Positions 1 through 64,000 of a stretch of 64,000 bases of DNA are shown one piece after another. A model generated the notes under the pieces. That model had not been told where the DNA came from. It searched no databases and was given only the letters and a program-made list of their open reading frames with translations. Both the position numbers and the translations under genes were made by a program. The stretch comes from Coraliomargarita sp. GTDB lineage: Bacteria > Verrucomicrobiota > Verrucomicrobiia > Opitutales > Coraliomargaritaceae. Positions within the stretch are counted from its first letter, which is position 1. Every line of letters begins with the position of its first letter. The stretch is from NCBI GenBank assembly GCA_965216325.1, contig OZ244160.1, positions 2,496,001-2,560,000 on the forward strand, given 5' to 3'.

Positions 1-117
1 CCAAGCTTGGGTGCGTTTTACGTCTTCAGTCATCGGGGCAGGCTGTAGCCTAAGTTACTCAGAAGCAATACTTGCATCGCAGAGGTTGTCGACCATCTAC
101 GATGGTGCATCGGGGGG

Positions 118-510
118 CTACTTTGACTGCGTTTTAATTAGACTAGGTAGTTTGAATAAGCTGCCGATGTGAAAGATTGCCGACATGCTGATAAGTATAA
201 TTAAGGCAATGTTTAGCTGGAGTGAGTAGATAATGTCCTGCTTGGATCGTTGTGACGGCGGGCTGTAGAGCATGACTTCATTGGTTCTATACCACCTGGT
301 CTCGTGTTCGCTATTCTCTTCGGTAGAGACTGCCTTGATGTTTTTGAGTGCCTCTAGGACATCAGACGCTTTGGCGATGTCAGTGTTCTCTGTAGGTTCA
401 GTGCTGCTGACCATGAGGACTGGCGTTGATTTCTCTATTTTGATTCCTGCGGAGAACATGAGTAGCCCGTGGATAATCACTGACGCGGTGATTAAAATTT
501 TTACGTTCAT
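118..510 (-). CDS. Hypothetical membrane protein
   Basis: ORF 118..534, probable ATG start at 510 (MNVKILITASVII); hydrophobic segments at both ends; no recognisable family. Confidence 0.5.
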   Translation of the reverse strand: MNVKILITASVIIHGLLMFSAGIKIEKSTPVLMVSSTEPTENTDIAKASDVLEALKNIKAVSTEENSEHETRWYRTNEVMLYSPPSQRSKQDIIYSLQLNIALIILISMSAIFHIGSLFKLPSLIKTQSK

Positions 511-563
511 TCTGTCCTCTGGCGGTGGAGGCACACTCGGCTTTAGGTGTGTGGTGGGGAGGT

Positions 564-2135
564 CTATTCCTTGGGAATGCGTAGTGCGATGAGACAGACG
601 TCGTCTGCCAGGTCGCTGCTTTGGGTGAAGTCTTGAACGGCCTGCAAGAGACCGTCGAGCATGATGGGAAGTTGATCGTTCCGGTGTTCGGTCAGGAAGT
701 CGATCATGCGTTGCTCGCTGTATTCGTCGTCGCCTAAGGCTGCCTCCGCGATGCCGTCGGTGTAGAGCATAATCTCATCGCCGTGCTGAAGGTTTTTCGA
801 ATGTTGGCTGTAGTCAATGTCCGGCAGTAAGCCTAATACAGGACCGATGTTGGCTTTTTGAAAGCCTTCAGCTTGCTGGCAGGCGTCTGCTGGGACAAAG
901 ATGCCATGGCGCGCGCCTGCTTGGACGTAGCTGAGTTGCCGATTATTCAGGTCGAGATAGCAATAGGCTGCGGTCGCGAACATCATTTGTCCCGAGGGTT
1001 GCATCCCGTGGTGCAGAATTTTGTTCAGACGAGTCATGAATTCGGCCGGTTGAGTTGCGAACTCCGAGAGTTGCTGAACGGCGATTTGAATCATTGCGGT
1101 GACCATGGCTGCGCGCACCCCGTGGCCCATGACATCGGCAATCATGATGGCGGCCCCACCGTCTGGGGTTTTGGTCACGGAAAAGAAGTCGCCACTTTAG
1201 TGAAAGGAGGGCACGTATTTGGTCGCTACCTCCAGCAGGAGCTTGCCCTCAGTTGAGGCAAAGCTCGGCAAGCCTTGCTGCATCAGGGTGTCCTGCAGAT
1301 TGCGAGCCAGCATCAATTCCGACTGCATACGAGCGTGATTACGCTCCAGTTCTTCGTGGAGCTGCTTTTCTTCTGTGACGTCACGGGAGAGTCCGAATGA
1401 GCCGGCTAGGTAACCCGAGCGGGTGTGCAGTGGAAGTTTGCGTGAGGCGACCCAAGAGCGCACGCCATCGTGGTACACTTCTTCCTCTTTGTAGACTTCT
1501 TTGAGTTCACCTGTTGCGATCTTGCGTTCATCGTCGTAGGCATCTTGTGCGTGCACTTCGTCGAAGAAGTCGAAGTCGCATTTGCCGAGCACATCCTTAG
1601 GGGCTTGTTTTTCACAGCGATCGACGAGGTATTGACTGACGGCAAGGAAGCGTGAGTCGGCATCCTTGAAGTAGATATACTCATCGAGATGTTCCATCAT
1701 AGTCTGGAATAACCAGCGCGGTGAAACATTGTTGCTATAGTAATCGCCCGACACGGAGTTGTCCAAATTCAGTGCCTTACGCTTCGAGTGATACTGGGCT
1801 GCTTCAGCTAAACCGGATTGGAGTGATTCGGGTGTGTCTTTGCAAAAGAAGACCGCACGCCCCACACGAGGGTGGTGGTTGAGTTCATCGACTTTATCCG
1901 CATAGCGCTCCTGCTCTAAGATGAAGAGGGTGACGGGCGGCACGTTCCAATCACAGACGGTGGCCGCGAGTCGCTTGAGGTTACGAATACTGGGCCCTGC
2001 AATGAGGATCTCGATGTTGAGGTCGGATGCGGTGATCGGGAAACTGACTTCGCGCACATCCATCCCTGCAAAGTGTGGACTTTCACGTATCGCAGTCGCT
2101 GATGATGCATCGCATGAGATGTAGCAGACTGCCAT
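564..2135 (-). pseudogene. PAS-domain SpoIIE/PP2C (RsbU-like) phosphatase interrupted by one in-frame TAA at 1197-1199
   Basis: ORFs 1197..2135 (PAS, coiled coil, ELMLARNLQDTL) and 564..1178 (IADVMGHG, LYTDGIAEA, DDVCLI) are in the same frame; the junction reads YVPSFH*SGDFFSVTK. Confidence 0.8.
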
Positions 2136-2437
2136 GGTGATTTGAGGGGGAGAGGGTTGTTTCTGCCGCTCAGTGGAAGCGACACTCGGACCACTGTGGC
2201 TGAACCAGAGCTTTAGCTCAATCTATTTTAGATGTTTCAACGCTGAGTTCGGAGGCGGTTTGGTCAAGCTGTTGGGCGGTCCGCATCGGTGGTGTGAACG
2301 CGTCGTCGCCTGCCTCTGCAGGGGGTGTGAGGCTCCAGTGGAGAGTAGGCTGCTGGCGTGTGGCGCTTCCGGCATGTTGTATGATTCAGAGTCCAGCTCG
2401 TGTTGGACGGGTGAATCTGTGTGCCAGCCCGAAGGGC

Positions 2438-4753
2438 TTAGCCTTGTTCTTGTGCTAGGACGGCCACCTTAGTTTTTGCTGCGGCGTTGTTCGAGTTGAC
2501 GACTTTTAAGTAAAGGCGGGCCGATTCTTCTTTATTGACTGGTGTGCCGAGACCGCGCGCGTAGCAAATCGCGAGATTTGCGACTGCTTCCATGTGGTCC
2601 TGATCTGCAGCTTGCTTGAAGAGCGTAAAAGCCTTGGTGGCATTACGTGTGACACCTTCGCCACTGCTATAGCATACGGCGAGTTGATTGATGGAATTCA
2701 GATGGTCCCGATCAGCCGCTTGTGTATACCACTTGTAGGCTGCTTCTTTGTTCTTGTCGATTCCGGTGCCGTTGGTGAGGCGGCGCGCAATCTGATACAT
2801 TGCTTCAGTGTCGCCGCGCTCTGCAGCTTGCTGGAAGTAGCGGGACGCACGCTTTTCGTCAACGCGCACAGTGCCATCGCTGTAAACTTGGCCGAGGCGC
2901 AGTAGGGCGGCACGGTCTCCGAATTGAGCAGAGCGTTGCAGCCACTCAACGCCCTTGTTGGTGTCGCTGCGACCTGTAGTTCCATCAATGAAGGCCTCAC
3001 CTAGATAGTTCATTGCCGAGAGATTGTTTGCTTCGGCAGCTTTGGTGAACCACTCGAGACCGAGTCTCTTATCCTCAACAACTCCGATGTTCTCCATGTA
3101 GCAACGGCCAAGTTGGGCCATGCCCTCGGTTGAACCCATATCGGCCGCACGTTTATACCAGCTGTATGCTTTTTTTGCGTCCTTCGGGACGTGGATGCCT
3201 TCTTCGTAGCAGTGCCCCATTTTTACCATGCCAATCGGGTCGCCAATCTCGGCAGCCTTGCGGTAGTTGTCGAACGCGTCAAAAGGCTCTTTCCCTGCGA
3301 TTAAGCCATCTTCATAGATTTCGCCGAGTAACACCATGGACGGTGCGTGATCTTTACCCACAGCATCCTTCAGGTAGATGGTTGCTTCGAAGGCATCTTT
3401 TTCACCGCCCCAGCCGTTGAGTTCCGCGAGTGCCATGGAGTAGCTGCCGGCTGGGATGCCTTGTTGATCAAGTGCTCTCCATTGGTCAATGAGGACGTCG
3501 ATATACTCGCGATTGCGATCGAGTGTATATTCGTAAAAATCATATCCGTGGAAGGTGACCACATACGGACGGTAGTTGCGGTTGATGATTGCTTTCTCCA
3601 AATCGGCCATGGTTGGTTGCAGGCCAAAGAGTTTGAGTTTGAAATTCATCTCCTCCTGAAAGGGCAGTTGATCGCCAGTTTCGATTTCACGCAGTTGACT
3701 GAGGAGATCTGCTGAGATTGGCTCAAGCGCTTCATTTTCAGCCAGAGCGACGAGTCCTTTCATATTATTGCTGAGGTTCTCCGTGTTCTTCGCGAGGAAG
3801 GTCAGCATGAGGTCGTCACCAGTATGAACTGCCCAAAGTAATGGGTTTAGACGCACCCCGGAACTGCCGTTTTGAGAGGTGTTTGCGCTACTTTCAAGAT
3901 CCTCTGCTGTGGTGGATGCGTCAGCTTTGAGCAGGTAATTGGCAGCTTGAATTTCGCCTTTTTGAGCTGCAACAGAAAGGGCTGTCTGGCCATTTGCGTT
4001 GTATGCATCGATCTCGAATTCAAGCTCAATGAGTTTCTTTAGCATCATGGCACCGCCTTTGCCTTTCTGCACGCAGATCGTGAGCGCATCACCATGAATG
4101 TCAGAAGGGGGGAGGTAGCCAGCAGCGATGAATTTTTCGACTTGAGAGACGCGGCCGCTTTCGACTGCGTTGAGGAAGTCTTCGGTGTTCAATTTTAAGC
4201 CTGAGTCCATCAACTGGGCTGCAGCTTGGTCGCTTTCAATCAGTTTCTCGAGTGGCACCGCAAATTCATCGCCTGCGGGGGTCTGAATTTTGAGCTGGTT
4301 CCCAACCAGATCGATGAATGCTGCGCTTACAGTGCGACCATCAGTGCTGGTCCAAGTGCGCAAGAGGCCAGTTTCGTTGGCTTCATTGAGCATGCTTACG
4401 CGCTTTTGTACTGCTTCGTAGAGTGCTGTCAGGTTCTCCGCGCCCTTCTCGAGCATTTGAGTGCCTTCTTTGATCTTTTGTTTGCCGGCTTCACGTACGT
4501 GGCTGCGATCAATTGTGAACTTATCCAGTTTTGAATAACGATCTTCAGTGGCAGCTTCCTCTTTGCCAGCCTGAATCAGGCGCACCGCTCTACGGACGCG
4601 GTCTTGCTCTCTTTTTTCGACCTGTCTCTCGTTCGCGCTGAGTTCGAGGCCTTCAGGGCGCTGTAGTGTCGACAAGTCGATGCCTGCAACGGTCTTTGCG
4701 GAGAGCGAGCAACTAATAAGAAATACGAGAACTAATGGGGCAATTCGTAACAT
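2438..4753 (-). CDS. Exported protein with SHD1-like domain, ankyrin-like repeats and Sel1 repeats
   Basis: Signal peptide; RTWTSTDGRTVSAAF...VPLEKLIESDQ (SHD1-like); GQTALSVAAQKG (ankyrin); repeated A..LG..Y..G.GV..D...A..WY.KAA units. Confidence 0.85.
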   Translation of the reverse strand: MLRIAPLVLVFLISCSLSAKTVAGIDLSTLQRPEGLELSANERQVEKREQDRVRRAVRLIQAGKEEAATEDRYSKLDKFTIDRSHVREAGKQKIKEGTQMLEKGAENLTALYEAVQKRVSMLNEANETGLLRTWTSTDGRTVSAAFIDLVGNQLKIQTPAGDEFAVPLEKLIESDQAAAQLMDSGLKLNTEDFLNAVESGRVSQVEKFIAAGYLPPSDIHGDALTICVQKGKGGAMMLKKLIELEFEIDAYNANGQTALSVAAQKGEIQAANYLLKADASTTAEDLESSANTSQNGSSGVRLNPLLWAVHTGDDLMLTFLAKNTENLSNNMKGLVALAENEALEPISADLLSQLREIETGDQLPFQEEMNFKLKLFGLQPTMADLEKAIINRNYRPYVVTFHGYDFYEYTLDRNREYIDVLIDQWRALDQQGIPAGSYSMALAELNGWGGEKDAFEATIYLKDAVGKDHAPSMVLLGEIYEDGLIAGKEPFDAFDNYRKAAEIGDPIGMVKMGHCYEEGIHVPKDAKKAYSWYKRAADMGSTEGMAQLGRCYMENIGVVEDKRLGLEWFTKAAEANNLSAMNYLGEAFIDGTTGRSDTNKGVEWLQRSAQFGDRAALLRLGQVYSDGTVRVDEKRASRYFQQAAERGDTEAMYQIARRLTNGTGIDKNKEAAYKWYTQAADRDHLNSINQLAVCYSSGEGVTRNATKAFTLFKQAADQDHMEAVANLAICYARGLGTPVNKEESARLYLKVVNSNNAAAKTKVAVLAQEQG

Positions 4754-4901
4754 CAGGTTTTTATATTCTGTGATAATTTGGGATTTCAGAAGGGATCTAG
4801 TCCACGGAAGGGGTCATAGCAAAGTGGCTTCGGCCTCGAAGTCTATAGCATATTCGTCGATTGAGCGTGATTCGTGATCTTTTTAACAACGAAGATCGCC
4901 G

Positions 4902-5579
4902 CTAGTAGCGAATTGATTTTAGACCAAAGCCAGCTTCGGTTAGGATTTCGAAGGCTTGTTGGCTGTGGTCCAGTAACTTTGCCAGATTGGGCCGCATGAG
5001 GAGCTGGAAGTTCATACCAGTCTCGGTGACGACGATATGTAGGTCGAGGCTAGGCAATTTGAGTTCAAAACTGGAGGCGTTCGGAGCATAATCGAGGCGA
5101 TCCGCGAGCTCTGGGATTGCCTCGATGCAGTCGATTTTGGCTTCCAAGTCGACTGCTTGCGCAAATTCGATTTCGAGGCGATCACAATGGTGGCCGAAAC
5201 ACTGGTGAAAGCGGCTGTCTTGAGCGATTTGCGGATTGTGTAGATGAGTGATCGTGGTGCTGAGCACGTAGTTCTTGGGGTCTTCGTTGGACTGGTCGAC
5301 GTAGATCTCGAGGTCGAAGTCGGGCGTTTTGATCAATGCGGAGCCGTCTTCACAGCTGTAGTCGAGTTCGCGGCGCTTGTAGCCGAACAGTTCCCGCAGG
5401 TCGCGATGCAGTCCTTCGGCGGTGGATTCGACCTCGGGATGGCCTATTTTGCGGACGAAGCCCTGCGCGGCTGTTGAACAGGCATCGGGCACATGGTGGT
5501 GCTTGGAGAATCCGCTGAGTTTACGGATGCGGCCAGTGCTGGAGCCTGTGAGGCGGGTGGATACAGGGCGGTCGGTCAT
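4902..5579 (-). CDS. Hypothetical protein
   Basis: 225-aa ORF divergent from rpmI, protein-like composition. Confidence 0.7.
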   Translation of the reverse strand: MTDRPVSTRLTGSSTGRIRKLSGFSKHHHVPDACSTAAQGFVRKIGHPEVESTAEGLHRDLRELFGYKRRELDYSCEDGSALIKTPDFDLEIYVDQSNEDPKNYVLSTTITHLHNPQIAQDSRFHQCFGHHCDRLEIEFAQAVDLEAKIDCIEAIPELADRLDYAPNASSFELKLPSLDLHIVVTETGMNFQLLMRPNLAKLLDHSQQAFEILTEAGFGLKSIRY

Positions 5580-5727
5580 GTTGGAGTATCGAATTCTGAC
5601 TCTTCGCGCATTTTGGGCGCGGATTCAACGCTCAAAAACAGGTCTAAATCCCTGACAGAAAAGCGCAGAATGTGCTTTACAAGATCGCCGTGAAGCTGTG
5701 TTTTGCTCGGCTTTCCAAAAATTTCTC

Positions 5728-5919
5728 ATGCAGAAAACACGTAAATCCATCGCCAAACGCTTCAAGAAGACAGGCACCGGTAAGCTCTTGCGTCGCACGC
5801 CAGGCCACCGTCACCTTCTTCGCAACAAGAGTGTGAAGCAACGCCGCCGTGCTGGTAGCAGCAAGCTCGTCGCTGACGGGCAACGCGCTAACATCATCCG
5901 CGCTTTGCCATTCGCTTAA
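5728..5919 (+). CDS. rpmI: 50S ribosomal protein L35
   Basis: MQKTRKSIAKRFKKTGTGKLLRRTPGHRHLL; directly upstream of rplT. Confidence 0.97.
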   Translation: MQKTRKSIAKRFKKTGTGKLLRRTPGHRHLLRNKSVKQRRRAGSSKLVADGQRANIIRALPFA

Positions 5920-6007
5920 GTCGTCGAACGTTTGACAACAAGAACTCACGCTCGCCGGGTAACATGAAAATGGGCGACCTGGCAGCGACCTAAACGAGAG
6001 AGATACA

Positions 6008-6376
<369 letters not shown>

Positions 6377-6402
6377 CACTCAGACGAAACTCTGATTTTA
6401 AT

Positions 6403-6437
6403 AAAAAGGCCGATCCGTTTAACGGGTCGGCCTTTTT
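6403..6437. terminator. Probable bidirectional intrinsic terminator
   Basis: AAAAAGGCCGATCCG-TTTAA-CGGGTCGGCCTTTTT between convergent rplT and the M16 peptidase gene. Confidence 0.9.
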
Positions 6438-6635
6438 GTTGTGTGAGTGCTGAGGTCGGGCAGTTTCGCGAGACTGTTGCTTGTAGAACGTGCGAATATT
6501 ACTCTCAGGTTGGCGAGCGTATTGCGAGCGGCCGTCACGGCGTACCTTAAGTTGGCCTCCTGGCTAGAATTCGGCCTGTTTAATGGTTTTCTCGAAGCAG
6601 TGATGAATGGATGCCGCTGGGTGGGGGCGCTGCAT

Positions 6636-9600
6636 CTACTCGCTCTCGTAAATCAGCTCGCCTTGTTGGATGGCGTTTTGGAGTAGGCTGAGATCATCGA
6701 TGAAGCTATAGTTCTCTTTGTCACCCCAGTTCCAAGTGCGTCCGAGGATGTAATGACGAATCGTGGTGCCTTCTTCGACTGCTGGGATGGTCACTGTGTC
6801 GGATACAGTGCTAATGACTTGAGCTGCCATGTCGCCCTCACGCTCGAGTTTGGAGATGACGACTAGATTGTCGTTTACTTGGTAAATATGGTCGATTTTG
6901 ACGGACCAGCCTGCGTCAGGCGTGTCGATGCGAACCGTGACTTTCTGGGTTTGTGCAGTGCTAGTTGGGAGCGAGGCTGGATTTGCTTCGCCAAAGGAAC
7001 CCGCCATGGCCTTGCTTAGATTCTTGGGGTTGAGGTGTTTCTTGATGGCGGCGTTTACATCTGCGGCCGTGATGCTGTCGAGTTGCTGCGGGTATAGATC
7101 GACGTAGTCAGCGCCCATGCCGCGCTGCACGAAGCTGTGGACTTGCCCCGCGATACTGCCAGTGGTGGACAGTCTCACCATGTAGGATCCTTTGAGGGTT
7201 TGGATTGCAGCTTGGACTTCCTCTTCAGTGACGCCGTTGGCATACCAGTCTTTGAGCACGCTGTCGGTGGCATTGAGTCCATCGTTGAGCATTGCCGGTG
7301 CAAGGCTGACGCCGAGTTGCCAATTGCCTGCAGTCATAATGTCGCCGGTGTGATGGCTGTAGATGCTGTAGGTCAGGCCCCGTTTTTTGCGCACTTCCTG
7401 CATGAGCTTTGAGCTAAAGCTGCCTCCGAGTAGATAGTTGCCGACCATAAACGGTAGATACTCCTCATCGGTGCGTCGTAGTTCGGTGTTGTAACCGTAG
7501 CGGACTGAGACGCTCGGCTTGTCACTGATCCGAATGCGCTCGCTGCGTGCTTCGTTTTCGAGGGCTGCAGGGTGCTCGGCCGGATAATCGACGCCTCCGC
7601 TCCAATCGCCAAATGCGGTTTCAACTGCCGCGCTGAGTTGGTCGAAGTTGATGTCACCGGCAAAGACTAATGTCATCGACTTCGGTCCATAGTGCTCAGT
7701 GTGAAAGGTCCGAATGTCTTCGATTGTAGTCTCATCTAGATCGGCGAGCAATGTCTCGATCTTTTCACTGTAATTGGGGTGGCCGACCGGATAGAGTTGG
7801 CGGCTCAACTCGGCTTCGGCAAGATAGTCCGTGCTCTCCAGTGCTTGGAGTAGGCCGGCTTTCTGGCGTGTTTTGAGTGTTTCTAGCACGTCGGGGTCAA
7901 ATGCTGGCAGGCGCAGTTGCTCAGCCAGTAGGCCCATTACAAGTCCCGCGTCATTGCTGAGGAATTGCCCGGAGAAACTTAGGCTATGCGAGTCGGCTGC
8001 AAAGGTGATTCCCGCGCCGAGGGTGTCGAGTCGTTTGGCGATAGCGAAGCGATCATTGCGCTCGGTTCCCTGGTCAAGCATAGCTGCAGTCAGGCTAGCC
8101 AAGGTCGGAGCATCGGCTGGGCTGAGGCTGTCACCAGCTGCGAAGCTCCCCACAAACGAGACTACGTCGTTGATCGGCACATCGATCGCGATGAGCTCGA
8201 TTCCACCGATCGTAGTGCGCTGCATTTTACTGGCGAAGTCGACTACGGTTGGTGCGCTTGGGCTGAGTTCTGCTGGCGAGGATGGATGGTTTTGTTCGGA
8301 GTCGAAGATCTCGGGGTCGCGAAAATAGTTGGGGCCATGGATGCGCCCGTTGTCGCTGGCCACGGTTGTGTCTTGTGGCACGAACCAGCCGGTGGTGCTG
8401 TTGCGCGGGATAAAGTAGTCTCTCGCGACTCGCTGGATATCTTCGATGGTTACGTTTTGAATGGCCTCTGGAATGGTCACGTAGGTTGTCCAGTCACCCA
8501 TTGCGATGGCTTCGTTGATCTCCGAGGCTATGGCATATGGGCCGTCACGACCATACACGGTGTTGGCTTGAATCACCGATTTTGCTCGGGCGAGTTCGTC
8601 CTGGGAGACGCCGTTTGCGACGACTCTGCCAATTTCGTCCAACATAATCGACTCGGTTTCTTCATGTGTGGCATCGGGCGTCATGTAGGCGGCGAAGAAA
8701 AACAGGCTCGGGTCGCGAAGTTGTGGGGCAAAGGTGTAGGTGGCGCTTGCCTTGCCTTTGTCGTCGAGTGCTCGGTAGAGGCGGCCCGTCTTGTCAGCGC
8801 CGATCATTTGTTGCAGGAGCCAAAGTGCGGCCCAGTCATCGTGCGTGCCGGCCGGCACTTTGTAGGCAATGGCGACCACCCCAACTTGGCCTGGGCGCTC
8901 GATGGTTAGGCGGCGTGCTCCAAGCTGCTCAGGCTCAATCGTTTCTACTTGAGGGATGGGGTTGGGGGAGTTGGGGACTTCGGCATAGTGCTCGATGATC
9001 GCATCCAGTGTGTGGACTTTGTCAAAGCCGCCAATGATGGTCAGGTAGGTGTTTTCTGGCCAATAGAAGATGTCGTAAAATTCGCGCAGTTTCTGCGTAT
9101 TCGTGTTTTCTATATCAGAGAGCCAGCCGATGGTTGGGTGTCCATATGGCTGTGCCATAAAGGCGGTGGCGTAGATTTCTTTGATTAAAGTGCGAATCGG
9201 GTTGTTCTCGCCGCGCTCATATTCGTTGCGGACGACGGTCATTTCAGATGCCAGATCTTCCTCGCGAATGCGTAGGTTGCGCATGCGGTCTGCCTCCAAT
9301 TCAATCGCGAGTGAAACATACTCACTGGGTAGGACGGCATAGTAGTTGGTGCGGTCGAAGTAGGTGGTGGCGTTGGAGCGCGCACCGATTCGCTCCATTT
9401 GGCTGGAGTAATCCGAGCCGTCACTGCTGTTGAAGCGCTCTGTGCCTTTGAACATCATGTGCTCCAAGATATGAGTCGCGCCGGTGGTGCCGGTCACTTC
9501 GTTGCGCGAGCCGACCATATAGGTCACCATGACGCTGGCCACAGGGAGGCACTTGTTGGGAACCAGCAGCACGCGTAGGTTGTTACTCGTCAGCTGATAC

Positions 9601-9731
9601 TCCTCGATTCCGTTGAGCGTTTGGATGTGCTCAACCCCATCGGGGAGCGATGCGTCCGGTGCGGGGTTGTTCGCCCCAAATAGGCTGGCGCTGATCGCGA
9701 GGGATGAAAGAAAAAGACTTAGAAACTTCAT
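6636..9731 (-). CDS. Exported M16 (pitrilysin-family) zinc peptidase, single chain, with extra C-terminal domain
   Basis: Signal peptide; inverted zinc motif HILEH; NATTYFDRTNY; second M16 half with VRKKRGLTYSI. Confidence 0.92.
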   Translation of the reverse strand: MKFLSLFLSSLAISASLFGANNPAPDASLPDGVEHIQTLNGIEEYQLTSNNLRVLLVPNKCLPVASVMVTYMVGSRNEVTGTTGATHILEHMMFKGTERFNSSDGSDYSSQMERIGARSNATTYFDRTNYYAVLPSEYVSLAIELEADRMRNLRIREEDLASEMTVVRNEYERGENNPIRTLIKEIYATAFMAQPYGHPTIGWLSDIENTNTQKLREFYDIFYWPENTYLTIIGGFDKVHTLDAIIEHYAEVPNSPNPIPQVETIEPEQLGARRLTIERPGQVGVVAIAYKVPAGTHDDWAALWLLQQMIGADKTGRLYRALDDKGKASATYTFAPQLRDPSLFFFAAYMTPDATHEETESIMLDEIGRVVANGVSQDELARAKSVIQANTVYGRDGPYAIASEINEAIAMGDWTTYVTIPEAIQNVTIEDIQRVARDYFIPRNSTTGWFVPQDTTVASDNGRIHGPNYFRDPEIFDSEQNHPSSPAELSPSAPTVVDFASKMQRTTIGGIELIAIDVPINDVVSFVGSFAAGDSLSPADAPTLASLTAAMLDQGTERNDRFAIAKRLDTLGAGITFAADSHSLSFSGQFLSNDAGLVMGLLAEQLRLPAFDPDVLETLKTRQKAGLLQALESTDYLAEAELSRQLYPVGHPNYSEKIETLLADLDETTIEDIRTFHTEHYGPKSMTLVFAGDINFDQLSAAVETAFGDWSGGVDYPAEHPAALENEARSERIRISDKPSVSVRYGYNTELRRTDEEYLPFMVGNYLLGGSFSSKLMQEVRKKRGLTYSIYSHHTGDIMTAGNWQLGVSLAPAMLNDGLNATDSVLKDWYANGVTEEEVQAAIQTLKGSYMVRLSTTGSIAGQVHSFVQRGMGADYVDLYPQQLDSITAADVNAAIKKHLNPKNLSKAMAGSFGEANPASLPTSTAQTQKVTVRIDTPDAGWSVKIDHIYQVNDNLVVISKLEREGDMAAQVISTVSDTVTIPAVEEGTTIRHYILGRTWNWGDKENYSFIDDLSLLQNAIQQGELIYESE

Positions 9732-9799
9732 TGCAGTTGAGTGGAAGAGTCAACAAGTGGGCACAATGGTTCCCTCTTCCTTAACTGCAAGTATTCCGC

Positions 9800-10717
9800 C
9801 TAATCTTTTTGAGCTTCTTCAGCTTCGAGTTGATTGAGGTCCTTTGATGTCAGGAGATCGATCAACTTCTTCATCGCAGGTGTGAGGACTCGGCCCTTGC
9901 GGTGAATGAGTGCCAGCGGACGCTTGTACACCTGATTACTGAAGGTGAGGACCTTGAGCAAGCCTTGAGCTTCTTCTCGAGTCACCGTGGTGCGTGGCAG
10001 GATGGCGATACCAGCGTTGATTTCGACCGCTCGTTTGACAGTCTCGACGTTGTCGAACTCCATGACCGGGTCGGCTTCGATATTGGCTTCTTTGAAAATC
10101 TGATCGGTGGCTTTACGGGTCGGAATATCTGGCTCGAAGCCGATAAACTTTTGTCCTGCGACGTCTTGGATGTCAAGTTCGCTACGGCCTGCGAATTCGT
10201 GGTCGGGGCTAACGACTAGCACGAGTTCGTCATCGTGGAACGGCAGCACCTCGAGTTGCTTGTGCTTCTGTGGGTATGCGATGAGTCCGAGGTCGATCGA
10301 GTTGGTTAGCACGTCCTCGTAGACCATATTCGCACGGCGGTATTCCACACGCACATTGACTTCCGGATACTTGGCCAGGAAGACTTTTACATAAGGTGGT
10401 AGCTCGTGTAGCCCAATGCTGTAAACAGTGGAAATGTGAATGGTGCCGCTGATGACCTTCTTCATCTCTTGCAACTCGCTGTTCAGCTTGTCGTAGAGGT
10501 AGAGGATCTCCTTTGCAGATTCGTAGAGCTTTTGACCTTCGCGCGTTAGGCGAAATTGTTTCTGGCTGCGATCAACAATCAGAATGTTGAAGTGTTTTTC
10601 CATCGCACGCAGTTGCTGGCTCACCGCAGATTGGGTGATGCCATTGAGTTTGGCCGCGCGGGAGAAGCTCTCGCTTTCCACAAGATCAGAAAAGATTTTA
10701 AAATTTTCTACGTGCAT
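9800..10717 (-). CDS. LysR-family transcriptional regulator
   Basis: SFSRAAKLNGITQSAVSQQLRAME HTH plus substrate-binding domain (EFDNVETVKRAVE). Confidence 0.95.
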   Translation of the reverse strand: MHVENFKIFSDLVESESFSRAAKLNGITQSAVSQQLRAMEKHFNILIVDRSQKQFRLTREGQKLYESAKEILYLYDKLNSELQEMKKVISGTIHISTVYSIGLHELPPYVKVFLAKYPEVNVRVEYRRANMVYEDVLTNSIDLGLIAYPQKHKQLEVLPFHDDELVLVVSPDHEFAGRSELDIQDVAGQKFIGFEPDIPTRKATDQIFKEANIEADPVMEFDNVETVKRAVEINAGIAILPRTTVTREEAQGLLKVLTFSNQVYKRPLALIHRKGRVLTPAMKKLIDLLTSKDLNQLEAEEAQKD

Positions 10718-10811
10718 ATGGTGGGTGTATAATTACAACTAATAGGAAATCAAGAATTTAGATAGAAAAACTTATGTTAGGTTTTCTTATATCTGTGTTT
10801 CCTAATAGCCC

Positions 10812-11507
10812 ATGCTTACTTTTACTGAATTTGAAGCGAATCTGACCGCAGTGCGTGCTCGTATCGAGGCTGCATGCTTAGCTGCTCAGCGTTCCAAAGA
10901 CAGTGTTCAATTGCTTCCTGTGACTAAAAATCATCCCGAGGATGCGGTGTCCTATGCTGCGCGTGCTGGGTTGAGGTCTGTCGGGGAGAATCGCGTTCAA
11001 GAGGCAGCTGAGAAGCGCCAATTGACGACCGCTGATGTGCGCTGGGAACTAATTGGGCATCTGCAGTCGAATAAGGTGAAGGACGCTGTTGCCGTTTTCG
11101 ACCGTATTCAATCGGTGGATTCCCTGAAACTCCTGCATCGGATCGACCGACTCTGTGGAGAGGTGGGCAAGCAAATGCCAATTCTATTACAGTGTAATGC
11201 AGGCGAAGATCCGAATAAGTATGGTTTTCCGGTCGAGCATATGTCGGCGGCACTCGAAGCTGGACTTGATGCGAAGGCATTGCAAATCGAGGGCTTGATG
11301 ACAATTGCACCGCTTGACGAAGACCCGAATGTGGCGCGTGCTACTTTTGAGCGGCTTCGTATTTTAAGGGATGAGTTGGAGCAGCGGTTTGCGGTGTTGC
11401 TGCCGGAGCTCTCTATGGGGATGACCGGGGATCTTGAACAAGCGATTGCAGCGGGCTCGACTCAGATTCGTGTTGGCACAGCACTGTATGGCGCACGTGT
11501 TTACTGA
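10812..11507 (+). CDS. yggS: YggS/PLPBP pyridoxal-phosphate homeostasis protein
   Basis: LLPVTK, GENRVQEA, LIGHLQSNK, LSMGMTGD, IRVGTALYG. Confidence 0.95.
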   Translation: MLTFTEFEANLTAVRARIEAACLAAQRSKDSVQLLPVTKNHPEDAVSYAARAGLRSVGENRVQEAAEKRQLTTADVRWELIGHLQSNKVKDAVAVFDRIQSVDSLKLLHRIDRLCGEVGKQMPILLQCNAGEDPNKYGFPVEHMSAALEAGLDAKALQIEGLMTIAPLDEDPNVARATFERLRILRDELEQRFAVLLPELSMGMTGDLEQAIAAGSTQIRVGTALYGARVY

Positions 11508-12664
11508 TTTGTGATTAGGTCGCGGAGCTCATTTATCTGCTCTGCGATTCGATCGCTCCTTGTATCGCTCTTCAGATTTAGCGATAGGGATTCCAGTAAC
11601 TCCAAAACTCTGGGGATGCCTCGAATGCTGGCGATTCCGGTGAGTTTGTGGACACTGCGTCGCTGTCGAGTGATATCGCCTGAGGCATGGTGCTTCTTGA
11701 GTTTTTCAAGTTCCGTTTGAAAGGCGTGCTGTTGTCGGGTTTTGAGTCGTTCCAGAGTCGTTTGGGAATTGTTGGCTAAGTACTCGAGTAAACTCGAGTC
11801 GGGGATTTCACTACTGCGAGGGAATGTGTTGGCCAGCAGTTTAGTGATTTTGGCCAAGGTGAGTGGTTTATGAATGAAATATTTAAAGCCAGCCTTCAGG
11901 CAGGCGTGTTCCATTTCTTCAGTGGCGTGCGCACTCAGGGCTATAAACTGGGGGGGCTTTGAGGCCTGTCCCTGTTTATATTGTTGCACGACATCGATGC
12001 CTGAGAGCCCAGGCATGTTGATGTCGAGTAGGGCTAGATCATAGTGCTTTTTTTGCAATTGCTTGAGTGTTTGGTGGCCGTCTTGTGCCCTGTCTACCGA
12101 TGCACCCATGCGGCTCAGGATTTCGGAGTTGATGTAGCGATTGAATTCTAAGTCGTCTGCGACCAGTGCTGAGCGATCTTGCAGTATTTTGTGGTAGGCC
12201 TGTTTCTTTGGGGCTGACTTTGGGTTGATCAGGGCACCGCATTCAAAGTGGAGGCTCAAGCGTAGTTCTGTGCCATTAATGCAATGGTCGTCGAGTTCGA
12301 CTGTGCCGCCCAATTCGCTTGCCATGTCGCGCGTGAGCACGAGTTGCTGATGAAACTCTTTGGACAAGCCAACGCTTCTGAGTGTAATGGAAAAACAGGC
12401 TTCAATTGAGTCTCCGGAGCTTGCGTTGAGTTCGAGACAAACGGAGCCGTTCGTAGACTCGTTGATTGCGCTGGAGAGCAACTTGATTAAAATCTGCCTA
12501 GTCGCAACCGGTGCTCCGATCCAAAGCGAGTCAATTGGCTTTGCTAGCTTGTGGCGTAATTTCAGGCCTTTCCGGAAGGCTTCTGATTCGTGAATTGAGA
12601 TGACTTCTTGTATGAGTTGCTGCGCATTAAAGGCCTCAATTTGTTGCTTGGAATTACGGTGCAT
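11501..12664 (-). CDS. Response regulator-like protein: degenerate HATPase region, receiver, Hpt-like tail
   Basis: ALVADD, LLDINMPGLSG, IALSA, IHKP receiver motifs; C-terminal VHKLTG. Confidence 0.8.
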   Translation of the reverse strand: MHRNSKQQIEAFNAQQLIQEVISIHESEAFRKGLKLRHKLAKPIDSLWIGAPVATRQILIKLLSSAINESTNGSVCLELNASSGDSIEACFSITLRSVGLSKEFHQQLVLTRDMASELGGTVELDDHCINGTELRLSLHFECGALINPKSAPKKQAYHKILQDRSALVADDLEFNRYINSEILSRMGASVDRAQDGHQTLKQLQKKHYDLALLDINMPGLSGIDVVQQYKQGQASKPPQFIALSAHATEEMEHACLKAGFKYFIHKPLTLAKITKLLANTFPRSSEIPDSSLLEYLANNSQTTLERLKTRQQHAFQTELEKLKKHHASGDITRQRRSVHKLTGIASIRGIPRVLELLESLSLNLKSDTRSDRIAEQINELRDLITNQ

Positions 12665-13003
12665 TATCAGATGCGTAAGAAAAACTTACGACTGAGCGTA
12701 GTTATGTATTAGTGAGTTTCAAGGTGCACTTTAGCCAAGTTGTTAAGTGGGGAGGGTGCTTGATTTTTGTCAAAAAACGTTATTTTGGTGCAAAAGGACT
12801 AATTGGCGAAGTTGTCTTCTTATACTAACGTGCTAGCTTTCTTGTCTATCAAAAGTAATCTGTCGTCATTGATGACGAATGTTGCTCGCAAAATTATAGA
12901 ATTTACCTGTTAGGGGTGATAGTAAGTCGCCGCTCAAAGAGAAGTTAGGGGGTCTCTTCGAGCGGCGCGTTTGTATCCATTCACGATTAAGGACTCGCCG
13001 CAG

Positions 13004-13702
13004 ATGGCTTCCCCAATTAACTCAAACAAGATGAAAGCACTGGTAGTAGAAGATGAAGAACTTGTTCGCGAGTTGCTCGCTAGTGTGGTGGCCCGTGAGT
13101 TTGATTTCGAAGAGGTTCTTGAAGCTGGAGATGGCGCAGGGGCCTGGGAACTCTATCAAGAGCATGCGGTAGATTTTGTCGTATTGGATCTGATGCTCCC
13201 TAGTCTAGATGGTCTGTCATTGGCACGAAGGATTTTGGAGCAGGATTTGGATCAGCGTGTATTGGCGATTTCCAGTGAATGCGACGAATATACTATTCGT
13301 GAGGTGAATCGTTCCGGTATTCTGGGCTTTGTGCATAAGAAAGAGCTTTCGTTGGAAGTCTTATTCGCGGCATTCAATGAAACCATGGCGGGGCATCCAT
13401 ACTACTCGGTCAATGCGCAGAAGCTAATCGAGAAAATGTGGGAAGACCCCGAAGTATACTACAAGGTCTTATCCGAGCGTGAGCTCCAAGTGCTACGTGC
13501 AGTGGCTCAGGGGCAGACTCACGAGGAGGTGGGGGAGTCTATGGGAATCAGTGCCTTTACCGTGCGTCGGCATAAGCACAACATGATGAAGAAACTTGCC
13601 ATTACAGATAGTGCTAGCCTAGTGCGTTTCGCTTTGGAAAAGGGCATTGTGAAGCATAAAGGCGGACTGGATTGGACTTCAGTCTCACACCAGAAGCATT
13701 AA
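13004..13702 (+). CDS. NarL/LuxR-family response regulator (start could be 13031)
   Basis: LVVEDE, VLDLMLPSLDG receiver; LSERELQVL...TVRRHKHNMMKKL LuxR HTH. Confidence 0.93.
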   Translation: MASPINSNKMKALVVEDEELVRELLASVVAREFDFEEVLEAGDGAGAWELYQEHAVDFVVLDLMLPSLDGLSLARRILEQDLDQRVLAISSECDEYTIREVNRSGILGFVHKKELSLEVLFAAFNETMAGHPYYSVNAQKLIEKMWEDPEVYYKVLSERELQVLRAVAQGQTHEEVGESMGISAFTVRRHKHNMMKKLAITDSASLVRFALEKGIVKHKGGLDWTSVSHQKH

Positions 13703-13990
13703 TTAAGCAACCGCAGTGGTTTCCCTTTTCCAGCAGGTAATGTCAAAAATGCGATAGGGCACTTCGTGCATCGCGAGTGAGTCCCATTCTTCGCAGCCGC
13801 TTTGTTGCTGCACGACGGCTACGATTGCATCATTGATCTGATAATAGTGCCCGAGAGTCTGTATGGGCTTTTCGGGTAGCTCAAGTTTGAGCGCGACCAT
13901 GTCTTTCATCGTCGATTTTGACTCGATCACGAACAGCCCAAACTGAGTTTGGAAACTTAATCGTATGTCTTTGAGCCCGGAAGCACTCAT
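13703..13990 (-). CDS. Hypothetical protein
   Basis: 95-aa ORF filling the gap downstream of xseA. Confidence 0.5.
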   Translation of the reverse strand: MSASGLKDIRLSFQTQFGLFVIESKSTMKDMVALKLELPEKPIQTLGHYYQINDAIVAVVQQQSGCEEWDSLAMHEVPYRIFDITCWKRETTAVA

Positions 13991-14062
13991 GTGGACATAA
14001 TAGCTGATATGCGTTGGTCGGGGTATACGTTAAACCACGTAATTTTGCTGTTTGATAGGTTT

Positions 14063-15433
14063 TTAACCTTTGGCTGAGGTATGATCCTCGAGCACTTTAA
14101 CATCAGTGCTGCCATCGTGGAAGCGAGCCCTAAGCTTTTGGCCTGTTGAGGTTTTTGCAACGGTATCGATGATGCTGCCATTCTCTGCCTGCATTACGAC
14201 ATAACCGCGCTGCATCGTGGCATTCAGGCTGCTGTTTTGCAGGCGTTTCTGTAAATACTCGAGTTGCTCTCGTTGATGGCCGAGTTGTATCTGAACTTCG
14301 CGTTCCAGGCGGTGCTTGAGCTCGCGGGTAGATAGTTTCGCTAGTGATACGCGGGTGCGTGGATGATGTTCATACAAGCCTTGCTGTAGGCTGGATAGAC
14401 GCTGCTGGTTCTGTGCGAGTCGATCTTTCAGCGCTTGGTTAATACGGTTCTCGTAGTCATCCAAGCGTAGGCTAAGGTTTTCCAGTTGTCGTGCAGGTGC
14501 AAGAATTTGCATGCGTGCCTGTCGATCGCGCAGCTGGGTTTTGGCATCTGAAATTCCTTGTTCCGCGTAGTAACGTAAGTTCTCGCCTGCCGTTTCGGCA
14601 CGCTCCCAGCTGTCTAGGTAGAGTGACGAAATGAGCTCTGCTGCGCCAGAGGGAGTTTCTGCGCGGCGGTCGGCAATGTAGTCGGTGAGCACGACATCAA
14701 TCTCGTGGCCGACTGCTGAAATCACTGGAATCGGACAGGCGGCGACTGCGCGCGCGAGCGCTTCTTCGTTGAAGGCCCAAAGGTCTTCAATACTGCCACC
14801 GCCACGTGAAATCACTATCAGATCAAAGGTGGGCTCGCTCGCTGCAGCATGTTGGAGCATCCTCGTGATTTCGCCGGCAGCTTCGGTGCCTTGTACACGC
14901 GCAGGGAAGATGACAACTTCGCCGCGATAGTCACGCCGATGCAAGATGCGTAGGAAGTCTTTAATTGCGGCTCCAGTTGGCGAGGTGACAACCGCTATTC
15001 GTGCGGGGAGTGCGTGGAGTGGCAGCTTGTGCTCCTTATCGAAGAGGCCCTCGGCATAGAGTTTACGCTTCAACTGTTCGAACTGTGCTTGCAGTCGGCC
15101 CACTCCACTCTCAATCGCGATCTTTGCAATGAGTTGGTAGCGTCCGTGCGGTTCATACACAGAAATGTCGCCGAATAAGACCACTTCCATGCCCTCTTGA
15201 AGCTGGAAGGATTGACGTGCGGCATCGCGGGCAAACAAGACACAAGGCAGTTGGCTGCCACTGTCCTTCAGGGAGAAGTAAACGTGGCCCGAACTCTGAC
15301 GGCGCAGGTTCGAGACTTCTCCCTGCACCCAGACTTGTGCAAACTCACTTTCAAGACGCCGTTTGATATGACGTGTGAGTTCGCTGACTTTCAGGACGTT
15401 CTCCTGATCGGGTTTGAGTAGATCATCCAGCAT
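14063..15433 (-). CDS. xseA: Exodeoxyribonuclease VII large subunit
   Basis: [57 protein letters not shown]. Confidence 0.97.
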
Positions 15434-16109
15434 TGGTCTGATTGCGACTACGCAGCATGCGTGTAATTAGAATTAGAACAATCAGCAGCATGGCACCGGT
15501 CAAGGCGATCCCCGTATTGCCCTCGAAGATCGAGCCGCTGGTTACGATGAAGGCGACGGTATAGAGACTCGCGATCGGTAGAGAAACCATCAGATACGTC
15601 GGGAAGGGGATGCCGAGCACGCCCAGTACGATGTTTTGCAAGGCATAGGGAAACCCCGGAGTAATGCGAATGATAAAGCCGAGGCGTAGTGCGTTGCGCT
15701 GGGTCATCTCAGGCAGGGCTCGATTGCGTAGAACATAGTGTCGCAGGAAATCTCGGAGAGGACCCGCTGACAAGAAGTAGGTCCAGACCGTGCAGCAGGA
15801 CTGAGCAGCGATGCCGATCAAGCAAGCGCCCAGGATCCCGTAGTTAGGAACCATGACGAGGCCGAACAATATCAGAAGGGGGCTAATGGGCACTCCGATG
15901 CCGGGTAAGATGACAATACTCAAAATCAATGCCCATGGATTGGCTTCGAGGAATTCACGCCCCAAAATCAGTAGCTGCTTCCAATATTCGAGATCAGGGT
16001 GCAGGGTCCATAATGTATAGACCGTGGCTGCAGACACGATTCCCGGAATTAGAAACAGGATCAGATTGCGCAAATTGCGCTTGTTTGAATCTGGGCTAGT
16101 CTCAGGCAT
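15423..16109 (-). CDS. DedA/TVP38 (VTT domain) membrane protein
   Basis: Multiple TM helices; [17 protein letters not shown] motif; overlaps the xseA start. Confidence 0.85.
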
Positions 16110-16188
16110 CGGCGCGAACTTGGCACAAAATTATCCTGTGGCAACACTTGCTTGCCACGCCATGGAAATGCCCCAACATGCGCGACTT

Positions 16189-16794
16189 ATGGACGACGAA
16201 TTCAACGAATCTTCTGCTAATCCTTTTGCAATGGCACTCGCGGTGCTCGGCATCGTGCTAGGTGGTGCTGGCTTATACTTCGGTTTGACCGCGAACCAAC
16301 GTCTTGCGCCGATCAGTGCGACCCTGGAAGAAGGTTCCAGCTCTGCTGCTGTGTTGACGCAACAAATTGAGGGCTTCCAGCAGCAAATAGCGGAGCTTGA
16401 AGCGGAGGCTGAGGAGCTACGCCAGACTTTGAAGCGTGCCAACGCATACGGCAATGGCCGCGACAAGGCGATCAAGCAGCTGACTGCTGCGATCAATGAA
16501 AATCGTGAGCAGCTTGGCAAATATGGCAAAGAACTCACTGAACTTGCGTCCGGTAGCGTGCGCGTGTCGCCAGCTCCGGTTCCGAGTGCTACGCCTGCGG
16601 CAACTGTAAGTCCTTCGAGTTCCACGGAGGCCGTGAGTTCGCCTGCAGGGACGTATACGATTCAATCTGGTGATACACTTGGAAAAATTGCGTCTGCGAA
16701 AGGCGTGAGCCTGCAGGAGTTGCTTGATGCGAATCCAGGCATTCAGCCAACACGCTTGAGCATCGGCCAAACCATTAATATTCCAGCCAACTAA
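16189..16794 (+). CDS. Membrane-anchored coiled-coil LysM protein
   Basis: N-terminal TM helix, coiled coil, Pro/Ser linker, YTIQSGDTLGKIA...NPGIQPTRLSIGQTINIP. Confidence 0.88.
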   Translation: MDDEFNESSANPFAMALAVLGIVLGGAGLYFGLTANQRLAPISATLEEGSSSAAVLTQQIEGFQQQIAELEAEAEELRQTLKRANAYGNGRDKAIKQLTAAINENREQLGKYGKELTELASGSVRVSPAPVPSATPAATVSPSSSTEAVSSPAGTYTIQSGDTLGKIASAKGVSLQELLDANPGIQPTRLSIGQTINIPAN

Positions 16795-16797
16795 TTG

Positions 16798-17370
16798 ATG
16801 GCCTCGTCGAATGAGCCGGGAACGCCGCCGCGCTGGGATTTACTTGATGATCAGCTGCTGACGCCCTGTCGGGTTTGGGAGTTGCGTGCTCGGCGCTACC
16901 GCCATCCATCCAACGGAAAGGAAGGCGAGTTTTATTACCTGAACTCACGCGACTGGGCCGTTGTGGTTGCCCGCACAGTCGATGATCATCTAATCATGGT
17001 TCGGCAGTTTCGCTGGGGCTCGGATGAGCTTTCATGGGAGTTGCCCGGTGGTATCGTTGACGAGGGCGAAGATCCGGTGGCTGCCGGGTTGCGCGAACTC
17101 AAGGAAGAGACGGGGTATATAGCGGAATGCGGACAACACCTTGGCTGTTGTTCTCCAAACCCGGCAATCCTCAACAATCGTTGCCATGTGATTTTCGCAG
17201 ACAATGTTCGTTTAGGCGTTGCAGGGACTGATTGGGATGAGCATGAGGAAATGCAGATTCAAGCGGTTCCTGTAGACGAAGTGCTTCAATGGGCTCGTGA
17301 ATGTCAAATTGACCACGCGTTGGCACTTGTTGGACTGCTCTATTTTCAGCTCAAGGTCTCGCAGAGTTAG
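16798..17370 (+). CDS. NUDIX hydrolase (ADP-ribose pyrophosphatase-like)
   Basis: Nudix box [29 protein letters not shown]. Confidence 0.93.
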
Positions 17371-17433
17371 GAGCTCGTGCTTGCACGATGCCAAGGTGTG
17401 TTGCGCACCAGCAAGCAGCGCGCTGAAGAACGA

Positions 17434-18060
17434 CTATAACAAGTTCGTTGGCAGGTCCTCTGCTGCGGCTGGGCTCGTCTCATCGGCATCTGTAGCCTTG
17501 GGTAGGGGCCCTATAGTGATGTCACCGGCTAGACGTTCGAGCGATTCCGTCTCGATGGTCTTGCCGCTCACTTCAGCTTCAACAATTAGGGCACAGAGTT
17601 CACAGGCAATGTGCCAGTTTTGCCGTGCGCTGTAGTCCATCGTATCGCCGATAGTGGTCGAAAGCTCGTGCCATAGTTGATCCCAAAGGCCTGCAAAGTG
17701 CTTGGTGAGCGGGTCGGGGTGAGCTTTACGCCAGATTAGCAGTTGGGATGCCGTCCTGTCTGCACGAAATGCACGCACAAGATGGTTGCTGATTGTGCGT
17801 AGAGCACTGGCACCGCTTTCGCTTTCGTTCAACTTGCTGACTAGCTCATTAATCTCGGGCAACCAGTTGCGGCTTTCGGCCACACGTTGGAGGAGGCCGT
17901 CCATGTTGCCAAAATAACGATAGATGAGCACTTTGTCAGAGCCAGCTATCTGAGCTACATTATTGACACCGATACCGCTGCAGCCTTGTTCGGCTACTAG
18001 CTGCAGAACGGCGTTCTGGAACTTTTGCTCAGTCAGCGGGCGTGAACGTTTTTGTGGCAT
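17434..18060 (-). CDS. TetR/AcrR-family regulator
   Basis: GVNNVAQIAGSDKVLIYRYFG HTH. Confidence 0.9.
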   Translation of the reverse strand: MPQKRSRPLTEQKFQNAVLQLVAEQGCSGIGVNNVAQIAGSDKVLIYRYFGNMDGLLQRVAESRNWLPEINELVSKLNESESGASALRTISNHLVRAFRADRTASQLLIWRKAHPDPLTKHFAGLWDQLWHELSTTIGDTMDYSARQNWHIACELCALIVEAEVSGKTIETESLERLAGDITIGPLPKATDADETSPAAAEDLPTNLL

Positions 18061-18122
18061 TAACTGTTGTTATGCCGCTTTCATCGAACTGTGCAAGTCT
18101 CGCTCAAGAAAACAGAACTTTT

Positions 18123-18584
18123 TTAGCGTGCGATATCCTGTTGGCCGATCACACGGAGTTGATGGCGCTGTAAGGTGTCGGCAGCCAGATCGTTGTCTTC
18201 CAGGCTGATGGCCAATGCAGATTTCCCCTGTGGGCGTGAAATGAATGGGTAGATGTAATGGATGTTGATCTCAGCTTGAACCAGTGCACAGGTCACAATC
18301 TTGATGTCGGATTCACTGTTGAGCTCGACCGCGATCAACTCGCTCTGCACGAAGGAAAACTGGTGCTCGATCAAAAGCTTTTGGGCTTCTTCAGGGTAGT
18401 CCACGATGGTGCGGATGATTGAACTGTCCGTGGTGTCGAGAATCGACATTGCCATAATGTGCACTTCATGGACAGACAGCAGCCCGACGATTTCGTTGAG
18501 CCGCCCGACCTTGTTATCGGCGTGAATCGAAAATTGAATCACAGGTCGGAAGGGATGAGGGTCTCGCATCACATCTGAAGGCAT
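18123..18584 (-). CDS. ACT-domain protein (start 18584 or 18569)
   Basis: [13 protein letters not shown] and [11 protein letters not shown] tandem ACT pattern. Confidence 0.85.
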
Positions 18585-18686
18585 ACAGCTTAAGATACCC
18601 AAAAATGAACAGCTTGCACGGTTTTTTTTGGCAGTTGAAGGGCTGCTTACTTGCACCTCTGATGAGGCCGAATAGTGTTTGCGGCG

Positions 18687-19676
18687 ATGTCTTATATTCC
18701 CGCCTCTGATCGTTATCAAAAACTGGCTTACCAACGCTGTGGGCGTAGTGGCTTGAAGCTGCCCCCGGTCTCGCTGGGACTGTGGCACAACTTCGGCGAT
18801 GTCGATGATTTTGAAAATATGCGTGCGTTGGTACACTGTGCATTCGACTCGGGTATAACGCACTTTGATTTGGCGAATAATTATGGACCGCCGCCCGGTT
18901 CCGCTGAGCGCAATTTCGGCAAGATTCTGGCGACTGATTTACGCGCCTACCGAGACGAGCTCATTATTTCAAGCAAAGCAGGCTACCTGATGTGGGATGG
19001 GCCTTATGGCGAGTGGGGCTCACGTAAGAACTTGCTTTCCAGTCTCGACCAAAGTCTACAGCGCATGGGCCTCGACTATGTCGATATTTTCTACAGCCAT
19101 CGCCCAGATCCGGAAACCCCGCTCGGGGAAACCATGGGTGCTTTGGACACGGCCGTGCGCTCAGGCAAAGCACTCTATGTGGGGATTTCAAACTATCGGC
19201 CTGAGCAGGCCCGTGAAGCCATTCGTATTCTTCGTGAACTGGGGACTCCGTGTCTAGTTCACCAACCGAGCTATAATATTTTTGACCGATGGGTGGAGGA
19301 TGGCTTGCTCGATTTGCTGACTGAAGAGGGAGTTGGCTCGATCGTTTTCTCACCCCTCGCTCAAGGCATGCTGACCAATAAGTATCTGAAAGCGATTCCA
19401 AGCGACTCCCGTGCTGCAAAGGAGAGTAGTCCATTCTTGGATTCGGACCGGGTGCGGGAGCACTTGCCGAAGATTCAAGCGCTCAATGAAATTGCACAAG
19501 CGCGTGGGCAGTCTCTGGCGCAAATGGCAATCGCATGGGTGCTTCGTCAGCCTGCTGTGACATCGGCACTCATTGGCGCGAGCCGTTGTGAGCAAATTAC
19601 CGATATCCTTGCGGGCCTGAACGCAGATCCGTTTAGTGACGAAGAACTGCAGGCAATTGATGCTGCGAGTACTTAG
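18687..19676 (+). CDS. mgrA: Aldo/keto reductase, L-glyceraldehyde-3-phosphate reductase (YghZ/MgrA type)
   Basis: [46 protein letters not shown]. Confidence 0.9.
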
Positions 19677-19895
19677 CTAGAACTTCCAATTTGAGCCGCT
19701 GAAACGAGCGCGTTTGGTGCCCTTGGAAAATTTTGAAGCTTCGCTAGCCCATCGGCATAGTGCTCACGTGCCTCGACTGTTGGCGCAACTAGGGACGGGC
19801 TAGTTTCCTTAATCGATTGAGTCCAACCGTGTTCTGCTAGTTCCTTAAACGCTTGTTTATCGGAATTACTTAGACGTGCCCTACCAGTCTTTCAT
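19677..19895 (-). pseudogene. Possible doubly frameshifted small-protein remnant
   Basis: MK/fs/TGRARLSNSDKQAFKELAEHGWTQS...EAREHY/fs/CRWASEASKFSKGTKRARFSGSNWKF*. Confidence 0.4.
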
Positions 19896-19943
19896 TGTTT
19901 CGATTTTTGCCTCTTGAGCTAATCCAAGCTGAAAGCCCTCCGT

Positions 19944-20003
19944 CGAAACTGTTTCACAGTTCCGCTGCCTGTGATTCGTAGCGGAAGTGCGACAGCACTT
20001 TCG
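19944..20003. repeat. Inverted pair of GTAG-type REP-like palindromes (family A)
   Basis: 19944-19968 reverse complement GCAGCGGAACTGTGAAACAGTTTCG; 19978-20003 GTAGCGGAAGTGCGACAGCACTTTCG. Confidence 0.75.
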
Positions 20004-20012
20004 ATCAGAGCC

Positions 20013-20894
20013 TTACTCGACGTTTTGCACCTGTTCGCGTATGCGTTCGAGGCCGTTCTTGCCATCGATCACGGCTCGGGTGATTTCGATTTGAGTCGAC
20101 TTGCTGCCGGTGGTGTTGAACTCGCGGTGAATCTCTTGGCAGAGAAAGTCCATCTTGCGGCCAGTGGCTTGGTCAGACGCTAGAAATTCGCGGAATTGTT
20201 CGAAGTGACTCTTTAGGCGCGTGGTCTCTTCGCTCACATCTGATCGATCGGCAAAGAGTGCGATTTCCTTGAGCACGCGTTCATCATTAAGATCCAGCTC
20301 CAGTTCAAGTTGCTTGAGGCGTTCCAGTAATGCGTCACGGTATTTGCCAGTCGCGTCCTTTGCGTGTGTTTCAATAGTTTCGCGGAGTGTATCCAACTCA
20401 TCGATACGTTGTCGCAGGTCTTCTGCGAGTGCCTTTCCTTCGCGTTCTCGCATGGCATCGATATCGGTAAGCGCTTCTTTAAAGGCCGTTTCGATTGAGG
20501 ACTCGATATCTTTCCAGTCAGGTAAACTGCCGCTGTCTTTGAGCGTCTTGGCCAAGTCGAGCAGTAGGGCGCCGTTTACTTCGAAGGGTAGGCCGTTCTG
20601 TTCGGCATAGGAGCGTAGCCCCGCGATGGCCTCATCCATACTCTGCGTGTTCCAGCAAAGTCCGCTCTGGCTTCCTTCAGTGGACTCCACTTTGATTTGC
20701 ACGTTTACACGGCCGCGCTGGTAGCTCTGTTTGAGCCATTCGGTGCAGCGCTGGTCGAGGCCGCTCCACTCGCGTGGTGCCGATACAAATGCATCCAGTG
20801 TCTTGCGGTTCACCGAGGTAATCTCGATGTCGATGCGAAGTTGCTGCTCTGTGATCTCGGCGGAGCCGCGACCAAATCCTGTCATGCTTTTCAT
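20013..20894 (-). CDS. yicC: YicC/YloC-family endoribonuclease
   Basis: [47 protein letters not shown]. Confidence 0.95.
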
Positions 20895-20916
20895 AGTTCA
20901 GTGAGGTTGATGGGGG

Positions 20917-21780
20917 CTAGATTGCCGTTGTTTGGCTAAGTAGGAAAGTCATTAGAAGGCTGAAGGCGTTGAAGCATGCATGGAAGCACATGGGCACGAG
21001 GATGTTGCCTTCTTCTTCGTATAGGTACGCGAGCAAGATGCCGATCACCATGAGTGGCACGAAGGTTGCCAAGTTGGCGTGCATCAGGGAAAATAAAGTC
21101 CCGCTAATTAAAAAGGCGAAAGGGATATTGGTTTTGCTTTTCAGAAAACGATACAAGCAGCCACGAAAGAGTAGCTCTTCTGAAATGGGCGCTAAGACTA
21201 CAGCAAAGAGCGTCAGCAGTATCATGCCCAAGATATTGCCACCTTCGGCAAAGAGTGTGACGAGTGGTTGTGGCGGCGCTTTAACATCCAGTAAATGGAT
21301 GATGCCTCCCCAGATTAAGCTGGCGATCCAGATGACTGGAACAAAGCGGACGAACAGCACCAATGCCCGTGGGAATGCCCGACCGAAAGTCATCCGGGTG
21401 CGATTCAAACTGCCCGAGTAATGGAGTGGGTAGCCGCGGCGAAGGCCAAAGAAGACACCCAGCATCGGGATGTGCAGGATGCAGACTGATAGAATGGCAG
21501 TTCCCATCGTGAGTTCGCCATCAGCAGCATTGATCGTGTTGGCAAATAGAGAGCCGACGAGGATCTGCATGAAGAAGATGGCTGTGATAATCGCGCAGAC
21601 AAAGATCAAGAAGTTGGTCCAGCCGATAGGCCATGCCGGTAGTGGTTCGCGTTCGGCAGCTTCGATTTCTTTGCCACCAAGTAGCTTCTTAATCCATAGC
21701 AAGGCACTGGTGCCGATGATCAACAAAATCACGACAGAGATCAGTGCCTCGATTGGGCCTATATCTTGTGCCTCTGGCAT
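20917..21780 (-). CDS. CPBP (CAAX/Abi) intramembrane glutamic protease
   Basis: APISEELLFRG, FSLMH, HACFN; multiple TM helices. Confidence 0.92.
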   Translation of the reverse strand: MPEAQDIGPIEALISVVILLIIGTSALLWIKKLLGGKEIEAAEREPLPAWPIGWTNFLIFVCAIITAIFFMQILVGSLFANTINAADGELTMGTAILSVCILHIPMLGVFFGLRRGYPLHYSGSLNRTRMTFGRAFPRALVLFVRFVPVIWIASLIWGGIIHLLDVKAPPQPLVTLFAEGGNILGMILLTLFAVVLAPISEELLFRGCLYRFLKSKTNIPFAFLISGTLFSLMHANLATFVPLMVIGILLAYLYEEEGNILVPMCFHACFNAFSLLMTFLLSQTTAI

Positions 21781-21802
21781 ACTAGGCGCGATTCTTCAAG
21801 GG

Positions 21803-21873
21803 GTAGGGCTCGTTATCCTTAACGAGCCGTTCCATTGTCGACGTGGCGGTTTGGTGGGGATGTCGAACCCTAC
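21803..21873. repeat. Inverted pair of GTAGGG-type REP-like palindromes
   Basis: GTAGGGCTCGTTATCCTTAACGAGCCG (21803-21829) and degenerate partner 21847-21873 (reverse complement GTAGGGTTCGACATCCCCACCAAACCG). Confidence 0.6.
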
Positions 21874-21922
21874 AATGTACACGCTCCAGCGCTGCCTGTG
21901 TGGTTAGAGTCCGCATGCGTAC

Positions 21923-23218
21923 CTAGGCAGTAATCTGCGTGCCGTCGAAGACTTGCTTGCCACCTACAATCGTGGCTTTGACTTTGCCCTTGAGTGTTTT
22001 CCCGTTCCAAGGGCAGTTGCGCGACTTGCTGAAGAATTTGTCCGGATCAACCACCCATTCCTTATCTGGATCAAAGAGGCAGATGTCTGCATTGGCGCCG
22101 GCGCTGAGCGTGCCGGCTTCGAGCTTGCAGAGTTCTGCGCCTTTGTGAGTCATGAGTGCGATGACATCGCTCAAGCTCATGGTACCGCTGTGGTACAGCG
22201 TGCCGAGGCTGGATGCCAAGGAGTTTTCCAAACCGATGATGCCGAATGGGGCGTAGTCAAATTCGCGGTCTTTCTCGGTTTCAGTATGGGGTGCGTGATC
22301 GGTGGCAATACAGTCGAGTGTGCCATCGCAAAGACCTTCGATTAAGGCCGCTCGGTCTTCTGCAGTGCGCAGCGGCGGATTCATTTTAAAGACGGTGTCG
22401 TAGTCCTTGAGGTGCGCATCGGTAAATTCGATGTGGTGTGGGCTGGCTTCACCGGTGACACGGATACCGCGCTTCTTTGCTGCACGAAGGATGTCGACTG
22501 AAGCTGCGGAACTGACGTGCTGCATATGGATGTGTGCACCGGTCAGTCGGGAAAGGATGACGTTGCGGGCAACGATAATGTCTTCCGCTGCTTTCGGCCA
22601 ACCACGCAGGCCAAGCTTGAGTGACCATTCGCCCTCATTCATGACCGCGTCCTCAGTGAGGCTCGCGTCTTGGCAGTGGTCCATGATCGGCAGGCCAAAC
22701 ATGTTGGCATATTCGACAGCACGGCGCATGATCTCGTTACTTTGGACACATTTGCCATCGTCGGTGACGGCTACGATTCCGGCGCTGAGCAGTTGGCCGG
22801 TTGGTGCGAGTTGTTCACCATTCATACCGATCGTCAGGCAGCCAGTGGGGTGCACGCGCACAACAGCTTCTCGGTCCACCTTGTCCATGATGCGCTGGAT
22901 GGTGCCCGCGTTGTCACATACCGGGCTCGTGTTGGGCATGCACACCACGGTGGTGAATCCACCTGCGGCAGCGGCTTCAGAGCCACTGCGAATGTCTTCT
23001 TTATGCGTCTGGCCCGGGTCGCGAAAATGCACGTGGATGTCGACGAGGCCAGGTGCGACCACTAGACCACTCGCATCGATCTTGGTGGCCTCGGCTTGTT
23101 GAGCATCGGTCAACGAATCGACGAGCACGCCATCGACTGCGTAGATGTCGGCGACTGCATCGCGTTTATTTGCTGGGTCGATGACTCGACCACCAGTTAT
23201 CCAGAGTATGTCTGACAT
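21923..23218 (-). CDS. pyrC: Dihydroorotase (type I)
   Basis: DIHVHFRDPG, GGFTTVVCMPNT, KMNPPLR, TDHAPH. Confidence 0.96.
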   Translation of the reverse strand: MSDILWITGGRVIDPANKRDAVADIYAVDGVLVDSLTDAQQAEATKIDASGLVVAPGLVDIHVHFRDPGQTHKEDIRSGSEAAAAGGFTTVVCMPNTSPVCDNAGTIQRIMDKVDREAVVRVHPTGCLTIGMNGEQLAPTGQLLSAGIVAVTDDGKCVQSNEIMRRAVEYANMFGLPIMDHCQDASLTEDAVMNEGEWSLKLGLRGWPKAAEDIIVARNVILSRLTGAHIHMQHVSSAASVDILRAAKKRGIRVTGEASPHHIEFTDAHLKDYDTVFKMNPPLRTAEDRAALIEGLCDGTLDCIATDHAPHTETEKDREFDYAPFGIIGLENSLASSLGTLYHSGTMSLSDVIALMTHKGAELCKLEAGTLSAGANADICLFDPDKEWVVDPDKFFSKSRNCPWNGKTLKGKVKATIVGGKQVFDGTQITA

Positions 23219-23260
23219 GGATATGGAATTGAAACGTTCAGATTATAAATGGGTGCAGGA

Positions 23261-24223
23261 TTAGCAGCTCGGTAGCTCAACCGGGATGCCCTTGTGGTAG
23301 CAGTGGCAGAGGTGAAGGACTGCCATGCGGACGACGATGCCGTTGGTTACCTGTTGGAGGATCACGGAGCGATCGGAGTCTGCCAGCTCAGAGTCGATTT
23401 CAACGCCGCGGTTGATCGGGCCTGGGTGCATGATGATCGCGCCGGGCTTGAGCCACTTCGCGCGATCTTTGTTGAGCCCGAACATGCTCTTGTATTCGCC
23501 GATAGAAGGGAAGTGAGTCGAGGACTGGCGCTCGTGCTGAATACGCAGTAGCATCACTGCATCGGCATCTTCAAGGGCGCTTTTCAAATCGTGGCAGACC
23601 GTTGCCCCCATAGACTCAAAGCCTTCGGGGACAAGGGTGCTTGGACCGGCGATGGTGACTTTAGCACCCAGCTTTTGCAGGCAAATGATGTTCGAGCGGG
23701 CCACACGGCTGAAGAGGATGTCACCCAAAATAGTGATCTTCTTACCATCTAGGCTACCGAGTTTCTCGAGTAGTGTGAACGAGTCGAGCAGTGCTTGGGT
23801 TGGGTGAGAGTGTGAGCCGTCGCCAGCATTAACCACCGGAATGTCGACCACCTTGCTGAGGTAATTCGGTGCGCCCGAGGCTGAGTGACGCATGATGATG
23901 ACGTCCGCCTTGAGTGCCTGCATGTTTTGTGCGGTATCGCGCAGTGTCTCGCCCTTGGTCAAGCTGCTGGCTGCAGCGGTTACCGTAATCGTGTCAGCAC
24001 TCAGGCGGCTGGCAGCCACTTCGAAGGCAAGGCGCGTGCGCGTGCTGGGTTCGAGGAACAGGTTCACTACGGTGCGCCCGTTGAGATAGGGCTGCTTCTT
24101 ATCGTCGGCTTCCATGGCCTTTTTGAAGGCGGTTGCGGCTGTAAAAATCGTTTCGATTTCAGCGCGGGAGAGTGGCTCGATGCCGATGAGGTCTTTTCGG
24201 TTCCAGGAAAGGCTAGTGCTCAT
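23261..24223 (-). CDS. pyrB: Aspartate carbamoyltransferase catalytic subunit
   Basis: FLEPSTRTR, KGETLRDT, HPTQALLD, SRVARSN, HPGPINRG. Confidence 0.97.
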   Translation of the reverse strand: MSTSLSWNRKDLIGIEPLSRAEIETIFTAATAFKKAMEADDKKQPYLNGRTVVNLFLEPSTRTRLAFEVAASRLSADTITVTAAASSLTKGETLRDTAQNMQALKADVIIMRHSASGAPNYLSKVVDIPVVNAGDGSHSHPTQALLDSFTLLEKLGSLDGKKITILGDILFSRVARSNIICLQKLGAKVTIAGPSTLVPEGFESMGATVCHDLKSALEDADAVMLLRIQHERQSSTHFPSIGEYKSMFGLNKDRAKWLKPGAIIMHPGPINRGVEIDSELADSDRSVILQQVTNGIVVRMAVLHLCHCYHKGIPVELPSC

Positions 24224-24330
24224 GAGTATGCGTGGCAACCGCAGCGAGACTCAGTGCGCGGCTCCGAAGATGGAAATCTGATTTCCCCGCAGAAAAGAGC
24301 AACGGAAAATTGAGGGCGGTTTAGGGCGAA

Positions 24331-24446
24331 CGAAAGTATTTCATACTTCCGCTACGGTTTTTCGTGTCGCGGAATTACGCAGTCGTTCGAAACTGTTGCC
24401 ACAGTTCCGTTACGGGGAATGGTAGCGGACGTGGGAAGCACTTTCG
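24331..24446. repeat. Four alternating GTAG-type REP-like palindromes (family A)
   Basis: 24331-24355 (reverse complement GTAGCGGAAGTATGAAATACTTTCG), 24366-24389 (degenerate), 24388-24413 (reverse complement GTAACGGAACTGTGGCAACAGTTTCG), 24422-24446 GTAGCGGACGTGGGAAGCACTTTCG. Confidence 0.75.
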
Positions 24447-24459
24447 GTGTAGGACCAGC

Positions 24460-25188
24460 CTACAACCACTTCGTAATTGACGGAATCGGGTAGGCGCGTT
24501 GGCCGCTTTCGAGGCGCTCCATGTATTTGTCCGGATCTTGGTCTTCGGGGCGCTCGTCTTCGAACTCGTCCTCTTCGATCGGGATGAGTTCGTCGAAATA
24601 CAGTGAATAGCGCCGGGCCTCAGGATCGAGCACTTCGGGTGGGTTCGCTACACGGCCTTTTTTGACCAGCATGAAGCGGCAAGGGAAATACTGTTTGGTG
24701 TAGCGTTCTTCGAAGGCTTTGATCCACTTGTTGTCGACATCCTGACGTTGGCTGAGCAGCACGACGTCGGAAAAGTGAATGCAGGCATCATACCACGCTT
24801 GTGCTTTCTCATTCGCCTTGAGGAAGCTGCAATGCACAACCGTCATCAATCGCGCGATCGGGCAATTATTGTGGTCGGTCCATTGCTTGATCGCTTCAAC
24901 CACATCGCTTGGGTCGCTATCGCCCGGAGCCATGAAGATGATCTTCTCCGGTGCGGCGGTAATCGCACCATGGGCGACTTTGCACTTGTTGAGCTTCCAG
25001 TCGACCACGCTGACGTTCTCGCGCTCGTTGAGCTTGGCGTCGAATTCCGACTCGGCTTCGCCTTCGGGACGGAAGTAGAGCACCTGTGAGTCTTTGTCGA
25101 CGCCACCTTCGATCAGGTCGAAGATCACCGCGCGGCGATCAGATCCGGTGATACCAAAGACGACGTAAACTAGTGGAGAGTCAGACAT
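24460..25188 (-). CDS. Hypothetical protein resembling a degenerate CobW/COG0523 GTPase domain
   Basis: VVFGITGSDRRAVI, APGDSDP, LMTVVHC, IHFSDVVLLS occur in the order of CobW motifs. Confidence 0.7.
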   Translation of the reverse strand: MSDSPLVYVVFGITGSDRRAVIFDLIEGGVDKDSQVLYFRPEGEAESEFDAKLNERENVSVVDWKLNKCKVAHGAITAAPEKIIFMAPGDSDPSDVVEAIKQWTDHNNCPIARLMTVVHCSFLKANEKAQAWYDACIHFSDVVLLSQRQDVDNKWIKAFEERYTKQYFPCRFMLVKKGRVANPPEVLDPEARRYSLYFDELIPIEEDEFEDERPEDQDPDKYMERLESGQRAYPIPSITKWL

Positions 25189-25302
25189 GAATAGTGGCCC
25201 ACACGAAGCGGAGTGTAGATGGCGTAGCAAATCTCACTAATTGTCACGAATTCCACACGTTGTTTTTGTTCGTACAGAGTCGTGTCATTCGTGGGCGGTT
25301 TC

Positions 25303-26394
25303 TTAATCAAACTTAAACGATTCGCACTGCGCTTTGTGGCGCATCCAGTGGTCGACGAGCACGAGTGCTGCCATGGATTCGACGATTGGCACGGCGCGTG
25401 GCACGACGCAAGGGTCGTGGCGGCCGCGGCCCATGAGTTCGGTCTCGTTGCCGTCCTTGTCAACGGTGTCCTGCTTCTGAATCAGTGTTGCAGTTGGCTT
25501 GAAGGCGACACGGAAGATTAATTCTTCGCCATTGCTGATGCCGCCTTGCACGCCACCTGAGCGGTTGGTGGCGGTGCCGACTTTGCCGTCCTTGTTGATG
25601 AAAATGTCGTTGTGCTCAGAGCCCTTTTGCAAGCTGCCGTCAAACCCGCTACCCACTTCGAAACCCTTGGTTGCTGGGAGCGAGAGCATCGCTTTGGCGA
25701 GGTCTGCTTCAAGACGGTCAAAGACCGGCACGCCGAGACCTACCGGGAGGTTACGCACGCGGCACTCAATGAGTCCGCCAACAGAGTCGCCCTCTGCACG
25801 CACTTCGCGAATGCGATCAGCCATCTTCTCTGCGGCTTCCGGATCGGGGCAGCGCACTGGGTTGGCTTCGACTGCTTCGAGTGTTGGGAAACCTTCGATC
25901 TTGGCTTCGATGTCGTGCACACGAGTGATGTAGGCGCGCACTTCGATGTCGCCGGCGAGTTTGAGAATCTTCTTGGCAATGGCACCGGCTGCTACGCGGC
26001 CAATGGTTTCACGGGCAGAGGAACGGCCGCCGCCTTCGTGGTTGCGGATGCCGAATTTGGTTTGATACGTGAAGTCCGCATGAGAGGGGCGGAACTTATC
26101 CTTCATCTCGGAGTAGGCGGACGGACGCTGGTCGCCGTTGGGCACGTAGATACCGATCGGGGTGCCGAGTGTTTGGCCTTCGTAGACGCCCGATACGATC
26201 TCCGCAGTGTCGCTTTCTTTGCGCGGCGTAGTGATGTCGCTTTGCCCTGGGCGTCGGCGGTCGAGTTCGAACTGAATGTCTTCGACCGATAGCGGCAAAC
26301 GCGGCGGGCAGCCGTCGACGACGACGCCGATGCCGCCACCGTGACTTTCGCCCCAAGTGGATATACGGAAGAGTGTGCCAAAGGAATTACCCAT
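25303..26394 (-). CDS. aroC: Chorismate synthase
   Basis: [35 protein letters not shown]. Confidence 0.98.
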
Positions 26395-26521
26395 AAGTGC
26401 AAGGAGTTAGGAGGAAGAAGCTGGCGGTGAGAAGCTTAATTTATCGCTTTTAGAAGAGCTTACACTTGATGCGGATGCGGCTCTACGAAAGAGTGTGCGC
26501 CTGATTCTCGGTCCGCATTCT

Positions 26522-26848
26522 ATGAGTGATTATAATCAAAACATGTTTTCCCAGCCCCTGAAGCCTGACCCCGGTAAAGCCTCGACAGTGCGGGAATTAC
26601 AGCATCGGGTTGATAAATTAGAGCTAATTACAGAAGCCTTGTGGAGGTTGTTGAAGGAGAATACAGACCTTGATGAGACCGACTTGCTTGAGCGTGTTGC
26701 GCAGGTGGATCTCATGGACGGTCGATATGACCGTAAAAAGAGTAAGATCAGTGTCATTGAATGCAAACGCTGTGGGCGCAAGAACAGCAAGCGGCACACT
26801 CAGTGCCTTTACTGCGGTGACGTTATCCTGATCGGCCCGTTTGATTAG
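26522..26848 (+). CDS. Small protein with C-terminal zinc ribbon
   Basis: Helical N-terminus; CKRC...CLYC. Confidence 0.75.
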   Translation: MSDYNQNMFSQPLKPDPGKASTVRELQHRVDKLELITEALWRLLKENTDLDETDLLERVAQVDLMDGRYDRKKSKISVIECKRCGRKNSKRHTQCLYCGDVILIGPFD

Positions 26849-26857
26849 CCGAATCCA

Positions 26858-27952
26858 CTAGCTGCTCGGATGCTTGCCCAGCAGCCCATCCGGCCAGAAT
26901 GCTGCGTCGCCTTCGAGCCCGAGCGTAATCGTCAGGTTCAGGAAGGTGAGGTCGCCCATCGAGTTGCACAACATGAAGCGGTGGTCGTTGTGCAGGCGGG
27001 CTAGTTCCTGGCGCAGCTGACGCATCTTTTCCATACTCGAAATTTGATCGGCGCACATGCAGTCGCGCAGATGGTTGACGCGTGCCAGGGCGAAGTTGAG
27101 ACGACGCTTGATCAGTGTGCGCTCTTCGCGCTGATACTGGTGACTGGTCTCGAGGTTGATCAGCTCGGTGCAGAGTTTCACCACTGGCAGGTTGTTTTTG
27201 AAAAACTGCGGTAGGTAGAGAGAGCGGCGGCCTTCGTAACTTTGCTGGTCGAAGTCGATCGCACGCACACGGTATTGGTTTTGCTCGAAGTCCGGGCTGA
27301 CCTGCACGACGTAGTTGTAAGCGCGCATATCGCCGAGTAGGCGCACGAAGCAGCGCTCGTTGAATTTGATAAACTCCTTGGCCAGACGCACCGAGTGCAG
27401 GTCGGGGCGGGGGAGGTATTCGCGGATGAAGTCGTCACCCGGCACGCCAATGATGTGCTCTTCGATCAAGGTGTCGCCGTAGACCAGAAAGTTGATGTCG
27501 TTCGGCGAGAGCAACTGCTCGAGTTCGAGGCCGTAGATGCGGGAGGCGTCGGCCTTCTTGACGTAAAAGTAGTCGTGGTTGTCGTTGTATTGATTGACCA
27601 CGCGCACACGCATCGGCTTGGTATTGCCGAAGGTGCAGAAGTCGACGCGGTCGATGTAGAGATTACTGAGAATCGTCTCGTCGCCACCGGAACGGAGTTG
27701 CACGTAGATGCGCTTCAGTCCGTCGTAGAGTTCGCGGCCGAGTTGTTGCTCGTAGATCAGCGTCTGCCACAGTGTGTCTTCGCCGTCTTTGTTCATGAGC
27801 GGGAAGGCGTCCTCGTATTGGAGGAGGTCTTCGTAGGTGACCGGCAGGTCCATGGCGCGCAGATATTCGCCCAGATACTCACGGAATTGACCGTTGATCG
27901 GGAAGAATTGTTTACGTTGCTGTGTGGGAACCGGCTGCATCTCTGTTGGCAT
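26858..27952 (-). CDS. Hypothetical protein with kinase-like motifs
   Basis: 364-aa ORF; YFYVKKAD, LLGDMRAYNY, RAIDFDQQ. Confidence 0.8.
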   Translation of the reverse strand: MPTEMQPVPTQQRKQFFPINGQFREYLGEYLRAMDLPVTYEDLLQYEDAFPLMNKDGEDTLWQTLIYEQQLGRELYDGLKRIYVQLRSGGDETILSNLYIDRVDFCTFGNTKPMRVRVVNQYNDNHDYFYVKKADASRIYGLELEQLLSPNDINFLVYGDTLIEEHIIGVPGDDFIREYLPRPDLHSVRLAKEFIKFNERCFVRLLGDMRAYNYVVQVSPDFEQNQYRVRAIDFDQQSYEGRRSLYLPQFFKNNLPVVKLCTELINLETSHQYQREERTLIKRRLNFALARVNHLRDCMCADQISSMEKMRQLRQELARLHNDHRFMLCNSMGDLTFLNLTITLGLEGDAAFWPDGLLGKHPSS

Positions 27953-28168
27953 GGATTCGCTAGGCTGAACGGGCTTTTGCTGGGGTTCAATCTAAACTCT
28001 TGAGTGATTTCTGAAAGTCGTAGCGTGCCGCTGCAGCAAACACGTTACCTGTGCTGGATAGAGCGTTTGCTGAAGTTGCGCGCTACGCTGATCGATATCA
28101 TACTGCCTCAGCGGGCAGAAAATTTAACTTTAGGGTTGATCGCTGGGCGCGAGTTGCTGTCTTCTGCG

Positions 28169-28268
28169 GGTGGCCGGGTCCTATGCAATGTTCGGTCCGA
28201 TGAACCCCGTCAGGTCCGGAAGGAAGCAGCGGTAATTGGAACAACATGTCGTAGGGTGCCTGGCCACT
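28169..28268 (+). ncRNA. ffs: Signal recognition particle RNA (4.5S)
   Basis: Conserved domain IV CCGTCAGGTCCGGAAGGAAGCAGCGG; terminal stem GTGGCCGGG/CCTGGCCAC; upstream of dnaX. Confidence 0.95.
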
Positions 28269-28363
28269 TTTGTGTCCGGATGTCGGGTTCGGCCAAAGAT
28301 TTTGCACTCTTCTAAAAAAGCCCCTTGCAAGGCTTTGGAAATGAGCGCTTCTTGAGTGCTTCG

Positions 28364-29518
28364 ATGGAACAAGGTTATCAAGTTATCGCGCGCCGCTGGC
28401 GTCCCAAGCAGTTCGATGAGCTGGTGGGGCAAGACCACATCATTCGCACCTTGCGTAACGCCATCGAAACCAACCGTATCGCGCACGCCTACTTGTTTGT
28501 GGGGCCGCGGGGCACGGGTAAAACCAGCTCCGCACGTCTGTTTGCTAAGGCGCTCAATGCTGAGGGTGGCCCCAGTGTTTCGCCGGACAACGAGTCTGAC
28601 ATTAGCAAGGCGATCATGACGGGCTCGTGCATGGACGTGATCGAAATCGACGGTGCGTCCAACAACAGCGTCGACCAGATCCGCGACCTGCGTGACGACT
28701 GCCAATACGCGCCCACGCAGTGCAGCTTCAAGATCTACATTATCGACGAGGTGCACATGCTGACTACTGCGGCATTCAACGCATTGTTGAAGACGCTCGA
28801 AGAGCCGCCGCCGCACGTGAAGTTCATTTTCGCGACCACTGAGTCGCATAAAGTGTTGCCAACCATCGTCTCGCGTTGTCAACGCTTCGAGTTCCGCCCG
28901 ATTGCGGACGAGGTGATCGTTGAGAAACTCAAAACCATTTCCGAAGCCGAAGGCATCAATGTCGAGCGCGCTGCGCTGGAGTCGATCGCACGACTGGCTA
29001 ATGGCGGTATGCGCGACTCGCAGTCGATCCTCGACCAGATGATTTCCTTCTGTGGCAATGAGATCGCCGAAAGCGATGTGCTCGATGTGTATGGTCTCGC
29101 TTCGGCAGATCGTATTGCCGAGCTCGCGCGCTCGATCGGTTCGCTCAACTACCCGGCCATTCTTGCGGCAGTGGACGCTTTTGCGGACGAGGGCCGTGAT
29201 CTGTTTCGTATTTTGCAGGATTTGCAGGCGCACATTCGCACCGCACTCTTGGATGCCATCGCGAACAAGGGCGCGTCCGACAAGCTTGGCACTCCGCTGA
29301 CCACTGAGTCGATCATGCGTATGCTGGATGCACTCCACCAAGGTGAGGCATCGGTGCAAAAAGGACTTTCTGAGAAGGTGAACTTCGAAGTGGTGCTGCT
29401 CAAGGCCGCTGAAGAGTCCCGCTCCCGCGCCATTGATAGCCTGATCAAACAGCTGGCGAATGCCGAAGTTGCTGAATCTGGCAGCGAGGGTGGTAGCGAA
29501 GGCGAAAAAAAAAACTAG
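28364..29518 (+). CDS. dnaX: DNA polymerase III subunit gamma/tau (frame-0 product, gamma length)
   Basis: [50 protein letters not shown]; ends GEKKN*. Confidence 0.97.
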
Positions 29519-29910
29519 TCTTTGATTCAGTCGAATCGACCGAGCCATTGCCGCCGCTGGTCTTACCCGAAGCCGCTCCGACGCCGGAGCCAATGGCGGA
29601 ACCCAGTGGCACGCCCATCGCCGTTGAAGTGGACGATGATCCCGATGCAATCCTGCGCGCCATGGCGGGAGAGGGCACCATCGTCGAAGAAATTACTGAA
29701 GAGGATGGTGTCGAAGAAGATCCGGATCCTTTTGGTGCTGCGGGCGCAGCCGTCGTCGAAGCTGCAGTCGCGCAGACCAGCCAAAATCTCATGACCGTTC
29801 CTGAGGCGGAAGCGAAACTTGGTGCCGAGGTGCTACAGGTGCTCGACCAGCGCTTCAAAGGTCGCGTCAGCGAGGTCCGTCACGTCGACGAGCGTGATTT
29901 GATTTTTTAG
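29515..29910 (+). CDS. dnaX: Probable tau-specific C-terminal extension of DnaX, in the -1 frame after the A10 run
   Basis: Open frame directly after A10 (29505-29514): acidic Pro/Glu linker then [19 protein letters not shown]. Confidence 0.75.
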
Positions 29911-30065
29911 CAGACTGGCCTTGACAGAGGGCGGTTGTCTTGGCTTTTTGCCTGCTTCCCTTTTTTACGGGGCTGTTCTTTTCAAATCAATTTTCCTTGG
30001 CGATGTATTTCGCGAAAACGTGTCGCTTTGTCGCACGAATTGATTAAATTTACAGATAGACTTTA

Positions 30066-30332
<267 letters not shown>

Positions 30333-30351
30333 GGTATTTAGATACTGCGAC

Positions 30352-32217
30352 CTAGATGACGATCGCCGGCTCGTTTGTCTGGTGGTGGGCGATGAAGTCG
30401 ATATAACCTTCTTTGCCCATATAGCGCTGCAGGATTTTCGCGTCGGTTTTGGTCAGGTCGACCAGGATCAGTCCGTCGATGACATCGCTGAAGGCAGGGT
30501 CGACGTTGAAACTCAAGAGGGTGCCGTTGAGCTTCAGGTAGTGTTTGAGTAGGACCGGGATGCCTTTTTCGTCGTCTTCGAAGCCCGAGACGATGGCTGA
30601 GATTGCGTTGTCGGAGGTGATGGATTCGCCGATGTCTTTAATGGAAATGCCACGTGCTTTGCGGGTGGCCTTTGGGGGCTTCTTGGCACGTACGAGTGAG
30701 GCCATCTCGTCGTCGAAACTGTGCTCGCGGAAGTAGTGGACCATCAGGTCCTTGGAGAGTTTGTGATAGGCGTCGGTAATACTGACGGGTCCGAAGAGCA
30801 GTTTGTATTTGGGGTGTCGCACACAGAACTCGCCAATGCCACGCCAAATGAGGGCGAGGGAGGCATGCTTCTTTTGATATTTCAGGCAGATGAAAGAGCG
30901 GCCGAGCTCGATGCCGTTGGAGAGTTTGTCGAGCAAGCCGTGTTTGAATTTAAACAGCGTCGCGGTGTAGAGGCCTTGTTTGCCGTAGCGGTCGACGATT
31001 TGGTCAATTAGGCCAATGCGATAGGCCCCAACGATCTCGTCCTCTTTATGGTCCCACATAAAGAGATGCAGATAGTAGTCGTCGTATTCGTCGAGATCTC
31101 GAGCGTTGCCTGTGCCCTCTTGGACTGCGCGGAAGGTTTCTTCGCGTAAGCGGCCGATTTCTTTGAGGGTGTTGGGGATCTGGTCGGCACTGACGCAATA
31201 GATTGAGTAGTCGCCTTGTTCGACCAGTGTGCATGCTGAAGGGAGGCTTTCGATCTCAGTACGAATGCGATGCTTGGGAAGTGATGGTGCGAGTGGATGT
31301 AGCTGCTTTGAACTGGATGCTGAGCGGAAGGGCAGGCGTAGCTTCTTGCGTGGGCTTTTCGTGAGCGGTTTGGCGCGTAGGGCGTAGGTTTGCAGGCGTA
31401 GGTATTCAGTGGCTGCTGAGGTGCTCTCGAACTGCTCGAGTTGTTTGGCTTTGATTGTTTTGCCGATACGTACCTGTAGTTGAGCGCCTTGTTTTCGACA
31501 GAATTCACGGGCGAGCATCAGTGTCCTTAGGCGAGGGTGAATCATCCCCATTAACTGAAACAGCAGGCTATTACACCCTTCGAAATAGACGGGTAGAATG
31601 TGCGCGTTCGTCCGCTGCGCTAGTTGAGTGATGTGGTCCGTCCATGGGCGGTCGATCACCGCGCGGTTTTTCCAACTGAAGGCGGAGACTTCACCTGCGG
31701 GGAAAACACCGAGGCAGCCGCCGCCTTTGAGCCAACGTAGCGCATCGCGCATCCCGGAGAGGTTGGAGCGGGCTGAATCCGCACGTTCGAAGGGGTCGAC
31801 ATTGATGATGCTGCCACGGATACCTTCCATTTCGGAGAGCAGGTAATTGCCCATCAATTTGGAGTCGGCACGGATGCCGGCCAGCATCGCGCCGAGGACC
31901 ACACCGTCGATTCCACCGAATGGATGGTTGGAGAGGACAATCAGTGGTCCTTCCTTGGGGATGCGCTCATAGGCCTTGGTTTCCACTTCGAAGTGTGTAC
32001 TCATGATTTTGAGCACTTTACTGAAAAAGGCCGGATCGTTTTCGCTGTCGGTCAGCTGCGCGTGCACATCGATGTAGATATCGTTGAGTTGGCTGATCCC
32101 GAGGCCGCTCTTAAGCAGCGGCGTAAGAGGTTTTAGCAGCGCGGTGACACCTCGGGCTTCTTTAAAGAAGGCGTCCACGTCGATTAGTGTCGGCGATGTT
32201 TTGTTCGCGGTGCTCAC
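30352..32217 (-). CDS. Bifunctional PlsC-type O-acyltransferase + GNAT N-acyltransferase (OlsF-like, often annotated hemolysin)
   Basis: NHPFGGIDG (HX4D), FPAGEV; IGRLREETFR, DLDEYD, VGAYRIG, ELGRSF, PVLLKHYL. Confidence 0.85.
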   Translation of the reverse strand: MSTANKTSPTLIDVDAFFKEARGVTALLKPLTPLLKSGLGISQLNDIYIDVHAQLTDSENDPAFFSKVLKIMSTHFEVETKAYERIPKEGPLIVLSNHPFGGIDGVVLGAMLAGIRADSKLMGNYLLSEMEGIRGSIINVDPFERADSARSNLSGMRDALRWLKGGGCLGVFPAGEVSAFSWKNRAVIDRPWTDHITQLAQRTNAHILPVYFEGCNSLLFQLMGMIHPRLRTLMLAREFCRKQGAQLQVRIGKTIKAKQLEQFESTSAATEYLRLQTYALRAKPLTKSPRKKLRLPFRSASSSKQLHPLAPSLPKHRIRTEIESLPSACTLVEQGDYSIYCVSADQIPNTLKEIGRLREETFRAVQEGTGNARDLDEYDDYYLHLFMWDHKEDEIVGAYRIGLIDQIVDRYGKQGLYTATLFKFKHGLLDKLSNGIELGRSFICLKYQKKHASLALIWRGIGEFCVRHPKYKLLFGPVSITDAYHKLSKDLMVHYFREHSFDDEMASLVRAKKPPKATRKARGISIKDIGESITSDNAISAIVSGFEDDEKGIPVLLKHYLKLNGTLLSFNVDPAFSDVIDGLILVDLTKTDAKILQRYMGKEGYIDFIAHHQTNEPAIVI

Positions 32218-32281
32218 TGTGTGCGGGTGAAACCTGAGTTAAGGGCTAAAGCGGAAAACGGATTCACTCAAGTCTCAGACT

Positions 32282-35200
32282 TTAAGCTTCATCCTTTTGG
32301 TTGTGGGCTTCGATGAGTGCGTTTTTGAGTTCTTCAATTTCGATGGGCTTACGTAAGTAATCATTCATTCCGGCGGCAAGGCAATCCTCGCGGTCTTCTT
32401 GCATCGCAAAGGCGGTGACTGCGATGATGTATTGCTGCGTGAGCCGAGGATGCAAGTCGCCGCTGCGGATTGCCTTGGTGAGTTCGATGCCACTTTGCTC
32501 GGGCAGTCTCACATCAAGCAGTATGACGTCGAAGCGATGTTTGAATAGTTGTTGTGACGCCTCTGTTGCGTCTGTTGCCAGTTGTGGTTGGTAGCCCATT
32601 TGTTGGAGGAGTTCATTAATCATCCAACGGTTATCATCGTCATCTTCGCAGAGCAGTATGGCTAGCGGATGTCGCTTCGCGAAGTCTGCACTGACAAGGC
32701 CTGTTTGGCTCTGAGAATTGCTAAAGGGGTTGCGGGTTGCTTTGGCTTGTTCTGGGCGCTGTAGTTCGATTTCAAACAGAAAGGTGCTGCCTTTGCCCAA
32801 GGTGCTTTCAGCTCTGAGGCTCCCATCCATTCGTTCAACGAGACGCTGGGATATTGCGAGCCCGAGTCCTGTTCCGCCGTAGCGTCGGGTTGTTGAGGAG
32901 TCTTCCTGTAGGAATGGTTCAAAGATTTTTTGGAGTGCATTCGGCTCGATCCCGCAGCCAGTATCGATTACTTTGAAGCGTAGTCGGTCGTAGGAGCCGT
33001 TGTGCGTGCAGTCACTTAGTTGAACATGTATCTGCACGCTGCCCTGGTTGGTGAATTTGACCGCATTGTTGGCCAAGTTGATCAGTATCTGTTTTAGGCG
33101 GTGTGGGTCGCCGATGTAGAATTCACCGACTGTAGAGTCGATTTTGAAGTCGACCTCCAGACCCTTATCTTTTGCTTGGTAGAGCACGCTCTCCAGTGCT
33201 TCGCAAACAAGTTGTTCGAGGTCGAATTGCTCAGACTCCAGTTCTAGGACATTGGCTTCGATTTTGGAGTAATCGAGGATGTTGTTGATCAGTGCGAGCA
33301 GTGCTTTGCCACTACGGCGGATGATACTGGTCTGTTCGCTTTGTAGCTCACTCAGGTCTGTTTGACTGAGCAGGTCCGCATAGCCGAGAATGGCGTTCAT
33401 GGGGGTGCGGATTTCATGGCTCATTATTGACAAGAATTCTCCCTTGGCGACGCTGGCAGCGCTGGCGCGGTCGCGCGCGATTTTCAGTGCGCGCTGGTTT
33501 TCCTCGATGAGGATGAGCCCCGAAATACTGGAGGCGAGCACGCGCACTGCGTTGATCTCGCTTTGATTCCACGTGTGTGGCTTGGTGCAATATTCGATAG
33601 AAAGGAAGCCATTGAGCTTGCCTCGGATCCACATCGGAATGGCTAGAATCGCTTGGCAGTCTAGATGTCGAAGAACCGAAACGGCGTCTCTATCGAGTTG
33701 TGGTTGAGCGGTCAGTGCAATTGCACCATCGGTATGCATTTGCTCATACCAGCCAGGGAAGTATTCTTCGAAGGGACCTTCTATTGGCTGATGTTGTTTC
33801 AGTAGCGTGGGCACATGGCTGTTCTTGGACCACTCGACACTGCAGTTGAAGCTGAAGAGGGTCTCGAGGCTGCGGTCTAAAATCTCGAAAACATGCACAC
33901 GCTCTGCGCCAAGTGCGCGCCCGATATCGGCAATTGCGGTTTCGATGGCTTCTCCAAAATTACTTGTTGTGAGCAGGGTGTTGTTGGCCCGCGCTGACGC
34001 TTGGAGTATGCCGTCGCGCTGTTTAATGGCTGCTTCACTTTTTTTGCGCTCAGATATGTCGTAGGCAACCCACACGACGCGATCGCTCTCACCGGTCCGC
34101 TCTACCATGCGGCTTACACGGGCTTCGAAAAAGTGCTTTCCGACATCGACTGACTCGAGTTCGTATTCGCAGGTTTCGACTTTACCAGATTCAAGCGCTG
34201 TTTGGATGGTCTTGCCAAAGCGTTTTGTCGTGCGGTCATCGAATAGATGACTGAGTGGCTTTCCTCGTAGAACCTCAGAATTCACGATTCGGTGGTTCGC
34301 TTCGATTCGATGGTTTGCTGAGAAGATGTCGCAGATCACGCCTTCGCTGGAGAGGACGAACCCGATGTCCGGCAAGCCGTCGGTAAAGGCGCGCAAGCGG
34401 CTCTCGTTATCTGCGATCTGAGCTTCACGTTTACGCAGTTCATTCATCACTGAGGCGAGGCAGACCGATGTAATCGAAACGATGCCCACGAAGACCCAGA
34501 CATTTGCAGGGCTTTGACTAATCCGTGCTTCGGACCCGAGCACTGGTAGGAGTTGCCATGCCGCGACCAATGCGAGCACCAGGACTCCGGCAGATGCGCC
34601 GCGTAAGCCCAGGCGAATCGCGCCCCATGCCATAATCGGGAATATGGCCAGTTCCATCGGATAGAGTAGTGTATCGGTTGGCGCCCAATTTTGAAAAGTG
34701 ACCATGCCGAAGCCGATCAGAGTCACAATCCAGATGAGGACTTCGCCCATTTGACGAGTGGTTAGATCGCCGGCTTTGGGTTGTGCCCAAACCAGAATGA
34801 AGGGCAGGCTAATAATTGAACCAACGGATGCAGCTAGCCAATGGGTCATGAATATTGCGGGAAACTCGCCCCAGCCCCAGGTCGGATTTCCTCCACAGAG
34901 TAGCGCGGATTCAATCGCGGCACTCAAGGCGGTGGCAATGATGCCTGCAACAATCAGTAGGGAAAGGGTGTCCCGTATCCGCTCCATATCATGGCGGATG
35001 TCCAGCCATTGTGTGAGACGATAGCTGAGGATGGCGCAGAGCACTGTGGCCAATGGCACGCTCAAAATCTCCAGTAACTCGTCGTAAACAAAGACAGAGG
35101 GCACTAAGGCCCCCGCGAAAATCCATGGAATATAGCGCAGCCCTCCAATCAGGGTGATTGCGATCGCGACTCCGAAGACTGGGGCCAACTGGTTGACGAG

Positions 35201-35308
35201 CTGCTCAAACTGTGGATCCGCCAGTGCAATTGCGATTTGCGCAGCAAAGGCCACTGTCAATGCAGCCACTAGGGGCTTTAGGAGCTGAGGTATTCGGATG
35301 CGGAGCAT
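32282..35308 (-). CDS. Hybrid sensor histidine kinase (MASE1-like TM, PAS, GAF, HisKA, HATPase, REC)
   Basis: MSHEIRTPMN, NLANNAVKF, DTGCG, GGTGLGL, LLDVRLP. Confidence 0.95.
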   Translation of the reverse strand: MLRIRIPQLLKPLVAALTVAFAAQIAIALADPQFEQLVNQLAPVFGVAIAITLIGGLRYIPWIFAGALVPSVFVYDELLEILSVPLATVLCAILSYRLTQWLDIRHDMERIRDTLSLLIVAGIIATALSAAIESALLCGGNPTWGWGEFPAIFMTHWLAASVGSIISLPFILVWAQPKAGDLTTRQMGEVLIWIVTLIGFGMVTFQNWAPTDTLLYPMELAIFPIMAWGAIRLGLRGASAGVLVLALVAAWQLLPVLGSEARISQSPANVWVFVGIVSITSVCLASVMNELRKREAQIADNESRLRAFTDGLPDIGFVLSSEGVICDIFSANHRIEANHRIVNSEVLRGKPLSHLFDDRTTKRFGKTIQTALESGKVETCEYELESVDVGKHFFEARVSRMVERTGESDRVVWVAYDISERKKSEAAIKQRDGILQASARANNTLLTTSNFGEAIETAIADIGRALGAERVHVFEILDRSLETLFSFNCSVEWSKNSHVPTLLKQHQPIEGPFEEYFPGWYEQMHTDGAIALTAQPQLDRDAVSVLRHLDCQAILAIPMWIRGKLNGFLSIEYCTKPHTWNQSEINAVRVLASSISGLILIEENQRALKIARDRASAASVAKGEFLSIMSHEIRTPMNAILGYADLLSQTDLSELQSEQTSIIRRSGKALLALINNILDYSKIEANVLELESEQFDLEQLVCEALESVLYQAKDKGLEVDFKIDSTVGEFYIGDPHRLKQILINLANNAVKFTNQGSVQIHVQLSDCTHNGSYDRLRFKVIDTGCGIEPNALQKIFEPFLQEDSSTTRRYGGTGLGLAISQRLVERMDGSLRAESTLGKGSTFLFEIELQRPEQAKATRNPFSNSQSQTGLVSADFAKRHPLAILLCEDDDDNRWMINELLQQMGYQPQLATDATEASQQLFKHRFDVILLDVRLPEQSGIELTKAIRSGDLHPRLTQQYIIAVTAFAMQEDREDCLAAGMNDYLRKPIEIEELKNALIEAHNQKDEA

Positions 35309-35361
35309 TGGAGGTTCGTGAGTGTAGCTAGTTGTTGTAGCAGTGAAAGTGTGGTAGTTTT

Positions 35362-36696
35362 TCAGTTCAGCCTCTTATGTCGTGAGCTAATAGAAATATG
35401 GTCAGTGAAGTAGATGCGAGTTGGCACTTTGTGTGCTGCGAGTGTTTGTCGGCAGTGACGCTTGATCTTTCGCTTGAGTTCACTTGTGGAGCTGCCTGCT
35501 GAGGCGAAAACTTTAATTGCAACACTTTGGCCAGTGATCGCATTCGCCTCACTAAAGACGATGCAGGACTCTATTTGGGGGATTTGTAGAACGATTGCTT
35601 CGACTTCACCGGGGGTAACCTTCTCTCCGCCTACGTTGATGAGTTCGCTAGCACGCCCAATGATGCGGAGGCTGTCGTCTGCTCCTTTTTCTACTAGATC
35701 CCCAGTGCGATACCATCCGTTTGCTTCCAAGGCTGATTGGTCAGCATTTAAATATCCTAAAATACGAGAGGGTGTTTTGAGCCAGAGTTCGCCTTCGTGA
35801 ATTCTCCATTCTGTGTCGGGGTCTTGGATTCTAAAGAATAAACTGTTCGTATTCGTGCTTTGAATACGGATAGCTCCTGTTTCGCTGGTTCCGAATTTTT
35901 GTTGGAACTCAGCTTTGGGGAATTGTTGTACTAGGCGTTCCAAAAGTGCCGGGGGCATTGCTTCGGCTCCGTAAGCGATAATTTCGACTGAGCTAAGGTC
36001 GTGTTTCTGATATTGTTGCGAAAGGAGCAGTAGATTTAAAAATGTTGGTGTGCAGGGGAGTATGTTGACTTTGTAAGTTTCAATTGCCTGTGCTGCGCTC
36101 TCTGGGGTGCGTGATTCGGGGATAATCAGCGCTGAGCCTGCCAGTAGTGTGCGTAGTGCTGCATCAATCCCTCCGATATGGTCCAAGTGCATGAGCAATA
36201 GGCTGCGGTCTTGGCGGGGTTTGACTTTGCTGTAGCGTTGAAGCAATGCGTCGAAGTCGTGCAGCATCGCCTTAGGTGCTCCACTGGTGCCACTGCTGAA
36301 CAAGATTAGCCCTGAGTGCTGACGATTCTCTAGAGTCTTAATTAGGTCGGTGGGTTCATCAGTATGTTGCAATTGAGTCAGCGCATAGCCACTGCCTATA
36401 CGCCATTGGACTGCGGCGACCTGCCGTGCGGTGATGCGTTCAGCTTCTCCTAGTTCGTGAGAGAGTGGCACTGCTACCAGTTGATTCTGTTGACAGGCGA
36501 GAAGGGCAATCAGGCATTCGAAACTCTTGTCTGTTTCAATGCTGACTACACTGTGGGTTTGGATGCGAGCTGCTCGCAGCGAATCGTTGAGCGCTTCGAC
36601 TGCGGTGATGAGTTGATGGAAACTCCAGCGTTTGTCAGCTTCGTGACAGGCTGTTTTGTCGCCAAACTTCTGAAACTGTTGAAGTGCCCAATGCAC
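35362..36696 (-). CDS. AMP-dependent acyl-CoA/acyl-ACP ligase
   Basis: FSSGTSGAPK, FGTSETG, YRTGDLV, INVGGEKV, HKVP. Confidence 0.92.
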   Translation of the reverse strand: MHWALQQFQKFGDKTACHEADKRWSFHQLITAVEALNDSLRAARIQTHSVVSIETDKSFECLIALLACQQNQLVAVPLSHELGEAERITARQVAAVQWRIGSGYALTQLQHTDEPTDLIKTLENRQHSGLILFSSGTSGAPKAMLHDFDALLQRYSKVKPRQDRSLLLMHLDHIGGIDAALRTLLAGSALIIPESRTPESAAQAIETYKVNILPCTPTFLNLLLLSQQYQKHDLSSVEIIAYGAEAMPPALLERLVQQFPKAEFQQKFGTSETGAIRIQSTNTNSLFFRIQDPDTEWRIHEGELWLKTPSRILGYLNADQSALEANGWYRTGDLVEKGADDSLRIIGRASELINVGGEKVTPGEVEAIVLQIPQIESCIVFSEANAITGQSVAIKVFASAGSSTSELKRKIKRHCRQTLAAHKVPTRIYFTDHISISSRHKRLN

Positions 36697-36708
36697 GGTC
36701 GATTTGTG

Positions 36709-37407
36709 TTACCCAGTGACTCCCCCAAGATAGAGGATTTGGCCGGTGATGAAGTCGCTTTGCGGTGCGATAAAGAAATCGATGGCGTTGGTGACATCGC
36801 TGACTTCGCCCAAGCGTGGTAGTGCCTGCCGAGCAATAAGCGCATCCATCTTTGTTTGAGGGACACCTTTTATTAGATCTGTAGCGATAGGTGTCGGGCC
36901 GATGGCGTTAACCGTGATTTTCAGCTCAGCCAGTTCGCGTGAGAGGATCCGAGTCAGGCTTTCGACTGCTGCTTTGCTGGCTGCGTAGATCGCTTCGCCT
37001 TCGAGGTTAAGCGGGTGGGCGACAGTGGTGAAATTGACTATGCGTGGGGCTTTGCTTCTGCGCATTAGCTTAGCCATCTCCCGACAGAAGAGGAATGTGC
37101 CGACGACGTTGGTTTGCAGAATGCGGTTAACCGTCTCTCCTGGTGTAAGGAGAGTGTGGTTCATAGAGGCAATGCCGGCGTTGTTGATCAAGGCGTCAAT
37201 GTGGCCGTGTGTCTTCTTAATGTCACGAGCCATGCTAATGACAGCTTGCTCGTCGCTCACATCAAGCGGGTAGTGCTCGTAATTTGCATCTTCAATCGAA
37301 CTGTCGCCACGGCTGCAACCGATGACACGCCAACCTTGCTCAAGATAGTGCAGTGCCAGTGATTGGCCAATGCCCTTGCGGGTGCCAGTTATGACGAGTG
37401 TCTTCAT
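36709..37407 (-). CDS. SDR oxidoreductase, FabG-like
   Basis: TGTRKGIG, NNAG, YAASK, ITGQ. Confidence 0.93.
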   Translation of the reverse strand: MKTLVITGTRKGIGQSLALHYLEQGWRVIGCSRGDSSIEDANYEHYPLDVSDEQAVISMARDIKKTHGHIDALINNAGIASMNHTLLTPGETVNRILQTNVVGTFLFCREMAKLMRRSKAPRIVNFTTVAHPLNLEGEAIYAASKAAVESLTRILSRELAELKITVNAIGPTPIATDLIKGVPQTKMDALIARQALPRLGEVSDVTNAIDFFIAPQSDFITGQILYLGGVTG

Positions 37408-37700
37408 GTGTCGATGCGTTCGGCTACGGCTTGCGTTAGGCTCGCCACGTCGCGGTAGGGTGAGTTACGCGCGCTCATGGCTTTTTCGTCCGCGAGTGTG
37501 ATGGAGGCACCGAATTCGTCGGCTACCGCGTCTTCCAAATCGGCGATCAGATTGACCAGTGCCATACTGTCAAGTGGACCTTGGCCTCCGAACAAAGCGC
37601 TGGAGCTTTCTGGATGGGAGAGGGATGGTAGTTCAAAGTCATCTGCTAGCGTGCGTACGGTGTTGATTACGACGGCTTCGATTTGTTCGAGTTCAGGCAT
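37404..37700 (-). CDS. Acyl carrier protein-like
   Basis: Acidic 98-aa protein with GPLDSMALV phosphopantetheine-site motif; overlaps both neighbours. Confidence 0.85.
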   Translation of the reverse strand: MPELEQIEAVVINTVRTLADDFELPSLSHPESSSALFGGQGPLDSMALVNLIADLEDAVADEFGASITLADEKAMSARNSPYRDVASLTQAVAERIDT

Positions 37701-38328
37701 CTTCAGAGGGTGAGTTGTGGGTTGAACCAAGAAATTCAGTGCGTGTGGCGTGTCCTTCTTCGGAGATGTTCTCACGTCGAAAAACAGTGACCACGGTTAA
37801 ACCCAGAATTTTGAGGTCGAGCAAGAAAGAACGGTGCTCGACATACCATAGATCGAGCTCGAATTGACGTTCCCAAGTCAGGCCGTTGCGGCCATTGACT
37901 TGGGCCCAGCCGGTGATCCCCGGGCGCACCTCATGGCGGCGGGATTGTTCGGGTGAGTAGCGCTCCAGATAGGCCGTGGGCAAGGGGCGTGGCCCGACGA
38001 GGCTCATTTCTCCTTTCAGCACATTCCAGAGTTCGGGAAGCTCATCGAGGCTGGTAGAACGTAGGAACTGTCCCCAGCGCGTGAGGCGGGCGGCATCGTC
38101 GCCATCGCCATTGCGCATGCTACGAAACTTTAAGATAGCGAACGACTGGCCATTGAGGCCTGCTCGCTCCTGCCTAAAGAAGATTGGGCGGCCATGGATG
38201 ATCAGCTGGATCAGGCAGAGCCCTAGTAGGGGGAGGCTGAGGGCTATGAGGCCCAAAATGGGTGCGACTATGTCGAGAAGGCGTTTCAAAACATGTAAGG
38301 TAGAGGAATTATTACCGATCACATCCAC
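37693..38328 (-). CDS. Bacterial sugar transferase (PglC-type monotopic phosphoglycosyl transferase)
   Basis: KRLLDI, KFRSM, SLDELPEL, MSLVGPRP, RPGITGWAQVNGRN. Confidence 0.95.
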   Translation of the reverse strand: MDVIGNNSSTLHVLKRLLDIVAPILGLIALSLPLLGLCLIQLIIHGRPIFFRQERAGLNGQSFAILKFRSMRNGDGDDAARLTRWGQFLRSTSLDELPELWNVLKGEMSLVGPRPLPTAYLERYSPEQSRRHEVRPGITGWAQVNGRNGLTWERQFELDLWYVEHRSFLLDLKILGLTVVTVFRRENISEEGHATRTEFLGSTHNSPSEDA

Positions 38329-38357
38329 TCAGCTCACAAGGTCAAACCTAGCTTTGT

Positions 38358-38386
38358 TTGACAGCACTCGGCCTAACGATTACTTT
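38358..38386 (+). promoter_or_regulatory. Sigma70-type promoter candidate
   Basis: TTGACA-17 nt-TACTTT upstream of the ATG at 38424. Confidence 0.55.
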
Positions 38387-38423
38387 TTCCATTCAATATT
38401 AACCTAAATCCGACCCACTTATC

Positions 38424-39599
<1,176 letters not shown>

Positions 39600-39687
39600 A
39601 GCTGAATCTAACGGATTCTACTCTTGATGTCGTTGGTGGAGTTGGCTTCTCTTTAGTTGTCTCTCATCAAGTCGCGCGTACGTTTGC

Positions 39688-41196
39688 ATGTGTGACCAAA
39701 CCCTATATGATACGCGGCTAGTGAAATCTGCGACTAACCTTCCTCGTGTGCTACGAACAACGACTCAGTTGAGCGTAGTCTCTGTATTCTCACTCATCGG
39801 ACTGACCGGCTGTAAATTTGTTGGCACCGATTACGAAGCGCCGGAGATGTCCATGCCGGATGCGTGGCAGCAACGGCTAGCCACCCAAGGCAGCAGCTTA
39901 CTGGCTGTGGACCACTGGTGGGAGAGCTTTAATGATGCTACGTTGAATCGCTTGATCGATCAGGCGGTTGCTGAGAATAAGGACCTGGCGATTGCTTATG
40001 AGCGTGTCCAGCAGGCGCGCTCGGCTAGAACGGTATCGAACAGTGGTCTATTCCCTGATGTCACTGCCACGGGTGACTTTAGTCGCCAGCGCACGAGTGA
40101 AAACGTGGGTATCCCACCGGCAGCTGGAGGTGGGGATACTCAGAATTTCTATTCGGCTGGTGCTGCAGTTGCCTGGGAGTTGGATGTCTTAGGTGGTGTG
40201 CGCCGTTCGATTGAGTCGGCTGATGCGAGCCTGCAGGCAACTGAAGAAAGCTACCGTGATTTCATGGTGCTGCTCTTAGCTGAGGTGACACGCAACTACA
40301 TTGACATTCGCACTCTCGAAGAGCGCATTCAATTGGCTGAGGTGAACATCGAAAATCAGGAGGAATCGCTGGCCCTTGCGCAAGATCGCTTTGAGGCTGG
40401 CTTGGTGCCGAAACTTGATGTGACGCAGGCGCAAACCAATCTCGCGAATACACAAGCGTTCCTTCCGCAGCTTCATCAAGAGCGATCTGCGGCAGTCAAC
40501 CGACTTTCAACTCTACTCGGCGGCTACTCTCCTGAGACTGAAACACTATTAGGCAAGCACACTAAGATCCCGGTGCCGCCTGCGCACGCCGCGATCGCAC
40601 CTCCGGTTGAAGTGATTCGTGCCCGTCCGGATATTCGCGCAGCAGAGCGTTCACTGGCGGCACAAACTGCCCAAATCGGTGTTGCCGAAGCAGACCTCTA
40701 CCCACGCTTCACGCTGAACGGCGACTTCCAATTGTTGTCGACTGAAAGTGGGGACGTCTTTGACTCGGATTCACGCAACTACGGCTTCGGTCCATCCTTG
40801 CGTTGGAATATCTTCAGCGCGGGCCGTGTTCGTGCACAGATTGATATCGAGGAATCGCGCACGAGAGAAGCGCTACTCGCATATGAGAATGCAGTGTTAC
40901 TCGCGGTCGAAGAAGTGGAAACATCGATGAGTGGTATTGCACATGAACGGGATCGTCTTGCCGCGCTAGATACGGGAGCTGCCTCTGCGCGCGAAACGGT
41001 TGAGTTGGTTAAGGAAAACTACACTCGCGGCTTGGTTGATTTTCAAAACGTGCTGGATGCGGAACGCACGGCGACGCAGACCGAAGATAATAAGGCCGTC
41101 AGCCAGGGCCGTGTCGCGAATGCATATGTCGCCCTCTATGATGCGCTAGGCGGCGGCTTCCCTGAAGAAGAACTTGAGCAACTCAATCAGCAGTAA
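39688..41196 (+). CDS. RND efflux outer membrane lipoprotein (OprM/NodT type)
   Basis: Lipobox LTGC; WELDVLG; RPDIRAAE; LYDALGGG. Confidence 0.93.
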   Translation: MCDQTLYDTRLVKSATNLPRVLRTTTQLSVVSVFSLIGLTGCKFVGTDYEAPEMSMPDAWQQRLATQGSSLLAVDHWWESFNDATLNRLIDQAVAENKDLAIAYERVQQARSARTVSNSGLFPDVTATGDFSRQRTSENVGIPPAAGGGDTQNFYSAGAAVAWELDVLGGVRRSIESADASLQATEESYRDFMVLLLAEVTRNYIDIRTLEERIQLAEVNIENQEESLALAQDRFEAGLVPKLDVTQAQTNLANTQAFLPQLHQERSAAVNRLSTLLGGYSPETETLLGKHTKIPVPPAHAAIAPPVEVIRARPDIRAAERSLAAQTAQIGVAEADLYPRFTLNGDFQLLSTESGDVFDSDSRNYGFGPSLRWNIFSAGRVRAQIDIEESRTREALLAYENAVLLAVEEVETSMSGIAHERDRLAALDTGAASARETVELVKENYTRGLVDFQNVLDAERTATQTEDNKAVSQGRVANAYVALYDALGGGFPEEELEQLNQQ

Positions 41197-41217
41197 TTTC
41201 GAACCATCACCCTTGCT

Positions 41218-42390
41218 ATGAAATCTCACGCAACATTTCGCTGGGCCGGAGTCGCCCTTATTGCATCATCATTCATGATTGGTTGCAGCAAGCAACAAGA
41301 GGTTGCTGCACCGCCGCCGCCACCGGTTACAGTGGATACTCCTGAATTGCGCGAGGTTGAAGTCTTCCGCACCTTCCCATCGACTTTGAAGGGGGTGGAT
41401 GAAGTGGAGATCCGTGCGCGTGTGAGTGGCTATCTTGAAGAGACTAGTTTTGATGAGGGATCGATTGTCAAAAAGGGCGACCACCTCTTTACGATCGAAC
41501 AAGAACCGTATAAGCTAGCTGTCGAAGCGGCCCAAGCTGATTTGGAGCGCGCTGAAGCGGGTCGTGAGTTGGCTGAAACGCAGCTACGACGCTTGGACGA
41601 AGCGCTCAAAACCAATGCGGTCTCTGAGAGTGAAGTCGATATCGCTGCAGCAGAGTTGGCCCAGTCCATTGCGTTGGTGAGCCAAGCGAAAGCAAATCTG
41701 AATAATGCGCTCCTGGATCTTAGCTACACCGATGTGAATGCGCCGATCAATGGGCGTGTCTCGCTTGCCTTGGTCAGTAATGAGAATTTGGTCGGTTATG
41801 GTGAGCCGACAGTGATCACAACGATCGTGGATGATTCCAAGATTGAAGCCCACTTTGAGGTCCCAGAGCGCGACATCATCCGTTTTATGCGCAAGCGTGG
41901 AAAGAAGGAGATGAATGAAGAGGCCGAGAATGTTGAGATTCAACTCGAGCTCGCGGATCGCTCGCTTTATTCGGGCGTCGGTAAACTCGACTTTTTAGAC
42001 AACCGAGTGGATTCGATGACCCGAACGATTCGTGCACGTGCGATATTCGAGAATCCAGATCACGAGCTTGCATCCGGTATGTTCGCGACGGTGAAGATCC
42101 CAACTGCACCGAATCGGGAGGATCGTTCACAGAAAGAAGCGCTGCTGGTTCCCGCAGATGTCATTCTGCGTGATATTGGTGGACGTTATGTCTGGGTGGT
42201 CGACGACCAGAATGTCGTTCACCGTCGTGGAGTGGTTGTTGGTGATACCGTCGTGAAGTCTGCGGAAGGGGATCAGCCGGCAATGCGCCAGACGATTATT
42301 CTCGATGGCCTCAAGGCTGATGAGCGCGTCATTGTCCTCGGCCTGCAACGTGCTCGTGACGGCGCGAATGTGACACCGACTGCACTATAG
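41218..42390 (+). CDS. RND efflux periplasmic adaptor
   Basis: Lipobox IGC; EIRARVSGYL; YTDVNAPING; DNRVDSMTRT. Confidence 0.94.
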   Translation: MKSHATFRWAGVALIASSFMIGCSKQQEVAAPPPPPVTVDTPELREVEVFRTFPSTLKGVDEVEIRARVSGYLEETSFDEGSIVKKGDHLFTIEQEPYKLAVEAAQADLERAEAGRELAETQLRRLDEALKTNAVSESEVDIAAAELAQSIALVSQAKANLNNALLDLSYTDVNAPINGRVSLALVSNENLVGYGEPTVITTIVDDSKIEAHFEVPERDIIRFMRKRGKKEMNEEAENVEIQLELADRSLYSGVGKLDFLDNRVDSMTRTIRARAIFENPDHELASGMFATVKIPTAPNREDRSQKEALLVPADVILRDIGGRYVWVVDDQNVVHRRGVVVGDTVVKSAEGDQPAMRQTIILDGLKADERVIVLGLQRARDGANVTPTAL

Positions 42391-42412
42391 AAACTGCTGA
42401 GGCCACACGATC

Positions 42413-45400
42413 ATGTTTAGCTTATTTTTTATTAAACGACCGATCTTCGCCGCGGTGATCTCCATCGTGATCGTGGTGCTTGGTTTGGTTTCGTTGGTTA
42501 GCTTGCCGATCGCGCGCTATCCAGACCTCGCACCACCGACGATCAACGTTTCTGCAGTCTATCCGGGCGCAGATGCCTTGACTGTGGCGGATACCGTTGC
42601 TGCCACTATTGAGAAGGAGGTCAATGGGGTCGAACAGATGATCTACATGAGTTCCGTCAGTGGTAATGACGGTAGCATGAACTTGACGGTTACTTTTGAG
42701 CCCGGGGTGGATTTGGATACCGCCAATGTCCTGGTGCAGAATCGTGTGTCGCTTGCGGAGCCACGTTTGCCCGAGGAGGTGAAACGAACCGGTGTCTCGG
42801 TGAAAAAGCAGTCAACGGACATCGTGATGTTCATTGGACTGACCTCACCGGATAACACCTATGATGCCGCTTATCTTTCCAATTTCGCTAATCTGCGAAT
42901 TCGCGATGATTTGCTGCGTGTGCCCGGCGTCGGTGACGTGATGGTTTATGGCGTTGGTGAATTTAGTATGCGTGTCTGGCTCGATCCAGATCAGCTTCGA
43001 GTTCGTAATCTGTCAGCTTCGGAAGTCGTCGCTGCAATTCGAGAACAAAACATTCAGGTGGCTGCGGGACGTGTGGGTGCCGCGCCTGCACCGACTGGAA
43101 CAGCCTTCGAGTATGTTCTGAGCGCACATGGCCGATTGGTCGAAGTCGAGGAGTTTGAGGATATCGTGGTGGCAACCAGTCCGGATGGTCGCACGATCCG
43201 AATCAAGGATGTGGGGCGCGTAGAGCTGGGCTCAGACGTATATAACTTTGAGTCCCGCTTGAATGGTGCGGCGGCAGCGACCTTGGCGATCTATCAGATT
43301 CCTGGATCCAACTTGATGGAGGTTGCAGATGGGGTGACCGCAAAGATGACCGAGCTGTCTGCTTCATTTCCGAACGATGTGGCTTACAAGGTTGCCTACG
43401 ACTCCACTTGGGTGGTGGATGCCTCGATTAAGGAGGTCGTGATCACACTTTTCGCCACGCTGATTCTGGTGGTCTTAACGGTTTACTTCTTCTTGCAGAA
43501 CATTCGCATGACTTTGATTCCGACGATCACCATTCCAGTGGCATTGATCGGCACCTTCTCGGTCTTGTTGATGTTGGGCTTCTCGTTGAACATCCTGACG
43601 CTGTTTGGCTTGGTCCTGGTAATTGGTATTGTGGTGGATGACGCGATTCTCGTGGTTGAGAATACGGCGGTCCACTTGGACCGAGGCTTGAGCGGTAAAG
43701 AGGCGGCTGCGGTTTGTATGAAGGAAGTCTCGGGCCCAGTTGTTGCGACGACTTTGGTGCTTTTGGCAGTGTTCGTTCCAACTGCGATGATGTCGGGCAT
43801 CACCGGCACGATGTTCAAGCAGTTTGCGATTACGATTTCGATCGCGACGGTTTTCTCCTCGATCAATGCGCTGACCTTGAGCCCGGCTCTCTGTGGTGTG
43901 TTGCTCAAGCCGGGGCAGGGGGAAGCCAAGGGGCTCTTCAAAGCCTTCAATACGACCGTCGAGAAATCGAATAACTTCTACCAAGGCATTGTTCGCTGGG
44001 CCTTGCGTGGTTCGGTGATCGGCATCTGTGTTTTCGTTGGTATTGTTTATATCTCTGTGAAGGGGATGAGTAGCTTGCCAACTGGTTTCGTTCCACAAGA
44101 GGACGAAGGCTATTGTATGATCAGTGTGCAGCTTCCGGATGGTGCGACACTTGAACGCACACAAGCGGTGATGAAGCAAGTTGAGCAGCTTGTGGCAGAC
44201 ACTGAAGGCACTGTTGATTGCTTGGCAATTTCGGGCTATTCTTTGATCGATGGTGCTGCTGCCGCGAATGCTGGATTTGCGGTGGTTGTCTTTGATCAAT
44301 GGGATGATCGTCCGACACCTGAGCTACACCAGAACGGGCTGATTGTGACCATGCAGGGAAAGCTCAACCAGATTCAGGAAGCCGCGGCCTTTGCCTTCCC
44401 GATGCCCTCGCTTCCAGGCGTGGGGATGACAGGTGGTTTCACCTACATGCTGCAAGACCGTGAAGGCGGTGGTCTCGAGCAGTTGCAAACCGTAGCCGGT
44501 GGCCTGATCCAAGAGGCGAATGCGGATCCAGCTGTCGCAGGTGCACGTACGACTTTCCGCGCGAGCGTTCCGCAGATTTTCGTGGATATTGACCGCGAGC
44601 AAGTGAAGCGCACTGGCACATCGATGACTTCGGTTTTCGATACCTTGCAAGTATATCTGGGCTCTTCCTACGTAAATGACTTCACGCTTTTTGGGCGTGT
44701 GTTCAAAGTGACTGCGCAAGCGGATACGCCCTTCCGCGGTGATCCCGACGACATTAATCGACTGGCTGTTAAGGGTGCGGATGGCCGTATGATTCCATTG
44801 GGAGCGGTGGCTTCACTGGAAGAACGCCTCGGCCCGCAGAATGTGATCCGGTTTAACATGATGCCATCGGTTAAGATCCTCGGCAATCCTGCTCCAGGCT
44901 ACAGTTCGGGGCAGGCGATGAATACCATGGAGCGTTTGTCGATGACGAATATTCCTTCGTCGATGGCATTTGCTTGGTCGGAGTTGTCCTATCAAGAAAA
45001 GCAGGCAGCGTCTGGCTTGGCTGCTGTGTTTGGTTTTGCGGTCTTGATGGTGTACCTCTTGCTTGCTGCGCAGTATGAAAGTTGGACCTTGCCGATCTCA
45101 GTTTGTTTGTCAGTTCCAACTGCGCTGTTTGGTGCGGTCTATGCGGTGAAACTCCGTGGCTTTGAGAACAACGTCTACACACAGATTGGTTTGATCCTGC
45201 TGATCGCGCTTTCGACCAAGACGGCGATTCTATTGACCGAGTTTGCCAGTGTGCAGCGTAAGAAGGGCATGAGTATCTTCGATTCTGCGGTTGAGGCGGT
45301 TAAGTTGCGTTTCCGTGCGGTGTTGATGACTGCCTTCTCTTTCATCCTCGGTGTGATTCCCCTTTTGATCGCATCGGGTGCAGGTGCCGCTTCTCGTCAG

Positions 45401-45565
45401 ATTCTTGGCACTGCGGTGTTTGGTGGCATGGTGGCCGCCACGATCCTCAGTTTGATCGTGGTGCCGATGATGTTCTTCGTGATTCAAAAGTTGGTTGAAA
45501 GCATCCGCGGAGGTGAAGCGGCCGTTGTGGCAGGAGAGCAATCCGAACCGAAGGACAATGTGTAG
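42413..45565 (+). CDS. HAE1-family RND efflux permease
   Basis: FFIKRPIFA, IGIVVDDAILVVEN, LSPALC, LRFRAVLMT. Confidence 0.96.
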   Translation: MFSLFFIKRPIFAAVISIVIVVLGLVSLVSLPIARYPDLAPPTINVSAVYPGADALTVADTVAATIEKEVNGVEQMIYMSSVSGNDGSMNLTVTFEPGVDLDTANVLVQNRVSLAEPRLPEEVKRTGVSVKKQSTDIVMFIGLTSPDNTYDAAYLSNFANLRIRDDLLRVPGVGDVMVYGVGEFSMRVWLDPDQLRVRNLSASEVVAAIREQNIQVAAGRVGAAPAPTGTAFEYVLSAHGRLVEVEEFEDIVVATSPDGRTIRIKDVGRVELGSDVYNFESRLNGAAAATLAIYQIPGSNLMEVADGVTAKMTELSASFPNDVAYKVAYDSTWVVDASIKEVVITLFATLILVVLTVYFFLQNIRMTLIPTITIPVALIGTFSVLLMLGFSLNILTLFGLVLVIGIVVDDAILVVENTAVHLDRGLSGKEAAAVCMKEVSGPVVATTLVLLAVFVPTAMMSGITGTMFKQFAITISIATVFSSINALTLSPALCGVLLKPGQGEAKGLFKAFNTTVEKSNNFYQGIVRWALRGSVIGICVFVGIVYISVKGMSSLPTGFVPQEDEGYCMISVQLPDGATLERTQAVMKQVEQLVADTEGTVDCLAISGYSLIDGAAAANAGFAVVVFDQWDDRPTPELHQNGLIVTMQGKLNQIQEAAAFAFPMPSLPGVGMTGGFTYMLQDREGGGLEQLQTVAGGLIQEANADPAVAGARTTFRASVPQIFVDIDREQVKRTGTSMTSVFDTLQVYLGSSYVNDFTLFGRVFKVTAQADTPFRGDPDDINRLAVKGADGRMIPLGAVASLEERLGPQNVIRFNMMPSVKILGNPAPGYSSGQAMNTMERLSMTNIPSSMAFAWSELSYQEKQAASGLAAVFGFAVLMVYLLLAAQYESWTLPISVCLSVPTALFGAVYAVKLRGFENNVYTQIGLILLIALSTKTAILLTEFASVQRKKGMSIFDSAVEAVKLRFRAVLMTAFSFILGVIPLLIASGAGAASRQILGTAVFGGMVAATILSLIVVPMMFFVIQKLVESIRGGEAAVVAGEQSEPKDNV

Positions 45566-45679
45566 CCTTGGTAGGGCAAGTTTCACTCTGGATTATTGAT
45601 GGGATGAGTCATGTTCTGGCCGTAGTAAACGGCTATGAGCTTTGGTCGCCTAATGTCATTTTGAATACGGTCTGGCCTG

Positions 45680-45880
45680 TTATACCCCTCCGCCTTAGCA
45701 ACCGTCTAAGCTCTTCGAGCTACGCCGGTCACAGAGCTAAGTCACTTTCCCTTCGCAGGGGAGGAGCTTTCTTCTACTAAGCTCTCCTCCTTTTCAATGA
45801 GGAGTGGTCGGCTTGTCCGACCGAGGTGGTTAACTCCTTTAGGGGGATTGCTATATGTCCGCCGTAGCCTTGGCTACGGT
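45680..45880. repeat. Cluster of degenerate palindromic intergenic elements
   Basis: CCCTTCGCAGGGGAGGAGCTT facing AAGCTCTCCTCC; GGTCGG-CTTGT-CCGACC; CCGTAGCC-TT-GGCTACGG; lies between convergent genes. Confidence 0.5.
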
Positions 45881-45984
45881 GCAAACGAGACGTGGTGGTA
45901 GCCAACCAGCCCAAACCTTTTGCAAATCATCGGTATGATGCCCTGCTGTTTGCCGACGGGGGAACTATACCTGTGACAACGCAA

Positions 45985-46851
45985 TTAATGCTCAGAACTG
46001 ATCTGCGGAATATCAAACACCTGAGATAAGACTCCGAAATTCGTAGTGCCGCGCTCAATGATAATGCGGCTCTGTAGGACGTCATCCAAATAAGACTCTA
46101 CATGGAAGGCCTCATTCATGCCTTCAAGCTTGTGGTAGTCCTTATAGAGTGTTTTACGAATTTTTCCGTCCGCGAATGTCTCGATTCGGGCCAATACATG
46201 CATGGTTGAAGGGGCGACATAGACCTGCATTTCCGCATCTTGCTCGCTTCTCGTAATGTCTACCAGAATGCATTCTTGCTCCTCCCAGATGGCAAGTTCG
46301 AGATGGCTGATCTCTCCTTCACCTAAAAGCAGAGCGCGCATTACCGGCCCGAAGAATTGGGCACTGTCAATCATGGCCTCAGCTTCTTTTTGCTCAAGAA
46401 GCTTAACCTGGGGGTCCTGTCCCGGTGCAGTTACCCGTTGCCACACGTTTTGTCCATTCACACCGAATGACAAGTCATAGTCCTCAAATTCAAAGGTTAG
46501 CAGCGATTTATCGGGGCGCTTTTTTACCGAAACAAATCGTTGTCTTGCTCCTTCGCCTTCCATCCAGCCGGAAACGCGAATTGTTTGCATCTTGTTGAGC
46601 ATTTCCGAACCGCCATTTGCGATTAGATAGGCCTGTTGGAAGTGGGACTTGTCGAGTAAATCGTCTAGAGAGCCGTAGGGTTCTGTCTTTACTTCTGTAC
46701 TTTCCGAATCATCACCAAACCATCCCCAGAGAGCCATACATACGGAAATGGCCAAGGTCACAATCAAAAGGCACAATGCTCCGAATAGTATCTTTTGTAG
46801 GCGTGTCGGACCGAGTGCAACCGGAGTTGTGTTCGTGTATGATTTGGCCAT
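45985..46851 (-). CDS. Membrane-anchored hypothetical protein, possibly LolA-like fold
   Basis: N-terminal TM helix; AYLIANGG...MQTIRVSG and YKDYHKLEGM patterns. Confidence 0.7.
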   Translation of the reverse strand: MAKSYTNTTPVALGPTRLQKILFGALCLLIVTLAISVCMALWGWFGDDSESTEVKTEPYGSLDDLLDKSHFQQAYLIANGGSEMLNKMQTIRVSGWMEGEGARQRFVSVKKRPDKSLLTFEFEDYDLSFGVNGQNVWQRVTAPGQDPQVKLLEQKEAEAMIDSAQFFGPVMRALLLGEGEISHLELAIWEEQECILVDITRSEQDAEMQVYVAPSTMHVLARIETFADGKIRKTLYKDYHKLEGMNEAFHVESYLDDVLQSRIIIERGTTNFGVLSQVFDIPQISSEH

Positions 46852-46882
46852 CCTGTTCCTTTCGTATCTATGATTAAATTAC

Positions 46883-46914
46883 AAAAAAGTCCCGCAGTTT
46901 AACCTGCGGGACTT
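46883..46914 (-). terminator. Intrinsic terminator of the PEP-CTERM gene
   Basis: Minus strand AAGTCCCGCAG-GTTAAA-CTGCGGGACTTTTTT. Confidence 0.88.
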
Positions 46915-46943
46915 GTCTATAAATAATTGCTGTGCGCAAGCTT

Positions 46944-47681
46944 TTACTTGCGACGACGAACCATGACCCATCCAAGGGCAAGGGCACCTGCGATCAGACT
47001 GTAGGTGCTTGATTCTGGAACGGCAGGAGTGTATTCGTAAGTTACAGACGCTGAGAAAGTGCCTGTTGATAGTGCTGATTGCTGACGAAGGACACCGGAA
47101 CCATTTAGGGTGTTGTCTGTGATGGTTGCAGCATAAGCCTTAGCCAGATCAAACTTAACCGTGCCAAGTCCTGTGTAGAGTCCCCAAACCGCTGAATTGA
47201 TCTCGCGGTCTGTTACGCCGTAAGTCTGTTCAGTAGTTGCAAAAGAAGCGTAGTCGCCTTCTCCGGGCTGGACGTCGAAGGTATCAGTTCCCTCGGTGCC
47301 TGTGTCTGGGTCGAGGTTGTATGCGAATGTTTGTGTTGTGTAACTGAAATCTGAAGCGTCCAGCTGGCTAAAACCTGCGTCAGTTGTCAGGTTTCCACCT
47401 TCAAAACCATCTGCACCAAATTCACCGAAATTGTAGTTACCGCTTGCGGTGCCAGTTGCGTCATTGTCGAGCTCAAGAGTTTGAGAAACGACCACATACT
47501 CGATAGTAAGTTTCACTCCAGTCAGTGTTCCCAAGTTAGAGTCGAACTGATTGAGTGTGAGCACGTTTGAGCCCAAGCTCTCAGTGAATTGAAAAGCAAG
47601 AGAATCGTTAAAGGTAACTGTCTCTGCGAAGAGAGCAGCTGGTAGTGCAGCTAGCGCAGCGATTTTAGTCGTAGTATTCAT
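46944..47681 (-). CDS. PEP-CTERM exosortase-target surface protein (choice-of-anchor E-like domain)
   Basis: Signal peptide; QFDSNLGTLTGVKL; Thr/Ser-rich; C-terminus VPESSTYSLIAGALALGWVMVRRRK. Confidence 0.92.
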   Translation of the reverse strand: MNTTTKIAALAALPAALFAETVTFNDSLAFQFTESLGSNVLTLNQFDSNLGTLTGVKLTIEYVVVSQTLELDNDATGTASGNYNFGEFGADGFEGGNLTTDAGFSQLDASDFSYTTQTFAYNLDPDTGTEGTDTFDVQPGEGDYASFATTEQTYGVTDREINSAVWGLYTGLGTVKFDLAKAYAATITDNTLNGSGVLRQQSALSTGTFSASVTYEYTPAVPESSTYSLIAGALALGWVMVRRRK

Positions 47682-48209
47682 TGTTAGTATGTTGAGTTAC
47701 TAAATTATAAGTATGTTGCGTCAGTAAATTAAGGTCGTAGAAGGCAAACCGAGGCTAACCGAGGCAAACATGATGAAATAATTCGTTATGGAAAGAAAAA
47801 ATAATGGGTAGTTTCCCCCTTTTTTTGTCAGTTTGATACACTAGATTAGAGTTGCTTGTGAATAAACCAGCATTAAGCAGTATTCATTCCAGATGGTCGT
47901 TAAGGGCTTTATTTGTTATAAAAATTTAAAATAAATTCGGAGGATACGATTGGAACTGATCAAAATGAGCCATGTTGACTAATCTAAGGCTAATGAACGG
48001 CGGTTTGTGTCTCGCCACTCTTTTCTCAGTATTCCGGCTATCGAATTGTGTGGAGCAACTCGGGAGCGCCCATGAGATGGTTTGGGATCTTTCGGTGGGG
48101 GACTTTCAGGTAAATGAATGGATTTCTCCTGAATGAGAGTATTTGTGATTAAGGGGCATTGACCTTGACCCGCTTAATCGGAATCTCAATTCGAGCAGAG
48201 AACGAGATC

Positions 48210-48953
48210 ATGAATAATCCCTACGAGTCGGACGAGCTGTTACAGCAGTATTTGGTTTTTCATTATGCGACTGCTACGGAGCAGTTTCCCTATCCTTTTG
48301 GTGGAGTCGATGCGCTGGATTTTCCGCAGCGCTGTGTGACGGAGGGGGTTCTTGCGGAGCGGCTACCTGAAGGAGCGCGCGCTTTGGATCTGGGCTGTTC
48401 AGTCGGGCGTTCAAGTTTTGAACTCGCGCGCTACTGCTCGGAAGTGATTGGGATTGATTTCTCGCAGTCTTTCATTGATGCGGCCAGTCGCTTGCAGCAC
48501 GAGGGCACGCATCCAGCAACTCGCTTGGATGAGGGCTCGGCTTCGACGCAACTGTCGGTCGCGGTTGATCCTGAGCTGGATCGTTCACGCGTTACCTTTG
48601 AGCAAGGGGATGCTCAGGCCATACGCGCTGATATTGGTCAGTTTGATGTGGTGATTGCCTGCAATTTGATCTGCCGGTTGCCCGAGCCGATGCGGCTATT
48701 GCAACGCTTGCCGGAATTAGTGAAGCCTGGTGGGCAGTTGTTCATAACCACCCCATTCACTTGGCTGGAGGAATATACGCCCTCGGAGAATTGGTTGGGC
48801 GATGGTGCACAGGATTCTTTTGCAGGTTTACGTGCCGCTTTAGAGCCTGCGTTTGAGTTGGATGCTCAATGGGATATGCCCTTTTTGATCCGTGAGCATG
48901 CCCGTAAGTTTCAGTATAGTATCGCGCAAGGTAGCCGTTGGTTACGTAGCTGA
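48210..48953 (+). CDS. SAM methyltransferase resembling the OvoA C-terminal mercaptohistidine N-methyltransferase
   Basis: NPYESDELLQQYLVFHY, ALDLGCSVGRSSFEL, NLICRL, PFTWLEEYTP, IREHARKFQ. Confidence 0.8.
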   Translation: MNNPYESDELLQQYLVFHYATATEQFPYPFGGVDALDFPQRCVTEGVLAERLPEGARALDLGCSVGRSSFELARYCSEVIGIDFSQSFIDAASRLQHEGTHPATRLDEGSASTQLSVAVDPELDRSRVTFEQGDAQAIRADIGQFDVVIACNLICRLPEPMRLLQRLPELVKPGGQLFITTPFTWLEEYTPSENWLGDGAQDSFAGLRAALEPAFELDAQWDMPFLIREHARKFQYSIAQGSRWLRS

Positions 48954-49163
48954 TTGAGGTTGATCATCCAGTGCTCTTCAATGAACTTAGCAAAGTCTTA
49001 GTTCTCACTTTATTCTGTCTATAGATACTGTAGAATATGAGGGCTGTAGTTCTTTAGATGCAGGCTCACACAACTATGATGCGGATAGCAGCACACTTGG
49101 TTTAGGTATCACTGATTACTTCTAGACTCTCTAGTTGACTTTAGTGAACAAACGCCGCGGTGA

Positions 49164-49868
49164 CTATGCCGTGGCTTCTTTGATATTTCGATATGAGAGG
49201 TATTCCCAATCCATCTTTAGTAGTGCTTCCATTTGATCAGCTACTCGAAGCTGGAGATCGTCTGGATGGATTGAAATTCGGAGCGGTTTTCTGCTTCGAA
49301 TCGCTTTCTTGGTCTGTATACGGTTCCAATGACGGAGAAAGGTTTCTCGCAGGTAGGTGTCAGCCTCGAATCCAGTGAGTGGATAGCTTTCGCGTTCGAT
49401 ACCATTCTCCAGTCGAATCAAACCTCGGGTAGTTTCGATCATCCGATACGGGGCTTGCTGTAAGTGTTCTTTCGAGATGAATCCCAGTGCCCATGCGGGT
49501 GGGACATAGAACTCCGGCTGAGGGAGTTGGTGCTCAATGAACCAAGTGCCTGATTGTATCAGCAAATCCAATACGCCTTGCGAATCAAGGTCCAGGTGCT
49601 CGGCGACATCTCGAGAGATTAGTAGCGAGTGAAGTCGATGGTATAGTTTTCGAGGGGTTGTTTGATGGTGCCAGCCGTGCGCTGCCAGTTGATGCCCTTT
49701 GTCGGCAAGTTCTCGCAGGCGCACGATCTGTTCAGGTGTCCATGCTTTACCTGGGACGACCAGTAAGGTGACGGGGGGCACATTGATGGAGTCTAGCCAG
49801 TCGAGAATCGCTTCGACGCGCGCCATGGTGTCAGGCATGAGGTCGTGTATGCTGACGAGTGCCTTCAT
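49164..49868 (-). CDS. Polysaccharide deacetylase-like protein (DUF2334 type)
   Basis: VSIHD, HGWHH, VPPAW, ISIHPDD. Confidence 0.85.
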   Translation of the reverse strand: MKALVSIHDLMPDTMARVEAILDWLDSINVPPVTLLVVPGKAWTPEQIVRLRELADKGHQLAAHGWHHQTTPRKLYHRLHSLLISRDVAEHLDLDSQGVLDLLIQSGTWFIEHQLPQPEFYVPPAWALGFISKEHLQQAPYRMIETTRGLIRLENGIERESYPLTGFEADTYLRETFLRHWNRIQTKKAIRSRKPLRISIHPDDLQLRVADQMEALLKMDWEYLSYRNIKEATA

Positions 49869-49873
49869 TGACG

Positions 49874-51010
49874 CTATTTTTTCGCGTATTTCGCGAGAAC
49901 ATTGGCCCACTGCAGTACGGTTTCACGATTGAGTTGCTCGGCTGCCTTGCGGCAGATCGCTGCTTTGCGTTGCCACTCTTCAGGAGGGAGTTCCAGCAGG
50001 CGGCGGATTGCTTTGGTCAAGGTATCTTCTGGATTGAGTGCAAAGAGTCCGTCTCTGAGGAGTGGCCAATCGTGAATGCCTGCATTGGCAGACACGAGCG
50101 CGGGGCGTCCACGAGCCATCGCTTCGAGTGCAACTGAGCCGAAGGTTTCTAACTTCGAGGGCAGCAGTAAGAAGCTACCAGAGTCGAGGAGCTCGATGAG
50201 CTCTTCACGGTTGAGCCAACCAGTAAAGCGCACGTTGCGCATGCCCTCGGCGGATGTCTCAAGTTTGTTTCGCAGTGGACCATCGCCACCAATTACAAAT
50301 TCGATTTGCGGGAAATTCGCTGCAGCTTCGATGATGCGATCCACATTTTTCTCTGCAGCGAGTCGGCCTGCGAAAATGATACGCTTGATGGTTCCCGGCG
50401 CTGGCTTGAGTGGCTTCTCGATAAATGCTGCTTGTAGGGGGGTGCCCATCACTTCGACACTCGGCGCACCGAGGTCCTCCACATCCTTTTGCAGATTGGA
50501 GTTGTTGATGAGCACGGTCTTACTGTTTTTACACAGTATCCGGTTTGCTGTGCGCAGGTAGCTGTTGACGATGGTTCGTGAGAATGCGTTCCAGTAAATT
50601 CGAGCGAGTTGCTCGAAGTCAGTGTGGAAGGCCGAGATGAATTGTGCCCCGCTGCGCCTCGCGTGAAACAGCCCAAGTAGGCCAAATGGGCCAGGGGTAA
50701 TCGCGATGACAACATCTGGTTTCAGCTTTTTATAGCCGCGGCCAATTCGAAAAATGTTGGGAGTGACCAAGCGTTGCATCGGGTCACCCGGCATCGGTAA
50801 GGAGAGGATGGGGTTGCCGTTGTGATTTTGTGGCTGAAAGATCTCCAGTGCTTCGACTTCTTTGCCCAATTGCCCTGCCAAATCGTGATAATAAGCGCCC
50901 GTGCCATTGCGTTCTGGTAGGGAGTCTGAGAAAAATGCCACGCGCACGTGTTTGGCGGGTGATGCTGATGTTTGCGGTGCTTCGGGGCTGACTGCAGTGC
51001 TGGTTTCCAT
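49874..51010 (-). CDS. GT4-family glycosyltransferase
   Basis: SDSLPERNG, FHTDF, FAGRLAAEKN, ETFGSVALEAM. Confidence 0.92.
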   Translation of the reverse strand: METSTAVSPEAPQTSASPAKHVRVAFFSDSLPERNGTGAYYHDLAGQLGKEVEALEIFQPQNHNGNPILSLPMPGDPMQRLVTPNIFRIGRGYKKLKPDVVIAITPGPFGLLGLFHARRSGAQFISAFHTDFEQLARIYWNAFSRTIVNSYLRTANRILCKNSKTVLINNSNLQKDVEDLGAPSVEVMGTPLQAAFIEKPLKPAPGTIKRIIFAGRLAAEKNVDRIIEAAANFPQIEFVIGGDGPLRNKLETSAEGMRNVRFTGWLNREELIELLDSGSFLLLPSKLETFGSVALEAMARGRPALVSANAGIHDWPLLRDGLFALNPEDTLTKAIRRLLELPPEEWQRKAAICRKAAEQLNRETVLQWANVLAKYAKK

Positions 51011-51011
51011 A

Positions 51012-52187
51012 CTAAGTCTTTAGGCTACGCGTGATTCGGCAGCGACTCTCCAAAATCGCATCATATGCGCGCTGCAAGCAAACATCGATTTCGCTATTTT
51101 CGCGGTGCTCGCTCTCGGGTTTGTGTTGGTGAGCGCTCTGATGTGGTCCATCGAGGGCGCTCAGTGACACTCGCAGTTGGTCGCTGATTGGAAGCTGCAG
51201 CGTCTTTAGGGTTTGTTTGATCATGCCAGCTGAGTCGGCCTTCAAGTCGGCTTGGTCTAGCACCGCGATCTGATGTGGATCTGCGCTAGCAAGCTGTTCG
51301 TTGAGGTATGGATAGTTGCTGGCAAAGACCTCGCGGAGAAGCTCCTGAGTCGCGCGACCGTCGGGGTCGGTAGCAAATAAAGCACGTGCGCTACTGAGGG
51401 AACTAAGCTGTGAGCTGAGGGCGCTTTGAGGCTCTCGAACGCAGAGCACGAACTGTGCATCGGGAAAATGTTGACGGAGGGCCCCGGTCCATGAGGCGAA
51501 GGCGGCATTTTTCGAGAGAAAGCGCTTATTCGGCGGGCTGCAGTAGAGGTGCTTCTGAATACAGCGCTCGTAAAAGTTGAGGTGTTGCTGCTGGCTGTAG
51601 CCGTTGGCCCTATTGAGCATGCCGACTTGTTTGAGCGATGGAGTAAAGGGGAAGGCTAGGAGCAGGATAAAGCAGCTGCCAATTGGCAGTAGCCAGAGGT
51701 AGTCTTCCTCGGGGATATCGAGGCCGACTTCGTGAATGTCATTGAAATCGCCGGCTTCGGAGGTGATTAGACGGTTGATTGCTTTTCTCCCGAAGCCGCC
51801 GAGGGCTCTGTCGATCGCTCCAAGGGTTCGGAGCACTTTACGCTCGGTAATTGATGGAGCCAGCACGGCTTCCCAGGTGCTGACTGTAGTAAACTCCTCG
51901 GAGTTTTGGGCCAGCATACGGTGGACAAAGGTGGTTCCGCTGCGTGGAATGCCTGAAATAAAAACGGGGGCTTTGATTGCCACTTTTCGATAGCTACGAA
52001 AGAGGCATTCATCGATCAAGAAACCGAACCAGTGAATCACTTGAAAGCCGACAAAGAGTGGGTACGCGATCAGCAATAGCAGCAGACGCTTCAGGCCTAG
52101 GGGGGCACCCGCGTGTTTGCCCGGCCAGAGCGACTGGAGCCACCAAAGGCCATGTCGGCCTAGGCTTTTGATGAACAGTGCGAACAT
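51012..52187 (-). CDS. PAPS-dependent sulfotransferase with hydrophobic N-terminus
   Basis: 5'-PSB loop GIPRSGTT; 3'-PB motif VREPQSALSS; PEED; LSKN. Confidence 0.9.
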   Translation of the reverse strand: MFALFIKSLGRHGLWWLQSLWPGKHAGAPLGLKRLLLLLIAYPLFVGFQVIHWFGFLIDECLFRSYRKVAIKAPVFISGIPRSGTTFVHRMLAQNSEEFTTVSTWEAVLAPSITERKVLRTLGAIDRALGGFGRKAINRLITSEAGDFNDIHEVGLDIPEEDYLWLLPIGSCFILLLAFPFTPSLKQVGMLNRANGYSQQQHLNFYERCIQKHLYCSPPNKRFLSKNAAFASWTGALRQHFPDAQFVLCVREPQSALSSQLSSLSSARALFATDPDGRATQELLREVFASNYPYLNEQLASADPHQIAVLDQADLKADSAGMIKQTLKTLQLPISDQLRVSLSALDGPHQSAHQHKPESEHRENSEIDVCLQRAYDAILESRCRITRSLKT

Positions 52188-52190
52188 GCG

Positions 52191-52658
52191 CTAGCTGTTG
52201 AAGACCAGCTTCTTCGAGAAGAAAAAGTTGACCGACATGCCGACCATTCCACCGACCCAAATGGCCACAATACCAAGTATCAGGCCCGCGAGTGCAATGT
52301 TTCCATCCCAAACCAGTTTTGCCGCATAGCTATGACCCAAGAGTAGAACCAGTTTATACACACCAATGTTCACGGCGGAACCAATGGAGTTTGCGCTGTA
52401 GTGGCGCAGTAAGGATTGCCAGAGTTCGCGGCCCATCTCGACGTGGTGAAAGGTGAAGGCGCGGTTGAGGAAATAGCCAGCGGTTACCGAGGCACCGAGC
52501 GAAATGATCCGGCTCACAATATCGCCCATGCCTAAGGAGGTCAGTAGGCAGCAAATCGCGACGTCGATCAGGAAAATCGTCGCACCAACCATCGCGAAAC
52601 GCGCGAACAGGGCGAATCCGCGTTGCGATTTATGGAATCTGTTGAGGAGTCGTAGCAT
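52191..52658 (-). CDS. GtrA-family membrane protein
   Basis: RFAMVG, YFLNRAFTF, NFFFSKKLVF; four TM helices. Confidence 0.9.
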   Translation of the reverse strand: MLRLLNRFHKSQRGFALFARFAMVGATIFLIDVAICCLLTSLGMGDIVSRIISLGASVTAGYFLNRAFTFHHVEMGRELWQSLLRHYSANSIGSAVNIGVYKLVLLLGHSYAAKLVWDGNIALAGLILGIVAIWVGGMVGMSVNFFFSKKLVFNS

Positions 52659-52740
52659 CGCTAATTGGCCCGCATAAAGCCGTAAAATCGCCAATGCGTC
52701 AAATGCGAATCTTTGAGGGGGAATTGAGCTTTTCCCCTGT

Positions 52741-52820
52741 TCTTACTCTTAATCCTATTCTTAATCTTACTCTATCAGTAGTTGAGATTACGATTATGAG
52801 TAAGATTACGATTAAGAGTA
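52741..52820. repeat. Inverted arrays of degenerate hexamers
   Basis: TCTTAC/TCTTAA-like units (52741-52773) facing GATTAC/GATTAA/GAGTAA-like units (52785-52820). Confidence 0.75.
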
Positions 52821-53642
52821 TTACGAGACCTTGATGCGCTCGTGACGCGAGAAATGCACGGAATTGACCACGCGATCCATGAGTGCAGGGCGCTGCATCG
52901 GCACGCTGACGATTGCTGCTAAAATGTCGGCCAAGACGTGTTCGCGGGCCTCTTGGTCGGGAATGAAGCGCATGCGCACTTCGACCAGTTCTGGGCGTAA
53001 TTCCAGCCACTCGGCTTTGATCTCAAGCACGCGTGGATACTGGCTGATTCGCTCGCAAAGGGCTTTGTTGCTGCGGACATTTGGACATTGGTCCATGCTG
53101 ACGCTGATGGCCTCCAAGCAGTCGCGCTCTTCGCTCGAGAGGGATTCCCAACTGACGCCGCAGAGTTCACAGCGCGCTTCCGCTAGCAGGCGATGCAACT
53201 CGCTTGGTCGCATGCGCATGACGAGTTTGACCCAGCGCATCGGCCATTTTTCAAATTCATAAGCGAGCAGGGCCAAGCGCACGCGCGGTGGAAGTAGCCG
53301 GACTTTGGTCACCATCGGCTCTGGGGAAGTAATCGGGCCATCGCTTGGCGCATTCTCAACCAACGCGCTGGCCAGCATGAACTCGAAGTCCGACAGGCGC
53401 TCCGTGTAGCGCAGGTTACGCCATAGCTCTAGAAAGAGGCGGGTTACTCGGGCGCGGCGCTGTTCGACTGGCTCGGCTAGCGTGCTGCCGTAGTAGGCAT
53501 GTGCGAGATCGATATAGGACGATGTCAGTGCGAGGAACTGCTCGCTGTCTTCGGTCTTCGCGGCTTTGAGCTGTTCGCGTCCGGCTTTGCGGGCGTGGGT
53601 GCTGCCTTTGAGCGCGTTGAAAAAACGTCGAATCGAGCCCAT
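52821..53642 (-). CDS. Hypothetical protein resembling a degenerate ECF sigma factor with C-terminal extension
   Basis: VTRLFLELWRNL (sigma2-like); LLPPRVRLALLAYEFE...LHRLLAEARCEL (sigma4-like). Confidence 0.7.
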   Translation of the reverse strand: MGSIRRFFNALKGSTHARKAGREQLKAAKTEDSEQFLALTSSYIDLAHAYYGSTLAEPVEQRRARVTRLFLELWRNLRYTERLSDFEFMLASALVENAPSDGPITSPEPMVTKVRLLPPRVRLALLAYEFEKWPMRWVKLVMRMRPSELHRLLAEARCELCGVSWESLSSEERDCLEAISVSMDQCPNVRSNKALCERISQYPRVLEIKAEWLELRPELVEVRMRFIPDQEAREHVLADILAAIVSVPMQRPALMDRVVNSVHFSRHERIKVS

Positions 53643-53678
53643 GGTGTCTGCAGTGAGTTGGTTGCGTAATGACCGGGG

Positions 53679-54371
53679 CTAGTCCTGATCCTCACTGTCG
53701 GGGCGGTTCTGGCTTTCAATGCGACAGTCTTGCATGACGCGTAGCCAGAGTTCCCGAAGGTCGAACAGGCGAATTCGGATCTCGTGCTGGAAGCTTTCGA
53801 GGAACTCGTGGTTCGGGTGGGTGAGTTGATCAAGGAGGGCTAAAGTTTGGTTCAGAGCGCTCAAGCTGTTCTTGAAGTGGCAAATCGCCAGGCCGAAATC
53901 GCCGAGGTCGAGCGCTTGGATCGAAAGGAGAACATTCATCTCCGCTTGGTGCAGACTCGTTGCATATTTCCAGCAGAGCTGCGCTGGCAGGTCGCTTTGA
54001 CTGTGCACCATGAAATGCTCCCAGCTTTGATGCAGGTAGCGGTAAAGTGAGCGAGTCACCACAAACACCGGATGCTTGTGCAGGGTGTATGGGGCCTCAT
54101 CCATTTCGTTGGCAGGCTCATCTAGGTCGACTTCTACGCTGTTGAATTCGTCGGTCATCGACATGTCCTGCGCGTCCCAGCCCATGAGAGAGGCCACCTC
54201 GTCGAGGTGGTTCGGTTTGTCCTTCAGGCTGTTGTAAATGGACAGGAATCGGGCGGTTTCACGGTCGGAATTCTTCAGGTAATTGCGCCATTGAAATTCG
54301 CCCCAAGCTGGTTCGCTGGGAGTATCGTCCCAGCCGCCGCTTTCTGAATGGTCAAAATTTGGATCGCTCAT
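53679..54371 (-). CDS. Hypothetical protein
   Basis: 230-aa acidic, helical ORF on the same strand as the sigma-like gene. Confidence 0.75.
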   Translation of the reverse strand: MSDPNFDHSESGGWDDTPSEPAWGEFQWRNYLKNSDRETARFLSIYNSLKDKPNHLDEVASLMGWDAQDMSMTDEFNSVEVDLDEPANEMDEAPYTLHKHPVFVVTRSLYRYLHQSWEHFMVHSQSDLPAQLCWKYATSLHQAEMNVLLSIQALDLGDFGLAICHFKNSLSALNQTLALLDQLTHPNHEFLESFQHEIRIRLFDLRELWLRVMQDCRIESQNRPDSEDQD

Positions 54372-54548
54372 ATAGTAATTGAGGTAGAATCCCTACTCCG
54401 AAAACACTGGGTCATCGGAGTGAAAAATCAACTCCGTTTTATTCACATTCTGAATTTGCTTTCCAATCGGCTCTGAGCCGTTTCAAATACAGTGATTGCG
54501 GCGATTCGGCCGAAGACTTATTCACCCCGATTTTCTTCTATTGAGCAC

Positions 54549-54830
54549 ATGAGTGACACTGTTTTTTGTATGGACTGTTGGTTTGAGGGCCACGTGCAAG
54601 GCGTTGGTTTTCGCTATCAGACCGTCAGCGTGGCGAAGGGCTTCGAAGTGACGGGCACGGTGCGTAATTTGGTTGATGGCCGCGTGCATTTGGTTGCAGA
54701 AGGCGAGGAGGATGAAGTGCGTGCTTTTCAAGCGGCAGTTGCTGACGAGTTGGAAAATTATATTCGCAAAACCGAGATCCAGACGATGGTCGGAGCTCGT
54801 AGCTGCACCGGTTTCAGTATCATTCAATAG
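54549..54830 (+). CDS. acyP: Acylphosphatase
   Basis: GHVQGVGFRY, GTVRNLVDGRV. Confidence 0.93.
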   Translation: MSDTVFCMDCWFEGHVQGVGFRYQTVSVAKGFEVTGTVRNLVDGRVHLVAEGEEDEVRAFQAAVADELENYIRKTEIQTMVGARSCTGFSIIQ

Positions 54831-54833
54831 GCT

Positions 54834-55727
54834 ATGTCTGAACCTGCGATTCGTATTCAAGGACTGACGAAAGACTTTTCGGTTGGCATGCGCGGCCTGA
54901 AGCTTCGGGCTGTCGACAATCTTAGTCTCGAAGTGGGCGACAACCAGATCTTCGGACTACTCGGGCCGAATGGTTGTGGCAAAAGCACCACCATTAAAAT
55001 CATCTTAGGGTTGCTGCATGCCTCAGTTGGGGAGTGCACGATCTATGGTCAGCCGAGCCATACGGTGAATGCGCGCCGTAGTGTGGGCTTCCTTCCTGAG
55101 GCGCCATATTTTTACCGCTACCTGACTGGGCGCGAACTGGTTCGCTTCTATGCCAAGGTCTGTGGCGTGGCACGCGCTGAAATGAATGAGCGTGTCGATG
55201 AGGTGATTGAACTCGTCGGAATGACCGAGGCCATGAACCGCCGGGTTGGGACGTATTCGAAAGGGATGCTGCAACGCATCGGGCTTGCTCAAGCACTAGT
55301 GCACGATCCACAGCTAGTCATATTGGACGAGCCGACCGCGGGGGTCGACCCGCTGGGCTCGGCCGCGATCGCCGACATAATTCGCGAACTGAAGAAGCGT
55401 GGGAAAACGGTGCTGCTGTCCTCGCACTTACTGGCGCAAATTGAAGGGCTTTGTGACCATGTCGCGATTCTGCATCGCGGCAAACTCGTGCGTGAAGGGC
55501 GGGTTGAAGACATGTTAGAAGATCAGGCTGCGGAATCGTTGGTCGTGGAAGGGCTTTCGGCAGAAGGCCGGGCCGCTGTTGAGAAAGCCATCGCTGTCGA
55601 TGGGGCACAGCTTCGGCGAGTCGAGAAGCCGCGGGTGAGCTTGGATACGCTTTTCCTGAATGAGGTCAATGAGCGCGAAGGTGCACACCAACGGCAGCAA
55701 CCAGGCAGTAAGGGAGGTGACGCATGA
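54834..55727 (+). CDS. ABC-2 type ATP-binding protein
   Basis: GPNGCGKS, YSKGM, ILDEPT, SSHL. Confidence 0.95.
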   Translation: MSEPAIRIQGLTKDFSVGMRGLKLRAVDNLSLEVGDNQIFGLLGPNGCGKSTTIKIILGLLHASVGECTIYGQPSHTVNARRSVGFLPEAPYFYRYLTGRELVRFYAKVCGVARAEMNERVDEVIELVGMTEAMNRRVGTYSKGMLQRIGLAQALVHDPQLVILDEPTAGVDPLGSAAIADIIRELKKRGKTVLLSSHLLAQIEGLCDHVAILHRGKLVREGRVEDMLEDQAAESLVVEGLSAEGRAAVEKAIAVDGAQLRRVEKPRVSLDTLFLNEVNEREGAHQRQQPGSKGGDA

Positions 55728-56551
55728 TCGGTCGCATTTATTGCATTGCTGCAAACACCTTTCTGGAGGCAGTTCGTCAGAAGTTCTTTAATTCACTGCT
55801 CCTAATTTCGATCGCATTGGTGCTATCGGCCAACTTCTTTCAGCAGTTTGATTTCGGCACCAGTGAATTGAAGTTTATCACCGACTTCGGTTTTGGTGCC
55901 TTGTTTTTCTTTGGTTCGATTTTGGCGATTACTGCGACTACCCAGTTGTTCTTCAATGAAATCGAAAACCGCACGGCACTGACGATGCTGGCAAAGCCGG
56001 TCTATAAACTCGAGTTCCTCGCAGGGAAATTCTTTGGTGCACAGCTGTTGATGCTGGTGTTCGCAGTTGTGCTCTCTGTGGTGTTGGCGGGGATTCTATG
56101 GTGGCGCGAGGCTGCCATTGTGATTCAATATGCCGATCAATTGCATGATCATGCAGGCTTGGTTCGCTACAGTGATATTTTTATCTTTGCTCTACTTCAA
56201 TGGATGAAGTTCGGTGTGATTTGCGCCATCTCGTTGTTCATCGGAAGCTTTTCGAACACCAACTTGTATACAATTATTGTATCGTTCTTCGTGCTGATCA
56301 TTTGCCAGCTACAATACATCGCACGCGATGCGTATATGGATATGGAACAAGGCCCCCTTCGCTGGTTGGTGAGTTTGCTGGCACTGGTGTTCCCGAACTT
56401 TCAATTGTTCAATGTCGGCGACCAGTTGGTTTACATCGAGCACGCCGGGCTTTCGTCATCGACTGTGTTGCAGATCGTCGGTTATGCAGCGATCTATGCG
56501 GTGGTCTTCCTCTTGTTGGCCCTGCTCAATTTCCGTAAACGCGAGATCTAG
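55724..56551 (+). CDS. ABC-2 type permease
   Basis: IAANTFLEAVR, EIENRT...LAKPV...FLAGKF; multiple TM helices; ATGA overlap with the ATPase gene. Confidence 0.9.
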   Translation: MIGRIYCIAANTFLEAVRQKFFNSLLLISIALVLSANFFQQFDFGTSELKFITDFGFGALFFFGSILAITATTQLFFNEIENRTALTMLAKPVYKLEFLAGKFFGAQLLMLVFAVVLSVVLAGILWWREAAIVIQYADQLHDHAGLVRYSDIFIFALLQWMKFGVICAISLFIGSFSNTNLYTIIVSFFVLIICQLQYIARDAYMDMEQGPLRWLVSLLALVFPNFQLFNVGDQLVYIEHAGLSSSTVLQIVGYAAIYAVVFLLLALLNFRKREI

Positions 56552-56554
56552 ACC

Positions 56555-57364
56555 GTGAGTGCACTGGTTGAGAGCTTAGAGCATCCACTCTTACGCAAGC
56601 TGCGTAGCTCGCTGATTGTGCTCGTGCTGCTTGGGTTGATCGGCTTGTTGACTCGCCCTTTGGAGGCGCCAGCCTGGACCGAAGTGCGCGAAGCACAAGT
56701 GGAGATGAATCTTGGCGACGTTGAGGGTGCTTTGGGACAGGGATTGGTGGTCGGAATGCTGGGTGGTTTTCGCAGCATCATGGCGGATTTCTTGTGGATT
56801 CGGCTCAATGCAGATTGGGAAAAGCGCGACTTGGCGAAGGTGACGGCGCTCAGCCAACTGGTGACGACCCTCGACCCTCGGCCGGATTTTTTCTGGATCA
56901 ATACCGCTCGCATGACCGCTTATGATATGCCCAATTGGCGTATCCGAGAAGAGGGCGGTTATGATGTGGTGCCGGAGGGCCGTCAAAAGGAGTTGGACCG
57001 CCAGCAGGCGGAGCAAGCTTTTGAAATTCTGCGCCGCGCGCTTAGCTTTCATCCCGATAGCCCGAAGCTGCACTTGGAAATGGGGCAGATCTATCTGAAC
57101 CGTTTACAGGATTATGAAAATGCGGCGAAGTGGTTTCTCTCTGCATCTGAGTTGCCTAGAGCACCGTATTATGCGGCACGAATTTATGCCGAGTTATTGC
57201 GTCGACAGGGGAAAGATGCTGAGGCTTATGCTTATCTCAAGGAGCTCTTTCTCAGTTTGCCGGATGATCCTTATGCGCAACACGGCACGATTTACGAACG
57301 CATTCAAGAACTCGAAGAGGAGTTGAACATTCCGGTGTTTCAGCGTTTTATACCGAATCGATAG
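56555..57364 (+). CDS. Membrane-anchored TPR-like protein
   Basis: N-terminal TM helix; LGGFRSIMADFLW; TPR-like ALSFHPDSPKLHLEMGQIY. Confidence 0.75.
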   Translation: MSALVESLEHPLLRKLRSSLIVLVLLGLIGLLTRPLEAPAWTEVREAQVEMNLGDVEGALGQGLVVGMLGGFRSIMADFLWIRLNADWEKRDLAKVTALSQLVTTLDPRPDFFWINTARMTAYDMPNWRIREEGGYDVVPEGRQKELDRQQAEQAFEILRRALSFHPDSPKLHLEMGQIYLNRLQDYENAAKWFLSASELPRAPYYAARIYAELLRRQGKDAEAYAYLKELFLSLPDDPYAQHGTIYERIQELEEELNIPVFQRFIPNR

Positions 57365-57365
57365 T

Positions 57366-58184
57366 ATGCCACGTAATCGCCAAGCCCAAGCCCGTTTTGA
57401 GATGGAGCTGCGCCACCGTATGAATGCGGGCCGAGTCGCGGTGCAGAATCAGATCGCGTTTTTCGAGCGTCAATTCGGGCAAGTCGACAGTGAGTGGAAG
57501 GAAGACGACACACGTGTCACGTTTGCAGACTTCGCGATTTCGGAAAAGCTGTTCAGCGAGCTGCGTCGCGATTTCCCCAAAGACGATTTTTGTAGCGAAG
57601 AAAGCAATCCTCTGGATGAAGTGATGCAATTGAACGCAGCCTTTGCCTGGGTGGTGGACCCCATTGATGGGACCAACAACTATGCGCTTGGCGTGCCCGT
57701 TTGCGCGATTTCGGTCGCCTTGCTGCATGAAGGGGAGCCGGTTTACGGTTTTCTCTACGACCACAGCACCCGTTCTTTGCTAGAAGGGGGGCCAAACCAT
57801 GGTGTGTTGCGCGACCGCAAGAAGCTGAATCGTGATCAGCTGGCTGCTGATGCACAGACCATGATAGGTCTTCATTTTCCGATGAAGCGTGAGCAGTTAG
57901 CGCCGTTACAGCCCTTGCTTGAGAAGTATCGGGTGCGCTCGCTGGGGAGTGCGGCTTTGACCATCGCTTATGTTGCCACTGGCTACTTGACCGGAGCGGT
58001 GGATCATCGGGTTAGAGTTTGGGATATCGCCGCGGCCTATGCACTTTGTCTGGGAGCGGGGCTGGAGTTTAAGTTTTTCGGCGAATCGCCATTTCCGCTG
58101 AAAGAGTTCCATCCGAAGGCACCATGTATACCGTTTTATACGGGAACGAGTGCCTTTTGCGAAGAGTTGGAAGCAGTTCTGTAG
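57366..58184 (+). CDS. Inositol monophosphatase-family protein
   Basis: SEE, WVVDPIDGTNNY, WDIAAA. Confidence 0.93.
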   Translation: MPRNRQAQARFEMELRHRMNAGRVAVQNQIAFFERQFGQVDSEWKEDDTRVTFADFAISEKLFSELRRDFPKDDFCSEESNPLDEVMQLNAAFAWVVDPIDGTNNYALGVPVCAISVALLHEGEPVYGFLYDHSTRSLLEGGPNHGVLRDRKKLNRDQLAADAQTMIGLHFPMKREQLAPLQPLLEKYRVRSLGSAALTIAYVATGYLTGAVDHRVRVWDIAAAYALCLGAGLEFKFFGESPFPLKEFHPKAPCIPFYTGTSAFCEELEAVL

Positions 58185-58333
58185 GGGCTTTGCTTGCTGT
58201 GCAGCCCGCAGGTAGTTCGTTCATCTGTTGGAGTTGTCGGGCTGTGTTATGCAGGTGATGTAAGAGGCCGCGGCGTAAAATCATGCTAGGACCGTTTGCA
58301 TTGGGTATAATTCAGTGCAGATTTATAAGTCTT

Positions 58334-59197
58334 ATGAAAAAACTGCTACTTTCTCTAATTGGCTGTGCCTTCAGCCTATTTAGTTTCGCTGAGACGATCA
58401 AAATTACCTATCCGAATTGGGCGGATGGTGTGGCAGTGACCCACCTTGCTGCTGCGGTGCTGGAAGACAAAATGGGCTATCAGGTTGAGCTCAAAGAGGC
58501 TGATGTGGCTACGATATACAGTTCCGTTGCTGCTGGCGAGCAGGACGTGTTCCTCGATGCTTGGTTGCCGTTTACACAGTCAGAATATTGGAGGAAGCAT
58601 TCTTCCAAACTCGAACCGCTCGGCACCATGTTACAGCGCACACGCGTTGGTTTAGCGGTTCCTGCTTATGTGGATGTCGAGAGCTTGCGTGAGCTCAATC
58701 AGATCTCAGGAACGGTGGGTGGTAAAATCTACGGGATTGAGAAAACCGCAGGTTTGACGAATTCCACCAATATCGCGATTCGCGAATACAATTTGAAGTT
58801 CAAGCAGACGAATCAGGGCACCCAGTATATGCTGGATGCCTTGGAGGCAGCGATTGCTGCCGAAGAACCGATCGTGGTCGCCGCGTGGTCGCCTCACTGG
58901 ATGTTTGCACGTTATGACCTGCACATGCTGCACGATCCGATCAATGTCTTTGTTGAAGACGGTATCCGCAAGTGTGCACGCAAGGGATTTTCGGCTGAGA
59001 TGCCGGAAGTAGCGGTGTTTTTGAAGCGCTTTGCGCTGAGTGAAGCGCAACTCAATGCCTTGCTATTGGATATCTACGAGTCAGGTTCAAACCCGCGCTC
59101 AGTGGTTCGCGAGTGGATGGCTGCGAATCCGAAGCTCGTGGACGCATGGACCGCTCCGGAAAAGAAGAAAGGCTTCTTTAAGAAACTATTCAACTGA
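58334..59197 (+). CDS. Glycine betaine-binding periplasmic protein (OpuAC/ProX type)
   Basis: Signal peptide; NWADG, DAWLP, GLAVPAY, WSPHWMF. Confidence 0.9.
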   Translation: MKKLLLSLIGCAFSLFSFAETIKITYPNWADGVAVTHLAAAVLEDKMGYQVELKEADVATIYSSVAAGEQDVFLDAWLPFTQSEYWRKHSSKLEPLGTMLQRTRVGLAVPAYVDVESLRELNQISGTVGGKIYGIEKTAGLTNSTNIAIREYNLKFKQTNQGTQYMLDALEAAIAAEEPIVVAAWSPHWMFARYDLHMLHDPINVFVEDGIRKCARKGFSAEMPEVAVFLKRFALSEAQLNALLLDIYESGSNPRSVVREWMAANPKLVDAWTAPEKKKGFFKKLFN

Positions 59198-59586
59198 GCG
59201 CACGATCCGCGAGGTGGAACTTTGTGTTTGCTTACTTCTGTAAAGCTTTTCTCGCAGCTAGCAGCGGTTCATTCAGATTGTGGAGTGGCTTATGGCTTTG
59301 TGTCGGAAGCCCCCGAGATGAGAACCCTCGTATTAATCATTCATGCAGAAGTACGGCGGTTCACAGTGACTGCCTGGAATGGCGACGGTGAGGATCTGTC
59401 TAGGGGCCAGGCGTTATGGTCGGTTTAGGTGCGTTTAAACTGCGGATGTTGATAATACAGAGCACTATTGGGTGCTGCAGATGGATCACGGAAGTTGATG
59501 AAAAGAACCTTTTGGAGGTTAGGAAGGTTTGTTGAGATGCCGACAACAGCTAGGTTTGACGTGGTGGTGGTGGGCTGCTTTGCTCT

Positions 59587-60651
59587 GTGGCAGATCCAAT
59601 GACACTTTTAATCATCTACGTTAGCATCGCGCTGGGCTTTTCGTTCCTCTGCTCCTTGTTGGAGGCAACCTTGCTCACTATTACACCGACTCAATTACAA
59701 ACGGCCAAGACCAGGGGGAAGCGTTGGGGCGAGCGTCTACAGGAGTTGAAGCGCGATATCGATAAGCCGCTGTCTGCAATCCTAACATTGAATACAATTG
59801 CGCACACGATGGGTGCGACGGGGGCAGGTGCACAGTATGCCAAGGTGTATGGTGATGCTACTGGCGGTATTTTTGCCGCGATTCTTACTTTGGCGGTATT
59901 AGTGTTGACTGAGATTATCCCGAAGACGCTTGGAGCACGTTACACACTTTTCTTTGCGCCCTTTGTTGCGGCTGTTTTGCCTTTCCTTGAGAAGGTCCTG
60001 CGCCCTGTGGTCTATCTCTGCCAATTAATCACCAAGTTGATTACCTTTGGACGTGCTGAGGCTCCGCCCAAACACCGTGAAGAGATGCTAGCCATCGCAC
60101 GTCTGGGAGAGGAGCAGGGAACTATCAAAGCTGGTGAGACTCGTATCGTGCGCAATATGCTTGGTCTGAATCAGATCAACACATCAGCGATTATGACGCC
60201 GCGCTCGGTTATTTTTATGCTCCCTGAGGTGACGACACTGGCGGAGTTTGCCGAGCATGCTGAGGAGCACCCATTCTCTCGGGTCCCGGTATTTACAGAG
60301 AGTAGCGAGCAAGTGACTGGATTTGTACTTCGTTCAGACGTCTTGCAGGCATGTCTTAAGAACCCTAAGCAGAGTCTTGCTGGTTTGAAGCGGTCCATGG
60401 CATTTGTGCCTGACCTGATGAAGGTGGACACACTCTTTCAGCACATGCTCAACGAGAAGTTGCAGGTGGCTATGGTGCAGGACGAGTTTGGGTCGACGAT
60501 TGGTTTGGTCACTTTAGAGGACGCGATGGAAACACTAGTCGGTGTCGAGATTGTCGATGAGCATGATCAGGTCGCGGACCTGCAACAGTTGGCTCGCCAG
60601 CTTTGGAAAAAACGTGCCAAGCAAATGGGTATTCAGACGGAGAGTAATTGA
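59587..60651 (+). CDS. CNNM/CBS-domain membrane protein (CorC/HlyC-like)
   Basis: SFLCSLLEA, AILTLNTIAHT, EIIPKT, IMTPR, FSRVPV, DEFG...VTLED. Confidence 0.92.
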   Translation: MADPMTLLIIYVSIALGFSFLCSLLEATLLTITPTQLQTAKTRGKRWGERLQELKRDIDKPLSAILTLNTIAHTMGATGAGAQYAKVYGDATGGIFAAILTLAVLVLTEIIPKTLGARYTLFFAPFVAAVLPFLEKVLRPVVYLCQLITKLITFGRAEAPPKHREEMLAIARLGEEQGTIKAGETRIVRNMLGLNQINTSAIMTPRSVIFMLPEVTTLAEFAEHAEEHPFSRVPVFTESSEQVTGFVLRSDVLQACLKNPKQSLAGLKRSMAFVPDLMKVDTLFQHMLNEKLQVAMVQDEFGSTIGLVTLEDAMETLVGVEIVDEHDQVADLQQLARQLWKKRAKQMGIQTESN

Positions 60652-61083
60652 TTGTTTGGGTGCTCGTCATCCACTAGTTGTTCGAAGACAACCTTGTCGA
60701 ATCCTTCGCTGCCATCGGCAAAAATAAGTAGATATGCGTAGGGGAAGTTCTCGTCAGCTCCGCCGGTTCCTTGGGAGTCGGCATTGTAGTCTGAGTTCAG
60801 ACGAGAGAAAATATCCTCGTTGTTTAGAGTGAAGAGGACGGTGTAGCCACTGTAGGCCGTGATTTGATTTCCCTCGGTCCCTGAAAGCCATGCGAAACCA
60901 AAGTATTGGAGTGGTGCAGGAAACTCCAGCGTCAGTATGCCGGGATCTGCCTTATGGTCATGCAGGGACATTAAGGTGACGGGATCCTGTGCCGGGTCCG
61001 CTGACGTATATTGGGATCACTGCATCTGTATGGGAAGTGATACCTTAGATTCCAAGGGGAATCAGCAGAATGTTCAGCTTTAT
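60633..61083 (-). pseudogene. Degraded secreted surface-protein gene
   Basis: Signal-peptide-like IKLNILLIPLGI*GITSHTDAVIPIYVSGPG with ATA start and in-frame TAA (61045-61047), then out-of-frame YFGFAWLSG...YAYLLIFA...FDKVVFEQ, cut off at the convergent CNNM gene. Confidence 0.55.
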
Positions 61084-61233
61084 AGCGAAATTAGGGTAAG
61101 AGCTAACTGAGGAATGAGCTTCAGGGATCAATAGTCTTTTGTCGTAAGTTTTAGTGTTAGCAAACTTATTGGAGTTTGGCGGAAATCTTATACCAAGCTG
61201 TAACTATTTCTGGTAAAAACAATGCCGTGAATG

Positions 61234-61306
61234 GTAGGGAGGCATGCCCGCATGCCTCCGAAGAGAAGGACCAAACAGAACGGAGGTCTGAGGCAGACCT
61301 CCCTAC
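61234..61306. repeat. Inverted pair of GTAGGG-type REP-like palindromes
   Basis: GTAGGGAGGCATGCCCGCATGCCTCCG (61234-61260) and 61281-61306 (reverse complement GTAGGGAGGTCTGCCTCAGACCTCCG). Confidence 0.8.
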
Positions 61307-61348
61307 CTTTTGACCGGATGAAGTCGCAGATAAGTATTATTCGGAAAC

Positions 61349-61378
61349 AAAAAAGGCGGCCTTGTTTAGGCCGCCTTT
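61349..61378 (-). terminator. Intrinsic terminator after lpdA
   Basis: Minus strand AAAGGCGGCCT-AAACA-AGGCCGCCTTTTTT. Confidence 0.9.
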
Positions 61379-61402
61379 GATTTCAGTAAACAGTCTGCTG
61401 AC

Positions 61403-62812
61403 TTATGCGCTATGGATGGCGTTGCCGTCGACCGCGAGGGCGGCTTCCTTCATCGCTTCGCTCATGGTCGGGTGTGCGTGGATGGTGCGGCCGAGGTCTT
61501 CTGCGCTGCCGCCGTATTCCATGTGGCTGACTGCATTCGCGATAAGCTCAGATGCGCCCTTGCCGATTACCTGCACGCCTAGAAGTCGGTCGGTTTCCTT
61601 GTCGGCAATCACTTTAACGAAACCGTCTGTGCCATCCGAGGCAATCGCGCGGCCGTTGGCTGCGAAATTGAACTTGCCTGTCTTGATCGCGATGCCTTGT
61701 TCCTTGGCTTGTGCCTCGGTGATACCGACGCCGGCGATTTCAGGCTCAGTGTAGATCACGTTTGGAATGACGTCGTAATTGACGTGACCAGCTTGGCCTG
61801 CAATACGCTCAACACACGCGACACCTTCTTCTTCAGCCTTGTGCGCAAGCATCGGGCCAGCGATGACGTCGCCGATCGCGTAGACGCCATCGACGGAGGT
61901 CTTGAAATGCGTGTCGACGGGGATGCGTCCCTTTTCGTCGGTGGTGATGCCAACGGTCTTAAGTCCGAGCCCTTCGGTGTTCGGCTTGCGGCCTACTGCA
62001 ACGAGGATCTTGTCGGCTTCGATCTCAAGGAGTTCGCCCTTCTTGTCCTCCGCAGTGAGGTAGGTCTTGCCTGCGTCCTTCTTCAGTCCGGTGACCTTGG
62101 TGCTCAGGTGGAAGTTGAGGCCTTGCTTCTTGAAGAGGCGCTCAGCCATCTTGGAAACATCCTTGTCGTATGCGGCAGCAACTGCTGGAAGGAATTCGAC
62201 GACGGTAACTTCAGATCCGAGGCGTGCCCAAACCGAGCCGAGTTCGAGGCCGATCGCACCTGCGCCAACAACTGCTAGCTTTTCCGGCACCTTGTCGAAG
62301 GCAATGGCTTCGGTGCTGCTGACCACCGTTTCGCCGTCTTGTGGGAGGAAGGGCAGGTCGATCACGGAGGAACCCGTTGCGATCACAATGTGCTTCGCAG
62401 CAAGGAGGGCTTCTTCCTTACCACCACTGACGCGAACCTTGCCTTCGCCTTCGAGGGAGCCGAGGCCGTTGAAAACTTCGATTTTGTTGGCCTTCATTAA
62501 GTGGGCGACGCCACCGCAAAGTTGCTCAACGGTCTTGTCCTTCTTCGCCATGAGCTTCTCGATGCTGATCGAGAGATTCGTCAGATCGATGCCGTGATCG
62601 GCCGCGCCGTGACCCGCGAAGTGGAACATCTCAGTCGAGTGAAGGAGGGCCTTACTTGGAATGCAGCCCACGTTGAGGCAGGTGCCACCCAAGGTTGGGT
62701 TCTTTTCGACGATGGCAGTCTTGAAGCCGAGCTGAGCGCTGCGGATGGCTGCCACGTAGCCGCCAGGGCCGGAGCCGATGACGACGAGATCAAATTGTTG
62801 TGTTTCGGACAT
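61403..62812 (-). CDS. lpdA: Dihydrolipoyl dehydrogenase (E3)
   Basis: [37 protein letters not shown]. Confidence 0.98.
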
Positions 62813-62831
62813 GGTAACTTGGCTGCGCCAA

Positions 62832-62866
62832 AGTTGAGAGTTGTTAGTTGGAAGTGGTTAGTTGGG
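62832..62866. repeat. Five degenerate 7-bp tandem units
   Basis: AGTTGAG AGTTGTT AGTTGGA AGTGGTT AGTTGGG directly after the sucB stop. Confidence 0.65.
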
Positions 62867-64000
62867 CTAGATGCCGAAAAGCAAGCGGCTTGGGTCTTCG
62901 ATCGCTTCCTTGACCTTGACGAGGAAGGTGACTGCTTCCTTGCCGTCGATCAGACGGTGGTCGTAACTGAGTGCCAGATACATCATCGGGCGTGCGACAA
63001 TTTCGCCGTTCACTACCATCGCGCGCTGCTGGATGTTGTGTAGGCCTAGGATCGCTGGCTGTGGATAGTTGATGATGGGGGTGCTGAGCATAGAGCCGTA
63101 GATACCACCGTTGGAGATGGTGAAGACGCCACCTTGCAGGTCGCTCATTTGGATCTTACCTTCACGCGCAAGCTTCGCGTAGCCAAGAATGTCCTGTTCG
63201 ATCTGAGCGAAGTTCTTCTGATCGCAATCGCGAACGACTGGAACCATCAGGCCCTTGTCGGTGCCAACTGCAACGCCCACGTCGTAATAGTGCTGGCTGA
63301 CGATTTCGTTGCCTTCGATGCGTGCGTTGACTTCAGGGACCGCTTGTAGCGCGTGTGTTACCGCCTTGGTGAAGAAAGACATGAAGCCCAGCTTGATGCC
63401 GTGACGTGCCACGAAGTCTTCTTGGTGCGCCTTACGCAGCTTCATAACTGCACTCATGTCGACTTCGTTGAAGGTCGTCAGCATCGCAGACTGTTGAGTC
63501 GCGTTGACGAGGTGCTCGGCAATTTTCTTGCGCAGTGGTGTCATCTTCTTGCGGCTCTCGCGCTCGCCAGCAGGAATTGCTGGCTTAGCAGGCTTCGCAG
63601 GAGTTGGTGCGGCGGCAGGTACCGCTGCCGCTGGCGCAGGCGCGCTAAGGATGTCGTTCTTGGTCACGCGGCCGTCCTTGCCGGAACCTGCTACAGACTT
63701 TACGTCGACACCGGTTTCTTCGGCTGCCTTGCGTGCCGCAGGAGAGAGGGTTGCTTCAGGATCGACCTTCGCAGCTGGAGCGGCTGCAGGTGCTTCGGCT
63801 GCAGCAGGCGCTGCGCTGTCGGCGGGGGCGTCGGCTGCTGGGGCAGCGCCGCCAGCTGGAGCGGCAGCGGATTCGTCGATGACTGCAACGACTTCACCGA
63901 TTTCCACTTCTTCGTCGGCTTCCACCTTGATGGAGATGACGCCAGAGACTTCAGCAACGGCTTCAGACGTGATTTTGTCAGTTTCGAGTTCGAAGATCGC
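62867..64000 (-). CDS. sucB: 2-oxoglutarate dehydrogenase E2, dihydrolipoyllysine succinyltransferase (5' end outside the window)
   Basis: Frame open to the window edge with lipoyl motif [44 protein letters not shown]. Confidence 0.96.

Follow-up and report, generated by a model that had tools for sequence, protein, structure and literature searches.

Tau in a shifted frame: a dnaX gene of Coraliomargarita sp. with a conserved A10 run at the gamma/tau junction, and a census of the same junction in Opitutales

The dnaX gene of Escherichia coli is recoded at the gamma/tau junction. There, according to the dnaX passages of Atkins et al. 2016 (PMC5009743), -1 programmed ribosomal frameshifting takes place at A_AAA_AAG. 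In Thermus thermophilus, transcriptional slippage on a run of nine A's (A9) is described instead, both in those passages and in the part of Antonov et al. 2013 (NAR 41:6514, PMC3711429) that deals with dnaX. The same part of Antonov et al. 2013 (PMC3711429) presents, as a novel arrangement, dnaX genes that cannot yield tau without recoding. It reports 17 such genes from 12 genera, all of which need a -1 shift; twelve have a poly-A run, which is A10 in nine of those, and transcriptional realignment is inferred there by analogy with Thermus. This account of reversed dnaX genes is repeated in the corresponding section of Atkins et al. 2016 (PMC5009743).

The gene described here lies in a stretch of 64,000 nt from Coraliomargarita sp. 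(hereafter the window), and its features are collected in Table 1. Read in frame 0 from the ATG at 28364, the gene runs through GGC GAA AAA AAA AAC TAG and ends with the stop at 29516-29518, one codon past the A10 run, giving 384 aa. In the -1 frame, a stop at 29494-29496 is followed by an open stretch from 29497 to the TAG at 29908-29910; the N-terminal part and the -1 extension together make a product of 515 aa. The +1 frame reads ..ACT AGT CTT TGA, that is, three codons past the run and then a stop. Because of these stops, any change of frame must fall in 29497-29518, 22 nt including the run. A preliminary description of this DNA had placed the A10 run, the frame-0 stop and the 384-aa product at coordinates that all proved exact when re-derived, and its further statements, of a -1 frame open to 29910 with a 515-aa product and of a +1 stop within four codons, are confirmed as well.

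Table 1. Features at and around dnaX in the window (positions in the window)
Feature	Position	Strand	Remarks
SRP RNA, bacterial small (ffs)	28172..28268	+	Rfam RF00169 at 65.4 bits (gathering score 40); directly 5' of dnaX, context only
dnaX, frame 0: 384-aa product of gamma length with AAA+ domains I-II and domain III, ended by TAG	28364..29518	+	TIGR02397 and Pfam matches
GAGGG, Shine-Dalgarno (SD)-like motif	29486..29490	+	14 nt 5' of the A10 run; probably incidental
A10 run, slippage-prone, putative recoding site	29505..29514	+	kept in relatives
Tau-specific extension, -1 frame, 131 aa and TAG	29515..29910	+	acidic Pro-rich linker, then conserved end
Hairpin, 7 bp including one G-U, loop AGTC	29522..29539	+	centroid fold, -5.6 kcal/mol
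C-terminal module, extension residues 87-131	29773..29907	+	motif common to uninterrupted DnaX of sister families; module HMM; AF2

The identity of the frame-0 product is clear. It matches NCBIfam TIGR02397 (dnaX_nterm) at 1.1e-123 with 413 bits, against a cut-off of 250, and the Pfam families PF13177 (1.6e-43), PF22608 (2.5e-14) and PF12169 (5.1e-6). The N-terminal features of DnaX are present, namely an AAA+ ATPase with Walker A, a lid domain and domain III. The gene is single-copy, with one match in the 3.06-Mb genome.

Overall, the locus shares most with the reversed dnaX genes as Antonov et al. 2013 present them: the poly-A run is followed at once by the end of the frame-0 ORF, at the gamma/tau junction, the -1 ORF encodes the tau part, and here, too, site and direction are kept among the relatives (20/20 family loci). 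The preliminary description had spoken of 'inverted logic'. The layout so described is real, but it is not new, being of a kind already published in 2013 in the dnaX account of Antonov et al. (PMC3711429). What sets the present case apart from that set, all 17 of whose reported genes need -1, is that Opitutales also has 23 loci that need the +1 frame. With the Thermus gene, as those two accounts describe it, the locus shares a run of at least nine A's at the gamma/tau junction and nearby stops in both non-tau frames, and the exact Thermus layout occurs at 42 Opitutales loci. In Thermus, however, the DNA frame is that of tau and slippage leads to gamma, whereas the DNA frame in the window is that of gamma and slippage would give tau. 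The gene and the junction are also those of the described E. coli system, with an A-rich slippery site and two products that have their N-terminal part in common. In that description the E. coli shift yields the short product and needs an upstream SD motif and a strong stem-loop; here it is the long product that the shift would yield, and neither of the two stimulators is kept among relatives. The dnaX gene of Blochmannia is reportedly subject to poly(A) frameshifting. Unlike Blochmannia, the organism of the window is free-living, with a genome of 3.06 Mb, and conservation of the run extends across an order.

To what extent is the frame break a real property of the gene? A search with the extension over 41 related genomes found it in 20 of them, 19 of the 24 from the same family and none of the 16 from other families. 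All 20 loci have exactly A10, a frame-0 stop 0-6 codons further on and a -1 frame that stays open for about 91-131 codons. The same poly-A run and the same break were therefore recovered in relatives, where the preliminary description had suggested looking for them. It had also suggested verifying the A10 length in DNA, and that length stands: an independent marine metagenome contig covering 29299-29909 differs from the window by 19 substitutions and 0 gaps with A10 unchanged, and the deepest DNA run (depth 421), which may be the assembly's own source, has 0 differences.

The substitutions themselves change frame at the run. Between the window and the related metagenome strain, third positions of frame 0 take 15 of the 16 substitutions 5' of the run, and third positions of the -1 frame take all 17 of those 3' of it. 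For the closest genome (L002), third positions of frame 0 hold 39 of the 46 substitutions 5' of the run, and third positions of the -1 frame hold 21 of the 28 beyond it; within the first 33 nt after the run, ahead of any start codon, the proportion is 4 of 5. The upstream comparison with L003 was left out, its 211 differences reflecting indels that broke the ungapped register. Judged by these patterns, the -1 frame is evidently under purifying selection from the first codon past the run. Taken together, the 20 loci with A10, the independent metagenome contig and the switch of selected frame at the run show that the break is not an assembly error.

The nearest named relatives are labelled Coraliomargarita and Lentimonas (order Opitutales, Verrucomicrobiota). 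Among 80 named loci, 79 of which were scored, A9 or A10 with tau in the -1 frame was found at 47, a run with tau in the +1 frame at three and a run with both shifted frames open at one. The remaining ones were uninterrupted (19), short and without a run (3) or running off the end of the locus (6).

The extension ends in a module of 45 residues, roughly L..E.FR..F..VR......L, which is also found at the C-terminus of uninterrupted DnaX proteins in sister families. A profile of this module locates it in the shifted frame of the recoded genes and in frame 0 of the uninterrupted ones. The profile consists of the last 47 alignment positions and replaced a profile of the whole alignment (A1), whose matches took in the end of domain III in frame 0 as well. 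Alignment A1 omitted 8 of 111 rows: L001, which is identical to the window, and L028, L035, L046, L067, L093, L118 and L122, in which the C-terminal motif was absent by eye. The profile is partly circular, having been built partly from recoded loci; the independent matches are those at L162-L275, outside A1, and they take in 9 of the 14 confirmed +1 cases.

Comparisons of the extension with known families returned little. No family in Pfam or NCBIfam matched it, and a PEX14-like Pfam row with an E-value of 0.034, under its cut-off, was disregarded. Neither sequence nor fold matched tau domain V (Pfam DNA_pol3_tau_5). A sequence profile searched against PDB chains returned 0 matches at E up to 1; Foldseek with the extension model found nothing in the PDB, its best E-value being 5.9. 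The function of the extension may nevertheless equal that of tau domain V. In the AF2 model (mean pLDDT 70.7) only residues 90-130 are confident (pLDDT 86-94), where it shows a helix followed by a tail in extended form; the remainder resembles a flexible linker.

The module was also modelled as a complex with the last 306 residues of DnaE from the same genome. The ipSAE values were 0.74, 0.74 and 0.75, compared with 0.00 for the best of three controls; the alignments were custom ones, and the score may reflect likeness to solved tau-alpha complexes. Of 157 solved complexes, 116 attain the same ipSAE mark, as do 2 of 215 mismatched pairs. The partner had a pLDDT of 81, the runs shared at least 95% of their contacts, and the modelled contacts fall in residues 206-286 of the DnaE fragment, the very C-terminal domain of DnaE. 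The model thus supports docking of the module on that domain. The tau-like end that the preliminary description saw in the extension is borne out in this sense, as a module common to the C-termini of uninterrupted DnaX and predicted to dock on DnaE. Apart from the module, a Pro-rich stretch at 29545-29574 (extension residues 11-20), just past the run, has a pLDDT of 79 within the low-confidence linker. Relatives show L/V..P motifs there, and the stretch may be a second short binding motif.

How general is this junction? We utilized 151 genomes drawn evenly from Opitutales. dnaX was found in 146 of them, and 144 junction loci were compared, with two partial matches and one duplicate left out. 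A run of A9 to A13 is present at the junction in 111 of the 144 loci, 320-331 residues past Walker A, and 84 of the 111 runs are A10. Tau lies in the -1 frame at 46 loci (A10 in 38, A9 in 8), in frame 0 at 42 (A10 in 24, A9 in 14, A11 in 3, A13 in 1) and in the +1 frame at 23 (A10 in 22, A9 in 1); a run of nine or more is lacking at 33 loci, most of them in genomes of roughly 0.8-1.4 Mb. For 86 loci the module profile decided the tau frame; for the other 25 it was taken from the longest open frame. At the loci with tau in frame 0 the other two frames mostly stop within 0-12 codons, which is the Thermus layout.

Families are mostly uniform: 7/7 members of f1 have tau in the -1 frame, 7/7 of f3 in the +1 frame and 6/6 of f2 in frame 0. 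The family of the window is represented in the order sample by seven members, all with the same site and shift direction. More than one state occurs in eight families, in some of which (f12, f17, f5, f19, f31, f34) the deviation comes from a lone draft genome and could be a homopolymer error. At A10 loci whose tau is in the -1 frame, the run sits in codon phase 1 in 25 cases, in phase 0 in 6 and in phase 2 in 2.

These distributions suggest a frame-free joint. Slippage of RNA polymerase at about ten A's might fill the three frames in such even shares that it becomes nearly neutral which of them holds tau in the genome, and tau would then drift between 0, -1 and +1 by gain or loss of single A's. 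The gene in the window would then be one of three interchangeable states and not a special design. We lean slightly towards this picture of the Opitutales junction.

Two groups of loci in the sample call for separate mention. In families f4, f8, f20 and f37 (e.g. L254, L272-L275), with genomes of about 0.8-1.4 Mb, dnaX ends 311-397 residues past Walker A, has no run of nine or more A's and has no detected tau C-terminal module; the tau end of these genes may be different or reduced. A genome of 8.3 Mb has two dnaX matches with identical scores 1.77 kb apart (G139:C3:1506189-1507301 and 1507959-1509071), which represent either a tandem duplication or an assembly artefact.

For the gene in the window, we consider a reversed two-frame dnaX the probable explanation: gamma would come from the DNA frame and tau through slippage of RNA polymerase on A10, with some -1 ribosomal frameshifting as a possible addition. 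RNA polymerase would slip on the ten A's and leave a mixed population of mRNAs. One extra A would reach the -1 frame, and one fewer or two extra would reach the +1 frame. An mRNA with A10 would then be read as gamma, one with A11 as the 515-aa tau, and one with A9 or A12 as gamma with a short tail, ..KKTSL. Ordinary translation of the mixed mRNAs would thus provide both subunits from one gene, and some of the same 515-aa protein may also come from -1 ribosomal frameshifting on the in-phase A_AAA_AAA. The preliminary description had taken gamma as the default and held that tau needs an extra A or a -1 shift. The conserved break, the purifying selection apparent in the -1 frame, the C-terminal module and the predicted binding to DnaE all agree with that reading. 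Slippage by RNA polymerase is favoured because the length of the run is held while its phase and the direction of the shift vary, and because frameshift stimulators are neither above chance nor conserved. Metatranscriptome contigs match dnaX only at 29098-29356 and in short conserved pieces at about 28632-28827, all 5' of the A run; a second candidate RNA data set gave no match.

An alternative is that tau arises mainly by programmed -1 ribosomal frameshifting on A_AAA_AAA in the A10 mRNA, as in E. coli dnaX with the products reversed. The heptamer is present in phase as GA[A AAA AAA] AC, trivially so for any A10; likewise, any A9 or A10 run holds an in-phase A_AAA_AAA, so -1 ribosomal frameshifting is possible for genes of the -1 type. 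The GAGGG upstream and the small hairpin starting 7 nt 3' of the run would fit the E. coli pattern, and the reversed genes are worded as ribosomal frameshifting in the relevant section of Atkins et al. 2016 (PMC5009743), where one candidate has E. coli-like signals. Both elements were noted in the preliminary description and do exist at the positions given there. A stimulatory role is supported for neither: the 46 nt 3' of the run fold with a z of +0.35 relative to shuffles, 120 of 200 shuffles folding at least as well, no hairpin is conserved at the corresponding position across relatives, and GAGGG is not conserved either.

Across recoded loci the signals are somewhat more frequent than at control sites. 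Folding 3' of the run in 84 contexts has a mean z of -0.50 versus +0.17 at the control site, and a weak enrichment of strong folds is seen, z being below -2 in 7/84 versus 1/84. SD-like 4-mers lie 5-20 nt 5' of the run in 28 of 131 recoded contexts versus 17 of 131 in the control window, and SD-like 5-mers, somewhat enriched, in 17 versus 6 of 131. Against this, 103 of the 131 contexts have no SD-like motif, and neither a conserved SD-like stimulator nor a stable, conserved stem-loop of the E. coli type was found. A -1 shift leaves unexplained why tau is in the +1 frame at 23 loci and in frame 0 at 42 with the same run. Seven A's would be enough for it, yet all ten are kept, and the codon phase is free. 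We therefore regard ribosomal frameshifting as an unlikely main source of tau.

Two further observations bear on frameshifting. The genome encodes tRNA-Lys(CUU) as well as tRNA-Lys(UUU), which counts in favour of RNA-polymerase slippage; according to the E. coli literature, having tRNA-Lys(CUU) lowers shiftiness at A_AAA_AAG in relatives. Strong GC-rich hairpins start 2-8 nt past the A run at L029, L031/L065, L066, L082 and L010, which include genes with tau in the +1 frame.

The downstream frame could also be a separate small gene with its own start, in which case no fused tau would be made. ORF finders do offer such a gene (TTG 29548..29910, 120 aa), and a large protein collection contained no joined protein of at least 241 aa with the extension, which is weak evidence. 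However, third-position substitutions start right after the run, ahead of the TTG at 29548, and the same module ends uninterrupted DnaX proteins in sister families. In 131 contexts, moreover, the position of the first ATG, GTG or TTG in the tau frame ranges from 406 codons ahead of the end of the run to 111 codons past it, and ATG is altogether lacking in 40; with start codons so scattered and ATG so often absent, an independent start is improbable, and we give a separate gene very little credence.

Still harder to credit is phase variation, in which the length of the run would vary in the DNA of the population and cells would switch between making gamma only and making tau. Contigs hide rare variants, but dnaX is single-copy and the consensus length is fixed at A10 across the whole family. 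Tau is essential in model bacteria. A homopolymer miscount or a recent inactivating mutation in a true single ORF can practically be dismissed, for even though homopolymers are error-prone and the strongest DNA evidence may come from the assembly's own reads, exactly A10 recurs in 20/20 related assemblies, at 33 further recoded named loci and in the independent metagenome contig, with frame-specific selection on both sides of the run.

The layout has consequences for how these genomes are read. Gene callers break up this essential gene, leaving a short dnaX beside an ORF without a name, so that tau looks absent; for these marine degraders of polysaccharides, a recognised A10 joint restores the link between clamp loader and polymerase. 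The pattern across the order, with one run length and tau in any of three frames, is comparative evidence for RNA-polymerase slippage, and the sister genes of Opitutales form ready-made sets in which to measure how the tau:gamma ratio depends on run length and frame. Our literature searches turned up no such order-wide census and nothing specific on Verrucomicrobia. New here are the frame-switching selection at the run, the predicted contact with DnaE and the census with three frame states in one order.

Runs of this length are few in the genome. Within its 3.06 Mb only 14 A/T runs of at least nine and only 7 of at least ten are present. The position and conservation of the A10 run exceed chance; the mere existence of a run does not. 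Outside the window is a pair of promoter-like stretches, nearly identical and separated by 1.5 kb (G000:C1:461846-461855 and 463390-463400), each with TTGACG, a T10 or T11 in the spacer and TAGACT. A homopolymer in a promoter spacer is a classic layout of phase-variable promoters. On the 3' side of dnaX lies a tRNA-Met gene (30066-30140), whose 3' part with a terminator-like tail (30105-30193) is repeated 150 nt downstream (30255-30343) at 88% identity, and the repeat could be an integration or excision scar at the tRNA gene.

Follow-up and report, generated by a model that had tools for sequence, protein, structure and literature searches.

Organization of the locus

Analysis of a 64,000 nt window of contig OZ244160.1 from the marine verrucomicrobium Coraliomargarita sp. 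led to four tightly packed ORFs, all on the minus strand, which together form a cassette of 3.5 kb (positions are those of the window). The first gene of the operon is located at 52191..52658 and encodes GtrA, a small polytopic membrane protein of 155 aa counted from its ATG; an alternative TTG start at 52694 would yield 167 aa. It is followed at 51012..52187 by a gene for a 391 aa PAPS-type sulfotransferase (ST) of the mycobacterial Stf1/Stf9 structural class, predicted to be membrane-anchored, at 49874..51010 by one for a 378 aa retaining glycosyltransferase of the GT-B type (GT4), and at 49164..49868 by one for a 234 aa DUF2334 deacetylase with a CE4 (NodB-like) fold (DAC), the ATG start of which agrees with the starts of its homologues. 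The intergenic spacing is 3 nt (cgc) between GtrA and ST, 1 nt (t) between ST and GT4 and 5 nt (cgtca) between GT4 and DAC, exactly as the original prediction had it. The families that it had assigned, namely GtrA, PAPS sulfotransferase, GT4 and a deacetylase-like protein, are all borne out by Pfam, and for ST and DAC by Foldseek as well.

The intergenic region upstream of the operon (52659..52820) is presumed to carry its promoter or operator. It contains a G+C-rich hairpin at 52716-52738 and an AT-rich part at 52741-52820, in which direct repeats of 18 nt and an imperfect inverted repeat of 29 nt occur. A sigma-70 scan of the minus strand upstream of GtrA found no promoter-like site, the counts not exceeding those of shuffled sequence. 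The metagenome contig of a close relative matches the operon as far as 52721, beyond which the two sequences differ. Two short contigs of one RNA library, lying on GT4 and GtrA at a depth of about 2, give a weak hint that the operon is transcribed; two further runs yielded no contig there.

The four encoded proteins

GtrA matches PF04138 over all of its 117 profile positions (1-117; 62.7 bits, E-value = 4.7e-17, gathering cut-off 26.1) and has hydrophobic segments at residues 13-53 and 113-148, in keeping with a small polytopic membrane protein of this family. It is presumed to act as a lipid-binding or flippase subunit. Characterised GtrA-family proteins are tied to undecaprenyl- or decaprenyl-phosphate sugars and are not known to act on glycerolipids, which speaks against a glycerolipid product of the cassette.

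ST scores 78.9 bits against PF13469 (Sulfotransfer_3, cut-off 27). Its best PDB match by phmmer is Stf1 (2zq5, E-value = 9.8e-8), and Foldseek searches with its AF2 model (pLDDT 90.8) again presented Stf1 (E-value = 9.9e-10, TM-score 0.61) along with Stf9 (2z6v, E-value = 1.1e-7). Invariant residues include G79, P81-R82-S83-G84-T85-T86, H152, E160-E161-D162-Y163, R251 and S259. ST shares with these two enzymes the Pfam family, the fold and the residues of the PAPS-binding loop, although identity is only 15-18%. The retained P-loop-like GxPRSGTT motif and R251/S259 are what we take to be the 5'-PSB loop (GxxRSGTT-like) and the 3'-PB Arg/Ser of PAPS sulfotransferases; judged from the sequence, the catalytic motifs appear intact and PAPS use is predicted. 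The hydrophobic N-terminus that had been claimed for ST is present at about residues 28-58 and is conserved, with R34, P43, Q49, H52 and D59 of this helix also invariant, and a second conserved hydrophobic stretch covers residues 161-185. ST is thus predicted to be anchored in the membrane by an N-terminal transmembrane helix, and it differs from Stf1 and Stf9 in this additional N-terminal membrane helix pair and in the conserved hydrophobic insert. Known Stf-type enzymes are O-sulfotransferases, and we know of no GT4 or DAC partners of Stf1 or Stf9. With regard to PAPS, the genome carries an APS kinase gene (187 bits) for its supply, and a SulP sulfate permease adjoins the cassette in two Halomonas loci. 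An Inositol_P gene at 57366..58184 was considered as a candidate PAP phosphatase, and its scores on the CysQ models (63 and 50 bits) are far below their cut-offs.

DAC belongs to PF10096 (DUF2334; 54.1 bits, cut-off 26) and stays below the cut-off of PF01522 (20.8 against 23.1 bits). It is the only DUF2334 gene of the genome and its single match to NF053788 (the GlcNAc-PG deacetylase GpgD), which is also its best NCBIfam match (62.1 bits, cut-off 280). Its AF2 model (pLDDT 93.8) yielded 34 PDB matches in Foldseek at E-values of at most 1e-3, nearly all of those listed being CE4-type deacetylases or esterases, such as 7ax7 (E-value = 7.2e-7), 2c71, 3rxz, PdaC (6h8l) and, at rank 27, ArnD (8t0j). 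Residues H8, D9, H64, H68, H201 and D204 are invariant, so that the NodB-like fold goes together with a His/Asp site (H8-D9, H64/H68 and H201), in which we presume the Asp-His-His metal site and the catalytic His of the CE4/NodB type; metal binding is a prediction. DAC is read as a cytoplasmic enzyme, with its His/Asp catalytic set kept on a CE4 fold. Acetylxylan esterases head the list of its fold matches, and CE4 enzymes can remove O-acetyl groups too, which counts against reading DAC as a de-N-acetylase.

GT4 was assigned by two Pfam models above their cut-offs (PF00534 with 88.2 bits and PF13439 with 38.7 bits) and by the E-x7-E motif, presumably the one typical of retaining GT4 enzymes. 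Its E288 and E296 (E288-x7-E296) are invariant across 38 sequences, as are R216 and K221. Neither in GT4 nor in DAC does any segment reach a Kyte-Doolittle 19-residue mean of 1.5, so a signal peptide or transmembrane helix is not evident in either, and for these two proteins the originally claimed absence of an obvious signal peptide is upheld by hydropathy. The claim that GT4 resembles lipid glycosyltransferases fared less well. Its best NCBIfam match is indeed the GlcNAc-PG synthase GpgS (NF053787), but its score of 50.5 bits (49.9 bits when the whole genome was searched) is far from the cut-off of 480. Two further GT4 genes of this genome reach 131 and 130 bits with the model, also under 480. 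A look-up in the ESM Atlas returned generic GT4 clusters only, with no hint of the acceptor. GT4 is presumed to be a HexNAc transferase acting on a membrane lipid.

The models of MshA (26 bits) and BshA (35.9 bits) also match GT4 weakly. Together with the mostly marine or halophilic carriers, for which compatible solutes matter, these matches would suit a soluble sulfated glucosaminyl osmolyte or cofactor, built like the precursors of mycothiol and bacillithiol by a GT4 and a deacetylase and then sulfated. We regard such a product as very improbable, since the transmembrane helix of ST is conserved with invariant residues, GtrA is a membrane protein, and MshB and BshB are of the LmbE family whereas DAC is of DUF2334/CE4. 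Furthermore, the sole characterised DUF2334 member acts on a lipid (PMC12713373).

Conservation, linkage and spread of the cassette

A search of 185,579 species genomes (one genome per species) gave 276 hits, the best 80 of which served as the set of related loci, and colinearity was counted where a locus had at least 2300 nt after ST. ST, GT4 and DAC follow each other in this order and on one strand in all 67 such loci (67/67, among the best 80 of 276), which belong to Verrucomicrobiota, Pseudomonadota and Spirochaetota. In the Verrucomicrobiota sample, ST was detected in 21 of 301 genomes; in 20 of these 21, a strong DAC match (E-value < 1e-40) shares the contig with ST at a distance of up to about 3 kb, and none of the 301 genomes has a strong DAC without ST. 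In a sample of 350 Gammaproteobacteria, DAC adjoins ST in 11 of 16 ST matches, and four of the five weakest ST matches tested lack it. In addition, ST and GT4 are fused in four genomes: the loci L090 (748 aa), L092 (824 aa) and L091/L047 each have a single open frame that carries the two Pfam domains, and in L069 the genes are likewise in frame.

An order kept in 67 of 67 loci places the gene arrangement beyond chance. That four genes of unrelated processes merely came to lie side by side is hence an explanation of almost negligible probability, given this colinearity in three phyla, the in-frame fusions in four genomes and a DAC clade never met without ST among the 301 Verrucomicrobiota genomes sampled. 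No observation speaks for it; the same colinearity and fusions, and the confinement of the DAC clade to the vicinity of ST in the Verrucomicrobiota sample, support the view that the genes are one functional unit.

The position of GtrA is a different one. A homologue immediately precedes ST in 57 of the 75 loci with enough upstream DNA (among the best 80 of 276) and is absent in 17 of the 75; there the upstream neighbours are mixed (NTP-transferase, alpha/beta-hydrolases, DUF1329, Na/H exchanger, ETF, SulP). GtrA is an accessory and not an obligatory member of the cassette. Of the four-gene set proposed from the first reading of the sequence, the co-conserved core of ST, GT4 and DAC therefore stands, with GtrA as a frequent but dispensable addition.

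These figures also bear on an Arn/Lgm-like route, in which a polyprenyl-phosphate amino sugar would be deacetylated, sulfated and flipped by GtrA, after which lipid A, glycans or proteins would be decorated from it in the periplasm. The polyprenyl-phosphate sugars with which the GtrA family acts, and the presence of ArnD, a CE4 enzyme working on an undecaprenyl-phosphate sugar, among the fold matches of DAC, are consistent with it. Such routes, however, use a GT2 transferase where the cassette has a GT4, no GT-C/ArnT-like periplasmic transferase or fifth gene is co-conserved (best 80 of 276 loci), and GtrA itself is dispensable in 17 of 75 loci, so we consider this route distinctly improbable.

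No fifth conserved partner, for example an ArnT-like transferase, an acyltransferase or PAPS genes, was found in the best 80 of 276 loci, in which other gene clusters are common to no more than 12 of 80. The names of the carriers point mostly to marine or halophilic taxa, with marine Verrucomicrobiota and a good number of halophilic Gammaproteobacteria among them, and all carrier phyla are, likewise by name, diderm. The latter fits a cassette that modifies LPS (lipid A-core) or a lipid-linked primer from which a surface polysaccharide is built, GlcNAc being added by GT4 to a core or primer sugar on the cytoplasmic side, deacetylated and sulfated before export by general machinery. Some GT4 enzymes are LPS-core transferases; one of them, WaaG/RfaG (2iv7), turned up in the PDB sequence search with GT4, and several NCBIfam models of LPS and EPS GT4 enzymes match it weakly. 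On the other hand, the same 80 loci have neither a polymerase nor Wzx/Wzy, an ABC exporter or another glycosyltransferase in common, core structures vary by phylum and yet the cassette crosses phyla, and the conserved membrane helix of ST and the usual GtrA suit a small lipid substrate better. Decoration of LPS or of a primer thus appears improbable to us. In the GT4 tree the phyla are interleaved, which argues that the cassette may be horizontally mobile between phyla; given such inter-phylum transfer, the acceptor is presumably present in every recipient. Cultured carriers among the matches are Coraliomargarita akajimensis, Halomonas halmophila NBRC 15537, Aidingimonas halophila DSM 19219, Chromatocurvus halotolerans DSM 23344 and Vreelandella aquamarina.

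Related systems and a candidate pathway

The closest characterised system to the cassette is gpgSDF of Pseudomonas aeruginosa. It comprises a GT4, a COG3233/DUF2334 deacetylase and a flippase that lead to GlcNAc-PG and then to GlcN-PG (glucosaminyl-phosphatidylglycerol), its soluble enzymes are without signal peptides and a membrane protein of the operon is proposed as the flippase (PMC12713373). A second system, hexSDF of Clostridioides difficile, makes an aminohexosyl-hexosyl-diradylglycerol through a synthase (HexS, annotated as of the MGDG-synthase type), a deacetylase (HexD, polysaccharide deacetylase) and a flippase (HexF, MprF-like), and loss of the deacetylase leads to the build-up of a HexNAc-lipid intermediate (PMC10128005). 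The logic of HexNAc transfer to a lipid, deacetylation and flipping, which the original prediction had put forward without naming these systems, thus has characterised precedents.

Similarity to gpgSDF extends to gene order, the GT4 gene lying directly before the DUF2334 deacetylase gene as in eight true gpgSD loci, to the soluble enzymes without signal peptides and to a putative flippase encoded in the operon. Nevertheless, identity is only 23-27% for GT4 (to the genes in the GpgS position) and 24-28% for DAC (to true GpgD), and both proteins fall far short of the equivalog cut-offs (50.5 against 480 on NF053787, 62.1 against 280 on NF053788); in Gammaproteobacteria true GpgD scores 292-366 bits on NF053788 and cassette DACs 43-74 bits. 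The UPF0104/MprF-like GpgF does not occur in the cassette operon, where the membrane partner is the PF04138 GtrA, and gpgSDF has no sulfotransferase whereas ST is obligatory here. No co-occurrence of true GpgD with the ST cassette was detected in the 351 Gammaproteobacteria searched. By its published description, hexSDF shares the logic of synthase, deacetylase and flippase for an amino-sugar glycolipid, and it differs by having no sulfotransferase.

In heparan sulfate, NDST couples the de-N-acetylation of GlcNAc to a PAPS-dependent sulfation of the freed amine. The cassette, with its strictly linked DAC and ST, resembles it as a working analogy in logic only. ST falls outside the NDST family (in Foldseek, NDST1, PDB 8ccy, came only at rank 36 with an E-value of 1.4e-2 and a TMq of 0.28), and the substrate would be a lipid-linked monosaccharide instead of a polymer. 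In agreement with the earlier view that no pathway with this gene set is characterised, searches of the open-access full-text literature found no published description of it. DUF2334 appears merely in a table of PMC3597751. PMC10040529, which mentions a sulfotransferase and GtrA together in the context of halotolerance, was ruled out, the gene clusters there being unrelated.

Our preferred reading, held with moderate confidence, is that the cassette is self-contained and builds, on the cytoplasmic side of the inner membrane, a sulfated amino-sugar glycolipid that is flipped afterwards. For this pathway we infer which sugar is donated and to which lipid, in what order the steps run, where the sulfate goes, that GtrA flips the product and what the lipid does for the cell. 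In a first step, the soluble GT4 would attach an N-acetylhexosamine to a membrane lipid that is ubiquitous, either phosphatidylglycerol (as in GpgS) or diacylglycerol; the sugar would most likely be GlcNAc, with UDP-GlcNAc as its donor. The DUF2334/CE4 deacetylase would then strip the N-acetyl group, and the membrane-anchored ST, with PAPS as sulfate donor, would act on this amino sugar while it still faces the cytoplasm. The sulfate would go either to the freed amine, as NDST-like logic suggests, or to a hydroxyl, in which case the head group would be zwitterionic. Finally, GtrA, where present, would bind the product or flip it to the outer leaflet. A bolder version, which we find possible though on the whole unlikely, assumes full NDST-type chemistry on a lipid: a GlcNAc-lipid would be de-N-acetylated and then N-sulfated, with ST and GT4 acting as one membrane-bound unit, to a strongly anionic N-sulfoglucosaminyl glycerolipid, phosphorus-free if built on diacylglycerol, and this new class would have spread horizontally among marine and halophilic bacteria as a charge adaptation to salt or phosphate scarcity.

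The product is most likely a membrane lipid with a sulfated amino sugar, of a kind not yet described, and its role may be the tuning of membrane charge in saline or marine, possibly phosphate-poor, habitats. If true, this would add a new head-group chemistry, sulfated glucosamine, to the bacterial membrane lipids and would provide a function for a DUF2334 clade and for an uncharacterised family of Stf-type sulfotransferases. Since the carriers are marine Verrucomicrobiota and halophilic Gammaproteobacteria, such a lipid could matter for salt adaptation, for the marine phosphorus economy, for resistance to cationic compounds and for the use of lipids as biomarkers.

Gene organization and surroundings

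The four genes lie on the minus strand and are nearly contiguous, and both their positions and their spacers agree with the original prediction. The first encodes a GtrA-family protein (52658..52191, 155 aa; PF04138, 62.7 bits) and is followed after 3 nt by a Stf-type PAPS sulfotransferase gene (ST; 52187..51012, 391 aa), whose product matches PF13469 (Sulfotransfer_3) with 78.9 bits and PF00685 with 25 bits. The next gene, 1 nt further, encodes a GT4 glycosyltransferase (51010..49874, 378 aa; PF00534, 88.2 bits; PF13439, 38.7 bits), and the last one, after 5 nt, encodes a deacetylase of the DUF2334/CE4 fold (DAC; 49868..49164, 234 aa; PF10096, 54.1 bits), with PF01522 at 20.8 bits, slightly below its cut-off of 23.1 (Pfam).

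The 3′ limit of the operon is set by a convergent methyltransferase gene on the plus strand (48159..48953) and the 5′ limit by an AT-rich intergenic region of 162 nt with repeats. The methyltransferase is a stand-alone protein matching the OvoA C-terminal domain (TIGR04345, 195.6 bits, cut-off 170); a homologue is likewise convergent with the cassette in 10 of 80 related loci, exclusively from Verrucomicrobiota, and comparison of these 80 loci revealed no evident tie between the two. Between 52741 and 52820, a tandem pair of 18-nt direct repeats occurs together with an imperfect inverted repeat of 29 nt (83% complementary), and a G+C-rich hairpin is located at 52716-52738; these elements may act as an operator or else as the upstream gene's terminator. 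Two ORFs follow on the minus strand at 52821-53642 (273 aa) and 53679-54371 (230 aa), neither of which has a Pfam or NCBIfam match, and since their conservation among the 80 loci is limited to L001 and L002, the Coraliomargarita loci nearest to the window, they should be placed outside the cassette.

Concerning the wider neighborhood, an inositol-monophosphatase-family protein (PF00459, 121.5 bits) is encoded at 57366-58184 on the plus strand, 5 kb from the operon. Judged by its sequence it could be a candidate PAP phosphatase; it matches the HisN, SuhB and CysQ models weakly, all far under the cut-offs. A PEP-CTERM sorting-signal protein with a weak choice-of-anchor E domain is located at 46944-47681 on the minus strand (TIGR02595, 19.9 bits, cut-off 16), beside an ORF at 45985-46851 to which no family was assigned. 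Additionally, the window carries an AcrB-type RND efflux pump (42413-45565, plus strand; PF00873, 1066.6 bits) and an ABC-2 transporter pair (54834-56551, plus strand).

Linkage and distribution of the cassette

Among 8000 candidates scored, 711 ST relatives were found at E ≤1e-3; the closest named ones belong to Coraliomargarita and other Opitutales, which places the window in a marine Verrucomicrobium of this group, and named Halomonas and Thiohalophilus follow at 43-47% identity. A search of the ST alignment against 185,579 species, each represented by one genome, returned 276 encoding stretches, and the window proteins were compared with the best 80 of these. The original prediction named lack of co-conservation among its refuting outcomes, and ST, GT4 and DAC were found on the same strand and in the same order in all 67 of the 67 loci whose DNA extends 2300 nt or more past ST. 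The place of GtrA in the operon was upheld in part: a homologue (HMM E ≤1e-3) lies directly 5′ of ST in 57 of the 75 loci whose upstream DNA spans 520 nt or more and elsewhere within the locus in L068, while 17 have none. The genes upstream of these 17 are mutually unrelated (NTP-transferase, alpha/beta-hydrolases, DUF1329, Na/H exchanger, ETF). Halomonas halmophila and H. almeriensis likewise lack GtrA, and a divergent SulP sulfate permease stands beside their cassette (L045:4874-6520 and L060:965-2104, both minus strand). When all ORFs of these 80 loci were clustered, four widespread clusters emerged, namely ST, GT4, DAC and GtrA; the next-largest occurs in only 12 loci, so the cassette has no fifth conserved partner in this set.

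The coupling is also visible at the genome level. ST is present (E ≤1e-20) in 21 of 301 sampled Verrucomicrobiota genomes, including 13 of 20 from the window's own family versus 0 of 27 from a neighboring one. In 20 of the 21, a strong DAC match (E <1e-40) shares the contig with ST and is no more than about 3 kb away from it; the sole exception is G066, whose ST is distant (35% identity) and lies where a contig begins. Eight other Verrucomicrobiota genomes have weak DUF2334 matches (26-32% identity) and no ST. A sample of 350 Gammaproteobacteria genomes, centered on a genome picked as cassette carrier (G301), yielded 16 with an ST-profile match (E ≤1e-30), 11 of them with a cassette DAC nearby (15 of 349 and 10 carriers without G601, a genome flagged as unpublished). 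DAC was absent beside the four matches examined among the five weakest (170-216 bits; all but that of G627), and the ST family therefore reaches slightly beyond the cassette.

In four genomes, one Verrucomicrobium and three Gammaproteobacteria, ST and GT4 form a single open reading frame. Specifically, the fusion in L090, from a member of the window's family, encodes 748 aa (1292-3538, minus strand), that of the gammaproteobacterial L092 encodes 824 aa (783-3257, plus strand), and that of the Halothiobacillus locus L091 (2227-4500, minus strand) is at the same place as in L047; all three polypeptides contain Sulfotransfer_3 followed by two GT4 domains (Pfam). In the Halofilum locus L069 (approximately 7001-9274), ST and GT4 are in frame with no intervening stop. 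Linkage and fusions together contradict the explanation that the four genes are adjacent by chance and therefore rule out such a neighborhood, whose probability is negligible.

By record title, the best 80 of the 276 loci comprise about 46 from Verrucomicrobiota, 32 from Pseudomonadota and 2 from Spirochaetota. The Pseudomonadota carriers include Halomonas, Aidingimonas, Vreelandella, Aquisalimonas, Arhodomonas, Halofilum, Thioalkalivibrio, Ectothiorhodospiraceae, Halothiobacillus, Algiphilus, Chromatocurvus, Porticoccus, Alteromonadaceae, Salinisphaerales, Oceanococcus and a single member of Blastochloridaceae; these names suggest a bias to marine and halophilic taxa. Besides the isolate runs of a single organism, the stretch is found in metagenomes from algae, seawater, estuaries and other aquatic sources. 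A 30-kb contig of an algae metagenome spans 49100-52721 with 99 differences and departs from the window upstream of 52721, at the 5′ edge of the operon. One RNA library contained two short contigs at a depth of about 2, from GT4 (50559-50726) and GtrA (52436-52622), a weak hint that the cassette is transcribed.

Protein features and proposed pathway

The hydropathy scan revealed the predicted hydrophobic N-terminus of ST (approximately residues 28-58), a second stretch at 161-185, and several hydrophobic segments in GtrA; no such segment was detected in GT4 or DAC. The AlphaFold2 model of ST (55 sequences, pLDDT 90.8) has mycobacterial Stf1 (2zq5, E = 9.9e-10, TM 0.61) and Stf9 (2z6v) as top PDB matches, followed by tyrosylprotein sulfotransferases and others, with NDST1 only at rank 36, and 2zq5 also ranked first by phmmer. 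The loop P81-R82-S83-G84-T85-T86, R251 and S259 are invariant, which we take to be the 5′-phosphosulfate and 3′-phosphate binding motifs, as are H152 and E160-E161-D162-Y163. Since R34, P43, Q49, H52 and D59 of the long N-terminal helix are invariant as well, conservation suggests that the membrane part of ST is functional. The DAC model (pLDDT 93.8) matches CE4 enzymes, including the acetylxylan esterases 7ax7 and 2c71, a mycobacterial putative deacetylase (3rxz), the peptidoglycan deacetylase PdaC, chitin deacetylases and, at rank 27, ArnD. All 37 DAC sequences compared keep H8-D9, H64-G65-W66-x-H68, H201 and D204, residues that fit a predicted Asp/His/His metal site and catalytic His, roles presumably shared with CE4 enzymes. 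GT4 keeps E288-x7-E296, R216 and K221. DAC is the sole DUF2334 gene of its genome, which also encodes an APS kinase (187 bits), so PAPS can be made.

On balance, the cassette probably makes a sulfated amino-sugar membrane lipid. On the cytoplasmic side of the inner membrane, GT4 would attach a HexNAc (GlcNAc is probable) to a ubiquitous lipid (PG or DAG), DAC would take off the acetyl group, ST would sulfate the amino sugar from PAPS and GtrA would aid outward movement of the product. A lipid substrate is proposed on several grounds: the membrane helix of ST is conserved and a hydrophobic insert accompanies it, most loci include GtrA, the only characterized DAC relative acts on a lipid, and a lone glycosyltransferase with no genes for a polymer or its export suits a monosaccharide head group. 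The membrane features also speak against a soluble sulfated glucosaminide, which we hold to be quite improbable. That the cassette decorates LPS or a polysaccharide primer seems unlikely to us. An Arn/Lgm-like polyprenyl-phosphate sugar donor is less likely still, as the transferase is a GT4, not a GT2, and no periplasmic transferase is co-conserved.

For the favored membrane lipid, movement of the cassette between phyla suggests a universal acceptor. Three placements in the GT4 tree, which is unrooted and includes many metagenome bins, illustrate this movement: the spirochaete is nested among Ectothiorhodospiraceae, Porticoccus branches as the sister of Oceanipulchritudo and Puniceicoccaceae (support 100/99), and a Halieaceae/Alteromonadaceae clade falls inside a Verrucomicrobiota-dominated group. 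The simplest explanation for the strict coupling of DAC and ST would be that sulfate is placed on the freed amine, in an NDST-like manner, although a zwitterionic GlcN-O-sulfate head group would likewise require both enzymes. Known Stf enzymes are O-sulfotransferases.

Relation to known amino-glycolipid systems

The top NCBIfam matches are the GlcNAc-PG synthase for GT4 (NF053787, 50.5 bits, cut-off 480) and the GlcNAc-PG deacetylase for DAC (NF053788, 62.1 bits, cut-off 280). These families correspond to gpgSDF of Pseudomonas aeruginosa, described in 2025: according to that report, the GT4 enzyme GpgS produces GlcNAc-PG, which the COG3233 protein GpgD converts to GlcN-PG by deacetylation, a flippase role is proposed for the UPF0104 protein GpgF, and its authors compare the genes to hexSDF of Clostridioides difficile (PMC12713373; PMC10128005). 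It lists the [M-H]- ion of GlcN-PG(16:0/18:1) at 908.58. The adjacency of synthase and deacetylase is common to gpgSDF and the cassette, but the latter is not orthologous: the window proteins are only 23-27% (GT4) and 24-28% (DAC) identical to those of eight true gpgSD loci, and the membrane partner is GtrA instead of UPF0104. In the Gammaproteobacteria sample, true GpgD scores 292-366 bits in 10 genomes and 245 bits in one more, whereas cassette DACs reach 43-74 bits on the same model, and no genome has both. The resemblance of GT4 to lipid glycosyltransferases, part of the original prediction, proved weak, since two further GT4 genes encoded elsewhere in this genome (G000:C1:201516-202610, L081; G000:C1:1207619-1208728, L082) outscore it on the GlcNAc-PG synthase model (131 and 130 bits) and it is therefore not specially GpgS-like; neither has a DUF2334 partner anywhere in that genome.

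Neither gpgSDF nor hexSDF, as described in those reports, has a counterpart of ST. The cassette would represent the known synthase-deacetylase-flippase module for amino-glycolipids with the addition of an obligatory, sometimes fused, membrane sulfotransferase. In agreement with the claim that no characterized pathway has this four-gene set, no description of the set or its product was found in the full text of open-access papers and bioRxiv, from which subscription literature could differ. The cassette is conserved across phyla, has no characterized member and predicts a new class of lipid, a prediction that is testable with a 3.5-kb construct and for which cultured carriers exist, for example in Halomonas, Aidingimonas and Coraliomargarita.
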